Assembly: GCF_006345805.1 (NCBI RefSeq)
Contig: NC_043003.1
Location: forward strand, 63,488,001-63,552,000
Source of the DNA: Octopus sinensis
Taxonomy: Eukaryota
DNA: 64,000 nt
Direction of reading: 5' to 3'
Position numbers and translations under genes: made by a program. The notes beneath the pieces were generated by a model. That model was not told the origin of the DNA. It did not search any database and worked only from the letters and a program-made list of their open reading frames with translations. Shown piece after piece: positions 1 through 64,000 of the stretch. Positions within the stretch are counted from its first letter, which is position 1. Each line of letters begins with the position of its first letter.

Positions 1-131
1 TGGTGCTTTTTATGTGCCACCGGCACGAGGGCCAGGCGAGGCTGGCAACGGACACGAAACGGGGCAGTGCTGGCAACGGTCGAGTATATATATATATAAA
101 TATATATATATATGTAAATGTAATATGTGAC

Positions 132-201
132 AATTATTCAGTAGCCATGATAAAACTCTGAGTTTCGGATGCCAGAGTTTTATCATGGCTACTGAATAAT
201 T
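132..201. repeat. Perfect 29-bp-stem hairpin (12-nt loop)
   Basis: aattattcagtagccatgataaaactctg (132-160) and its exact reverse complement (173-201). Confidence 0.9.
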
Positions 202-288
202 TACAGATAAATTCCTCTATTTACATAATATCGAGGTTTCTTTCATTCTTTTGTTGTCTTACCATTTTTATCAATATATATATATATA

Positions 289-386
289 GACTGGAGCCTG
301 GTGCAGCCTTCTGGCTTCCCAGAACCCCGGTCGAACCGTCCAACCCATGCTAGCATGGAGAACGGACGTTAAACGACGATGATGAT
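289..386 (+). mobile_element. 3' tail of an RTE-type LINE/SINE ending in (GAT)n
   Basis: ...ccaacccatgctagcatggagaacggacgttaaacgacgatgatgat resembles RTE-type 3' ends; recognised from memory. Confidence 0.4.
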
Positions 387-1264
387 ATATATATATCAAT
401 ATATATATATATACACACACACAGAGAAAGCATTACCATTGAAAAAAGCATAAATATATGTAGGAAATAAAGTAATGAATTTGATGGGGAGTAGTCCCTC
501 TCAGAAAAAGTGGATTTAGATAAAAGTTTTATGTGCGTGCCTGTGTGTGTATGTGTACACGTGCTTGTGTGTGTGTGTATGTGTCTGTTTAAAGATAGGT
601 ATATAAAGAACTCCAATGTATAGAAACAAAAAGTAAATAAGTAAAAATATGCATGGCAAATGAGAGTGATAAAATGTGACGGAATCCAAAACAATGAGAG
701 AGAGAGAGAGAGAGAGAGTGAGTGAGAGAGAGAGAGAGAGAGAGTGAGAGAAAGAGAGTGAGAGAGGGAGAATGGGGACAAGGATCTGATGCAGAGTTAA
801 CCTCTGAGCTATTGTTGGAGATTATGGATCAAGTTTTTTTTCATTTGCAAAATATGCATTTTTTAAAAGGAAGTAAAAAATCTGAAAATCAGCTATAATA
901 ATGTAGCCTTCCAGTCTCATTGCTTTGAAGGGATGATGTTGTGGAAGAAAAAAAATTGGAGAAAAAAGTTACAGAGGTTTAAAAATCGAAAAAAAAACTG
1001 TATTTTTTTTATGAATAGAATTAACCTACTTGAAATCATAAATCCAGCTGTCTGAGTCAATGAGTCCCAAAATTATATGAAATGAAAAATAATATGTAAT
1101 AATACTAACACACAGAAGGAGAAAAAAATATGTAATACACTAACACAGAAAAATTAAAACAAAATACGTGGGTGAAAAGATTCTCGTGGTGTGAAGAATC
1201 AAGTGTGAAAAATCAACATAGACAACAGCGGCACAGACGACAGTGAACCACAACTCAGCATACG

Positions 1265-1312
1265 GTTGTCATGGTAACAAGCTGCTAATGCCACGCTGTC
1301 TGTTGATTGGTT
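1265..1312. promoter_or_regulatory. RFX X-box-like palindrome plus inverted CCAAT box
   Basis: GTTGTCATGGTAAC at 1265-1278 is close to the X-box consensus GTNRCCATGGYAAC; gattggtt lies ~25 nt downstream. Confidence 0.3.
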
Positions 1313-1494
1313 AAAATTACTCAAATTTCCCGACTTTGATTACAAATAACATCAGATTGTTTAATTTACGAGATAAATTAATTGGTTGATCATAATCAAA
1401 ATTCAGATTTGCATTGATACACCAAAATTGAAAGCAACCTGAGCAAAATAAATGGGAGCTCATTAATGCAAATGAGAAAGACTAGATCTGAAAT

Positions 1495-1628
1495 TATTTA
1501 CAGCTGAGTGGATGGAAGGAACAGGAAATGAAATATATTGCTCAAGAACACAATGCATTGCCTGGTCTGGGAATTGAAACAAAGACTTTATGATTATGAA
1601 TGCAGCACCTTAACCACTTGGCCACTCA
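1495..1628 (-). mobile_element. Degenerate tRNA-head SINE fragment (family C)
   Basis: Similar to 5145-5480 (cagctgagtgga...ttgctcaagaacacaa...taaccact). Confidence 0.6.
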
Positions 1629-2029
1629 CCTTTACAATTCTGTCAACATTTTGCCCTAAATAATTGTTTCAAATATAGACATGAGGCCTGCAATATTTTT
1701 GTTCAGGGGTGGTAAAATACCAGTAAAATACTTGTGCTTTATCAAGCTTGTAAAAATAAAAGACAAAGCTGACCTTGGTATGATTTGAACCCAGAACCCA
1801 GAAAAGGGTAAAGAGCTGGAATAAATGGCATGAAGCATTTTGTTTCATATTCTAATTGTCTTGCCAATTCACTGCTCATGATAATAATTTCTAATGTTGA
1901 CAATAGATTTGTGCAGAGGAATGGACTAGTGGGGGAGGAGGAGGAGTTAGTCGAATAAATTGTCCTTCCCCCTCCACTACTTGGAGGGATTAAACACGAA
2001 GTTAACCTCATTGATATTTGAACTCTGAA

Positions 2030-2424
2030 CATTATTTGCATTATTTACATTTGACGGATATTTGTCCTCATCTTGTTTGTTGTTAACACAACATTTCGAC
2101 TGATATACCTATTTCTTTATTACCCACAAGGGGCTAAACACAGAGAGAACAAACAAGGACAGACATAGGTATTAAGTCGATTACATCGACCCCAGTGCAT
2201 AACTGGTACTTAATTTATCGACCCCCGAAAGGATGAAAGGCAAAGTTGACCTCGGCGGAATTTGAACTCACAACGTAACGCAGACGAAATACCGCTAAGC
2301 ATTTCGCCCGATGTGCTAACGTTTCTGCCAGCTCACCGCCCTTCGGCTGATATACCCTCCAGCCTTCATCAGGTGTCTTGGAGAAATTTCGAACTTGTGT
2401 TCTCATTCCTAAGGTATTTTTCGA

Positions 2425-2482
<58 letters not shown>

Positions 2483-2650
2483 ACATTGAAAAATACCTTA
2501 GGAATGAGAATCCAGGTTCGAAATTTCCCCAAGACACCTGATGAAGGCTGGAGGGTATATCAAGTGAAATGTTGTGTTAATAACAAACAAGATAAAGACA
2601 AATATCTGTCAAATGTAAATAATGTAAATAATGTACATAATTCCTCATCT
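2030..2650. mobile_element. Inverted pair of Penelope-like terminal repeats around (ATT)n, with hammerhead-like core
   Basis: Left copy (minus, split by a SINE) and right copy (2482-2650, plus) both read ...agacac CTGATGA aggctg gagggtatat ca.. GAAA tgttgtgtt...gacaaatat; (ATT)n at ~2426-2481. Confidence 0.6.
2110..2341 (-). mobile_element. Full-length SINE family B (Tx1-type tail) with 15-bp TSD
   Basis: tRNA-like head ggcggtgagctggcagaaacg, B-box-like gagttcaaattcc, tail ...gccccttgtgggtaataaagaaata; TSD ttcgactgatatacc (2095-2109) / ttcggctgatatacc (2342-2356). Confidence 0.85.
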
Positions 2651-2984
2651 CTTAAATATAGAATCTGAGTATAAAACTCCAGGAGAAATACTGGTTTCAA
2701 ATTGTGGCACAAGGCCAGCAGATTTTGTGGGTGGGGAGGGGGAATTGATTGCAACAACACTAGTACTTGGCTGGTACTTGATTTATCGACCTCCCCCTCC
2801 CCTTCAAAGATGATACACAAAGCCATCCTCGGTTCAGAAGAATTACCACTAGGTGTGTAGAAGCGTGTTCACAGTTAGGATTTTTACCATTAAGTACCTA
2901 CATTTTGGCTCATCACGTGATAGTCCACTCCCTCTAGGGTTATATGGGCAGTCTACTCCATCATGTGACAGACCAGCCAAGGAA

Positions 2985-3165
2985 GCTTTAACATTAGCAT
3001 ACTGGGTGAAATGCTTAGAGGTATTTCGTCTGTCTTTACATTCTGTGTTCAAATTCCATTGAGGTCGACTTTGGGGTCAATAAATTAAGTACTAGTTACA
3101 TACTGGGTCAATGTAATTGACTAGTCCCCTCCCGCAAGATTTCAGGCCTTGTGCCTTTCTTTAGT
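2985..3165 (+). mobile_element. SINE family B (aggccttgtgcct tail variant)
   Basis: gaaatgcttagaggtatttcgtctg...gttcaaattcc...tttcaggccttgtgcct. Confidence 0.75.
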
Positions 3166-3292
3166 AGAGAAAATCATTAATATTATTACTATTATTTTTA
3201 TTATGAAAATTATTATTATCGTCATTATTATTATTATTATTATCGTCATCATTATCATCATCATTATTATTATCGTTATTATTATTATTATT

Positions 3293-3838
3293 GAGTGAGA
3301 GAGCAGTGCATGCCCTCGAAGTGACACTGGAGTAAAATATACGAAACCCAGTATACTCATCATGACTACCCATCTGATAAGGGTACACCAGGCACATGCA
3401 TCACAACCATATGTGCGTGACATGGTGATCTCATATCAAGATAAACAGCACATGACCTTGCAGGTGGGGCCCAGTTAGAATTTTCTTCTGGTCGAGGAGT
3501 CCATCCCGCTCAAAAGGTCCCTGAATAAGGGTTGTTTAAGGATGTTGAACGAAACACCCATGTTTCCAGAGGTGAACTATTCAAACCCCAAAGAATTCCT
3601 CTCAACACATGGCTATGATTCTCCCCCACTACTTCTGCTTGTGATCAGAGATGCACATATTATCAGCCACTAAAGGACATGCTCAACTGGTTACGGTCAA
3701 ACAACTGACAAACAAATCTGTGGTATTGAGCAGAATATTTGCTGTAGGCCATCTTTTATACCAAGATGAAACAATGTACATGATAAAACTTTCAATCAGT
3801 TAAGATCAGAAGCCATGAAAGCCACTGTCTGGTACTGC
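3293..3838 (+). repeat. Unclassified ~550-bp interspersed repeat embedded in (ATT)n
   Basis: Second diverged copy on the minus strand at ~7085-7520; ATT repeats on both flanks of this copy. Confidence 0.6.
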
Positions 3839-4036
3839 TTTATTATTATTATTAGTGGCATTTCATCCATTTTCTTACGTTTTGAGATCAAATTCTGCCG
3901 AGATCGACTTTGCCTGTCATCCTTTAGAGATCGATAAAATAAGTACCTGATGAGTCCCAAAGTCGACATAATCGACTTTTCCCTCCTCTCAAAATTACTG
4001 AACCTGTACCAAAACTTAGAAAGTTATATTTTCATA

Positions 4037-4425
4037 GCAACGAACCGCATGGTTCCGAGTCCAGTCTCACTGCGTGGCACCTAGGGCAAGTGTCTTCTAC
4101 TATAGCTTCGGGCCGACCAAAGCCTTGTGAGTAGATTTGGTAGACGGAAACTGAAAGAAGCTCGTCGTATATATGTATATATATTTATATGTATGTGTGT
4201 GCATTTATGTGTTTGTGTTTGTCCCCCGAACATCGCTTGACAACGGATGCTGATGTGTTTACGTCCCCGTAAATTAGCGGTTCGGCATAAGAGACCGATG
4301 ATAGAATAAGTACTGGGCTTACAAAGAATAAGTCCTGGGGTCGATTTGCTCGACTAAAGGCGGTGCTCCAGCATGGCCGCAGTCACATGATTGAAACAAG
4401 TAAAAGAGTAACAGAGTAAAGAGTT
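4037..4425 (+). mobile_element. SINE family A (tRNA head, internal microsatellite, AAAGAGT-repeat tail)
   Basis: Colinear with the intact copy at 54199-54613. Confidence 0.8.
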
Positions 4426-5144
4426 GTATGACTTTGTCTCGTAGTTTGTCAGTGAGAATTTTTTTAGATACCAGCTGCAATAAACAGAATACTGTTTAAC
4501 AATTGAGATCGTATTTCAACCTGAAATCTCGCAAAGGATCTAAATCGTCATAACATTATTCTCTAAACCAATTGTATCGATGGATTTCAACGCAAACATC
4601 CTTTCATTACTCAACAGATCAAATTGTAAACGCGAGACTGCGTTGCAGGGGAGATAACTTTTATAAAAGTTATTTCCCCTGCATCAATTTTTGTTTGCCG
4701 TTTAGTTTTGAATTTGCAGCTTTAGTTTTTATATAACGTTATTTACGGACATCATTTCGACATATTTCTATCTCGTATAATATTACTTATGACTATTATA
4801 TTTCACACAAATAAAATGCTTTCTATTTTTCTTTAAATATATTCACAGTCTTGAATGGTTTTAGTTCAACAAATCAGCCCCAGTGTTTATTTTATCGGTA
4901 TTTTCTACCGAACCGCTTGTTTACGGAGATGTAAACAAACTAACACCGAGTGTCTAACAATAGAAGGAAACAAGCGCACATTCCAAGACACGTACACACA
5001 TACGACGGGCTTTCTCTCAGTTTCCATCTACCAAATCGATCCGGTGTTACCGTGCAATGGGACGAAATCCGAAATCTCGTGGCTGCAAAGCGAGCTTCTT
5101 AACCATAGAGTCAATACATATACTTATATTTCGTGCTTGCGCTT

Positions 5145-5480
5145 ATACATTCTTCTCCTACTCCGCCGGTTACGACGACGAGGGTCCCAGCTGATACGAT
5201 CAACGGAACAGCTTGCTCGTGAAATTAACGTGCAAATGGCTGAGCATTCCACAGACACGTGTACCCTTAACGTAGTTCTCGGGGATAATCAGCGTGACAC
5301 AGAGAGTGACAAGGCTGACCCTTTGAAATACAAGTACAACTCATTTTTGCCAGCTGAGTGGACTGGAGCAACGTGAAATAAAGTGTCTTGCTCAAGGACA
5401 CAACGCGTCGCCGGGAATCGAACTCACAACCTTACGATCATGAGCCGAATGCCCTAACCACTAAGCCACGCGCCCTCACT
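5145..5480 (-). mobile_element. SINE family C, tRNA-derived head
   Basis: Minus strand gtgagggcgcgtggcttagtggttaggg...gagttcgattccc (A and B boxes) followed by gtgtccttgagcaagacact domain. Confidence 0.8.
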
Positions 5481-5484
5481 GCGC

Positions 5485-5880
5485 TTATACATACATACAT
5501 ACATACATACATACATACATACATACATACATACATACATACGTACGTACGTACGTACATACATACATACATACATACGTACGTACGTACATACATACAT
5601 ACATACATACATACATACATACATACATACATACATACATACGTACGTTCATACATACGTACGTACATACATACGCACGTACGCACGCACGTACATACGC
5701 ACGCACGTACATATGCACTTACATACGCACATACATACGTACGTACATACGCACATACATACATACACACATACACACATACACACATACATACACACTC
5801 ATACATACATACACACATGCATGCACACACACACATACATACGCGCGCGCGCACTCACACACACACACACATACAATCCT
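5485..5880. repeat. Compound (TACA/TACG/CA)n microsatellite
   Basis: Direct inspection. Confidence 0.95.
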
Positions 5881-6027
5881 GCGTGCGGGCGTGCTGTGCA
5901 TACGTAGGAGTGTGCAGTCAGCCTCTACCCGCTAGCCGGTGCTGCTTGATAATGTATCGTGAGTCGTGTGTAGTTCTGAGGAATCTTCTGTATCGTCTTG
6001 GCCCCTTCACATTTGTTCCTGTATACC

Positions 6028-6245
6028 TTTTTCTTTATTACCAACAAGGGGCTAAACACAGAGGGGACAAACAAGGACAGACAAACGGATTAAGTTGATT
6101 ATATCGACCCCAGTGCGTAACTGGTACTTATTTAATCGACCCCGAAAGGATGAAAGGCAAAGTCGACCTCGGCGGAATTTGAACTCAGAACGTAGCGGTA
6201 GACGAAATACGGCTACGCATTTCGCCCGGCGTGCTAACGTTTCTG
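6028..6245 (-). mobile_element. SINE family B (Tx1-type tail) with 10-bp TSD
   Basis: TSD cctgtatacc at 6018-6027 and 6246-6255; tail agaggggacaaacaaggacagacaaa at 6060-6085. Confidence 0.85.
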
Positions 6246-6569
6246 CCTGTATACCGTTCAGGAAATAACAGCTGGAGTGAGATGTGGGGCGGATCATATC
6301 AGCTGCTACTGCTGCTACACATTGCAGTAACGTGAAGTAAAGTATTTTGCTCAAAGGCTTAGCATGTTGCCTGATCCAGAAATTGAACCTACGGCCTTAT
6401 AATCATAAGTTCAACACAGTAACCACAAGATCCCAGGCCTTCATAACTGAAGTTTTAACTATATCTATTTAGTGTATTAGTGAGTCGGATTCTAAAAAGT
6501 CTTCTGTAACGTCAATTATGAAAATATTTCGGTTCATTTGCTCCCCTGTTCAAACATTATTGTTTGGCG

Positions 6570-6790
6570 GAAGGCAGTGAGCCGGTAGAGTTGTTAGCAC
6601 GCCGAAAGAAATGCTTTGTGGTATTTCGCACATCGCTACGTTCTGAGTTCAAATTCCGCCGAGGTCGACTTTACCTTTCATCCTTTCAGGGTCGACAAAT
6701 TAAATACCAGTGAAACAGTGGGGTCGATGTATTCGACTAGCCTCCTCCCCACCCAATTTCAGGCCTTGTGCCTCCCTTAGAAAGGATTAT
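6570..6790 (+). mobile_element. SINE family B
   Basis: gaaggcagtgagccggtagagttgttagcacgcc...gagttcaaattccgccgaggtcgac...aggccttgtgcct. Confidence 0.8.
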
Positions 6791-7084
6791 TGTTTGGCGG
6801 ACGGAAGAGGTGAGTCCCTATTGGATGGTTTAAGTATGTCTGGTAAGTTACTCTTAGAACATCTAGAGCAGTGTTTCTCAGTCAGGGTCCTTAAATGATT
6901 TTTGGGGGTCTACATAGCAAAATAGTAAATTGGGGATCCATAGTTTTAAATATTTTAAGGGCACTTGAAAAAATTTTGTTTTAGATGTATCTACTGATTA
7001 TGTATTACAAGAAACGGCTAGGTTTCTTTCCTTAACATTTTACATACTTTAACCTATACAAGTTAATGTGTGAAAAACCTGTAA

Positions 7085-7520
7085 GTGTTTTATCTTGGTA
7101 TAAATGATGGGTTTCAGTCAATCTTCTGCTCAATGCCACAGATCTGCTCGTCAATTGTTTGACCCTAACCAGTTGAGCATGTCCCTTAGTGGCTGATTAT
7201 ATGTGAATCTCTGATTACGAGTAGAAGTAGTGGGGGAGCATCATAGCCATGTGTTGAGAGGGATTCTTTGAGGTTTGGATAATTCATCTCTGGAAACATG
7301 GATGTTTTGTTCATCATCCTTAAACAACTCTCATTCAGGGTCCTTTTGAACGGATGGGCTACACTTCCTGAAGAAAATTCTTACTGGGTCCCACTGTTTA
7401 TTTTGATATAAGGTCACCGCGCTATGCAGAAATGATTGTCATGCATGTACCTGGTGTACCCTTATCAGACGGGTAGTTATGATAGGTATATTGGGCTTCG
7501 TACATTTGTACACCAGTGGA
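7085..7520 (-). repeat. Second copy of the 3293-3838 repeat family
   Basis: Reverse-complement similarity (gggtacaccagg, catagccatgtgttgagag, gaaacatgg). Confidence 0.6.
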
Positions 7521-9003
7521 GGAAAAAATAGATAAAAATAATTATGATTCGATTATATTTTCCATTTGAGGGTGATGGCTGGAAACAGTTGTAGGAAAGA
7601 GCAAGTATATTGTAATATAAATGTCGGTTTAGAAGAAAGGGGTCATTCGTTGTAGGACTAGATCAGAATGTAGAATGCTTTGACGCCACCAGGGTTGTGC
7701 ACAACTGCTATGATTTTGTGATCATCCACTCATTGCAAATAGCTCTTAAGCAGATAAAAGTCTTACTTTCCCTCTATTTATCTAAGAGAATTTTTCCTTT
7801 AGTGAATCTTTAAAATGTTTCTCAAAGGTAACACATATCGGGAATTGAGGTACAATGAGATGATGCGACTTCCCCACATAACTGCTACCTTACCATACAT
7901 AAGCCGCATTACCGTTAGTTTGTACTAACACTTTATGATATGATATTGCTTCCAGTATTTTACTATTAGTATCCATCATTGGACAAAGCGGAATTATGCT
8001 TATCCAGCTCCCTAGCTTACGATACTCGGTCTCTCATTTATAACAACGCCGCATTAAAAGCGGGGCTTTTTTTTTATACGATTAAAATTTATGAAAAACA
8101 AAAACGCATCTTCTACGCTAGGAAATACGGTGATAAATCAAAATTATAATCGTGGAGGGTAGAAAAAATTATATCAGTATTAAGTGAAATAAATAAAAAA
8201 AAAACAAGCCTAGGTGAGACAACCATGATATTTAAATTAATTAAATTTAATTCAAAATACAATGTGAGCAATAGATTGAAGAGCAAATCTGAGGCCGGCA
8301 GATTTCATGTTTATGTTAATGTTCTTCGTCAGTATAAAGGCAGAGGTGCAGGGTATCAACTTGTGATTAAGAAGTTCGCTTGGCAAACATGGTTCTGGGT
8401 TCGAGTCCACAACACAAGTGTCTTCTATTATAGTCTCGGGATAACCAATACTTTGTGAGGAGAATTTGGCAGATGGAAACTGTTCAGAAACCTGCCACAC
8501 ACAATTCCATACATGCACATGCGCGAATGTAAAAACAAAGAAGAGTATGAGAAGAAGACGAACAAATTCTATATTTACTCGTATATAAGTTACTGCATTT
8601 TGTACTTGATTTGAAGAGAAAAACTTGCGTGGCAACTTATATGAAGCAAGGCTAAAACTAAGAAGGGAGAAAATGATGAACCAAGATTTAGTCCTAAATC
8701 AAAGATGTACCTTATACAAAAGCAAACAGGGTATTCTATGTATGAAGTTAGACATGTAAAATATGCAGAAGGGAAAAAAGTGTAGAAATGGGAAATGGAA
8801 GTAAGGCAATGAAAGAATATGTATAATTGAAAATAAATATGTATGATGAAAGGAGTAGAAAAGGGTCTAACATTCAGGGATATAACGTTTATGAAAGAAT
8901 GAAAAGAAATTAGAGAGGTAAGAGAAAAAGAAAAAGAAACTATACCGAATTTACATATGTTTACAATGCAGCTTTAGTGTAAACACACACACACACATGC
9001 ACG

Positions 9004-9045
<42 letters not shown>

Positions 9046-9049
9046 CACG

Positions 9050-9091
<42 letters not shown>

Positions 9092-9964
9092 CACGCACGC
9101 ACACACACACACATCCATGCACATAAACACTCACATGCGCGTGCACATATACATACACAAAATTGTTATCCGTTCTCGTTTTAAAAAATGATGGAAATCG
9201 TGCTTTAAGATAAAGTTCTCAATATAAAGAATGGAAATAATTATTAAAATAAGGACTCTTGCAAAACTAGTTTCGCTCTCTTCACCTTAGAAATCGCCAG
9301 AGCGTTACTCTCAAACGAATTCTATAGAAAATTAAAAGTTAGTCTGGTAAGATTCATGATTTTAATAGAAAGAGGATAACTGTAGATAATTGCTTCAAAA
9401 CCTTCAGCTTCAATACTCTGAATATGAATTTAAATTTATACTGATAATTGGCGCATTCGGTTTTGTTAATACACGTGTAACAAAACTAGGCAAAACTAGT
9501 TTTTACAAAACTAAGGTTTTCAGCAAAAGAAATAAACCAGCTAACATACATATTGCAAATACGATCTGTAAGGGGAACAGTAAAAATATGCAAGATTTTT
9601 CACAGGTTCAAAATGTGGAATTGGTTTTTAGTTATCTATGTTCTAAAATTGGAGCTTTGCATCGTTATTAGAAACTAAATCTTTTCACATGAGATTTCAA
9701 ATAATTAAAAATTGAAGGGAACATACATACGCACATGCATACAAACAAACACGCATAAATACATACATACATGCATACATACAAGCACGCATAAATACAT
9801 ACATACACACATACATAGAAAGCTGCATATGCATTGACTCCAAATACTGCACTAATATACACATACATGCAAAAATACCTTGTTGATGGTGTTGAAATTC
9901 CGATGAAGGAGACTCGGATCTTGTTTAGAAACCGGCTCTTTCTCTATTGACAAGAAATCTTGAA

Positions 9965-10535
9965 ATACATACATACATACATACACACACAACTGCATAC
10001 ATACATACATACATACATACATACATACATACATACATACATACATACATACATACATACGTACATACGTACGTACGTACGTACGTATGTACGTACATAC
10101 ATACATACATACATACAGACAGACATACATACATACATACGTACATACATACGTACTTACATACGTACATACGTACATACATACGTACGTACGTACATAC
10201 ATACATACATACGTACATACATACGTACATACATACATACATACATACATACATACATACATACATACATACGTACGTACGTACATACATACGTACGTAC
10301 GTACATACATACGTACTTACGTACATACGTACATACATACGTACGTACGTACATACATACATACTTACATACGTACGTACATACATACATACATACATAC
10401 ATACATACGTACATACATACGTACGTACATACATACGTACATACATACGTACATACATACATACGTACATACATACGTACATACATACGTACGTACGTAC
10501 ATACATACATGCTTACATACGTACATACATGCACG
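9965..10535. repeat. Long (TACA/TACG)n microsatellite
   Basis: Direct inspection; source of many spurious ORFs. Confidence 0.95.
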
Positions 10536-11166
10536 CTAGCAAATAAAAAGCAACAGTAGGTGATACGTAACGAAGCTACAGGACGCACACACGTTCGCTC
10601 TCAGAGAGAGAGGGAGATAGAGACAGAGAGAAAGGGAGGGAGGGAGGGAGAGAGAGAGTCAGACAGACAGGCACACAGACTGAGACAGAGAGAGAGGGAA
10701 CTGCAATCTATAAACTCTTCCCTCTCAAAATCAACTTTTACATTACATGACTTTTCGATTTTTAACGCCACACCAATTGGTTTCGTTCGACTACACGCAT
10801 TTGTATAAACAGTGAAGTATCATCGGTTTATTGAGCAAAGATTCTCACTGAAATCTGAATAATGAGATGTAAAATTAAATGTAGCAGAAGAAAAAAAAAA
10901 AAAATAAGCATTTAGTTCGGCAATGCTATTGAACATGTCCATCTGTATTGTGTTGTATAGCTTCTAATAACACCAGATAATCCTTTTCGCTATGTCTATT
11001 TTTATTCCGTGACCAGAGAGAGAGAGTGAAAAACACCACGATAGAGAATGTAAGGGAAATAACTGTGTACCGATCGAATGTTTTGTGAACTGATGAGCGA
11101 AGTTCATAGTTGCTCTCTTCGTGTTCTAATAATTTTCTTGCTTTCTCTTTTCTTTTACGTGTACTG

Positions 11167-11202
<36 letters not shown>

Positions 11203-11223
11203 GCATGCAATGCTCTCTCACTC

Positions 11224-11276
<53 letters not shown>

Positions 11277-11757
11277 TAATTCTAAAGAGTGAGGCTAAAA
11301 TTACCTTGCTCGCGTCCACAAACGGAATGTGCACTTAATTAACAGCTCTAAATGTAAAAATTAGAAAGAAAGAAAGAAATAAAGAAGGAAGGCAGAAAGG
11401 CAAGTGAAATAAAACCCTAGCTACATTCATGTTATACAATTTAGAAGTCTCTTGATTATTACAAGTTCGGAACAGACGAGTATTTTGACTGCGAAGCAGT
11501 TTGGCGACAGAGAGATGAGTGCTCACGCGAAGTAGATGCCAGATTTTCTATTAAAGATGAAAGACGTGAATCATTTACAGGCACTTCCAGAGCAAATTCA
11601 ATACAGCTACAAGTTGAAACTAAATTGAAAAGATTTTGTCTAATTATATATTCTCCTATTGATTTCACATGAAGCTTTATTATTTTACGGCGTGGAAAGA
11701 CATATTAGCCATTCAAAAACACACAAACACTGTTAACTTCTTTTAAGCATTAATTAG

Positions 11758-11960
11758 TTTGGTGTCAGAATCTTCGTCGCACCAACTGACGCGGGTTCCA
11801 CTGCATCTGGTTTCTGGCCAGGTGGTTGGTCGGCATATATAAGTTCCTGGGTTATAAATATATTTTTTTTTCAGCCCACAAACCTCATCACAATCTTGAT
11901 ACAGTGGAACCGCATCCGTGACCGGGTCGCAATTGGTGCGACGAAAATTCTGACACCAAA
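11758..11960. mobile_element. ~200-bp MITE-like element with imperfect ~50-bp terminal inverted repeats
   Basis: tttggtgtcagaatcttcgtcgcaccaa...ttggtgcgacgaaaattctgacaccaaa; inner gttccactgcatc / gatacagtggaac. Confidence 0.6.
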
Positions 11961-12084
11961 TTTTAGTGAAGTTTTGTGTATTTTTGAACAGTTGTGTCTC
12001 CCATATTGTAATTCTTTTAGTTTTAACATTTCAATACACGGTCTCTGATAAAATTTCTTACCGGGACAGTACATCTCCGAAATG

Positions 12085-12455
12085 TGTATACTAGTTGTGT
12101 TGTTAGAAGCTTGCTTCCCAACCATATGGTTCTGGACAGTCCACTGCGTGGTACCTTGGGCAAGTGTCTTCTACAATAACCTCGGGTCAACTGTGAGTGA
12201 ATTTAATAGACAAAAACTGAAAGAAGCGCGCCATATATTCATATATATCTATGTGAGCGTGTGTTCATATTTGTCCCCCACCAACCTATGTTGGTGCGTT
12301 TACGTCCCCATAACTTAGCGATTCGACAAAGGAACCGATAAAATTAATGCCAAGCTTTAAAAACGATAAACGCTGCAGTCGATTCATTTGACTAAAACTC
12401 TTCAACGCGATGCCCCAGCATGGACGCAATCTAATGATAATGACTGAAAGTGAAA
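12085..12455 (+). mobile_element. SINE family A (degenerate)
   Basis: gtgttgttagaagcttgcttcccaaccatatggttctgg...aaactgaaagaagc. Confidence 0.75.
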
Positions 12456-12538
12456 CACAAAATATATATTCTTTTATTCATTTGACTGCGACCTTGCTGG
12501 AGCACCACCTTTAGTCGAACAGATCCACCCTAGGACTC

Positions 12539-12582
<44 letters not shown>

Positions 12583-12602
12583 TGTGTGTGTCTGTGTATG
12601 TG

Positions 12603-12659
<57 letters not shown>

Positions 12660-12810
12660 TGTCTTGAATGGCACAACAAAGTTACTATAATAACTGTTAT
12701 AATATTTCGAAATACAAAAATTCCTTCTTCAGGTATCGCTAGGAATTGTTCGAGTCACTGCTACAATCGGTTTTCCAACGGTTACTTCCAAGTAAGTTTA
12801 CCTATCTATA

Positions 12811-12842
<32 letters not shown>

Positions 12843-14337
12843 AATCTATCTATCTATCTATCTGTCTGTCTGTCTATCTATCTGTCTGTCTGTCGATCTA
12901 CACACACACATACATACATACATACATACATACATACATACATACAACAGTAGATATGCTTTTGAATGACTAATATGTATCTTCCGCGCAGTAATTGTTT
13001 CAGGCTCAATACACGGCCCCAGGATCAAATTACTTGTCTGGCAAGTGCACATCCGAAACTTTTATTATTATCATTATTTTTCATATATTGAGACTCCGCG
13101 TGTTTTTCTACTGAGGAAATAACAAATGTTTTCATCCCAAAAAGTGTAACTTAATTTATGTATGTACTACAAAGAGTTCACACAATCGACCTTAGTAGCA
13201 ATATCTATTTTTAACAGGCAGTCTTCGACTATTCCTATACAAACGGATTTTTTAGTCCAATATTTAAAGGTATTGTCTATAGCTTTGTCTGCTTATATTA
13301 TTATTTTGTCTGCTTGAATTATTTTGCGTTCTCTCGAAGATTCTAAATTCTTATATATAATACGTAACGTATTTTTGTTTTAGTTATGAATGTATTTAAT
13401 CTCCAGAGGCGTTTATGACCAACCACAAAACCCTGTTTAGCATTTGCTATATATATGGTTAAAGTCTTGCTCTGGATTATTAAAAATTCCGAAATAATGA
13501 GTCTCCAAGAAAGGAATAAAAGGCAAACTAACGCATTCTATGGCTAAAAAACTATGTTTGTCTCTGTCTGTCTATCTGTCGGTATGTATGTATGTATGTA
13601 TGTATGTATGTATGTATGTATGTATGTATGTATGTATGCATGTATGTATGTATGTACGTACGTACGTACGTACGTACGTACGTACGTACGTACGTACGTA
13701 CGTATATGTCTGTATGTAGGTATGTGTGTATGCGTATACATACATACCTCCTCTCTTCTCTTTTTCTCTCTCTCGCTGCTCACACGTGACCATTGTCCAT
13801 CTTTCCTTTCCTCCCGTGACCATCTTTCTTTTCTTGCACGGACGTTCAAAAGACTGGACGTTTTTTCTCTCTCTTCTATCTTTTCTCTTTCCAGAGAAAA
13901 TATTTCTCCCAGTGTTCACTATTTTCCTCTCGTTGTGGTCTAACGGCCGTCTGTGTTTGTTTTCGTTCGGTTTCTTTGTATGTCTCCACAGTCCTGTTTT
14001 TGCTCCCAACTTTGACCCTCCATAAATCCTAAATTTTATTTTAGAATTTATGGGAGCAACTGTCTTCGAAGACTCATATTGTCGTTGAATGCTCGAAATG
14101 AGGAGTAGACAGACAGCCGACAACTGATGAAGGGTCCTTTCTCTGAGTTTACTTGTCCTGTTTTCTATTTTTTCTCTCTTGTTTGCGTATTTAACTCGTT
14201 TGTTTACGTATTTCATGTTGTTGCACAGTAGGTGACGTCCTGTACCCATATATGCATATATATATATATATATAATATATATATATATATAATCTATCAT
14301 TATTTAATTGAACGCCATACATCCATTTCCAAGTACG

Positions 14338-14369
<32 letters not shown>

Positions 14370-14377
14370 ATACATAC

Positions 14378-14425
<48 letters not shown>

Positions 14426-14584
14426 TATATATTATATATATATATAACAGACAATCGTACAAAAGGTTTATGAACCCAATATTTAAAAGCTATCATTTCT
14501 AGCCTTATCCGCTTCGGGTTGGTTTCACCATTCCAAAACAGAATTATTTCACGTTTTGTCGAAGTTTCTAATTTTTTATGACGT

Positions 14585-14619
<35 letters not shown>

Positions 14620-14700
14620 TAGAGTTCTATTTCTTTCAGCTATTTCATCTTCCTATATGTGGAAAGTCGCTCAAACTTACTTAAAATGGAGCGGTTTACA

Positions 14701-14848
14701 CCAGAGTAACCACATAAATGTGAAACTAAAAAAAAAATAATCACATTTGTAATATCTTTGCAGCTTTATTAATAAAGCATATGACTCTACCTCCGGTATT
14801 CGAGTACTATTTTTTCCGCCTTGTTTCACATTTATGTGCTTACATTGG
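14701..14848. repeat. Inverted pair of a short repeat family (26-nt arms)
   Basis: ccagagtaaccacataaatgtgaaac / gtttcacatttatgtgcttacattgg; related copy at ~19826-19900. Confidence 0.6.
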
Positions 14849-15178
14849 GGTGTGTGTGTGTATATATATATATGATCCACTTAACTACTCCCCGGTATGA
14901 GTAAAATAATATATTTTAACTGTATCCGAAACCATTCTCTGGAGGAGAGGACTTTGAAATGCATTAGACTGACCGGGAGCAATGGCGATGTTTTACACCC
15001 GTCTTCCTTTTCTCTTGGACTTTTCTCTGTCTCCTGTTTCTGAAGAAGAGATTTGCTCGAAATGCAAAACACCCTTTCTTTCCTTCTCTGAGCGTTTTAT
15101 TAATACTTTGCATGTACCACGTCCTTACGTTGTTGTTTATTCTTGTTGTCCTTTTTTCTTCGTTTTCTTTTTATTAAT

Positions 15179-15210
<32 letters not shown>

Positions 15211-15222
15211 TGTATGTATATA

Positions 15223-15258
<36 letters not shown>

Positions 15259-16190
15259 TGTATGTATGTATGTATGTATGTATGGGTGTGTGTATGTGTG
15301 TGTATGTGTGTGTATGTGTGTGTGTGTGGTCTCTCCATTCCCCCTTCTCTCCATTTGTTTTCTCTACTAGTTTCTTTCTGTAGAAAAGTGTAGGTTCGAA
15401 ACGTCAAAGACTTCTTCCATTTTTTCCCGAGTGTCAAACTAATACAGCGTATTTGTTGTTCCCTCACCTCTGTTTTTGCATTTTCATTTTTTTCTTTTGT
15501 ACTTTATCGCATAATTTGAACCACCTCTCCTTCTCCCCCCCTCTCTCTATATACACACACACACATCATATCTATAATACATTAAAAGTCAGTTTGAATC
15601 TTGCTTGCTTACTTGCAATGTTACTCAGCCAAACTGGAAAATACTATGATTTAAGTGTACCCTGAAATGTAAATACGAACGGGATGAAGCAAATTTCGCG
15701 TAAAATGGATAAGTAGTTGTGAAAATATTAAGGGTTTTCGGGGTATAAATACCCAAACGGTGCATAATGGGAAAAGTCTCCGAAATTAACTTAATTCTGA
15801 AAGGGAAGTAACCCTTACTTTTCGATTAGACAGTACGATTTGTTTCTTTTTTTACAGTAAATGTTTCTATTTTCGCTTTTGTTAAATACAATATTTTAAT
15901 CATTTAGAAATATTTTTAAGTGAACGTGATTTAAAAAATGCAGGCTGTTTGTACAAAAAGTATTTGTATTTTAGCATTCTTTAAACAGACAATATTTTAA
16001 CGTTTTTAAAAATTATTTTCAAATGAATAACATTACAATAATTTATTTAGGCATATTTAAAAAACATCTTAAAGCGAAAATTACTTTAAAAATATGGTAA
16101 ATATTTCGTAAAAGACCCGTTTGTAACCTCGGTGTGAAATAATTTTTTTCCTTAGGTTTTTTCTGAGTGCATTCAATGTATCTCACTACC

Positions 16191-16309
16191 AAAGATTTGG
16201 CTGTCATTTCTAGCACACCCTGCTACTACGTAACAGCCATTTGCGATGAAATACCCGAAATAGCTGTTACGTGGTAGCATGGCATGTAAGAAATAGCAGC
16301 CAAATCTTT
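16191..16309. repeat. Imperfect ~50-bp-stem hairpin
   Basis: aaagatttggctg...tgctactacgtaacagccattt / aaatagctgttacgtggtagca...cagccaaatcttt; the gaaatagcagccaa motif recurs at ~38915, ~44500 and ~52945. Confidence 0.7.
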
Positions 16310-16435
16310 CCTTTTCTGGGGAAAGGAGCCGCTTACGCGTGATTTCGATGACATATTCGTTGAAAGCATGCAAAATAACCCGGAAAAGGAAAAAAAACAC
16401 CTACGAAACAAAACTACATTGCTGGGAAACTCAGA

Positions 16436-16471
16436 CTTGCCCGCTGACCCAACGGGTCACGGGTAGTCTAG
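16436..16471 (+). mobile_element. Helitron-like 3' terminus
   Basis: GC-rich hairpin gcccgctgaccc-aac-gggtcacggg followed by CTAG (16468-16471) then T, matching the hairpin+CTRR signature. Confidence 0.5.
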
Positions 16472-16507
<36 letters not shown>

Positions 16508-17371
16508 ACAAACACGCATTCACATACATATTTACATATAAATATATTTATACACATACAAATATATGTAGGTGTATGTGCGCGCGCGCGTTTGTGCGTG
16601 TGAATTGAAACGGAGTTGTTCATAAACCATTCAGTACGGCATAACAGCTATAACAACTTCTCCTATACCCCGTATATGTTTCAAATATACCCGGCTTCGT
16701 AGTTTGTTTTCATAGCTATAAAAACGTCTCGTTAAAACGGGGCGCTTTTTTATAGTTTATAAGAAATTACCATTTTTATTTTATACTTTTTTAATGGATA
16801 AAACTTTCTCCTATGTTATTTATTTTCATTGCGGTTTAATAACTACTGAACAAAGCATGAATCTTATCCTTATTCTTTTTTATAGTTTGACCGTCCATCT
16901 GTGAATCTTCCTGTCATTTTTTTTCTTTCCTAATGTTAATTTCCTCTCCAACTGGTTCAACAGATTCCATAACTCCGATGGAGCTACCAGAATTAAATTA
17001 TTTCTCTCTCTTGTACCTTTCAAATATTCTTTTTATTCTAAGATACCATAACATTTAATTTCCGTTCAGGCTTTTGCATAGAAAACTTTCCACCCATTTT
17101 ATATGCTGTTATATATGCTTCCATATAAGTAATATTCGGTGCAGGTATGGCTGTGCAGTTAAGACATTTGCTTCGCAACCACGTGGTTCCGGATTCGACC
17201 CTACTGCACAGCACCTTATGCATGTGTGTTCTACCATAGTCTTTGCTTGACCAGTTCCTGACGGATGGTAGAGTTTGGTCGGTAGAGGAGATCCGTTGCG
17301 TGAACACACACACACATACACACACCACACACACACACACACACATATCTTAGTAAAAACCTTTCTTATAT

Positions 17372-17800
17372 AGGCACAAGGCCTGATATTTTGAGGGAGG
17401 GGGATAGTCGATCACTTCGACCCCAGTACTTGACTCCTACTTAATTTATCGACCCCGAAAAGATTAAAGGGCAAAGCCGACCACGGCGGAGTTTGAACTC
17501 AGAACGTAGCGACGGGTGAAATACCTATTTTTTTACTACCCACAAGGAGCTAAACACAGAGAGGACAAACAAGGACAGATAAACGAATTAAGTCGATTAT
17601 ATCGACCCTAGTGCGTAACTGGTACTTAATTTATCGACCCCGAAAGTATGAAAAGCAAAATCGATCTCGGCGGAATTTGAACTCAGAACGCAGCGACAGA
17701 CGAAATGCCGCAAAGCATTTCGCCCAGCGTGCTAACGTTTCTGCCAGCTCGCCGCTAAGCATTTAATCCAGCGTGATAATGATTCTGCCAGCTCACCCCC
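17372..17800 (-). mobile_element. Nested SINE family B: Tx1-tail copy inside the head of another copy at gcttagc^ggtatttc
   Basis: Host head at ~17757-17800, inserted copy ~17527-17756, host body ~17372-17526. Confidence 0.8.
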
Positions 17801-18381
17801 CTCAAATACCTTAGAAATAACGAACGGGAAAAAGTATTCAACACAAGTAGGAGAGTATAACCAAGTTATTCAACAACAGCCTTGCGTCATAAATCTTGAG
17901 TTTTCGCAAATCTACAATTGTTAGACGATAAAACAAGACTGTAACAAATGTAAATATAACATGATGAATGAACACATGTTTCCCATTGACTAAACGGGTT
18001 TCGCATTAAAACACATGAAATCTTGCGTGATTCAGCCAAGAATATTTCTAAGTGTTGGAGCAGTGAAGATACCTCACAGATTACGATCAATTTGACGCAA
18101 ATTATATATATATGCATATGTAACCTTACGCAGCAGAATACAAATATGGCAAATTTAACCATATCTTTGTAGATTGAAATAAGGATAACAGCCATAAGTA
18201 ATTTTCAAACCTTATTGGGTTCCCATTAGATGTGTGTATATATATATATATATAGCAATTAAGGACAACTACTTAATAAGGAAAACTTAACAAGAAATTG
18301 TCAGGTAGATAGCGTAAAAACCTCATAAGAGAAAAAATTTCGAAAAAAATTATTTCTTATTGAACATATTAATTTATATAT

Positions 18382-18654
18382 AGAGAGGGCATTATACATA
18401 CATGCCAGGAGGCATTGTATATACATGCCAAACGCTAAGAGGGACAATCAGTCATTCTACCAAAAATATTACTAATCCCACCGAATGCAATTTTTCAAAG
18501 TAAGACATTAAAAATATAGGCCTATATTTTTAAATGTCTTACTTTGAAAATTGCATTCGGTGGGATTAGTAATATTTTTGGTAGAAATGACTGATTGTCC
18601 CTCTTAGCGTTTGGCATGTATATACAATGCCTCCTGGCATGTATGTATAATGCC

Positions 18655-18660
<6 letters not shown>
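18382..18660. repeat. Spacer-less ~140-bp-arm palindrome centred on AGGCCT (18520/18521)
   Basis: Arms are reverse complements apart from a few 1-nt indels. Confidence 0.9.
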
Positions 18661-18709
<49 letters not shown>

Positions 18710-18763
18710 TAAATAATATATATATATAAATAAATAAATAAATAAATATATATATATATAAAT

Positions 18764-18844
<81 letters not shown>

Positions 18845-18863
18845 TATATATATATATAAATAA

Positions 18864-18900
<37 letters not shown>

Positions 18901-18955
18901 AATAAATATATATATAATATAAATAAATAAATAAATATATATATATATATAAATA

Positions 18956-19007
<52 letters not shown>

Positions 19008-19200
19008 AATAATATATATATATATATATAATAAATAAATATATATATATATATATATAATAAATATATATATAATATATATATATAAATAAATATATAT
19101 ATTATATATATATATATAATAAATATATATATATATATATATAATATATAAATAAATATATATATTATATATATAAATAAATATATATATATATATATAT
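18661..19200. repeat. (CT)n then pure A/T (TA/TAAA)n tract
   Basis: Direct inspection. Confidence 0.95.
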
Positions 19201-19695
19201 AAATTAATCAAAATAAAAACATGATGCCAAGGATTCAGCGGTACATATGTTTCGGGCCTTTATTAGACGGATTTATAACAATGCATAATGTGTGTCTATG
19301 GCCTTCTTCAGCCGCGCACAATTACTACCTCAAGGACATGTATTACATCAAAAATTCTACGTTGGGGATGCAAATCCTCTCATTCGCGTACGACATAATG
19401 CGGCAACAGCATAAAAATGAAGCGTCCATCTCGTCCTTCTCTCATTCTACATTGAGAGAAGGACGAGATGGACGCTTCATTTTTATGCTGTTGCCGCATT
19501 ATGTCGTACGCGAATGAGAGGATTTGCATCCCCAACGTAGAATTTTTGATGTAATACATGTCCTTGAGGTAGTAGTTGTGCGCGGCTGAAGAGGCCATAG
19601 ACACACATTATGCATTGTTATAAATCCGTCTAATAAAGGCCCGAAACACATGTACCGCTGAATCCTTGGCATCATGTTTTTATTTTGATTAATTT
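19201..19695. repeat. 244-bp-arm foldback with 8-nt loop, each arm containing a hammerhead-like motif
   Basis: Arms 19201-19444 and 19453-19695, ~3 differences; GCGG-CTGAAGA-GGCC...GGCCC-GAAAC-ACAT-GTA-CCGC at 19582-19658. Confidence 0.9.
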
Positions 19696-19778
19696 ACTCC
19701 ACCACCTACACCACCAAACGGTATATACAGGTGCTTACAATTATCAAGTACTCACCCTGAATTTCTGTACCCAACTCA

Positions 19779-19828
<50 letters not shown>

Positions 19829-20187
19829 GGAGTAAGCACATAAATGTGAAACAAGGTGGAAAAATGAGTACTCAAATAACAGAGGTAGAGTAATATGCTT
19901 TATTTAAAAGCAGCAGAAATATAACGGATGCATCGTTTCAGAACCTTTTGGGGATACACACATACTCTTGCATAATCACATACACTTGCATTTATATACT
20001 AGATATACACATACATGCACATTCACGCACACACACCCGTTTGTATATATATGTGAGTGAGTGTGTGCGTGTGTGAAAAAATAAGTTCAAAAGAGAGCAA
20101 TTCAAACTTTTTGAGAGGTCCAAAAAGAGAGAAAGAATGATTTTTTATAAAGATTATCATATTCATAAAAACAGCCAGAGCAAGTAA

Positions 20188-21454
20188 TAAGAATATGAAA
20201 ATAGTAGTTGAAAAATATCGTTATAGGTATAAAAATACCATAAACAATTATAGAAAAATGGAGGAGAAAAATATGTTGAATCAAAATTAGATTTAATACA
20301 AAATAGGATTCAATACATACGCGCGTTTCAAAGGACAATACAAATATGTAAGAAAAATATAACCTTAGTAATTATAATTAAATTTATGCATTGTCATTTT
20401 CATTAGTGTGAAGAATTTTTGTAAGGACATCAAAAAATGTTTAATAAAATAAAGTAAAATAAGATACAAAAAGGAAGATACAAGTGGGGTAATATGGAAA
20501 AATCAGATATCTGCAAGCAAGTTTTAAAAGGGGAAAATAACAGTAATAATAATAGTAAGAGAGACAAAAGGAAACAGACATATCAATGTATATGCACGTC
20601 TATATGTGCGGTAAACTATAACATAAAATTAGAATGAAAAACTAACGGGTATGTTTAAAAAAATGGTAACAGGTCAAGGCAAAGTATAATAAACAGGGCC
20701 ACGTGTGTATAGTAGAATATAGCGCAACAGGTGGACTAGAGAGTTATACATATGCATATTAATATTGAAAAACGAAAAAATATATGTATATATATTTTAC
20801 ACGAGGCTAAAAAGTGATAGGCAAGACTATGTTTGAAAAAAGTTACAATGTTAAAGTGAAAATCTACATACAAGCAGAGAAAAAAACAAAGAGAACTTAG
20901 CGAGGGAAAAAAACATCGATCAGACAAGACTGGCCGGTATAATTCAAGATAATTACCTTACTCAAAACTAGCCCGGCGTAGGGGAGACAATCATAAAAAA
21001 AGTAAGAACTAAAAACGAATATATGAAAGAGAAAAATGCTATAAAGTTACAAGTGATAGAAAAAGCGTATACACTTAACACATAAGGATATACAGCCAGA
21101 CTCACACATACACATAACCTAAGAGTATAATAAGAGCTAAGAAGAAAAGGCAACGAGGTAATCAGTAAGGTTAATAAAAAGAAATTTGGACATATGTTTA
21201 CAAGACACACTCTTTCATCTCTCGATTTTAAGATAGAACAGCTCATTTTCATAATTTAATTATAATTACTGTGATTGTTATTTTTTTTTACATATTTGTA
21301 TTGTCATTTGAAACGCGCGTATGTATTGAATCCCATTTTGTATTACATCTAATCTTGATTCAACATCTTTTTCTCCTCCATTTTTCTATGAATGTTTATG
21401 GTATTTTAATACCTATAACGATATTTTTCAGCTACTATATATACAATATTCTTA
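20188..21454. repeat. ~200-bp inverted repeats separated by ~860 bp
   Basis: 20188-20388 versus 21250-21454; ORF track shows paired translations SFETRVCIESYFVLNLILIQ / SFETRVCIESHFVLHLILIQ on opposite strands. Confidence 0.85.
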
Positions 21455-21455
21455 C

Positions 21456-21761
21456 GCCCTTTTCTTCTGGAATTGTATTCCCTTCTGACCTTGTGCCCTC
21501 CGTTCGAAAAATTCCTGGGACCGCGCCTAACACCATATGCCTTAAATCCTATGCAAGGTCTTTCCACTTCAAATTAAATGCTGTATCTATATTATCATAT
21601 CCAGTGTACGAGGAAATTGACCGTATGTGTGAGTAACCGGTCCATTTAATGGGGTGTCATACATAACAGTCTGGATCTGTCTTTGAGCGTATGTACACGG
21701 TCAAATCTTATATTGTATAGTGTCTCTTTTCGCCTAAATGTAACTGATCCACTAGCTAATC
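21456..21761 (-). other. Candidate exon (possible 5' UTR plus coding start MVLGAVPGIFRTEGTRSEGNTIPEEKG from ATG 21536)
   Basis: Long polypyrimidine tract and ttgacag acceptor; GGC|GTAAGA donor; no recognisable homology. Confidence 0.2.
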
Positions 21762-21797
21762 CTGTCAATGAAGAGGAGGAGAGAGGGGAGTGAGAGA

Positions 21798-21846
<49 letters not shown>

Positions 21847-22437
21847 TGACAGACAGACAGACAAAGTAGAGCGAAGAATATAACGGAAAGCTGAGAGTGT
21901 TTCTCTTCCTCTGCGTGTAACTGATTCACACATTTACTACCGATCCATTCAATGAAAGAAATCCACAACAATGGAAAGGGTAAGAAACAAAAGAATATTT
22001 ACTGTATATTCTTGTTTATAGATGGTGGACTGGGGATTTCTATTATTTTACCAATTTTTAGTTGGAATATGTCTGGAAAAGGGATTAGTTTAAAGGATTT
22101 ACAACTAAAGGGTTTTTTTTTTATCAATCGAAGTTTTGCATTTTACGGTTACATTTTACATTTTACGGCTGTTTTGTATTTGGGTCTATATTTCGCATGT
22201 TGTCTGTTTTGCATTTTACGGCTACAATTTTGCTTTTTGCGGCTATGTTCAACTTAATTCTCTATTCCTTGGAGGTAACGTGGGGGTTGTCTTTAATTGA
22301 CAGATATATTTTGACAATTAGGTGGAGTTGCATTTGCCCTTGTATCTAAACCAGTGGCTTTCAACAATTTTTCGGCTATGGGCTCTTTTATTCCTTTTTA
22401 ACACTACTGGGTCTCCATAGACATTGGATATATAATA

Positions 22438-22528
<91 letters not shown>

Positions 22529-22834
22529 ACAATAAGAAAATGGAGGGGATCAATAGATGGTTCATCAACTTTTAGACATATTATATTATGTCAATTTATT
22601 TATTTATTTACTAAAATTTGCTGAACCACCTATTGATCCCGTCCATATTCTTATTGGTCTATAAATTAATGGTAAAATAACTCTTTACCCTCACCCATTT
22701 AGTACACTCGGTAATGTAATTATCAATAATTATAACTATAATTATATCAATAATTATAACTATTGATAATTATCAATAATTATAACTATAATTATAGAAG
22801 CATCGACGACAGTTGAAAACTAATGAGTCCTGGG

Positions 22835-23534
22835 CAGTGGCGACTCGTGTATATGAACTGCGGAACTGCAGCACCCCCTATTTCCACTCGATATTATCGA
22901 TAAAATTGAATATAATGAGACCTTTTTTTCTTTAATTCTTTCTTTATATTTGTACATTATAAAATCCTTAAGCTTTATGTCAGTAGCCATCCCCGAGTCT
23001 ATGAAAAAAATACAAAAATCCTTGTATAGAACTGTGCGCTTCACAGTTCCAGCGACGCGGTGTTTGGCTGTTGTGCGCATGCTCACATGTCCGAGATAGG
23101 AAGCTTCATATAAGGGAGAGAGAGAGAGCACTGCGTGAACGACAGTGCCAGGTGAAAGGTAGTGTTTCTTTTTGACTCCGCGTGTGTTGTGCTTAAAAAC
23201 ATGTTTATATTATTGAATGTGATAAAGTGTAGAATTAGATTATTATCCTGCTTCCAGCTTCCGTGTTGCTGCCAGGATTTGAAAAGTAGGACACATCCTC
23301 GCGCCCGCATATTTTGTGATTTAGGGGGAACTTTTGAAAAACAAGAGGTAATTCGCGGCAGTGTTCACTGAACAAATTAAACACTCAATCCGGCAGCGGC
23401 TAAAACGCGAACCGATCAAGTTTATGTGTAAATTTTCTTTTTATATGTTTGTTTCCTTTTACACAATATTAAAACAACGGCTAAAAATTTTCCTAAGCAG
23501 CTCTCCCGTTAATTGTATCTACGAGCCGCCACTG
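22835..23534. mobile_element. Non-autonomous hAT-type element (700 bp)
   Basis: TIRs cagtggcgactcgt / acgagccgccactg; 8-bp TSD gtcctggg (22827-22834) / gtcctgag (23535-23542). Confidence 0.75.
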
Positions 23535-23869
23535 GTCCTGAGAGAAAAAAAGCCTTACAGTCTGGAGCTAAGAACAGTGGAGAAAAACTCATCGATGGCC
23601 TATACTCCATAGTAAGTGAAGGGCTTAAAAGAAAGAATAAAATAACAGCAGGGTTACTGAAGACGACCTGGTTTGACTTCGTTCAATTGATAACCGAGCT
23701 GGGATTATCTTGTCAAAATTCGTAGAATATTATATCAAGGATTATTTTGTCGTTGTATTCATCAATGGTAGATTGCAATGAGGACCAGTAGCGTAGTTGG
23801 GGGTGTGGGAAGAAGAGGGCAATTTCCCCGCCAGGCGACGCTCTTATAGAAGCGTTGAGTATGTCAGAA

Positions 23870-24271
23870 TTTGTAGTGGCTGTGTGGTTAGAAATTTGCT
23901 TCCTAACCCCATGGTTCCAGGTTCACACCCACTGATTTGTATCCTGAGCAAGTATCTTCTACTATAGCCACGGGTCGACCTAAGTCTTGTGAGTAGATTT
24001 CGTAGACAGAAACTGAAAGAAGTCTGTCGTGTGTGTGTGTGTGTGTATGTGTATTACTTGTTTCAGGCAATTGACTGCGGCCATGCTGGAGCATCGCCTC
24101 TAGTCGAAAAAATCGACCCCAGGACTTATTCTTTGTAAGCCTAGTACTTATGTTATCCGTCTGTTTTGCCGAACTGCTAAGTTACGGAGATGTAAACACG
24201 CTAACATCGGTTGTCAAGTGATGGTGGCGGTGAGGGGACAAACACAGACACACAAATACATATATGTATAT

Positions 24272-24327
<56 letters not shown>

Positions 24328-24715
24328 CGATGGGCTTCTTTCAGTTTCCGTCTACCAAATCCACTCACGAGGCTTTGGTCGGCCTGAGGCTATAGTAGAA
24401 GACACTTGCCCAAGGTGCCACGCGGTGGGACTGAACTCGAAACCATGTGGTTGGGAAGCATACTTCTTACCACACAGCCATACCCTAGTGCCTGTTTGAC
24501 CCCTACCACCGCTTGACAACAGATGTTGGTTTGTTTACGTCCCCGTAACTTATCGCTTCAGCAAAATAGAATGATGAATAAATACCTGGTTTTTCAAAAA
24601 AATGTAAAACTGCTGGAGGGTTGCGGTTTGATACGTTCGGCTAAAATCTCTTTAAGGCGGTGGTGCCCCAGCATGGCTGCAGTCAAATGACTGAAACGTG
24701 TAAAAGAAAAATGAC
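23870..24715. mobile_element. Cluster of SINE family A pieces in both orientations
   Basis: Plus head ~23870-24050, minus copy ~24060-24490, plus tail ~24500-24715. Confidence 0.7.
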
Positions 24716-24979
24716 AAAAGAGTTTAAGGCTTAGTGGGGACGGGATATTGGTAAAACCTTGAGGTGCCGCAATGGCAAGATGACTATAAGAACGACCTGG
24801 TTTGGGTTGATATGGCTATTTTTAAAACGAGAAGGTAGAATGTGAGGGCGGATATAGCGTCATTGTAGCGTGTCGTGCGATCGTATGGAAGCTGTTTTCA
24901 TTAGCTTAACTGGCGAACGTCTGCATCGAACATAAACCACAAAACAAACAAACATAAAACTCTATGTAGGGTAAATAGA

Positions 24980-25296
24980 AGCACCACCATCACCGCCACC
25001 ACATCCACAACCACCATCACTACCACCATCATCACCACCACTACCACCACCACATCCACAACCACCATCACCACCATCATAACCATCATCATCACCACCA
25101 CCACCACCACATCCTCCACCACCATCACCATCACCATCATCACAATCACCACTACCACCACATCTACAACCATCATCATCACCACCACCACCACATCCAC
25201 AACCACCATCATCATGATCATCACCACCGCCGTCGCCACCACGTCTACGACCACCACCATCACCGTCATCATCATCATCATCTTCTTCTACAACAA

Positions 25297-25328
<32 letters not shown>

Positions 25329-25344
25329 GCAACAACAACAACAA

Positions 25345-25376
<32 letters not shown>

Positions 25377-25378
25377 GC

Positions 25379-25436
<58 letters not shown>

Positions 25437-25472
25437 CAACAACAACAAACAACAACAACAACAACAACAACC

Positions 25473-25504
<32 letters not shown>

Positions 25505-25545
25505 CAACAACAACAACAACAACACACAACAACAACAACAACAGT
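24980..25545. repeat. Compound trinucleotide microsatellite (CAC/CAT/CAG/CAA)
   Basis: Direct inspection. Confidence 0.95.
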
Positions 25546-25956
25546 ACACCAGAGTACGTGTCCCATTAACAACTTCGAATAACATACCCACAGTCCTTCT
25601 GAACTAAACAAACACACTTATCCAGATACTGCTGCTCGTAATCTGACACACAAATACGCACACACACACACAAAGCAAATAGGAATCACAGAACACGAGA
25701 CCAGAAGGAATTACAGCACTCAACAACACCAAAATTTCGTTTGACGAGGTCCTCAACATGCTAAAATTTGCAGCTATATCTCCCTCAAATCATACGCTGC
25801 AGTCTTAAACATAAAAAGGACATATTGGTCAACATCGTTTGTTGCTTGAAAATAAGATGAGATGTTTTGCTATAATGCCGGGAGGGTTGTTATGCCAATA
25901 ATAAATGCAGACGCACTGGTTCTGTTTCACTTCTTTATTTTTTATTTGTCTGGCTT

Positions 25957-25985
25957 AGGAGTGGCTGTGTGGTAAGTAGCTTGCT
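25957..25985 (+). mobile_element. 5' head of SINE family A, split by retroelement insertion
   Basis: aggagtggctgtgtggtaagtagcttgct matches the head at 54199; the body resumes at 32920. Confidence 0.9.
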
Positions 25986-27473
25986 AACGCGCATGCGTCG
26001 AGTTGTTTACTGTGTCAAGTTTTGACTAGGCGGGACAGAATCCTTTGAGCTGCTCGCCAGCGGTTTGTTGGCGAGTGGAAAAATAATGATTCGGACCTTA
26101 GCGAGTACGAGTGTCCACATCTGAGGAGGAGCTCGTTAAGGCGGTGAACAGGAATGAACAACATTTGGAGAAAATGAAGAGTTTTGCTGACGCGGCGAGA
26201 GTGAAGTGAAGAGAAAGGAAGTGGACCTGACTGAACTGAAGGAGCTGTATAAGATGACACCAGAAGGTGGGAAGTGACGTAAAGTTACTACCCCCGAAAA
26301 CGGTCATGGTGAATATGGAAAGAAAAACCATCACCTACAAGGTGCACTCAGTGCAGAGTAGGAGAGTGGAGCAGATGAATATGGAAAAAATAGAAAAAGC
26401 TCTCAAGGGGCTTTCGAACGAAGTAACATACATAGCAAACGGAAGCGGATATGGGACGGTGGTTGTCCAGTTTAAAACAGAGGAGGAGGCGAGGAGGCTG
26501 GCAAGTGCAACCGTAAAAGCTGAGGAACTGGTGCTTCTACCCTCTTATCTTGGAAGAAAAAATTCTAAGGTGAGGGTAGAAGGAATTCCACCTGACATAA
26601 AGGTGGCTTGGGTTGCGGCAGCCGTCCTCGTTGGAAGTGAGGAGGTGACTGTCCTCCAAGCCACAGAGACAGAGGAAAGAAGTTACAAAGGAAAACTACT
26701 GGAAATGACCATACAAGCGGAGGCGAAGGAGCTGGAAAATTTGGCGGAAACGGTGTCAGTGGGAGAAATAGTACTGAGAGTATGGGTAGAAGGCAGAACC
26801 CCGCGGTGCTTTAAATGTGGCCAAAAAGGCCACATTAGAGCACACTGCCCCCTACAGAAGAAAAAGAGCGCACTGCCCCCTACAGAAGAAAAAGAGGAAA
26901 AAATAGATGAACCAGTTGCGGAGACAAAGAAGAAAAAAAGAGGACGAAAGGAGAGAATGGATAGTAGCAGAAGTAGAAGAGAAGAAAAGAAAGAAAGAAC
27001 ACTGAGTGTGAAATGGTACCCCAGTCCACTCCATCCACCCAAGACCACTCAGACCCACCCGCCCCATACAGACACCAGACCCACACACTCCCTTTCCCCA
27101 CAAGAAAAAAAAAGAAAAAGAAAAAAGAGCAGACACCACAGAATTCAGAAAACCCCTCCCCGGGTGAAAAAGGTTGCGAAAGAAAGTTGTCTTTAAGTGA
27201 TAGCGAGAATGGAAAAGAAGGACTAGACCAGAGATTAGAGAAGAATTCAGACTCAAAGGCAGCGAGTGTGGTGTTGCTCAGAGTGGGGTGAGTAGCACAC
27301 TCGTCATATTTCATACTTTTTCAGATATCATGCATGTTATCATAAACTTAATTTATTTTCTCACGTTCATTTTCATGTCACTCACAGTACCATTATTTTA
27401 ATTGTTATATGTCCCCACATGTTTTTGTAGTGTCCCCTCTATGTAATGCCTTTATGGCAAAATAGTTGAAATA
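25986..27473 (+). mobile_element. ORF1-only non-autonomous Tx1/L1-clade element (HAL1-like)
   Basis: Bounded by target copies aagtagcttgct (25974-25985) and aagtagctttgct (27474-27486); gag-like ORF only; ends ...tgaaata(aa). Confidence 0.8.
26267..27196 (+). CDS. Gag-like ORF1 protein with CX2CX4HX4C zinc knuckle (homology extends upstream to ~26150; probable frameshifted tail to 27291)
   Basis: CFKCGQKGHIRAHC; aligns by eye with the ORF1 at 27882 (QSRR, YGTV, PSY.GR, LRV.VEGR.P.C). Confidence 0.8.
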   Translation: MGSDVKLLPPKTVMVNMERKTITYKVHSVQSRRVEQMNMEKIEKALKGLSNEVTYIANGSGYGTVVVQFKTEEEARRLASATVKAEELVLLPSYLGRKNSKVRVEGIPPDIKVAWVAAAVLVGSEEVTVLQATETEERSYKGKLLEMTIQAEAKELENLAETVSVGEIVLRVWVEGRTPRCFKCGQKGHIRAHCPLQKKKSALPPTEEKEEKIDEPVAETKKKKRGRKERMDSSRSRREEKKERTLSVKWYPSPLHPPKTTQTHPPHTDTRPTHSLSPQEKKRKRKKSRHHRIQKTPPRVKKVAKESCL

Positions 27474-27881
27474 AAGTAGCTTTGCTAACCTCACTGACAG
27501 AAGAGTGACTTTGCTTACCGTACTACGGTTTGGACGCGTTTTTTTTCCCGGTAAGAGTTTTGCTGTGTTGTTAATTGTTGAATTCCTACTACTGAAAATT
27601 TGCCTTTAAACGTTGCTGAACTGTCTTGTTCTCCGGTTTTACGGGAAATAATTGAATAATTTCTTACCGTTGAACTGTTAGCCATTGTGGCTTTTATTTA
27701 CGTGACTATATATAGTCCTGCCTGCAGACTATTTTCGTGCCCCTCCCCCGAATGGGGGTGGGAATTGGAATTTTTGAACTGCTTTTTTGAACTACTTTGG
27801 AAGAAAAACTTTCTATAGGTTTCCCAGTTTTGTGGGAAACCAATATTCGTAATTTTTGTGTTGTCTAATTTCAACAGAATA

Positions 27882-29279
27882 ATGTCTGTTGAAATTATTC
27901 ACGAAAGTAGTGCTCTTGAGGAGAGCAATGTTAAAAAATTTTCTGAGGTGGCCGCAGTGGCTACCGAGAACATCGATATCGATGTCAATCAGCTCGTCGA
28001 GCTATTTAAAAGAATGCAAGAGGAGGGTGGTGATGTTAAAATATCACCCTCCGCCAGTATCGTGGAGACCGAGAAGCGGACCGTAGTGTTTAAAACTTTC
28101 TGTCCACAAAGCAGAAGGTTCAAACACTTTGAAAAAAGCACCATCGAGAAATGCCTGTCCCCAATTTGGAAGGACATCGTGTACGTCGCCAGGGGACGGG
28201 CATATGGCACTGTGGATGTCCGCTTCTCGGGGGAAGAAATGGCCCGCGGGCATTCTGTAAACCCCCTAAAAACCAAGGAGGTGGTACTTTTTCCAAGCTA
28301 TAGGGGACGCAGGACGTCCCGGGTCAGGATTGTAGAAGCCCCGCCGGAAGTAGATCCGGTAGAGGTAGTGGCCGCCCTATTATATAAATGGGCGGACAAA
28401 ATAAAAATACTAGAAGTAACATGCTCTACCCCTCGATTTTGGCTCGGGCGTAACATTAATATATTAATTCAAGGAACAGCGGAGGACCTACAGCTCCTTC
28501 CTGAGAGGGTGCTCGTGGGCGAGAACGTAGCCCTCAGGGTACAGGTCGAAGGCCGAAAACCCACCTGTTACGCCTGCGGCAAAAAGGGCCACATTCGTGT
28601 AGACTGTCCAGACAAGCAAAAGAAACCGCAGACACCAGGCCCCTCAGATAATAAAAAAGTCCCTACCCTTGCAAACACACCTACCCCTACAAAAACAAAA
28701 AATCCCACTCCTGCTGTTACGGTGCCAACCCCAAAACAGACTGAAGAAAAAACCCAGCCCTCGCACTCACAAACCCCTACACTATTAAAACCTCCCACCC
28801 CCCTAAAAACTGCGGCGCCTACCGAAACAACTATTGCTCCCAGACGATACCATGGAGGTATCAGAGGGGGGATTTACACCAGTTCGTAAAAGAATTCGTG
28901 CAGCATCCCCGTCCACATCCCCTACAAAAAATAATAAAAACAAACACCACCACAGACACGGAAAAAAAAATCCCGCTCAACTGGCCCAGAAAAAGAAGAC
29001 AAAAAGAAAATGAACTCATATTAATTGAATTCGACACACAAGACAAATACATAAACGATATTGTGGTTCAGCATCAGTCAGCAAGACTACAACAAATACA
29101 AAGATCGAAATAGACACGCGTGGATTGCGGAAACAACGTTCAAACAATTAAAAGACAGACACCCAAACGCCATCCGGCATGTCGCGAACTTGCCGGACTA
29201 TCTGAAGAAAGAGGAGAAAGAAGGGGCCCACAAACGTGTGGTGAGGTCGGCCCCCACCTCTCCAATGAAATGTAAGTAG
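27882..29279 (+). pseudogene. LINE ORF1 (gag-like, CCHC knuckle, Pro/Thr/Lys-rich C-terminus), apparently frameshifted twice
   Basis: CYACGKKGHIRVDC; ORF pieces 27858-28889, 28898-29113, 29061-29279. Confidence 0.8.
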
Positions 29280-29296
29280 AACTTTTACTTTTTGTA

Positions 29297-32200
29297 ATGG
29301 CTTCGCTTAACCTTGGTTGTTTAAATGTGCGTGGTCTGAGTTCGAAGTGGAAGCAGGCTTGTTTCCTCGACGACCTCAGATCACATGATATACATGTGTG
29401 ATGGTTGCTACAGAGACCAAGCTGGACAGCCTACAAACCTTCTCGCCTCTCCTGAATGGCTACGAGAAAATCATGTCTCCTGGCCAGACCGGAGGGCGAG
29501 GGGGCGTAGTGGTACTGATCCGTAAAGACTTGGCTCTACAGACAAGTACAGTCTATGTAGACCCAGAAGGTGGGCTGGTCGTCCTTGATGTGACATACGC
29601 AGTAAGGCCTTCAGGTTGATCGGACTCTATGCACCTTGTGCTAGAGGTTTCCAAACTGATTTTTATCGGCGCCTAGAGGGCTTTCTCGTGACGTCGAAGA
29701 CTTTAGTGATATTAGGGGACTTTAATGCTATCGTTGACGTACACATCGATAGCGTTGGCTCGATCTATAGGAAAGTGAACTCACGTCTCGTGGATCTGCT
29801 TAAGCGGTTTCAGCTAGCAGATCGTTACAGACTTGACCATCCGAACGTCCCAGAGTGGACCTGGATGAGTGGCGACGGAAGGTTCAAGTCTTATCTAGAC
29901 AGGATAGTGATAAGAACTAGAGATAAGTCTAGTTTTAGTTGTCCACAGCTCGTCCAGGTGCCCTATACTGACCATAGAATGGTCACGTGTAGACTGGACA
30001 TAGATAGCACACTTAAGATAGGAACCGGCTACTGGAAGCTGAACAAGTCTATTTTGACACGCGAGGCATACCGTAGCCGGATTAAGGTGTTAGTGCAGAG
30101 GGCGTTAACCGGAGCCGTGGTTAATAACCGGTGGTGGTTCACCCTCAAAAAGCCATTCGATTCGAGTCCATTAGATTTAGTAACAACTAAGACTAGATAG
30201 GGCTAGAATAGAAGGGCAACTAGTTAAGAACTTAGAGGAGGCGTTGAGGTTGGGCTCTGCATCTCACATTTTAGCGGCGGCGAGAACGGCATTAGACCGT
30301 CACCTCAAAACCAAACATGAGGGATGTAGAGTCGGGCTAAAGTACGAGCATTGGGCCGTGAGGGAATTAATGTTGCCGGATGGGCCCCCGTACGATAGAA
30401 ACACAGCGTGGAAACGATGCCACAATTGGGTCTCTTGTTGATGAAAACGGATGCACGATCAAGAAGCGGGACGAGATGTGTGAGGCACTTCACAAGCACT
30501 TCGCCGAGTTGTTCGGGAGGTGCGGGACGCTGGATCATGGTGAGCCCTTAGGGACTTCCTGTGGTGGGCCCGCGCCTCTCGACACGAGAGGCTGAGTGCT
30601 GTGAAGGGCCAATCACATCCGAGGAAGTAATCGAGGTGTTGGGCAAGTGCCCCGGGGAGAAGTCGCCGGGTCTCGATGGTCTGCCCTATGAATTTTATAG
30701 AAGTATGCCAGACTTGTTCGGGCACCTGCTGGCTAGCGTCTACGCCAACTGGCACAGAATGGGAGAATTCCCAAGTCTGCGAGCCGGGGGGCGGTGACGT
30801 TGATCAGGAAGGACCCGAACAAGGGGGACGAGATAGGGAACTTCAGGCCCATAACTCTGTTAACACCAGAGTTAAAGATTCTGGCCAAGGTGCTAGCAAA
30901 AAGGTTGGCGCGGGTCGTGGACAAACTTGTCGGGGAAGCGCAAACGTGCGCTATCCCCGGCAGAACGATCCACGACAATCTCCACCTTATACGCTACTCC
31001 TAGAGAGGGGGGGGGGAAGCTTCTGGCGCAGGGGAGCACTGGTACATTTAGACCAGTCCAAAGCATTTGATAGGGTCGACCATCGGTACCTGGCGGCGGT
31101 CCTCGGAGAGGCTGGCCTAGGCCGACCTTTCGAGGTTGGATCGCTGCTTTGTATAGCGACATCGAGTCTGTAGTCAAGGTGAACGGTTCCTTTTCGAAGC
31201 CGTTCAGGATCGAGCGTTCAGTTCGTCAAGGGTGTCCCCTGTCCTCGCTCCTATACGTATTGGCTCTTGAGCCTTTGCTGCGGAAGTTGGAGGCACTAGG
31301 GGGCGCGCCGCATGATCTATGGTGTGGAAGAGGAGCTACGGCGTATGCGGATGACACCTCCATCATCGTGGCAGACGAAGGCCAGCTTCCAGTCGTGGAA
31401 GAGGCCATCAAAAGCTACGAGGCGGTGGCAGGAGCAAAGGTTAACAAGGACAAGTCGGTCGGTTTGCAACTCGGCACCTGGAGGGGCAAGCCGATGCCGT
31501 CCAATAACGTCGTAGGGCGTTGGACGGAAGTCCTGTTAAGCTGCTCGGAGTCTGGTTCGGGCCAGACCTCCAGATTGAGAAAAATTGGAGTGAGGTGGCC
31601 AACAAGGTGACCGCTCTAACCCAGACCTGGTCTGGGCGGGCGTTATCCCTGCTAGGGAAGGCGGAGGTGGTGCAGATGTTTATAGCATCAGTAATCACCT
31701 ACCGCCTGACCGTGGTGCCTTGCCCCGATTTGTGGCTGAACAAGTTGGAGAGAATCCTTTTCCGATTTTTGTGGAAAGGAGGAAAGCCACTTGTAAAGCG
31801 CTCTGTCTGCTGCCAGAAACCGCTAAAGGGTGGGCTAGGGATGCCTTGGCTGAGGATGCGAAAATCGCGTTAAGGTTGAGGCACCTCTGGCTTTACCTGG
31901 ATGGAGAGCAGGTGTGGTCGCCGCACGTCCGGTTCTACCTTCCCCAGTTAACATCCCTAACGGACATCGGTGCATGGATCAAGCGGAGACCTAAAGTGAA
32001 TGGCATTTGGAGTGCCGTCAGGCGCTCCAGCTACTATCTCGGGTGGGCAACGCCGGCAACAGGAGTTCCACCACGGATTTCTATAGCGGGTTAGTGGAGA
32101 TTAAGTCCGAAGACGCCTTGGGGGAGACCCTGGGCTACGATGAAAATCAGTTGGTCAACTTGTTCCGAAGGACGTTCGGGCTGGGGTATCTGGATAATTA

Positions 32201-32677
32201 CCAGAAATCCCTGGCCTGGCAGTGTTTCCGTGCGGCTTTACCTGTTCGCGACAAGCTGTCAAGGCACGGTAGTGCCGTCTCGCCGACATGCCCGCGATGT
32301 GAGCAGGATAGGGAGACCGTCTTGCACGCATTCGTGGAGTGTCCGGAGTTATCGGGACTGATAGCTTTTGTTGAACAACTGTTGTCAGTGATGGGAAGAG
32401 TACAGCTATCAGCTGAGTCTATCATCGAGATTGTGCCGCCCCCTTTCCTTAACAGGGAAAGAAAGGCTTGTTTTTTCTGTGTAGTAGCCATACTGAAAGA
32501 AACAGTATGGAAGACGCGTACGAAAGGTATAGTGACAGGCACCTTGTCTCTGGCCAGGGGTTGATTAACTTTTTTAGTTACCACCTCAGTAGCAAAATCA
32601 GGCTGGAGAAGAGGTGTCTGTCACGAGATATTTGTGAAAAGAGGAAGCCTGTGGCATACAAGATGGTATGTTGGTAA
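29297..32677 (+). pseudogene. LINE ORF2: APE endonuclease, reverse transcriptase and C-terminal zinc finger; about ten or more frameshifts
   Basis: LNVRGL, ATETK, GDFN, YLDR, TDH (APE); KSPGLDG, RPITLL, DQSKAFDRVDH, RQGCPLS, YADD, LLGV (RT); CPRC...ETVLHAFVEC. Confidence 0.92.
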
Positions 32678-32919
32678 TTGTTGTGAGGTAAGTGTGACCC
32701 GATCAGAAAGTAAAGGTTCTACCCGGATGGCTGGGTGTCCGTCCTTCGACATGATCATTAATATTTTTAAACATTGCCTTCGTAAAATTCATTGTTTATA
32801 ATCTTATCCGTAATTTCATTCGAAAATTGTAACTGTGTTAAGCTACTTCACCCTTTATATTTGTCTGTCCTTGTTTGTCCCCTCTTTGTAAATGCCTAAA
32901 TGGCAAATTATATGAAATA

Positions 32920-33069
32920 AAGTAGCTTGCTTATGAACCACATGGTTCCGGGTTCAGTTCCACTGCATGGCACCTTGGGCAAGTGTCTCCTACTTATAGC
33001 CTCGAGACGACCAAAGCCTTGTGAGTGAATTTGGTAGACGGAAACTGAAAGAAGCCCGTCGTACATATG

Positions 33070-33128
<59 letters not shown>

Positions 33129-33325
33129 TTTTGTGTGTCTGTGTTTGTCCCCCCAACATCGCTTGACAACCGATGCTGGTGTCTTTACGTCCCCGTAACT
33201 TAGCGGTTCAGCAAAAGAGACCGGTAGAATAAGTACTAGGCTTATTAAGAATAAGTCCCGGGGTCGATTTGCTCGACTAAAGGCGGTGATCCAGCATGGC
33301 CGCAGTCAAATGACTGAAACAACTA
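32920..33325 (+). mobile_element. 3' remainder of the split SINE family A copy
   Basis: aagtagcttgcttatgaaccacatggttccgggttcagttccactgc... continues the head at 25957 and is colinear with 54199-54613. Confidence 0.9.
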
Positions 33326-33399
33326 GAAGTGTATAAGGGTAATTAATTTTAAACGACTGTTTGATTTATCGCACGGTAAATCAGTCAATCAGCGAAACC

Positions 33400-33870
33400 T
33401 GTCAAGATAAACCTGAAGTTAGGGAAGGAATGTCAATGATGCGATCATGACTGGCGACGAACAGACTTTGGACAAACATGTGAGGAGCACAGTTTGTATC
33501 CCAGAAAAAACTTCAAACTTCAACTAAACTAGAAGGAAAAATCGCCACAAAACTCCCATATACATATACAACGACGCCAAACACTATTACAACAGAATAT
33601 TAAAATTCAAACATAAAAATCATGTACGCAGTGAAGTATCTGCAAATATCTGCTGCACCATTAACCCCAGCCTGAAACATTGTGCTGGGTTACACACCAC
33701 CACCAACAAATACAGAAGAACAGCATCCGCCACGCGCTGGTCGGTTCCGCGCTGTCTGTTTCAGATATAAGAATCCACCCGAATCTGCATGTGTACTGAA
33801 ATAAAGTGGAGTAAGACTAAACCCCCGACGATTTCATCACTGCGTCTCGGAGTGTGAAGTGTAGTTCTTA
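33400..33870 (+). mobile_element. Possible solo LTR
   Basis: Higher-complexity block with gatataag and AATAAA (~33800) followed by an LTR-like end ttcttaac; no TSD found. Confidence 0.25.
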
Positions 33871-34240
33871 ACTAGGTTAGATTATGGTGTAACTGGAACA
33901 ATAGATACACCATGGGATTCATAGCAACAATAACAACATCGTACACCAGTATACCTACATACACATGTGTGTTTGTGTGGAGTAGCGCGCGCGCGTGCAA
34001 ATATATATATATATGTATACACACACACACACACAGACGCGCGCACACGCAATGCAAGTGCGCATGTTTTGCTGTTAATCTGATGAAATGCTTCTCCAAT
34101 GTAATCGGTTGCTAATATTGTGTAACTTTTCACATGAAATTATTTACTTGCTACGGTGTTAGAAACGGAATGGTACTGAAGTAACTAATAATAAAGCGAT
34201 ATTGAATTCATTCTTCGTATTCTTAAATGTATCGTACGTG

Positions 34241-34302
<62 letters not shown>

Positions 34303-34590
34303 CATGTGTGTGTATGTGTGTGTATAGATAGAAAGATAGATACATACATACAATCATGCATACATACATATACGTGCGTACATTCATACATAATCCATGC
34401 ATACATACACATACACACATACGTACGTATATTCATACATAATACATACATAGATGCATACAAGCATACACAAACCCGTACATACATACATATATACATA
34501 CACACACATTCATTCATACATACATACATACATACATATACGTGCGTACATTTGTACATAATACATGCATAAAAACACACGTACATGCAT

Positions 34591-34667
<77 letters not shown>

Positions 34668-34779
34668 GTTTTCCTTCCAAAGATAGAGGCATTGCACTGA
34701 TGCAGTGCAATACTTTTCCCATAATCGATAAAGTAGATGAAAATTCCTGCTGAGTCGTTATTATTTGAATCCATTTAAG

Positions 34780-35410
34780 GCAGCGAAATGGCAGAACAGT
34801 TTGCACGCCGTACAGAATACTTAGCAGTATTTCGTCCGTCTTTACGTTCTGAGTTCAAATTCCATTGAGGTTGACTTTCCCTTTCGTCCTTTCGAGATCG
34901 ATAAAATAAATATCTGTTGAGCACTGAGATTGATGCAATTGACTACACACTTCCCCTAAAATTTCGTTCATATCTAAAAGGGGGTTAAAGATACAGTGGA
35001 CAAACAAGGACAGACAAAGGGATCAAATCGATTACATCGACCCCAGTGTGTAACTGATACTTAATTTATCGAACCAGAAAGGATGAAAGACAAAGTCGAC
35101 CCCGGCGAAATTTGAACTCAGAACATAAAGACAGACGAAATACGGCTACGCATTTCGCCCGGCGTGCTAACGTTTCTTATTTCTTTATTGCCCACAAGGG
35201 CCTAAACATAGAGGGGACAAACAAGAAAAGACAAAGGGATCAAATCGATTACATCGACCCCAGTGTGTAACTAGTACTTAATTTATCGACCCAGAAAGGA
35301 TGAAAGGCAAAGTCGACCTCGGCAGAATTTGAAATCAGAACGTAGCGACAGACGAAATACGGCTACGCATTTCGTCCGGCGTGCTAACGTTACTGCCAGC
35401 TCGCTGCCTT
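34780..35410. mobile_element. SINE family B cluster (one plus copy, tandem nested minus copies)
   Basis: Repeated gaaaggatgaaaggcaaagtcgacc modules; junction gtgctaacgtttct|tatttctttattgccc at ~35175. Confidence 0.8.
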
Positions 35411-37094
35411 AGAACTCCTAATAATATTGAATCATAAAAATACAATATAATTTTTTAAACATCGAATGGCCAGGTGGGTCCACCAGAATATAAAACAGGA
35501 GTCCAAGGAGTCCATAGGTAAACAAAAAAAATGCTTGAGAAACATTTATTTACGAGAAACTGTTCAAACAAGAAATCGAAACTGGAACTATGGCATAGAA
35601 ACAGCTGATTGAAAGCCTATTTCTTCTCTGCGGCACATGCTTCAATTCCGTATTCGAGAAAATAACTTCCAGTTCATCTGAACGGCAAAACCAATTAATT
35701 ACCAATATTTTGGAGATGCACAGCCAATCGTTTAAACCTGAAGCATAAAGTACAGTAGTATAACAACATAAATATTATTATTTCCTCTGTCAGAACAAAA
35801 CAAATCAAAATAAATTGACAGGAAATTATCAAGCTTCGCTATTTGTTCCCGACTTGATTGTTTCACACATCTAGTTTGATTTTAATTAAATTGAATTCAA
35901 GTATTTATTGGTTTGTAAAAGAAATGATTGGTTATGAAATTAATTAGCTGATCTGTTCTTTTTAAGTAATAACAGATTTATAATCTAATTGCTAGCTTTA
36001 ATATATTTCTGTAGTCATATCTACAATCTCTGAATTAATTGTTACCAGATGACTGTCAAGAATAATTATCGAGTGATATCTAATTTATATTAGTGTCCTT
36101 CCAACTATTACGGCTGCTGAATAATATAATCTGTAATTTTAGTTGCATTTAAAAATTAGCTTCGAATAACTGACATCCATAACTGAAGAACCAGCTCATA
36201 GCTGAGAAATGGCCATCGTTTAAATTTTTAACACAGCACGAATTGCCAATGATTACGTTCACAGTAAAACCGCCGAATGGAAACCGGATGTCAGCTTCGA
36301 TTCCCGATTAATGCCTCTTCACTTCATTTTTGTTTCTAACACATTTGTAGAATGCATGAATGTCACAGCATTATATTTCATGTCCTGTGTAAGCCTAGGG
36401 CTTTAACCTATCAATACTGTTCAGTGTAGGGACTGACAGGTGAAAGATTAGACCCAACGTTTCCGAGCGACTAAAAGAGGGTTCAAGGTATTTGTACCCT
36501 TATCTCGCAAAGCCTTCACCAGTAAAAACTACTGAAAACTGATTCACGGATTGGAGGGTTGTCGTGTGAGTGGTGCAAAGGGGCCATCCACCAGGAATGG
36601 TAGGGAATCACCAACAAACCGGGGATGCAACGATGCGCTGTTACAACACATGCACCCCATACTAGTATTATTTCTACTACTACTATAGCTGCTGCTACTA
36701 CTATGATTGCTGCTGCTACTACTACGACTGCTGCTGCTGCTACTACCACTACTATTACGATTACTACTGCTGCTACTACTACTACTACTAACTACTACTA
36801 CGACGACGACGATTGCTGCTGCTGCTGCTACTACTACTTCTACTACTACTACTACTACTCCACGTAAGCAAAAAGGCAGCTCTGTATGTGAATCTAGAAA
36901 ATAATTATGATCTGGTTTTGAGTATCCCATTGACGCAGCTTAATCCAATACAAATACAGATAATCGCCAGACAGGGTTAAAGCGATAGACCGAATGGGGA
37001 GGCTGAGTGTTCGAATCCAAAGTACAATTCATTCGACACGTTTCCGAGCCGCCTAGTTTCTGTTTTGTGGTTTTTCATTAACCCACGACTATAA

Positions 37095-38430
37095 TGGTTC
37101 TAGATTTTGGCACAATGCCAGCAATTTCAGGGAAGTGGGTAATTCTATTACATCGACCCCAGTACCTGACTTGTACTTATTTCATCGACCCCGAAAGGAT
37201 GAAAGGCAAAGTCGACCCCTGCAGAATTTGAACTCAGAACGTAATGCCGCTAAACATTTGCTCGGTGGGCTAACGATTCTCTTATCTACTCCAGACACAA
37301 GGCCCGAAATTTGGGGGGAGGAGGCCAGTCAATTAGATCGACTCCAGTACGCAACTGGTACTTAATTTATCGACCTCGAAAGGATGAAAGGCAAAGTCGA
37401 AAGCGGTGGAATATGAACTCAGAACGTAAAGACAGACGAAATACCGCTAAGCATTTGGCCAGGAGTGCTAACGTTTCTTATTTCTTTATTGCCCACAAGG
37501 GGCTAAACATAGAGGGGACAAACAAGGACAGACAAAGGGATTAAGTCGATTACATCGACCCCAATGCGTATCTGGTACTTAATTTATCGACCCCGAAAGG
37601 ATGAAACGCAAAGTCGACCTCGGTGGAATTTGAAATCAGAACGTAACGGCAGACGAAATACGGCTACGCATTTCGCCCGGCGTGCTAACGGTTCTACCAG
37701 CTCACCGCCTTACAACTCCTAATGATATTATTTTCTACTCTAAGCACAAGGCCCGAATTTTTTGGGAAGAGGGCCAGTCAATTAGATCGACCCAGTATGC
37801 AACTGGTACTTAATTTATCGACCCCGAATGGATGAAAGGCAAAGTCGACCTCGGCGGAATTTGAACTCAGAACGTAGCGGCAGACGAAATACCTATTTCT
37901 TTACTACCCACAAGGGGCTAAACACAGAGAGGACAAACAAGGACAGATAAACGGATTAAGTCGATTATATCGCCCCCAGTGCGTAACTGGTACTTATTTA
38001 ATCGACCCCGAAAGGATGAAAGGCAAATCAACCTCGGCGGAATTTGAACTCAGATCGTTAAGGCAGGCGAAATACCGCTCGGCATTTCGCCCGGCGTGCT
38101 AACGTTTCTGCCGGCTCGCCGCCTTACCCCATAACAATATTAGAGGAAATCTGTGATAATGAACTGACAGAATCGTAAGCATTCCAGAAAAAAAAAATTG
38201 CTTAGCAGATTTTTTTCCAGTTTAAAGCGGGGAGCTGGCAGAATTGTTAGCACGCGCGTCAAAATGATTATCGACATTTCTCCCGTCTTTATGTGTTGAG
38301 TCCACACTCCGTTTGAGTCGACTTTGACTTTTATCCTTTCGGCATCAATAAGCACCAGTTGTGCACTGTGGTCGATGTAATCCACTTACCTCAATCCCCG
38401 AAATTGCTGGCCTTGAGCCAAAATTTGAAA
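37095..38430. mobile_element. Dense SINE family B cluster with composite nested copies
   Basis: At least five modules on minus (37095-38125) and one on plus (~38230-38430). Confidence 0.85.
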
Positions 38431-38542
38431 TCCATTTTAGAGGACATCTACGTAAAGTGTCACTCGATGGAATTGAAACCCAAATCTAGTAATTGCAAAA
38501 CAAGCTTCTAAACCGCTCGACCATACCAGTTAATGGGTTAGT

Positions 38543-39373
38543 CAGTGGAGGAGCTAGAGCGTGTGCCACCTGCGCAACCCTTGAATTTATATATCCTGCC
38601 CTCACCCCTATACTGCAGACCTGAAAGTGCTTTCCAGCTAAGAGCGCCACTCGGGACGGACCGTTATCATTCTCCGCTATCTTCGCTCCTAGAATAAGTC
38701 AAGAACTGTACGGCAATGCCCACAACTTTTTCCCATGCCACCATGACTAGCAGAAGGAAGTTATCTTTAGATAATCGGATATTTGGTTACGAATGCTGGC
38801 TACATGATAGACTCGGTCAAGCGTTAGTGTTAAATGACGGACTAAATTGACCACCCAAATAGATATTTAGTGGGTGAACAAACAAATGAAATCCTACGTG
38901 GTCATTCGACCAACTAGAAATAGCAGCCAAGTCTCCTTCAAATACACCCTACTGTCTACAGAAACGGCCACGTTAGGTAATGTAGTCCTGAGTCCCTTAC
39001 ACATTGGAAAATAACGAGATGGTCCCGGCTGGGATGCCTTTGATCATAGGCCTGCTCGATCGGGCTTGACGCGGAGTTAGACAACAACCTCTTTGAATCA
39101 ACAAGTATCTATATAGTGACACGACCGACAAGAAAGAGCAATCAAGTAACCCTCTCAAATTACATCTTATCGTCTTAGAAAAAGGGACACCCTGGAATGT
39201 GTGCAGTTGGGTAACTATGGAGGGAATGAGGGGGTGAGGGTGATGGTCCAACCCGGGTGACACTTTTATGAGGCGGTATTTTTTTTTTTGGGGGGGGTCA
39301 CCTGTATATGTCTGCATGGGCTTAGGAGCCTTGGGGTGGGGACGGGGTAGCACTCACTCTAGCTACGCCACTA
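38543..39373. mobile_element. Degenerate DNA-transposon-like TIR pair
   Basis: cagtggaggagctagag / ctctagctacgccacta; no matching TSD. Confidence 0.35.
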
Positions 39374-40049
39374 AGAGTGTCGTCTTACATATATCTAGGG
39401 TATGTCCGAAAATAAGATTAAATGGCCATGGCTTGAACACCTTTTAGTATAAATCTACTCATGTATTAATTCAATGACACTTAACATATTCTGATAGTTA
39501 AATACAATAATAGTTTCAAATTCTGGCACAAGGCCAGCAATTTCAGGGGTAGGGGTAAGTCGATTACATCGACCCCATTGCTCAACTGGTACTTATTTTA
39601 TCGACTTCAAAAGGATGAAAGGCAAAGTCGACCTTAGTGGGATTCGAACTCAGAACTTAAGGACGGACGAAATGACGCAAAACATTTTACCTGGCAGGCC
39701 ACCTTAAATACAATAATAAAACGATAACATGCCCAACACATTTATGATCAATTCAACAGATGAATTTATTGATATACTTAGAACAACCACACCTAAAAAC
39801 ATCATTGCTCCCTAAGATGTTAAGCAGTTAATCATTAATGTGCCAATAAACATCGTAATATATTCCATAGTCAAGCATGCATACACCATCAACACGATGG
39901 GTGAAATGCTTAGCGGCATTTTTGCCACCCTTACGTTCTGAGTTCAAATTACGTCAAGGTCGACTTTGCCTTTCATCATACCGGGTTCGATTAAATAAAT
40001 ATTGGGGTCGATGTAATCGACAAATCCCCTCCCCTCAAATTTCAGGCCT

Positions 40050-41595
40050 TGTGTTATTAACTGTTCAATGTTTGGTTTATTGAAGCAACTTTCTACTGCA
40101 TCGTCTTCTACACTTCCGTGTTACTGGGGTGTGTGCAGCATTGTGTGTTCTTTTCTGCTGTTGGGAGTGTGCGAACTCTTCCTGGTACTGTATTGTGTTG
40201 TGGTGCTGTCTTTTGTTGTGTTACTGCTTATATCGTGTTGAGTGTGTAATACCTTGATTTCTGGCTTGCTGGTGGAAGTTTATTCCACTGGGTAAACGGT
40301 GTATAGAGTGTATCTTGTATTTGTGGGTTGCTTTGTTTAGGTTGTATTACTGGATTGATAACGTCTCATATAGGATATGGGCAATTCCTAGCAGGGCTAT
40401 TTTTTAGACAGTGTGTAGTGTTGAGGGTCCAGGTATAGCTTCTACATTTTTATTCATATGATTTTTTATCATGCCCAATGCTCCAGTTATTCTTTTCTCC
40501 TCTAGGCACAAGGCACGAAATTTTGGTGAAGGGGACCAGTCGATTAGATCGACTCCAGTACGCAACTGGTACTTAATTTATCGACCCTGAAAAGATGAAA
40601 GCAAAATCGACCGCAGCGCAACAGCGCAATTTGAGCTAAGAACGTAAAGACAGACGAAATACCTATTTCTTTACTGCCCACAAGAGGCTACACACAGAGG
40701 GGACAAACAAGGACAGACAAACGGATTAAGTCGATTATATCGCCCCCAGTGCGTAACTGGTACTTATTTAATCGACCCCGAAAGGATGAAAGGCAAAGTC
40801 GACCTCGACGGAATTTGAACTCAGAACGTAGCGGCAGACGAAATACCTATTTCTTTACTTCCCACAAGGAGCTAAATATAGAGGGGACAAACAAGGACAG
40901 ACATAGGTATTAAGTCGATTACATCGACCCCAGTGTGTAACTGGTACTTAATTTATCGACCCCGAAAGGATGAAAGGCAAAGTCGACCTCGGCGGAATTT
41001 GAACTCAGAACGTAACGACAGACGAAATACCGCTAAGCATTTCGCCCGGCGTGCTAACGTTACTGCTAGCTCGCCGCCTTAATGCTCCAGTTATTATTGG
41101 TATTGTTTTTACCTTCATGCCCTATATTTTGAATACTTCAATTTCGAGGTCTTTGTACTTCGACAATTTCTCCAATTCTGCATTGGCAATCTTTTGATCT
41201 GAAGAAACAGTAATGTCTACAGGTGATTTTTCCCCAATCACTGACTATCATGTGTGGACGATTAGCTTTTATGAACCTGCATATCCGAGATGATTGTGGC
41301 CTGATCGTTGTCTTGTATCTTGCTTGGCACATGCTTATACCACTTGCACTCAGTTTTGACGTTGTAATGTTGGCATATTTTCCAGTGGATATAACTGTTT
41401 ACTTTGTCGTGTCTGTATACATATTCAGGCTTGGCAAGGACTGGGCAGCCCGAGGTGATGTGGTCAACTGTCTCATTGTGCTGGTTGCACAATCTACATT
41501 TGGTGTTGAGGCCTGTTTTCATTATTTTGTTTTTATAATTTTTCGTAGTCAGGCATTGGTCCTTTCGTTTCGGCTTTTTGTCCAAAGCTTTTGAG
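40050..41595 (-). mobile_element. 5'-truncated R4/Dong-like RLE non-LTR retrotransposon (C-terminal zinc knuckle plus restriction-like endonuclease)
   Basis: CRLC...ETVDHITSGC, RHD, ANRP, KYKDLEIEV, IPIITGALG, KIALLGIAHIL; interrupted by SINEs at 40492-41080. Confidence 0.8.
40492..41080 (-). mobile_element. Trimeric SINE family B composite with 15-bp TSD
   Basis: TSD aatgctccagttatt at 40477-40491 and 41081-41095; two internal gaaatacc|tatttc junctions. Confidence 0.85.
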
Positions 41596-41607
41596 CCATT
41601 GTTGGCT

Positions 41608-41692
41608 TTTACTTATTATTATCATTACTATTATTATCATTATTATTATTATTATCATTATTATTATTATTATCATTATCATTATTATTATC

Positions 41693-41739
<47 letters not shown>

Positions 41740-41806
41740 CATTATTATCCTTATCATTATTATCATTATCATTATCATTATTATCATTATTATCATTATT
41801 ATTATC

Positions 41807-41847
<41 letters not shown>

Positions 41848-41885
41848 CATTATTATCATTATCATTATTATTATTATTTATAATA
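41608..41885. repeat. (ATT/ATC)n microsatellite
   Basis: Direct inspection. Confidence 0.95.
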
Positions 41886-41889
41886 ATAT

Positions 41890-42190
41890 GTGAGAGCGCA
41901 TGACTTAGTGGTTAGGGTGTTGCACTTGCGATCTAGCGATGATGAATTCAATTCCTAGACCGAGCGGTCCGTTGTGTTCTTGAGCAAATCACTTCATCTC
42001 ACGTTGCTCTGCGACCACTTCGACACCTGACAACTGGTACACCGTGCATCTGTTCGGACAACATCGATTTGATGGAAAGAGTTAGTTAATGTGCGGCACG
42101 AACATCTGATCGCTATCAGCGAATCATTTGCACTGGTAGTTCGGCAAAAGCTGAACGCTCATACGACGTCTTCGACCGGGAGAGTTCATC
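41890..42190 (+). mobile_element. tRNA-head SINE related to family C
   Basis: gtgagagcgcatgacttagtggttaggg...ttgtgttcttgagcaaatcactt; ends at (CAT)n. Confidence 0.65.
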
Positions 42191-42521
42191 ATCATCATCA
42201 TCATCTTCATCATCATCATCATCATCATCATCATTAACATCATCATTATCATTATAAGGCGGTGAGCTTGCGGAATCGTTAGCTCGGCGGGCAAAATGCT
42301 TAACGTCATTTCATCCGTCTTTACAATCTGAGCTCAAACTCCGCCGAGGTAGACTTTGCCATTCGTCTTTTCAGGATCGATAAAATAAGTACCAGTAAAG
42401 TACTGGGGGTCGATGTAATCGACTAGTCCCCCACCCCACCCCCATCTCCCAACCATTTTCAGACCCTTGTGCCTGTAGTAAAAAATATTATAAATCTACT
42501 CGATCAAGGATGAATAACATT

Positions 42522-42569
<48 letters not shown>

Positions 42570-43086
42570 CACTAATACTGCTGCTGCTACTGCTGCTGCT
42601 GCTACTAATGTTGTTGTTGTAGAATACCATAGGTATTTTGTCATTGGCCTAACAAGGGTTGTTAGTGCCGGAAGGTAAAGACCTTGTTGGTCCCCACCTT
42701 CCCTTAATTAACGGGCATGATAGGCCAGAAGAAATCTTGCACACACACACAACCCCCATACACTTCTTCACACCCTCGCCCGAGGACCATTACTCTCCTT
42801 CTTCTCCGTCTCCCTTTCCGCGCAACGTCTTTCGCATTTTCTTTCTCCTGGCGGGTGTAGAAAACCTTGCCTGCGGGAATTCAGTATTGAATCTTCTGAG
42901 TTTGGCGTCTTTCTTCGATTAATAGATTCTTCGATTAAAAGATGTCCACGTAATTTTTTTTTCTAGCGATATTTATTTAGAAATATCTATTTAACTCTCC
43001 CTTTTTCTTTTCTTTGCCTGTAATATCTCTTTTCTCTTTTTATATATATATAGATAGTATATATGTGTGTATATATATTATATATA

Positions 43087-43120
<34 letters not shown>

Positions 43121-45574
43121 CTTTCTATGGTCCTCTCTCTCTCCCTGACTCTCTTTCCGAAGAGAAAAAAAAAAACAAAAAAAAAAGTAACCCCGAAAAG
43201 CACAGTTTTCATTGTCATTCGTAGTCAGAGGAGTTTCGTGTCATCTACTGACAATTGCACTGTTTGGTATTTAGCCTGTAGACAGGAAAACTGTTTATTA
43301 GCTAAAATATACACAAGAGAAGAAAATTAGCTTTAATGAATTCTCGTGACTCAATATTCAGCGCGTCTCGCTCGATATAGGACAGAATGGTGAATTACCA
43401 TCTGCGAAAGTTCAACGCTACTGTCATGATATCAAGAATAAATCTCCTTCACTTTAATACAAAACCCTCTGCTAAAATATCTCGTTCATTCATTGTACGG
43501 TCGGTCTCCTGTGCTGAATGGGAGAGAATCTTTGGACAGGAACTAAATCTTGCATTATTGATTTCATAGGATATTTTGGCACGGCTCCAAGTCAGTAGTA
43601 ACGTTTTGATACAAGAAATTGCATCTGATTACTTTGCAACAGAAATAAAAACAGTTTATTTGTTCCGCCTGCCAAATATTCCTTCATTATTAATGAGATT
43701 TGGTCGATTATTACTTAGCGTCGTTCTTTGCAAGGGATTTTCGCTAAATACGGTGCTATGTTTTTGGTTTTCAATCATCAGGACCAACACTCACCCATCC
43801 ATCCAGCCTCTTTCTTTGTGTTATCGTTTAGCCCTCGGCTATTCCTAATTGGATAGACCTGCGATCAAAAGTATTCCAGCGATGACCATGAAATCATTTT
43901 AATTCTATCTTTTCTTCTTGCAAACACCTAATGATGCATTTATCCGTATGTCCGTTTTATATTTAAAGACAGTGAGTAATTTGAAGGAAATCTGGCTGCT
44001 ATTTCTAGGAGATCGAGTGACCACTAGGTGGTTCCTTCTCTTCCTATACAGGCGGCAATATTTAGCGAGATATATATTAAGTTTATGGCAGTATCGTAAA
44101 AGAAAGTTAAAGATAGCGTTGTTGCTTTCTCAACGAAGTGGGATGAATAATTTATAAGTGAGGTCATGACAGGACGCTGTGGGGTCAAACAAGTTGTCAC
44201 TCATTTCTAGTTCCATAGAAATACACGACCCACCGACCTTTTTTTCTGCGCTGAATAATTAGGAAGTGATCAGTAGTAAAACGAAAGGTTATATTTCATT
44301 TGTCAGTTTAACTGAGCATATCATACTGGTTTAGGGAAAAACAGAACACACAAGAAAGCTGAGAAGCTTCAACAATAACGGCAGCCAAAACAGTGAAAAT
44401 AGAACTCATAAACAGTCTTTTAAACGCCTCATTCAGTGACTACTGCTTATCAACGTTGTAAATCCAACAAGAGTCATCTACGTGGTCTTTCAATCTGCTA
44501 GAAACAGTAGCCAAATCTCTTCCTTCTATCTCTTTCTTAAATCATAGTATATTGTCTAACACAGTGTTTCTCAGATTATTATTATTTTTTTTTTTAACTA
44601 TGGACCCCTTCAATTCCTATTTTACTTGGGCGGTCCCTTGTAGCTATTCGATGTTTTAAAAACCCTGTTGTGTTTTTATGATTAAATATTATGAGGAATT
44701 ATACCAAAAAAAAAATTGCTAAAATATGTTGTGCATCGTAGAATTATAAGCAATTTAATGCGCATAAAAAGCAAAAAAATCTTACATGGACCTGGTTGGG
44801 AGTCCCACTGGTCTAAGAAAAGAATAATGTGAGCGTGAGTTCCTAATACATAGCCTTTAAATCCTTAAAGCAAAATGAACTTCACTAATGGAATCGTAGT
44901 CAGAAGAGTTTCTGTTAGAAGAAAAATGTAAGTTGGGAGATTTCGTAAAACCGAACAGCATTTCTTTTCCATATGAGCTAATCCGGAAGAGGGCGAAGAG
45001 AAAAATCATACAATTCTGCTTATAAAAAGACTGATGCGGACTAAATTTTTCATCATGTCAAATTGTACACATGGCTCTCCAAAATAGATTAGGATAGGTT
45101 CTTTAAATTGAGAAACAACGCAAGTCATGGGCTGTACCTTTGAAAATGAAGACTCAGTCACAACACAAGCTGAAATTATTAGACATATTTCTGACTGTAG
45201 ATTTGCCCTTCAATTCACGAGTCAAAGATACACAAAGTTGCAGTAACAGGAAACCACGTATTCATGGGCTAATTGTGAAATTAAAGTTTTCTTTGTTTTG
45301 CATCGCAGCACGAGAGAGTGGTCAAAGCATGGTTAACGAAAGGTGACATGTGGTCAGTGGGCGTCAAAATAAATTTACAACTTATCGTGGCATTCGAAGT
45401 GCGCAGAGGCAAACCGGAAGTGGGCCTAATAAAAAAAAGCGTAGAAACCAAAGAACATGAGATTAAATAATACATCTCAGAAAAAGTATTTGCTACATTT
45501 GCCGGAGTAAAAAATGTCGCAGACGGGAAAGTTTGAGTAAAATCAAGATAAACGAAAAGTAATCCTTTCTACTG

Positions 45575-46625
45575 AAGGTACAATGCCTGAAAATTTGGGA
45601 AAGGGGATTAAGTCGATTACATCGACCCCAGTGTTTCACTGATGCTTAATTTATCGTTCCCGAAAGGATGAAAGGCAAAGTCGACCACGGTGAAATTTGA
45701 ACTCAGAACGTAATAGCAGACGAAATACCCATTTCTTTACTACCCACAAGGGGCTAAACACAGAGAGGACAAACAAGGACAGACAACCGGATTAAGTCGA
45801 TTATATCGATCCCAGTGCGTAACTGGTACTTATTTAATCGACCCCGAAAGGATGAAAGGCAAATTCGACCTCGGCGGAATTTGAACTCAGAACGTAGCAG
45901 CTGATGAAATACCGCTAATCATTTCGCCCGGCGTGCTAACGATTTTACCAGCTCGCCGCCGTATAATGATTTCAAATTTTGCCACAAGGGCAACAGTTCT
46001 GAGGGGAGGGGAGGAATCGGTTACATCGACTTTGGTACTCATCTGGTACTTATTTTATCGACTGTGAAAAAATGAAAAGAAAGTCGACCTCGGCGGAATT
46101 TGAACTCAGAACGTAAAAACGGACGAAATGTCATTAAGTATTTGTCCGGCATGCTAACGATTCTGCAAGCTCGTTATCTTCAGATAAACGAAAAATAACG
46201 AAAATCAACAGCACCAACAAAAGAAGAAAACACACCAGTTTCTTTTCTTTTCTTTTTTTTGTTTTTGTTTTTTGCGAGGTGAATAGGGTGCCAGCCAAAA
46301 CTCTGGGGATGGCAAATGAAACCACATGGTTGCAAAGCGAGCTCCCTAACCACACAGCTGTTGGAAAGAAACATTTTATCACATTATCTCTAACTGCCTT
46401 CTCTTATACTTTTCTACTTTAGGCACAAGGGCCCGAAATTTTGAGGGAGGGGACCAATCGATTAGGTCGACTCTAGTACGCAACTGGTACTTAATTTATC
46501 GACCCCGAAAGGATGAAAGGCAAAATCGACCACAGCGTAATCTGAACTCAGAACGTAAAGACAGACGAAATACTGCTAAGCATTTCGCCAGGTTTGCTAA
46601 TGATCCTGCCAGCCTGCCGCCTTTA
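45575..46625 (-). mobile_element. SINE family B cluster including a nested dimer
   Basis: Modules ~45575-45960, 45975-46175 and 46420-46625. Confidence 0.8.
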
Positions 46626-47446
46626 GAGCCGTTATTACAAAGATGGCGAAGACGGCGAGCTGTTTCTCTTATTAGCAAAGAAAGAATACATTTACCTTCT
46701 CCAAGTATGGTAGAGATGGGTGACGAATTTCCGTAATAGGTGAATTACAACAACATAATGAAATATATCAAGTGAAATGCGACGATGTAAACACAAGTTA
46801 GGAAAGGTATCAGCGAATGATAAAACGACTGCACTTCGGGATATGCTATTCTGTGTAGACGTGGAGATTAGGCTAATCAGCCGGATATTGATGTCAAAAG
46901 AGACCAAGAAAAGAGGTACCGCCCAAATGGAGTATCAGTTTGAACAGATGATATGGTAACTCTAGAAGAAAAGTCAAGCTATCCAAATATAAAGCTCTAG
47001 AAATAGAGAAAACCAGAATATGGCAATTGAAAACTGATATAATCCCTGATATAAGTTAACCGATAACCGACGCTCTGTTTGTAGCTATTTGTTTGCTAAT
47101 TTAATTTAATTTTCTGCCTTTATATTCGTCTCTCCGATTGCACAAACAAAATTTTTCTGATTTTTTTGATTTGTGCACCTTTTACTGACAACAAATTTAT
47201 AACACATAAGCTTACGGGGCTTTATGTCTATTCTGTAGATATAAATGAATATATGAATATATGTATGTGTTTGAGATCTTTCTGTGGATTTTGTAGTGCT
47301 CTTGTAGTTGCTGCTCGCGTTGCCTCCCCTCGGATTAAAAAGTGTATACAGCTCATTTGAGCACTGCTATTCCAGTCTGTTATATATTTTGAGCGTTGTT
47401 GTCACTAACGATCAAGATATAACTTCATATTTTGTAATATATATAT

Positions 47447-47491
<45 letters not shown>

Positions 47492-48378
47492 GATACATTC
47501 ATATACATACAATAGAGAGATGTTTTTGTTTCACTTTTAACACGTAATACTGAAATAGTGGAGAAGATATGATATTGCTGTGGGCTCGCTCTAGGCAAGA
47601 AGTTTTTTTTTGCCAATGACACTACATGGACCCTAAGTAAGGCATGTGTAAAATTTGAATGAAATTGGTTGCGTAGTTCTCAAGTTTTAGGGAAACACAC
47701 AGACAGACAGACAGACACACATTCTCAGTTTTATATATATATAGAGATATATATATATGTTCGGTGCGAATGGTTAATATATATATAACAATTTAATAAA
47801 TAAAACATATGCATATTTAGTGATAAATAAAACATATGCATACATATATGTACATACCTACATCTATATGTATATATACATGCATATATGGGTACAGAAC
47901 ACCACAAATAAACGTAGAACACAACGAGAAACGAAAACATAAAAACAAAACAAGGAAACGGACTTTTTTTAACAAGGAAAAAAAAAGTACAAGACATAGA
48001 TAGATAGATAGATAGAGAGATAGAGAGATAGAGAGATAGATATGCATGTGTGTGTGTGTGTGCGTGTGTGTGTATGTCTGTGCATATATGTTTCTGTTTC
48101 TGTTTGCCATCACTTCTTGACAACGGGTATTGGTTTGTTTATGTCCTTGAGATGTAGCGGTTCGGCAAAAGAGACCGACAGCATAAGTATAAGATTTAAA
48201 AAAGAAAAAAAAGTTCTGGGGTTCATAAGTTTAACTAGATCTTTCAAGGCGGTCCCTCAGCACGAGAGCAGTACATTGAATGAAAAATAAAAAAAAAAGG
48301 ATATCCACAAAAGCCTGCTCATACCCGTTGCACGGTGGGATTTGAACTGAGAACATAAAGGAAATGACAAGAAACCTT

Positions 48379-48478
48379 NNNNNNNNNNNNNNNNNNNNNN
48401 NNNNNNNNNNNNNNNNNNNNNNNNNNNNNNNNNNNNNNNNNNNNNNNNNNNNNNNNNNNNNNNNNNNNNNNNNNNNNN
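48379..48478. other. Assembly gap (100 N)
   Basis: Run of N. Confidence 1.
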
Positions 48479-48825
48479 AATCCTGCATGTAAAAAAGCAG
48501 CCTTGGAACTGTCTGTGAGTCATTCTGAAGGTGGATATAGTCAGCATAAAATCGAAGAAAACCTCTGGATCCCGCTTTCTACAGTTAGTGTAATTGTGCA
48601 ATTTACTAGAGAGGGGAAGGTGTCCACATCACCTTGTCTAGATCAACCAGGGGCCTCTGACAGGACCCTTCTCTTTCCTTAGAGAAATGTGGAGGATAAT
48701 CCTCGTTGCAAGTTGATGTCAGTCAGCAGAGCAAGTTGATGTCAGTCCCAGAACAGGTATCTCTACAGGTTACTTTGGCAGAGCAGGTATCTCTACAAAT
48801 ACTATAGCAGGTATCTCTACAAATT

Positions 48826-49505
48826 ACTATAGCAGAACAGCAAGAAGGAAGCCACTTCTTCGACCAGCCAATATGAAACGGAGAAAAGATTGGGCCAGTG
48901 AGATGGTGGAAAGGCCATTAGCATTCTGGGACAATGTCTCATTCTCTGATGAGGTCGGATTTCCTGTATTTCCTAACTGGTCGAGTGTGGGTCTGGAGAC
49001 TCTCTGATCAAGAATTTGATGTGAAAAGATTGCAACCAGCAATGAACACAGCGGCTATTCTGTGATAGTCTGGGGGGCAATTTGGACCAACGGTTGATCA
49101 GAGCTGGTGGAGTGTGAGGGAAAGATAAACTCAAATAAATATGTGTCTATATTGCAGAAAGGACCCTTTCCAATCTTCTCCAGTGATGAAATGATTAATG
49201 AAGACTCTCTATTTATGGAAGATGGGATTTCTTGTCACACGGTTAAAATGACCCAAGATTTCTTGGAATAGAATGGCATTAGAAAGCTTCCATAGCCAAG
49301 CCAGTCACCAGATATGAACCCTATAGAACACCTCAGGACATTTCATGAACAGAACAAGAAAGCATCTTCAAAGCCAGATCTTTTAAGATTATTGCATGAA
49401 ACTTAGCAAGAAGTTCCGCAAGAGAATATTCCTTATATGATCAGTAACATGCTTAATAGGGTCCTTGCATTGAAAAATGCAAAGGGCATGTCTACTAAAT
49501 ATTAA
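48826..49505 (+). pseudogene. Degenerate Tc1-family transposase (DD34E) catalytic region
   Basis: ARRKPLL, FSDE, WGAIW, FMEDG..CHT, PSQSPDMNPIEHL, AKGMSTKY*; several stops and frameshifts. Confidence 0.85.
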
Positions 49506-49618
49506 ATGTTCACATTATAACAACTAAGAAATAATTTGAATGTATATTTCAGATTTAAATAAATTTTAATGATTATAAGGGTGTCTACTTCTTTATATCT
49601 GTATATATATCTGTACAT

Positions 49619-49670
<52 letters not shown>

Positions 49671-49769
49671 ATATATACATGTTATATAAACTGTACTGGG
49701 AGAAGAAGAAACGAAATGAATCGAATCGACGCGAGGGCGCTCAGTCATACAATAGTGTAATAAATAAAA

Positions 49770-50050
49770 TATATGCATACATACATACATATATGTACGT
49801 ACCTACATCTACATGTATATATACATGCATATATAAATATATATACGTGAGTACAGGACACCACAAATAGACGTAGAACTCATCGAGAAACGAAAACGTA
49901 AAAACAAGCATGGAACGGACCTTTTTTTTAACAACGAAAAAACAGGGTACAAGACAAACTACACAAGGAAAAATCCCCTTCATCAGCTGTCCCTAGTTCA
50001 ACTCCAGCGTGTTTCGAAGGTAGGACAGAACACGACTCGTCGACTAGCCC
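49770..50050 (-). repeat. Penelope-terminus-like repeat with CTGATGAAGG / CCTTCGAAAC
   Basis: tcatcag at 49980-49986 and gtttcgaagg at 50011-50020; related copies at ~47810-47995, ~14110-14250 and in the 62.6-64 kb repeat unit. Confidence 0.45.
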
Positions 50051-50372
50051 TTCCTGCGAAGAAATTAAAGAAAATTACTTCGCAGAGGGGTAAAAACAAG
50101 GAAAGAACAAATGTGACCAAACAGGACGTAAAACGATATAAATAAAATTACAAAATTAATACAAAATAAAAATACAATTACAAAAAATACAATACAAGAA
50201 AATAAAAACAAACAAGAAAACAAAACAAAGAGGGCCTTTTTGGCTTTTGCCGAGACGAGGAGATATTCAAGGAGCGCAAGAAAACCGTGTGTTAGAAGGC
50301 CGCATGCAAAGGAAGTATTTGGCCGGCTGTGAGAGAGATGAGGAGGAGTGAGATATATATATATATATATAT

Positions 50373-50581
50373 CGTTGCTATTATGTTAACCTCTCGTATG
50401 TCCAAATTTGACCAAATGCATTTTCTTTCAATCTTTATTTTTGCTTGCGATAGCAGATGGCAGGATATCAAAAATTGTCAAAGTGTAGTACAACGGTTTT
50501 ACTATGCAATGGTGAAACTATTTTTTCGGTTTCTGAAAAAGCAACGTTTTGGACTTACGACACTTTCGCATAATAGCAACG
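50373..50581. mobile_element. MITE in TA microsatellite
   Basis: cgttgctattatg...cataatagcaacg, inner cgtatgtccaaa / tttggacttacg; (TA)n both sides. Confidence 0.6.
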
Positions 50582-50729
50582 ATATATATATATACAAACA
50601 GTTAAATCGAAGGATATTAAAGTGAAGACCCTGAAGAACCTGTACCGGTGTTACAGTAAGTCTGCAATTGCAACGGTTACTAATCGTAGCTGTAGAAACA
50701 TGTGTAGGTCTAATTGAAACTCTCTATAT

Positions 50730-50936
50730 ATTCTTTTATTCTTTTATTGGTTTCAGTCATTTGACTGCAGCCATGCTGGAGCACCGCCTTTAGTCGAACA
50801 AATCGATCGCAGGACTTATTCTTTGTAAGCTTAGTCATTATTCTATAGGTATCTTTTGCCGAACTGCTAAGTTACGGAGACATAAACACATCAACAACGG
50901 TTGCCGAGCGATGGTGAGGGTGACAAACACAGACAC

Positions 50937-50967
<31 letters not shown>

Positions 50968-51135
50968 TATATATAAACGATGGGCTTCTTTCAGTTTCCG
51001 TCTACCAAATCCACTCACAAGTCTTTGGTCGGCCCGAGGCTATTGTAGAAGACCCTTACCCAAGATACCGAGCAGTGGGACTGAACCCCGAACCATGTAG
51101 TTGAAAAGCAAGCTTCTTACCACACAGCCACGCCT
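50730..51135 (-). mobile_element. SINE family A
   Basis: Reverse complement colinear with 54199-54613. Confidence 0.8.
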
Positions 51136-51274
51136 AAAAAATTAAAGGTAATGCTGATACTACTTCGTAATAATCCTAATTATTATTATTGCTATATATA
51201 CATACATGCATACATACATGCATACATACATACATACATACATATATACATACATACATACATACATACAAACA

Positions 51275-51334
<60 letters not shown>

Positions 51335-51344
51335 TTATTTATAT

Positions 51345-51640
51345 AAAGTCAAGGTAGAAAATGCTAAAATAATTTTATAAAAAACATTTCAGTACCGGTT
51401 TCAGTCATTGAGACTTCTTCAACTGTAAGCATGGAAAACAATTAAATTTTGGAAAAATTAAATGAAAAGTTTTTAAAAGAATATTTGAATAGTATGCAAA
51501 TATTCTTAAAAAAAACTTTTCATTTAATTTTTCCAAAATTTAATTGTTTTCCATAGTTACCGCTGAAAAAGTCTCAAAGTCTGAAACCGGTACTGAAATG
51601 TTGTATATAAAATTATTTTAGCTTTTTCTACCTTGACTTT
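51345..51640. repeat. ~145-bp-arm foldback with hammerhead-like motif in both arms
   Basis: Loop at 51488-51496; minus arm CAG-TTGAAGA-AGTC-tcaat-GACT-GAAACCGGTA-CTG (51390-51425). Confidence 0.85.
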
Positions 51641-52089
51641 TTCTCATATATATTACAACTCGTGTATTCCTTTTCAACCTTCTACACACACACGCATATA
51701 TATATATTTGTATGCTTATTTCGAGTCGGCATAGCTATACTAATAACCTGGTGTTAAAACTCAACATACACATGCTTCAGAAAAAATCGTCAACCGAATA
51801 CAGAGCATAATAATAAGAGATTAATAATAGACAGGGGAACAGGAAATTATGTAATGAACTGCCTTAGCTTACAGTCGTTTCTTCAGTGCTTGTGTATCAC
51901 CTTATAGCTTCGTCGGAGCTTCATAAATATTTAAACAGCTTGTGCCTGTCTTTCAATGAAGACATAATAACCAAATTACTTCAAATTTCATCTTATTTAA
52001 CTAAAAAAAAACATTCACGCTGAAATACGATTTAACTCTTACCATCATAGGTCTGTTCAAGAGATTAGTAACAACATTAGAAACACTAA

Positions 52090-52653
52090 CGACACCACTA
52101 CCGCCATTACTACCACCGCCACCATCACAACAACAACAACAACAAACACCAATTATGCCGTCGCTCCCTACCACCACAACAACCACCACCACCATCACAC
52201 TCCCTACCACTACCACCACAACCACTACCCCACCACCTCCACCCTACCATCACCACCACCACTACCACCACCCTACCCCTGCCACTATCACCACCTCCAC
52301 CGTCGCCGCCGCCACCGCCACCGCCACCACCACCACCACCAACGACAACAACAGCAGTACCACCATCATCACCAACAATGACAGGATCACTACTTCCACT
52401 AACATCATTACTACTGCTCCCCCCCATGGACACCCATTAAGAACAACAACACACCAACAACAACACTGTTAAATACAACAACAACAACAACAACAACAGC
52501 AATGCGACCGCCATCACCACCACTACTAACTGCAACATTCACTACCAGCATCGCTTACAAGGACACCCATTTACATCACCACCACCACCACCGCTGTCAT
52601 CACATTCATCATCACCATCACCGGCCTCAGCAACGGCATTAACGCCACTACCA

Positions 52654-52687
<34 letters not shown>

Positions 52688-52780
52688 CGACAATAACAGC
52701 ATCCTCACCACCATCATCTCCACCATCAACAAGATCTTACCGTATGAAATTATTCCCATCTCACTCCACCCATCCATTCA
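52090..52780. repeat. Degenerate (CAC/CAA/CAT)n low-complexity tract
   Basis: Direct inspection. Confidence 0.9.
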
Positions 52781-53220
52781 CACACACACAAGAAAAAAAA
52801 CGGAAAAATCATTGATCGGGTGACAGTCCAATTATCTTTTCATTTCATTCTTTTAGAGAAGTTTGACAGCGTCGTCGGACAATTCTAGGGTGTGGAGGGT
52901 CGAACCAAGGCAAGAACTCCTGAACTTCTCTATGTTCTGCTCAAAATAGTAGCCAAATACACTTCAAATCACACAAAACCATCGTAAATAAGGGGCATTT
53001 TGGTTAAAGCATTTTACTACCCGACAAATTAAGATGGAGGATCATGGTTGGAATGTCTGTAATGATAGTTCTGCTCAACAGGAGTTGTATTAAGGCTAAA
53101 CAATAGTTTATACTACATTCTCGAGCAAGCCATGGACGACTCGTGTCACTGGATCGTTTGAAATTATGAACCAAAGCTCACCCTGTTCTAACTTTTTAGA
53201 CTGGACACATTAGGTAATGT

Positions 53221-53920
53221 ATCCATCCATCCATCCATCCATTTTCCCTGCCCACTTTTCTTGGAAGAGTCGTAGCAGGAGAGTCCTTATGCACGTTATC
53301 CATATGGTCCTGTCAGACGCAACCGTCAGTATACTTTTCGGCCGGATTCCTAAGCGCGACTAATTGAGACTATGGATATAGTTTAGCCATCTCGCTCGTA
53401 GTCTACTCCTAGATCTCCTGCCAGTTAATTCGGTTTGAAGAATCCGCCTTGCGATTCTTAACTGCGACGTTCTCATCATATGTCAGAAGTACCGGAGTTT
53501 TTACCTCTCAATCCGGAGAAGTAACATCCTCGGCCTGGAGAGATACTGTGATATCCGAACTACACATCCCGTCGAATACCGTTGCTCCAGAGATCCTTTT
53601 GAGAAATCCCATTTTAGCTGCTTGTATTCGCGATCGTACTCCCTCGATCATAACCCAATATTCACGACCATAGATGAGGATAGGCACGAAAGTCGAATTG
53701 AAGATGGTTTTCTATTTTTTGTTTTTTTAACAATCTCTTCTCTTTTATCAATTTTTACCAATCTCTTCTCTTCTGAGGAGCGAAGAGATGAAACCTAGAG
53801 TATTACTATCCCAGTGCTTGCAATTCTAGCGTCCGATTCGTCCTCCTGCTTTCCATCACTTGCGAATACAGCCCTAAGGTGCTTCATTTGTTTAATTTAA
53901 GGTGCAGAGTGCAAACCATG
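53221..53920 (-). mobile_element. RTE-clade (Rex3/Expander-like) LINE 3' fragment with (GATG)n tail
   Basis: Minus translation FASDGKQEDESDARIA, FNSTFVPILIYGREYWVMIEGVRSRIQAAKMGFLKRISG; (ATCC)n at 53221-53241. Confidence 0.8.
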
Positions 53921-54198
53921 CTGGCATGCCTTTAACCTTATTTTCTGCTCGATTACAACGGAATTGGTGTTACACAACAACCATGACTTTTTATTTTTTC
54001 ATATCTTAACCCATTAAGTCCCACTGAGAACATTAGATAAGCTATATCACATTGTCTCAGTGTCCTATTTATAGGACACCGAATATTTCGATTTCTACTT
54101 GAAGTAAAGGAGTTTTAATAATTATTTTTTTTCATTTTAACCTCTTTCAATCATCTGTAAAAATTTTAAAGTAATATTCAGAAATATAAGTACTGTGC

Positions 54199-54613
54199 AG
54201 GAGTGGCTGTGTGGTAAGTAGCTTGCCTACCAACCACATGGTTCTGGGTTCAGTCCCACTGCGTGGCATCTTGGGCAAGTGTCTTCTGCTATAGCCTCGG
54301 GCCGACCAATGCCTTGTGAGTGGATTTGGTAGACGAAAACTGAAAGAAGCCTGTCGTATATATGTATATATATGTATGTATGCGTGTGTATATGTTTGTG
54401 TGTCTGTGTTTGTCCCTCTAGTATTGCTTGACAACCGATGCTGGTGTGTTTACGTCCCCGTCACTTAGCGGTTCGGCAAAAGAGACCGATAGAATAAGTA
54501 CTGGGCTTACAAAGAATAAGTCCCGGGGTTGATTTGCTCGACTAAAGGCGGTGCTCCAGCATGGCCGCAGTCAAATGACTGAAACAAGTAAAAGAGTAAA
54601 AGAGTAAAAGAGT
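54199..54613 (+). mobile_element. Intact SINE family A (reference for the empty target site)
   Basis: aggagtggctgtgtggtaagtagcttgcctaccaaccacatgg...; tail aaagagt repeats; approximate TSD agtactgtg/agtactctg. Confidence 0.9.
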
Positions 54614-55621
54614 ACTCTGGGACTTAATGTGTTAGTAGGTGATATATCCCACAGCTTGTCGATTTTGGCTCACTTCATGTTTTGTTCCCCCTCCCTGCAT
54701 CAGTATTTTCATTTTGCATCTTAATGCAGATCCTCATCTCTCCACATAATACATCAACTATTTTCAGCTTTTTCTCTGCCTGTCCGTTTGTCTGTCTGTT
54801 TGTCTGTCTGTCTCCCTCTCTCTCTTCTCTTTCACTTCCCTTCTCTCTCATAAATGATGTTATCTCTGGATAAATATCGCAGTAAATTTGCTTTTCGTGA
54901 TGTAGTTATATTAATTACTATACACGTATTGATTGATTGATTGATTCTAGTTTCAGCTTATGAGCTGTGGCCATGCTGGGGCACAACTTTAAAATATATT
55001 CACCGGATTCTACTAATAAGTTAGATATGACCTACGCTTCGGCTGCCTGAAATCTACCTCAGCTACACAATATGTTACACTGGCATTATACTTCCTCAAC
55101 GCTTCTGCTTCGTTTCCTTAAAGTTAGTTCTGTTGGTGAGAAACAGTTCAGTGCAGCTCAGACTTCTAACGTAACTTCTACCTGTTCATCAATCACCTCA
55201 ATGTTTGTTTGGCTGTGATTGTGGAGAAAGACACTCAAGTAACTTGTGCTCGGTTTATACAACATATTTAAGCGTGCTATAAGCCTATAGATTATCTAAA
55301 GGAACGAAATGAACCAAGGTGACTTTTAGAAGTCTCTCAGAAAATCTTAACAATTTTCTCTCCTTTTGGGGGAACAGTTAAATAATTGAGGGACTTTAAA
55401 GGTCAAACACTGATAGTATTTGATTTTACTATTCCAGCCTGGTGGAGTGTCCTGGTATGTCAAAATGTAACTTACCGGTTCGACAAATATGCATCGATAA
55501 AATATGTACTAGAATGAAATATTTACTGGGGTCGATATGATCCTTTAACGCCGTTGAACTCGTGGCTACGGCATAACCGTACCTCGATAGCTAAAATAAG
55601 AGATAAGAGCCTTCGCTAATA

Positions 55622-56912
55622 CGAGGGGCGTTCAATAAGTAATGCCCCTGACCCACTTCCCATAGCAGTAGAGCAACGAAACTTGGCACAGTTATTAGTC
55701 TTTTTCTACATAGGAACTACCCAGAGTTACGCATTTCTCACATCGTTTGATGCAGCTCTGAAGACCGTTTTTGTAGAAGACCCCAGCTTGGTCCTCCAAC
55801 CACGACGTGACTTCAGAAATCAAGGCTGCATCATCTGGGAAACGCTTTCCTTTCAAAAACAACTTCATGGCTGGGAAGAGGTGAAAATCAGAGGGTGCAA
55901 AGTCAGGAGAGTATGGGGGATGGGGGATGAGTTCATAGCTGACGCCTGTGCTTCTGATCTGGCGACACGCGAGTTGTGAACCGGAGCGTTGTCCTGCAAG
56001 AGGAAGATGCCTTTGCTGATCTTGCCCCGCCTCTTGATTTTGATAGCTTCTCTTAATTTCCTCAAAAGTGAAGCATAATAGGCTCCTGTAATTGTGGCAC
56101 CCTTTGCCAGGAAATCTGTCATCAGTACTCCGTCCTGGTCCCAGAAGACTGTGAGCATGACCTTGCCAGCAGAAGGCTGCACCCTTGCCTTCTTTGGAGG
56201 AGGTGAGTCACGGTGTGTCCACTGCATTGACTGGGCTTTGGTCTCTGGATCATAGTGATGGACCCAGGTTTCATCCTGTGTAATCAGTCTTTTGAAAAAT
56301 TTTGACTCATCTTCTTGGCACATCTCCAAATTCATCCTCGAGTAATCGACATGTTCTTGCTTCTGGAAAGATGTGAGCAACCTGGGAATCCATCTGGCAG
56401 ACACCTTTTGCATATGCAAATGGTCATGAATGATAGTTTCCGCAGACCCGGTACTAATATTGACCTCATGGGCTATTTGGCGAATAGTTATGCGTCGATC
56501 TTCCAAAATGGCAGCCTCAACATGACGGACAGATGCCTCATCAATGGCAGAAGGGGGCGACCAGATCTGGGAGCTGTTTCCACAGAGTTCCAACCATGTT
56601 TGAATTCACGATGCCAGCGTTTTACAAGGTCATATGATGGGGCATCATCACCATAAGTTACTTTCATTTCATCAAAAGTCTCCCGTGGTATGCGTCCTTT
56701 CAAATACAAAAACTGGATCACTGCTCGACACTCAACAGGCTCCATTTCACACTTAACTCAGTTCAAACACTTGTAAATCAGAAACCACAATTAGTCCAGA
56801 GCTGTAATTTGTCACTTAATCTATAAAGATATAAATAATTGTACATGCAAAATTTCAGCTAGATCAAATAACTGCAAGTGGGTCAGAAGCATTACTTATT
56901 GAACGCCCCTCG
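55622..56912 (-). mobile_element. Full-length mariner element (1291 bp)
   Basis: 33-bp TIRs cgaggggcgttcaataagtaatgc..ctgaccc (2 mismatches), TA on both flanks. Confidence 0.95.
55695..56745 (-). pseudogene. Mariner DD34D transposase with two 1-nt frameshifts
   Basis: SARWIPRLL, ITQDETW, LLQDNAPVH, HPPYSPDLAPSDFHLF; ends YVEKD*; frameshifts near 56560 and 55945. Confidence 0.92.
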
Positions 56913-57790
56913 TAAGTCAACCAATCTACTCGTCATTTTTGTGCTAGGAACAAAAAGAAGCAGATTCATTTAAGCAACAAATACACACACACACGTGCGT
57001 GCGCACATACGCAGGTACGCATGCATACACACGCGGGCATGCTCATGCACACACACATACACACACACAGGCACGCACAAGCGCGCGCAGACAGGCAGGC
57101 AGGCACACTATTTTGTCTGTTGACATTCAGATATTTTTTCTTACAGAATTTTAAGCGTCATCCTTATACTTTGTATAATGTCGTATTTAACATTTTCGAG
57201 TGTATTTGGACGTGATAAGGCCTTTCGCTGCAGAAATAGTGCCGGGAAAAAATTCCACGCCTAGACTTCTTTGAAAACACATTTGGGGGAAGACATGCTA
57301 TGACATCACAGTATCATAAGATGCAGAAATGCAGTTGAAGGTTCTTATCCCGTCCGAATACACTGGAACGCGTTAAATATAACTCTACACGAATATAGTT
57401 TATTCAACGCTGCTTCGTGTGACAGTATTTGCATATTTCTTTTCTTTTTTCTGTTTTAACGTAGAATTAGCAGTAGCCTACATCTTCAAATGGTTTAAGA
57501 TAAAGTTTGCAAACACAAACTTAATTGAATGAAAAAGTCGCAAAATTTCATTAAATAGTACATGAGTATACGCACATGAGTATACGCATATGTGAGTATA
57601 CGCACATTTATGTTGATCTATATATCACTTTCCCAACATTCCTCACTCACTGTCAGAGTAATTTCTCATTCCACGTCTCGTCTCATATATCTCATCCACT
57701 GTAGACATTTAATTCCTGCTTTTTAGAGATATCTAACAATATACCACCTCTCACTCCCTCAATCGTTCAGACAACTTTTATTGGGTACAT

Positions 57791-57833
<43 letters not shown>

Positions 57834-58250
57834 TTCTTTTAGCCTTCCGGCATCAATTGTTCTACTTTTACATAAATTGCTATCTATATCTTGGCCCTAA
57901 ATAAAAGCTCAAGAAACATTTGTAAGTCCATAACGAAGCATCCATCTTTCAAATTCGGTTACAACACATCATGGAAAAAAAATCATTATGCTTTGAAACT
58001 GAAGCTTTTTGATGTTCCCTCTAACACAAGCTTTTATATGTAAGTCATTTTCTTACATATTTTGACATATATTTTATGTATTTTTCCTACGAATGGAGCT
58101 CGTCTTAAAAATAAACAGAAAAGACAAAAATTCAGCAAACTATGAATCAGCTCTTCCGTTTGTAAATAAATTCCCTGACACATAAAAATATACGCTCTCT
58201 CTCTCTCTCTTCTCTCATTCTTTCTCCCCCCCTCCTCACACACACTACAC

Positions 58251-58327
<77 letters not shown>

Positions 58328-59432
58328 GGGCATATATACAGATGCAGTCATTTACCCACGTATAAGCACATTTCACAACGTCAACAAATAGTGCCCACCC
58401 TGTTGCGAATATTCTCGAACCAAGAATCTCATTCGAGATTAACTCCGATATTCTAGAATGCCGCTCCCTACTGTCGGAACCCAGGAATCATGATGTCTTC
58501 CTCCCATAGCTTGCCATTCCCACCATTATCGAAATATTCTGAAAGAAGGTCAGAGCGTACGAATAAACACTTTGCAGTAATTGTTTGGTCGCTTTTTACC
58601 CCAAGTTCAAACTCTGCCGATAGAAAATAAGTAGCAGCCGAGAGTTCAACGCAATGAAATGGTAGAATTATTAAAATCTGACATCTTCAGAATACATTCC
58701 AGCTTTTGCGTTCTCAGTTCTTGGGCGGTCGATTTATTCAGTAATTCGATTTACATTATTACCGGATTTTGAGTACCTTCAGAGAACTTCCCTCTGTTTA
58801 TAAGCATTCAGACTCAACATTTCGAGAGCGTTGTTTTCTGTCTCCTAGTCAGTGGGACACGCAGTGGAAATGGCTCCTCACAGGTCTTCCGAAACTTGTA
58901 GAAGGAAGAGAGTCTAGATCCGAATGCTTGCAACAGTTCGAACTCTGCTAAAGGCACCCAAAGGGCCTGATGGTTGTGTAACACATGATGATGTATTAAG
59001 TCTATCACCAAAGCAGGCTATGGCAGGATTTGAATATAGAACGCGAAGAGCTAAGACAGTTACGGTCTGATTTTAAGGTAATTTTATCCCTTTATCTCGT
59101 TAGTCTTAGGCACCTTAACAAAAAGTAAAAGTAAATAAAGGGTCTTGAGCGTTGCCCTTCTCTCCCTTGGGCTCTGCCCTTTGTGCTAGAACTCAAAATA
59201 TATGCTTCGGAATACAGCGTTATTCGAGACCAGCGTGTATATATGAAATTAAATGAATGCTCCGAGGAAGTAGTAAGGTGACGCACAAGCACTCAGGTCT
59301 GGATGCACTGTATGTTTTAGCAGAAACAGCTGCAAGCTAAGGTATTTAAATGCTTATTCTACTATTTCACAAACACACACACACATACTCACACACACAC
59401 ACATATACATACGTACATACACACACACACAC

Positions 59433-59483
<51 letters not shown>

Positions 59484-59495
59484 ACAACACACACT

Positions 59496-59526
<31 letters not shown>

Positions 59527-59929
59527 CCCATAGCACACACACACACACAAACAAACTCATTCACGCGTGACAACACGCTCACACTTACATAACGTATTCC
59601 TACAATCTCTTAACCCATCACACATACATCTCGCCTATTTTCCTTAACTGTCACTTCTTTTGACAGTAAATCACCATTCTACACACTTCCGCTCTACCAA
59701 CCTCCCTTCTACTGTTCATTATGTGTATTTTCACCAGAATTGACGCTGTTTTGCTTTGTTTTATTTATTTATTTATTTATTTCCTTTTTATTTATTTATT
59801 TATTTTGCATTCTTTTCCCACAATCCTTTATTTCTCTCTTCTGTTCTCAACAGAAGGCTCTTGACTGGAACCTTCAGGTTTTTCCCCGTTCCTCCCTCAC
59901 ACCCTAATAGTAATCCTTTCTACTATAGG

Positions 59930-60146
59930 CAGAAGGCCTGAATTTTTTTTTGGTGGGATGGGGGTGGGGGTGGAGTCGATTAGATCGACCCCAGTTCGCA
60001 ACTGGTACTTAATTTATCGACCGCGAAAGGATGAAAGGCAAAGTCGACTGCGGTGGTATTTGAACTCAGAACGTAAAGACAGACAAAATGCCGCTAAGCA
60101 TTTTGCTCGGCGTGCTCACGATTCTGCCAGCTCACCGCCTTAACAA

Positions 60147-60184
<38 letters not shown>

Positions 60185-60410
60185 ACAACAACAACAACAA
60201 CAATAATAATAATAATTCTTTCTATTAAAGACACAAATCCCGAAATTTTGGGGTTGGAGACTAGTCGATTACATCGACCCCAGTATTTCCCTGGTACTTA
60301 ATTTATCGACCCCGAAAAGATGAAAGTAAGGTCGACCTCGGTGGTATTTGAACTCAATACAAAGACGGATGAAATGCTGCTAAGCGTAGTAACAATTCTG
60401 CCAGCTCACC
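59930..60410 (-). mobile_element. Two SINE family B copies separated by trinucleotide repeats
   Basis: gaaaggatgaaaggcaaagtcgac...ctgccagctcaccgcc. Confidence 0.8.
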
Positions 60411-60425
60411 GTCGTAAATAATATT

Positions 60426-60711
60426 GTTTGTTCCTTCTCGAGCCACGCCTGGCTCATAAGGGCCGTATGACTGGTTTCCTTGGCGTATAGGTTCCCCACC
60501 GTCGCAGGTGAGCTGTTAAATGCAGGAGGAAAGAGTGAGAGAAAGTTGTGGCGAAAGAGTCAGCAGAAGTTCGCCATTACCTTCTACCGGAGCCGCGTGG
60601 AGCTTAGGTGTTTTGCTCATAAACACACACATTGCCCGGTCTGAGATTCGAACTCGCGATCGCTCGACCGTGAGTCCGCTGCTCTAACCACTAGGACATG
60701 TGTCTCCACAA
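60426..60711 (-). mobile_element. SINE family D (tRNA head) with 10-bp TSD
   Basis: Minus gtggagacacatgtcctagtggttagagc...gagttcgaatctc; TSD aaataatatt at 60416-60425 and 60712-60721. Confidence 0.75.
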
Positions 60712-61944
60712 AAATAATATTATTAATAATGATAAATTGGTAATAAATTCTTTTTGTACTATAAACACAAGGCCTGACTTATAAGGGAGTGGGGCTATAA
60801 GGGAGTGCACAAGTGGTACTTATTTTATCGACCCGTGAGAGAATGAAAGGCAAAGTCGACCTCGGTGACATTTGAATTCAGAGCGTGAAGCCGGAAGCAA
60901 CATCGTCAAGCATTTTGTCCAGCCAAATGGCCGCCATTTCTTGCAACTTAATTATATATTTTGCACTTTTGTTCACTACTCTATTTTTTTTTCTCGTGAC
61001 TTCACTTGCACATTCTAGTATCACGCCAGCGCAGACAACGTAGATTGCCACGACATTTATGTTATTATGCATCTAATAAGGAACACGACTGTTTATTTCT
61101 GTGCCTTGTTATTGGAACTGCATCGCCTTCTGCACTGCTCCACAAACAAGCCAATTCGGTGCTGCAGTTTTTCGTCCACTCGTCGACTTTACTTTCTTTC
61201 ACAGCTCAAAGCAATAGGAAATTCTTTGCTCATTCCTCTCCATCAAAAATTACTTCCTTCTGAAATTCCCATCCTGATCACATGTACTTTTGTTGCTGCT
61301 GTTTGCTGCTGCTGCTGTTATTGTTTAATTCAAATGGTTCTGAAAGAGCAGATATATGATCAAAGGCCATGGTCCATGACAGAGTTTCACTGTCCAAAGC
61401 GTTCATTTGAGATGTATTTGGTTATTATTTCTAGCGGACTGAATACTTTCTTACTTAATCCTTTCACTCCCTATAGAGCATAATTTATCAACGGCTTTTC
61501 TTGAATGTTCTCAATCTCTCAGATCTTGCTGATTTCGATTTGTCACCGATGCTTCTGTAACTTTACTGGGTTTTTTTATATATATAAGATAGGAGTTTTA
61601 GCCTCCGGCAAACCATTTTTGCCTATGGGGAGAAGTTGTCCACATTAGTCTGACCTCTATCCTTTCACCTGTCTAACATGGGAGCTTGCGATCCAATGGC
61701 ATAGCTCTCAGAGTCATTAACACACCACACACACACATACACAAGTGCCACACCGCAAGAAGGTCTAGATGAGTGTTAACGTAGAACTCTAATTGCTGGT
61801 TCGTCACTGTCCACGGTTTCCTTACAAGAATCAAGCTAAAGATATTAGAGCCAAGTCAGAGATATCGTACTTCATAAATGAAAACCGTGGATAATCAAAT
61901 TAAATCTTAAGCGGAAAAAAGAAGTGATTAATATTAATTTAACT

Positions 61945-62150
61945 TAAGGCGGCGAGCTGGCAGAATCGTGGGCACACAGGGCAAAATGCTTAGCGGCATT
62001 TCGTCCGTCTTTACGTTCAAATTCCGCTGAAGTCAACTTTGCTTTTCATCCTTTCAGGGTCGATAACATTTGTATCAGATAAGCATTGCGATTGTTGTAA
62101 TCGACTTACTCCTCCCTGGAACTTACTGGTCTTGTGTCAAAATTCGAAAG
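61945..62150 (+). mobile_element. SINE family B
   Basis: taaggcggcgagctggcagaatcg...ggtcttgtgtcaaaatt. Confidence 0.75.
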
Positions 62151-62599
62151 CAATATTAATTTGGTATGATTTTGTTACATAAGGATAGTTACTCTGGGCA
62201 TATTTCGCTTGTATTAGATCTCCTCAGCGCAAAAGAACCTTCTCAGTATATGATAAGAGAATTGCCGTATTGATGTCTGTTACAGTACAAGAAGCAACGA
62301 AACGAACATCAGCTGCATAAACCTCTTTCATCTTCGAAGATTAAATGCGCCGTTTGTACAGAGCTTCACACAAGCTAATCATTCTTATGGAAATAACTGG
62401 GCGTTTGTCCGTATGCTATGAAACTTAGTATTTAGAAGTAAATGACTTTAATAACATGTTGGCTCTTTAACAACTATTCAATCGCTTGTAAATTCCTATC
62501 GTATATTAAGTAGAAGTTTTGTTTGTTAGCCAGAGAAGATGGTAGATCGTTAAAAAAGATTGACTCTGACACATACGTAGATAAGGAGAAAGATAGATA

Positions 62600-62612
62600 C
62601 GCAGAAAAACAC

Positions 62613-62644
<32 letters not shown>

Positions 62645-62809
62645 TACATACTACATACACCATACACACCGAAATGTGGAGTAGATAATAGCCGACAACT
62701 ATGAAGGGTCGTTCTTTGTTACTTGTCTTGTTTTCTGTTTCTTTCTTCATTGTTCGCATACAAAAGTTAGTCTTCGTATTCCATGTTTACGGTTTGTGTC
62801 GTCCTGTAC

Positions 62810-62847
<38 letters not shown>

Positions 62848-63409
62848 TTGCGGCCAAAATGTTAGAACGGCATTGTTTTCGTCAGAAAAGTAGGTATAAG
62901 TTTTTATCAAAGTTGTTTTATATTATATAATTTTACAGACAATAAGTACGATATTATTTGTTATTATCTGAGATTTTTGTGTAATTTGAGAGGATAATAC
63001 AAAAGTTATGGATGATATAGTGATTTACTGCAAAATCCATGGCGGCCAAAATGATTAGAACGGTTGAAAAAATAACAAAATAATCAAAATGACAGAGAAT
63101 GCTGGAATTATTTCATATTTAGTGTGAAGCCCTTTAGCTTCAATCAAAGTTTGACATTTTTGACTGCATGAGAAATTAAATTTTCAATTCTTGCTGGGTG
63201 ATCTTAGATATATATATATAATATATATATATACACACACATACATACACTACATACATACATACCACACCGAAATGTGGAGTAGATAAATAGCCGACAA
63301 CTATGAGGGTCGTCTTTTTGTTACTTGTCTGTTTTCTGTTTCTTTCTTTCATTGTTCGCATACAAAAGTTGTCTTCGTATTCCATGTTTACGGTTTGTGT
63401 CGTCCTGTA

Positions 63410-63451
<42 letters not shown>

Positions 63452-64000
63452 TTGCGGCCAAAATGTTAGAACGGCATTGTTTTCGTCAGAAAAGTAGGTA
63501 TAAGTTTTTATCAAAGTTGTTTTATATTATATAATTTTACAGACAATAAGTACGATATTATTTGTTATTATCTGAGATTTTTGTGTAATTGAGAGGATAA
63601 TACAAAATTATGATGATATAGTGATTTACTGCTGAAAATCCATGGCGGCCAAAATGATTAGAACGGTTGAAAAAATAACAAAATAATCAAAAAGTGACAG
63701 AGAATGCTGGAATTATTTCATATTTAGTGTGAAGCCCTTTAGCTTCAATCAAAGTTTGACATTTTTGACTGCATGAGGAAATTAAATTTTCAATTCTTGC
63801 TGGGTGATCTTAGATATATATATATAATATATATATATACACACACATACATACATACATACATACATACACACCGAAATGTGGAGTAGATAAATAGCCG
63901 ACAACTATGAAGGGTCGTTCTTTGTTACTTGTCTGTTTTCTGTTTCTTTCTTTCATTGTTCGCATACAAAAGTTAGTCTTCGTATTCCATGTTTACGGTT
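62600..64000. repeat. Tandem duplication, ~600-bp unit, more than two copies, runs off the window
   Basis: gaaatgtggagtagat at 62671, 63272 and 63876 (periods 601 and 604). Confidence 0.9.
62845..63205 (-). mobile_element. Tc1-family right end (second copy 63449-63810)
   Basis: TA|cagttgcggccaaaatgttagaacgg with inner repeat ggcggccaaaatgattagaacgg; frameshifted minus translation EITQQE...IEAKGLHTKY*. Confidence 0.75.

What the first reader, a model, noticed from the sequence alone, without database searches (positions are those of the whole stretch)
25957..33325. Two different retroelements stacked at one site inside a tRNA-derived SINE: a SINE-targeting Tx1-clade system
Seen: a SINE A copy is cut just after its A-box-like region. 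The head ends ...ggtAAGTAGCTTGCT (25985) and the body resumes AAGTAGCTTGCTtatgaaccac (32920). Between them lie two elements, separated by a third target copy AAGTAGCTTTGCT (27474-27486). Both start with AAC and end with TGAAATA(A). Known: Tx1-clade LINEs are often sequence-specific (Tx1L/Tx2L in DNA transposons, Keno in U2 snRNA genes, Dewa in tRNA arrays) and form tandem arrays in their targets. Inference: this family uses a high-copy SINE as its safe harbour. The outer target copies are identical while the middle one has an extra T, so the pair may even have moved as one read-through unit.
Basis: partly seen in the sequence, partly recalled or inferred. Interest (0 to 1): 0.9.

Follow-up and report, generated by a model that had tools for sequence, protein, structure and literature searches.

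The report
Two LINEs stacked in one SINE site
Two related jumping genes of the L1/Tx1 type, one full-length but broken and one carrying only the first gene, sit head-to-tail at exactly the same 12-base spot inside a short repeat (a SINE), which points to a cut-site-specific retrotransposon of a known kind with a new landing pad.

Summary
A SINE copy is split after its A-box-like motif. The order is head, AAGTAGCTTGCT, E1 (25986-27473), AAGTAGCTTTGCT, E2 (27487-32919), AAGTAGCTTGCT, body. Joining the flanks restores an intact SINE.

- **E2** is a 5.4-kb non-LTR retrotransposon with an intact ORF1 (two RRM-like units plus a CCHC knuckle). Its ORF2 (APE, RT, zf-RVT) is broken by about ten frame changes.
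- **E1** is a 1.5-kb ORF1-only relative. Its ORF1 is 40% identical to E2's, and the two share only the first three bases and a roughly 45-base 3' tail.

The RT belongs to the L1 superfamily and scores closer to Xenopus Tx1 than to human L1. Clade membership is not resolved (bootstrap 49%).

Two insertions at one site, with three target copies, argue strongly for sequence-specific cutting followed by sequential insertion. Family-wide SINE targeting could not be tested, because no other copy of either element was reachable.

Indirect support:
- A second SINE shares E2's tail, and its target duplications begin with GGTAT.
- Two families of E2's sister clade, in another organism, share one 14-base flank motif; one has a roughly 17-base duplication there, the other forms arrays.

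Verdict: a probable new member of a known kind, of moderate interest.

The parts
25957..25973 (+). 5' part of the SINE A head, up to the insertion point. It contains the A-box-like TGGCTGTGTGG at 25962-25972.
25974..25985 (+). Target copy 1, AAGTAGCTTGCT.
25986..27473 (+). E1, a 1488-bp ORF1-only non-autonomous LINE relative. It starts AAC and ends GAAATA.
   Evidence: tblastn with E2 ORF2 finds nothing inside it.
26267..27196 (+). E1 ORF1 (309 aa as listed; first ATG at 26306), with a CCHC zinc knuckle and a weak RRM match. It is 40% identical to E2 ORF1.
27474..27486 (+). Middle target copy, AAGTAGCTTTGCT (one extra T).
27487..32919 (+). E2, a 5433-bp LINE that appears full-length (5' UTR, ORF1, ORF2, 3' UTR). 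It starts AAC and ends GAAATA.
27858..28889 (+). E2 ORF1, intact (343 aa as listed; ATG at 27882). The model shows two RRM-like beta-alpha-beta-beta-alpha-beta units followed by a CCHC knuckle.
29297..30200 (+). E2 ORF2 apurinic-type endonuclease domain, spread over three frames.
   Evidence: The best solved-structure match is the L1 endonuclease.
30590..31870 (+). E2 ORF2 reverse transcriptase domain, with several frame changes and in-frame stops.
32007..32564 (+). E2 ORF2 C-terminal part with the zf-RVT zinc-binding motif, as one open frame.
32862..32919 (+). E2 3' tail, TTTGTCTGTCCTTGTTTGTCCCCTCT...GGCAAATTATATGAAATA. It is shared with SINE B and, in its last ~45 bases, with E1 (27425-27473).
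   Evidence: A 30-base stretch is 29/30 identical to three SINE B copies, E = 3e-7.
32920..32931 (+). Target copy 3, AAGTAGCTTGCT.
32932..33325 (+). Rest of SINE A: B-box-like GGTTCAGTTCC at 32951, the body, an internal (TA)n(TG)n run, and the tail ...GACTGAAACAA.
2110..2341 (-). Solo SINE B copy carrying the E2-type tail. It is flanked by the 15-bp duplication GGTATATCAG[C/T]CGAA (2095-2109 and 2342-2356).
6028..6245 (-). Solo SINE B copy flanked by the 10-bp duplication GGTATACAGG (6018-6027 and 6246-6255).
17526..17753 (-). SINE B copy nested in the head of another SINE. The target head ...AAATGCTTAGC lies upstream and the target resumes GGTATTTCACC right after the B tail.

Best explanation
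E1 and E2 are two members of one Tx1-like (L1-superfamily) LINE lineage. They were inserted one after the other, by target-primed reverse transcription, into the same 12-bp site (AAGTAGCTTGCT). That site lies between the A-box-like and B-box-like motifs of a high-copy SINE.

Proposed mechanism:
1. A sequence-specific ORF2 endonuclease nicks the bottom strand at GGT|AAG. The exact position is uncertain by 0-2 bases, because the element's terminal A's overlap the target's AA.
2. The top strand is nicked 12 bp downstream.
3. The first insertion leaves a target copy on each side.
4. The second insertion uses one of those copies, giving T-E1-T'-E2-T.

E2 is, or derives from, the autonomous type. 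E1 has no ORF2, so it was moved in trans by an ORF2 protein of this lineage. That protein would recognise the 3' tail that E1 and E2 share, which explains why E1 landed on the identical site.

**Shown:** the anatomy, the three target copies, the restored empty site, the domains, the shared tail, and the absence of ORF2 from E1.

**Inferred:** endonuclease specificity, the order of events, mobilisation in trans, and that the SINE is the usual target of the family.
For: **At the locus**
- The three target copies and exact boundaries are as described.
- Within 64 kb the 12-mer occurs only in heads of this SINE, with 4 matches against 0.22 expected.
- The rejoined empty site aligns to intact copies without a gap.
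- Domains: zf-CCHC, Exo_endo_phos, RVT_1 and zf-RVT.
- For P0001, the intact 57%-identical relative used as proxy for E2's broken RT, L1 ORF2p is the best solved relative (4e-50 against 4e-24 for R2). E2's own endonuclease matches the L1 endonuclease best.
- P0001 scores 270 bits against Xenopus Tx1 ORF2 and 174 bits against human L1. The Swiss-Prot Tx1 protein appears among the profile hits.
- The neighbour-joining topology puts E2 on the Tx1 side.
- The two ORF1s are 40% identical. There is no nucleotide similarity between E1 and E2 apart from the ends, so these are two families and two events.
- E1 has no ORF2 remnant.

**Specific cutting in the lineage**
- SINE B carries E2's tail, 29/30 identical over 30 bases.
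- Both solo SINE B copies have duplications that start with GGTAT. Five nested copies abut |GGTATTTC in another SINE's head (one reads G|GGTATTTC).
- E2's sister clade (bootstrap 100), found in another organism, ends in the same GAAATAA(A).
- Two of its families share the 14-base flank motif TTGACT[A/C]TGCTGGA. One has a ~17-bp duplication there. The other forms head-to-tail arrays with the motif in each inter-unit spacer.

**Precedent**
- Tx1 families are known to target DNA transposons, LTR elements and small-RNA genes. Tandem copies sandwiching a target duplication are read there as sequential insertions (PMC4494074).
- L1-Tx1 families are annotated in octopus genomes (PMC13282606).
Against: - This is one locus only. 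No other copy of E1 or E2 is in the window, and none was reachable elsewhere. The family's flank statistics are therefore unknown.
- Three other heads of this SINE in the window are empty. That is expected if SINE copies greatly outnumber LINE copies, but it gives no support.
- Tx1-clade placement is weak in my crude tree (49% bootstrap).
- SINE B's site (N|GGTAT) is not the E1/E2 site, so it shows specificity in the lineage, not specificity for SINE A.
- Two further sister-clade families (L128, L129) are followed by other sequences, so not every relative shares one target.
- E2's ORF2 is dead, so this copy itself cannot be the source of the enzyme.
Confidence: 0.62

Rival explanations
1. The pair moved as one unit. 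A transcript that started at E1 and read through E1's end and a target copy into E2 was reverse-transcribed from E2's tail, and inserted once into this SINE copy.
For: - The outer target copies are identical, while the middle one has an extra T.
- Both elements have the same orientation.
- E1's end plus the target forms AATAAA only across the junction (GAAATA|AAG), so E1 on its own carries no obvious terminator.
Against: - The source locus would itself need the layout E1-target-E2. That again requires two site-specific insertions, so this rival adds a step without removing one.
- One extra T in 13 bases is easily a later mutation or a slip during fill-in.
- A 6.9-kb full-length cDNA is less likely than two separate events.
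- No second E1-T'-E2 pair could be looked for.
Confidence: 0.12
2. There is no real sequence specificity. An ordinary, loosely specific LINE inserted first, and the second element was drawn to the fresh junction, for example by a local DNA structure or by homology of its tail to the resident tail.
For: The two elements share a 3' tail, so annealing of the cDNA or RNA to the resident copy is conceivable. Only one locus is available.
Against: - The second event reproduced both nick positions exactly and duplicated the same 12-13 bases.
- A homology-driven event would be expected to join within the shared tail, not to recreate a clean target copy between the elements.
- Relatives show repeated use of one target, with long duplications.
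- SINE B duplications start with GGTAT in both solo copies.
Confidence: 0.1
3. The stack arose by unequal recombination or gene conversion between two copies of the SINE, one carrying E1 and one carrying E2, or it is an assembly join of two such loci.
For: The SINE is abundant, with five copies in 64 kb, so homologous partners are available. Assemblies of repeat-rich genomes do contain mis-joins.
Against: - This rival still needs both elements at the same base of the SINE, so it keeps site specificity.
- A crossover within 12 bases of homology is unlikely.
- There is nothing odd in the sequence at the junctions.
- Reads were not available to test the assembly.
Confidence: 0.06

Closest known systems
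Tx1-Mar LINEs and SINEU-3 in the Mariner-N4_AMi transposon of crocodilians (Kojima 2015, PMC4494074)
   Same: - An L1/Tx1-type LINE and a non-autonomous passenger use one defined site inside another abundant mobile element.
- The duplication has a fixed sequence (16 bp there, 12 bp here).
- Tandem copies sandwich a target duplication, which is read as sequential insertion.
   Different: - The target there is a DNA transposon; here it is the head of a SINE.
- The passenger there is a SINE with an snRNA-derived head; here it is an ORF1-coding half-LINE.
- That case rests on hundreds of copies; this one rests on a single locus.
Tx1L in the Tx1D (piggyBac-type) element of Xenopus laevis
   Same: It is the founding case of a LINE that lives inside another mobile element. 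Its ORF2 (Swiss-Prot YTX2_XENLA, P0263) is the named protein closest to this lineage among those I could compare.
   Different: - Identity to P0001, the closest intact relative of E2, is only about 31%.
- The target is different.
- Endonuclease specificity was shown at the bench for Tx1L and has not been shown here.
Dewa (tRNA gene arrays), Keno (U2 snRNA genes) and Mutsu (5S rRNA genes): Tx1-clade LINEs that target small-RNA genes
   Same: The target is a short, multicopy sequence of the small-RNA gene type (tRNA, snRNA, 5S). Tandem arrays form in the target. This comparison rests on my own knowledge and on the introduction of PMC4494074.
   Different: The target here is not a functional tRNA gene but a retroposon head that no tRNA model recognises. 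The site sequences are unrelated.
HAL1 (half-L1) of mammals and other internally deleted non-autonomous LINEs (cited in PMC4494074)
   Same: Like HAL1, E1 keeps an open ORF1 and LINE ends but has no ORF2, so it must be moved in trans.
   Different: - E1's parent family is not known.
- E1's ORF1 is only 40% identical to that of E2.
- Whether E1 is a family or a single deleted copy is untested.
LINE-SINE pairs with a common 3' tail (Ohshima and Okada; eel UnaL2/UnaSINE1)
   Same: SINE B carries about 60 bases of E2's 3' tail. This is the classic mark of a SINE that borrows a given LINE's reverse transcriptase.
   Different: Mobilisation has not been tested. SINE B's insertion motif (GGTAT) differs from the E1/E2 site, so its actual partner may be a sister family of E2.

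Membership tests
Non-LTR retrotransposon, L1 superfamily | ORF2 with an N-terminal apurinic-type endonuclease | tested here: met
   Exo_endo_phos scores 2.9e-12. The best solved relatives are the L1 endonuclease and L1 ORF2p.
Non-LTR retrotransposon, L1 superfamily | LINE-type reverse transcriptase closest to L1-group enzymes | tested here: met
   RVT_1 scores 1.2e-24 for E2. For P0001, the intact 57%-identical relative, L1 ORF2p scores 4e-50 against 4e-24 for R2.
Non-LTR retrotransposon, L1 superfamily | C-terminal cysteine-histidine motif after the RT | tested here: met
   zf-RVT scores 1.6e-09 in 32007-32564.
Non-LTR retrotransposon, L1 superfamily | Target-site duplication flanking the element | tested here: met
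   Copies of 12-13 bp lie on both sides of each element.
Tx1 clade | RT groups with Tx1 reference families, apart from L1, in a phylogeny | tested here: inconclusive
   - phmmer with P0001 gives Tx1 ORF2 270 bits and human L1 174 bits.
- The neighbour-joining topology places E2's clade with Tx1 and apart from L1.
- The relevant split has only 49% bootstrap.
- No Repbase reference set or RTclass1 was available.
Tx1 clade | ORF1 with RRM-type domain(s) and a CCHC knuckle | tested here: met
   - zf-CCHC is found in both ORF1s, and RRM_3 weakly in E1.
- The model has two beta-alpha-beta-beta-alpha-beta units at pLDDT 70-85.
- The best fold matches are tandem-RRM proteins, though weak, with E about 1e-3.
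- That this ORF1 type is typical of Tx1 comes from my own knowledge.
Site-specific LINE (target-specific family) | Most copies of the family are flanked by the same target sequence | not testable with these tools
   There is only one locus. No other copy is in the window. The protein and DNA collections hold no copy from this genome.
Site-specific LINE (target-specific family) | Independent insertions reuse the same nick positions, giving tandem copies separated by one target copy | tested here: met
   E1 and E2 are different families (40% ORF1 identity). They sit at the same base and are separated by one target copy.
ORF1-only non-autonomous LINE (HAL1-like), for E1 | Open ORF1, LINE termini, no ORF2 | tested here: met
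   - The ORF1 is open for 309 aa.
- There is no ORF2 match inside E1.
- Its 3' tail aligns with that of E2.
ORF1-only non-autonomous LINE (HAL1-like), for E1 | Exists as a multi-copy family that amplified in this form | not testable with these tools
   Only one copy is available.
tRNA-derived SINE (SINE2), for the target | Head recognisable as a tRNA, with internal A and B boxes | tested here: inconclusive
   An A-box-like TGGCTGTGTGG and a B-box-like GGTTCAGT[C/T]CC lie 43 bp apart in intact copies. ARAGORN and Rfam give no tRNA call, even at E up to 10.
LINE-SINE tail partnership (E2 lineage with SINE B) | SINE 3' end homologous to the LINE 3' end | tested here: met
   Identity is 29/30 over 30 bases in three copies, E = 3e-7. 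The alignment extends over about 60 bases.

The most novel reading that the evidence does not exclude
A whole lineage of Tx1-like LINEs in this octopus-type genome may both supply the 3' tails of the dominant SINEs and use SINE heads as landing sites. The SINEs would then be passengers and safe harbour of the same LINE lineage at once. That would explain the nested SINE-in-SINE arrays seen all over the window.
Probability: 0.25. Interest if true: 0.65.

Novelty: new member of a known kind. Interest (0 to 1): 0.45.

Why it matters
Site-specific LINEs are the natural models for targeted gene insertion by target-primed reverse transcription, and each new target widens the set of known endonuclease specificities.

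A LINE that lands in the promoter region of a SINE would also be a case of one retroelement disabling copies of another while hiding in sequence the host does not need.

In octopus-type genomes SINEs make up roughly a tenth of the DNA (PMC13282606). Knowing which LINE moves them, and where it cuts, would help explain how these genomes grew. The shared tail between E2 and SINE B gives a concrete candidate partner.

Tried and rejected
- **Other copies in the window.** blastn and tblastn with E1, E2 and their proteins found none.
- **Other copies elsewhere.**
  - The stitched ORF2 found only 18 proteins. The best, at 57% identity, sits on a 3-kb contig with no flanks.
  - The ORF1 profile found nothing.
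None of those fetched has any further similarity to E2, E1 or the SINE, so they are chance matches.
- **Source names for the best representatives.** The cluster look-up returned no informative names.
- **tRNA origin of the SINE heads.** ARAGORN and Rfam are negative at both the gathering and the permissive thresholds.
- **SINE B as a proxy for the E1/E2 site.** I considered whether SINE B uses the same site as E1/E2, and it does not. SINE B uses N|GGTAT; E1/E2 use GGT|AAG. The second apparent SINE B junction type (|AGAAACGTTAGC) is one event copied by a local duplication, not two events.
- **The repeated [SINE B + SINE C] composites.** I could not decide whether these are recurrent hits or a composite family. 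One composite is flanked as a whole by the duplication CTGGAGCATT.
- **Programmed frameshifts in E2 ORF2.** Rejected: there are about ten frame changes plus in-frame stops.


Full report
**1. The observation**

- A SINE ('SINE A') starts near 25957.
- Its head runs to GGT at 25973, followed by AAGTAGCTTGCT (25974-25985).
- Next comes E1 (25986-27473), then AAGTAGCTTTGCT (27474-27486), then E2 (27487-32919), then AAGTAGCTTGCT again (32920-31).
- The rest of the SINE runs to about 33325.

If the block from 25986 to 32931 is removed, the sequence aligns without a gap to three uninterrupted copies of the same SINE in the window.

The 12-mer, with at most one mismatch, occurs four times in 64 kb against 0.22 expected, and every match lies in a SINE A head.

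The split separates an A-box-like TGGCTGTGTGG from a B-box-like GGTTCAGTTCC. These are 43 bp apart in an intact copy and about 7 kb apart here.

ARAGORN and the Rfam models do not call any SINE head in the window a tRNA, even at permissive thresholds. 'tRNA-derived' therefore remains a reading of the box motifs only.

**2. What the two inserts are**

*E2 (5433 bp).* It has a 371-base leader and an open ORF1 of 343 codons. ORF2 is recognisable along its whole length but spread over all three frames.

- Pfam finds zf-CCHC in ORF1, and Exo_endo_phos, RVT_1 and zf-RVT in ORF2.
- ORF2 has about ten frame changes and several stops, so this copy is dead.
- A structure model of ORF1 is of moderate quality (pLDDT 70-85 over residues 70-240). 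It shows two beta-alpha-beta-beta-alpha-beta units followed by the knuckle.
- Its best fold matches are tandem-RRM proteins, but these are weak, with E about 1e-3.

*E1 (1488 bp).* It has a leader, an open ORF1 of 309 codons with the same CCHC knuckle, and a 3' untranslated part. It contains nothing that matches ORF2.

- The two ORF1 proteins are only 40% identical.
- At the DNA level E1 and E2 share only the first three bases (AAC) and a terminal stretch of about 45 bases: GTCCCCTCT.TGTAA(A)TGCCT..ATGGCAAA.TA..TGAAATA.
- E1 is therefore a separate, ORF1-only, non-autonomous relative of the 'half-LINE' type. It is not a deletion derivative of this E2.

**3. Which kind of LINE**

- For P0001, the closest intact relative found (57% identical to E2), the best solved-structure relative is human L1 ORF2p. 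It scores 4e-50, against 4e-24 for R2.
- E2's endonuclease matches the L1 endonuclease best.
- A profile of the relatives retrieves the Swiss-Prot Tx1 ORF2 of Xenopus (P0263).
- phmmer with P0001 gives Tx1 270 bits and human L1 174 bits.
- A neighbour-joining tree puts E2 and P0001 in a clade with several unnamed proteins, with bootstrap 100. That clade sits on the Tx1 side and away from human L1.
- The split that matters has only 49% support.

I therefore file E2 in the L1 superfamily as Tx1-like. Strict clade membership remains open. L1-Tx1 families are already annotated in octopus genomes (PMC13282606; PMC8967140).

**4. How the stack most likely arose**

Two different elements sit in the same orientation at the same base, each bounded by the same 12-13 bases. 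This is what a sequence-specific endonuclease with a fixed 12-base stagger produces when it acts twice: the second event uses one of the two target copies left by the first.

The same layout, tandem copies sandwiching a target duplication, is described for Tx1-Mar and SINEU-3 in a Mariner element, and is read there as sequential insertion (PMC4494074).

E1 has no endonuclease or RT. It must have been moved by an ORF2 protein of the lineage, and the shared tail is the likely handle. That explains the shared site.

The 3' boundary is uncertain by 0-2 bases. Relatives end in GAAATAAA, and the target begins with AA. This would allow two bases of pairing between the RNA end and the nicked DNA.

The extra T in the middle copy can be a later mutation or a slip, and does not call for read-through. 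A read-through unit would in any case need a source locus built by the same two site-specific events.

**5. Indirect evidence that the lineage cuts specific sequences**

*(a) SINE B.* A second SINE in the window carries E2's tail. It is 29/30 identical over 30 bases in three copies (E = 3e-7), with alignment over about 60 bases. This is the classic mark of a LINE-SINE partnership.

- Its two solo copies have clean duplications, GGTATACAGG and GGTATATCAG[C/T]CGAA.
- Five further copies end right before GGTATTTC (one reads G|GGTATTTC) in the head of another SINE.
- In one of these the whole target head is still present upstream.
- The enzyme that moves SINE B thus nicks at N|GGTAT. That is a different site from GGT|AAG, but it is a specific one.

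*(b) E2's sister clade.* It comes from one ENA sample of an unknown eukaryote.

- Its members end in the same way...GGCCTTGTGCC...GAAATAAA.
- Two different families share the 14-base flank motif TTGACT[A/C]TGCTGGA.
- One of these families has a duplication of about 17 bases there.
- The other forms long head-to-tail arrays with that motif in each inter-unit spacer.
- Two further families have other flanks.

**6. What is not shown**

No other copy of E1 or E2 could be reached, so the central claim, that the family uses SINE A as its harbour, rests on two events at one locus.

Because all near-matches to the 12-mer in this window are in SINE A heads, an enzyme that needs those 12 bases would land in SINE A almost by default. 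That is an inference.

Three other SINE A heads in the window are empty.

**7. Comparison and novelty**

Tx1-type LINEs that live in defined sites of other mobile elements or of small-RNA genes are well known: Tx1L/Tx1D, Tx1-Mar/Mariner-N4_AMi, Keno, Dewa and Mutsu (PMC4494074).

A SINE head as the target, shared by an autonomous LINE and a half-LINE, did not turn up in the full-text searches. It differs from the known cases only in the identity of the target.

I rate it a probable new member of a known kind, with interest 0.45.

The more novel reading is that one LINE lineage both supplies the tails of the dominant SINEs and lands in SINE heads. The evidence allows this but does not establish it (probability about 0.25).

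Noticed in passing
window 2110-2341, 6028-6245, 17526-17753, 35192-35404, 37493-37706, 37905-38120, 40678-40847, 40862-41075, 45741-45957 (all on the minus strand): A second SINE ('SINE B') shares about 60 bases of 3' tail with E2. Its solo copies have duplications that start with GGTAT, and nested copies abut GGTATTTCG in another SINE's head. This makes it a candidate SINE partner of the E2 lineage, with a sequence-specific nick site.
   Followed up: partly
window, all SINE B copies listed: All ten copies with the SINE B tail lie on the minus strand, whereas SINE C-type copies lie on both strands. The bias may come from nesting, from local duplication, or from orientation selection inside a gene.
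   Followed up: no
window 17357-17755, 37732-38122, 40488-41077, 45561-45959: A ~400-bp composite (a full SINE B, then a SINE C from its position 45) recurs four times at 84-89% identity. The one at 40487-41080 is flanked as a whole by the duplication CTGGAGCATT. Either the same site is hit repeatedly or the composite is itself a mobile unit.
   Followed up: partly
window 35028-35428 versus 37329-37729: Two 400-bp stretches are 88.5% identical, including flank outside the SINEs. This is a local segmental duplication, so the two |AGAAACGTTAGC junctions count as one event.
   Followed up: partly
window 27858-28889 versus 29297-32564: E2's ORF1 is fully open while its ORF2 has about ten frame changes. 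At the ORF2 rate, about three breaks would be expected in ORF1 (chance of none is about 0.04). The ORF2 part is also richer in G+C (0.53 against 0.49). Possible causes are a master copy with a dead ORF2, uneven assembly errors, or chance.
   Followed up: no
window 27470-27475 and 32916-32921: The hexamer AATAAA is formed only across the junction of the element end (GAAATA) and the target (AAG). The insertion site thus completes a polyadenylation-like signal.
   Followed up: no
window 3852-4045: A 5'-truncated SINE C-like copy ends directly against a SINE A copy that starts at TAGC. That is 3 bases from the E1/E2 insertion point in SINE A coordinates, and no SINE A head lies upstream. It may be a coincidence of 5' truncation, or another hit near the same site with loss of the head.
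   Followed up: no
L007 1644-1664 and 8185-8205; L005 1383-1399 and 8204-8220: In an unknown eukaryote (ENA ERZ21867824), relatives of E2 sit next to the motif TTGACT[A/C]TGCTGGA. In L007 it is part of a duplication that ends ACCTC, is followed by AGGTAAGT (like a splice donor), and is preceded by CCAAT-like and TATA-like motifs. The target could be a small-RNA gene, or perhaps a spliced-leader gene.
   Followed up: partly
window 37740-37776, 40490-40530 and others; L005 1326-1365, L128 7625-7670, L129 7643-7690: The tail of SINE C (CCCAAAATTTCGGGCCTTGTGCCTAGAGTAGAAAATAA) closely resembles the 3' ends of E2's sister-clade LINEs (CCCCCAAAA...GGCCTTGTGCCTA...GAAATAAA). SINE C may also depend on this LINE lineage.
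   Followed up: partly
window 5487-5875, 9965-10534, 18676-19217, 24982-25543, 62613-64000: Several blocks of tandem or low-complexity repeats showed up in the self-comparison. They were not examined.
   Followed up: no
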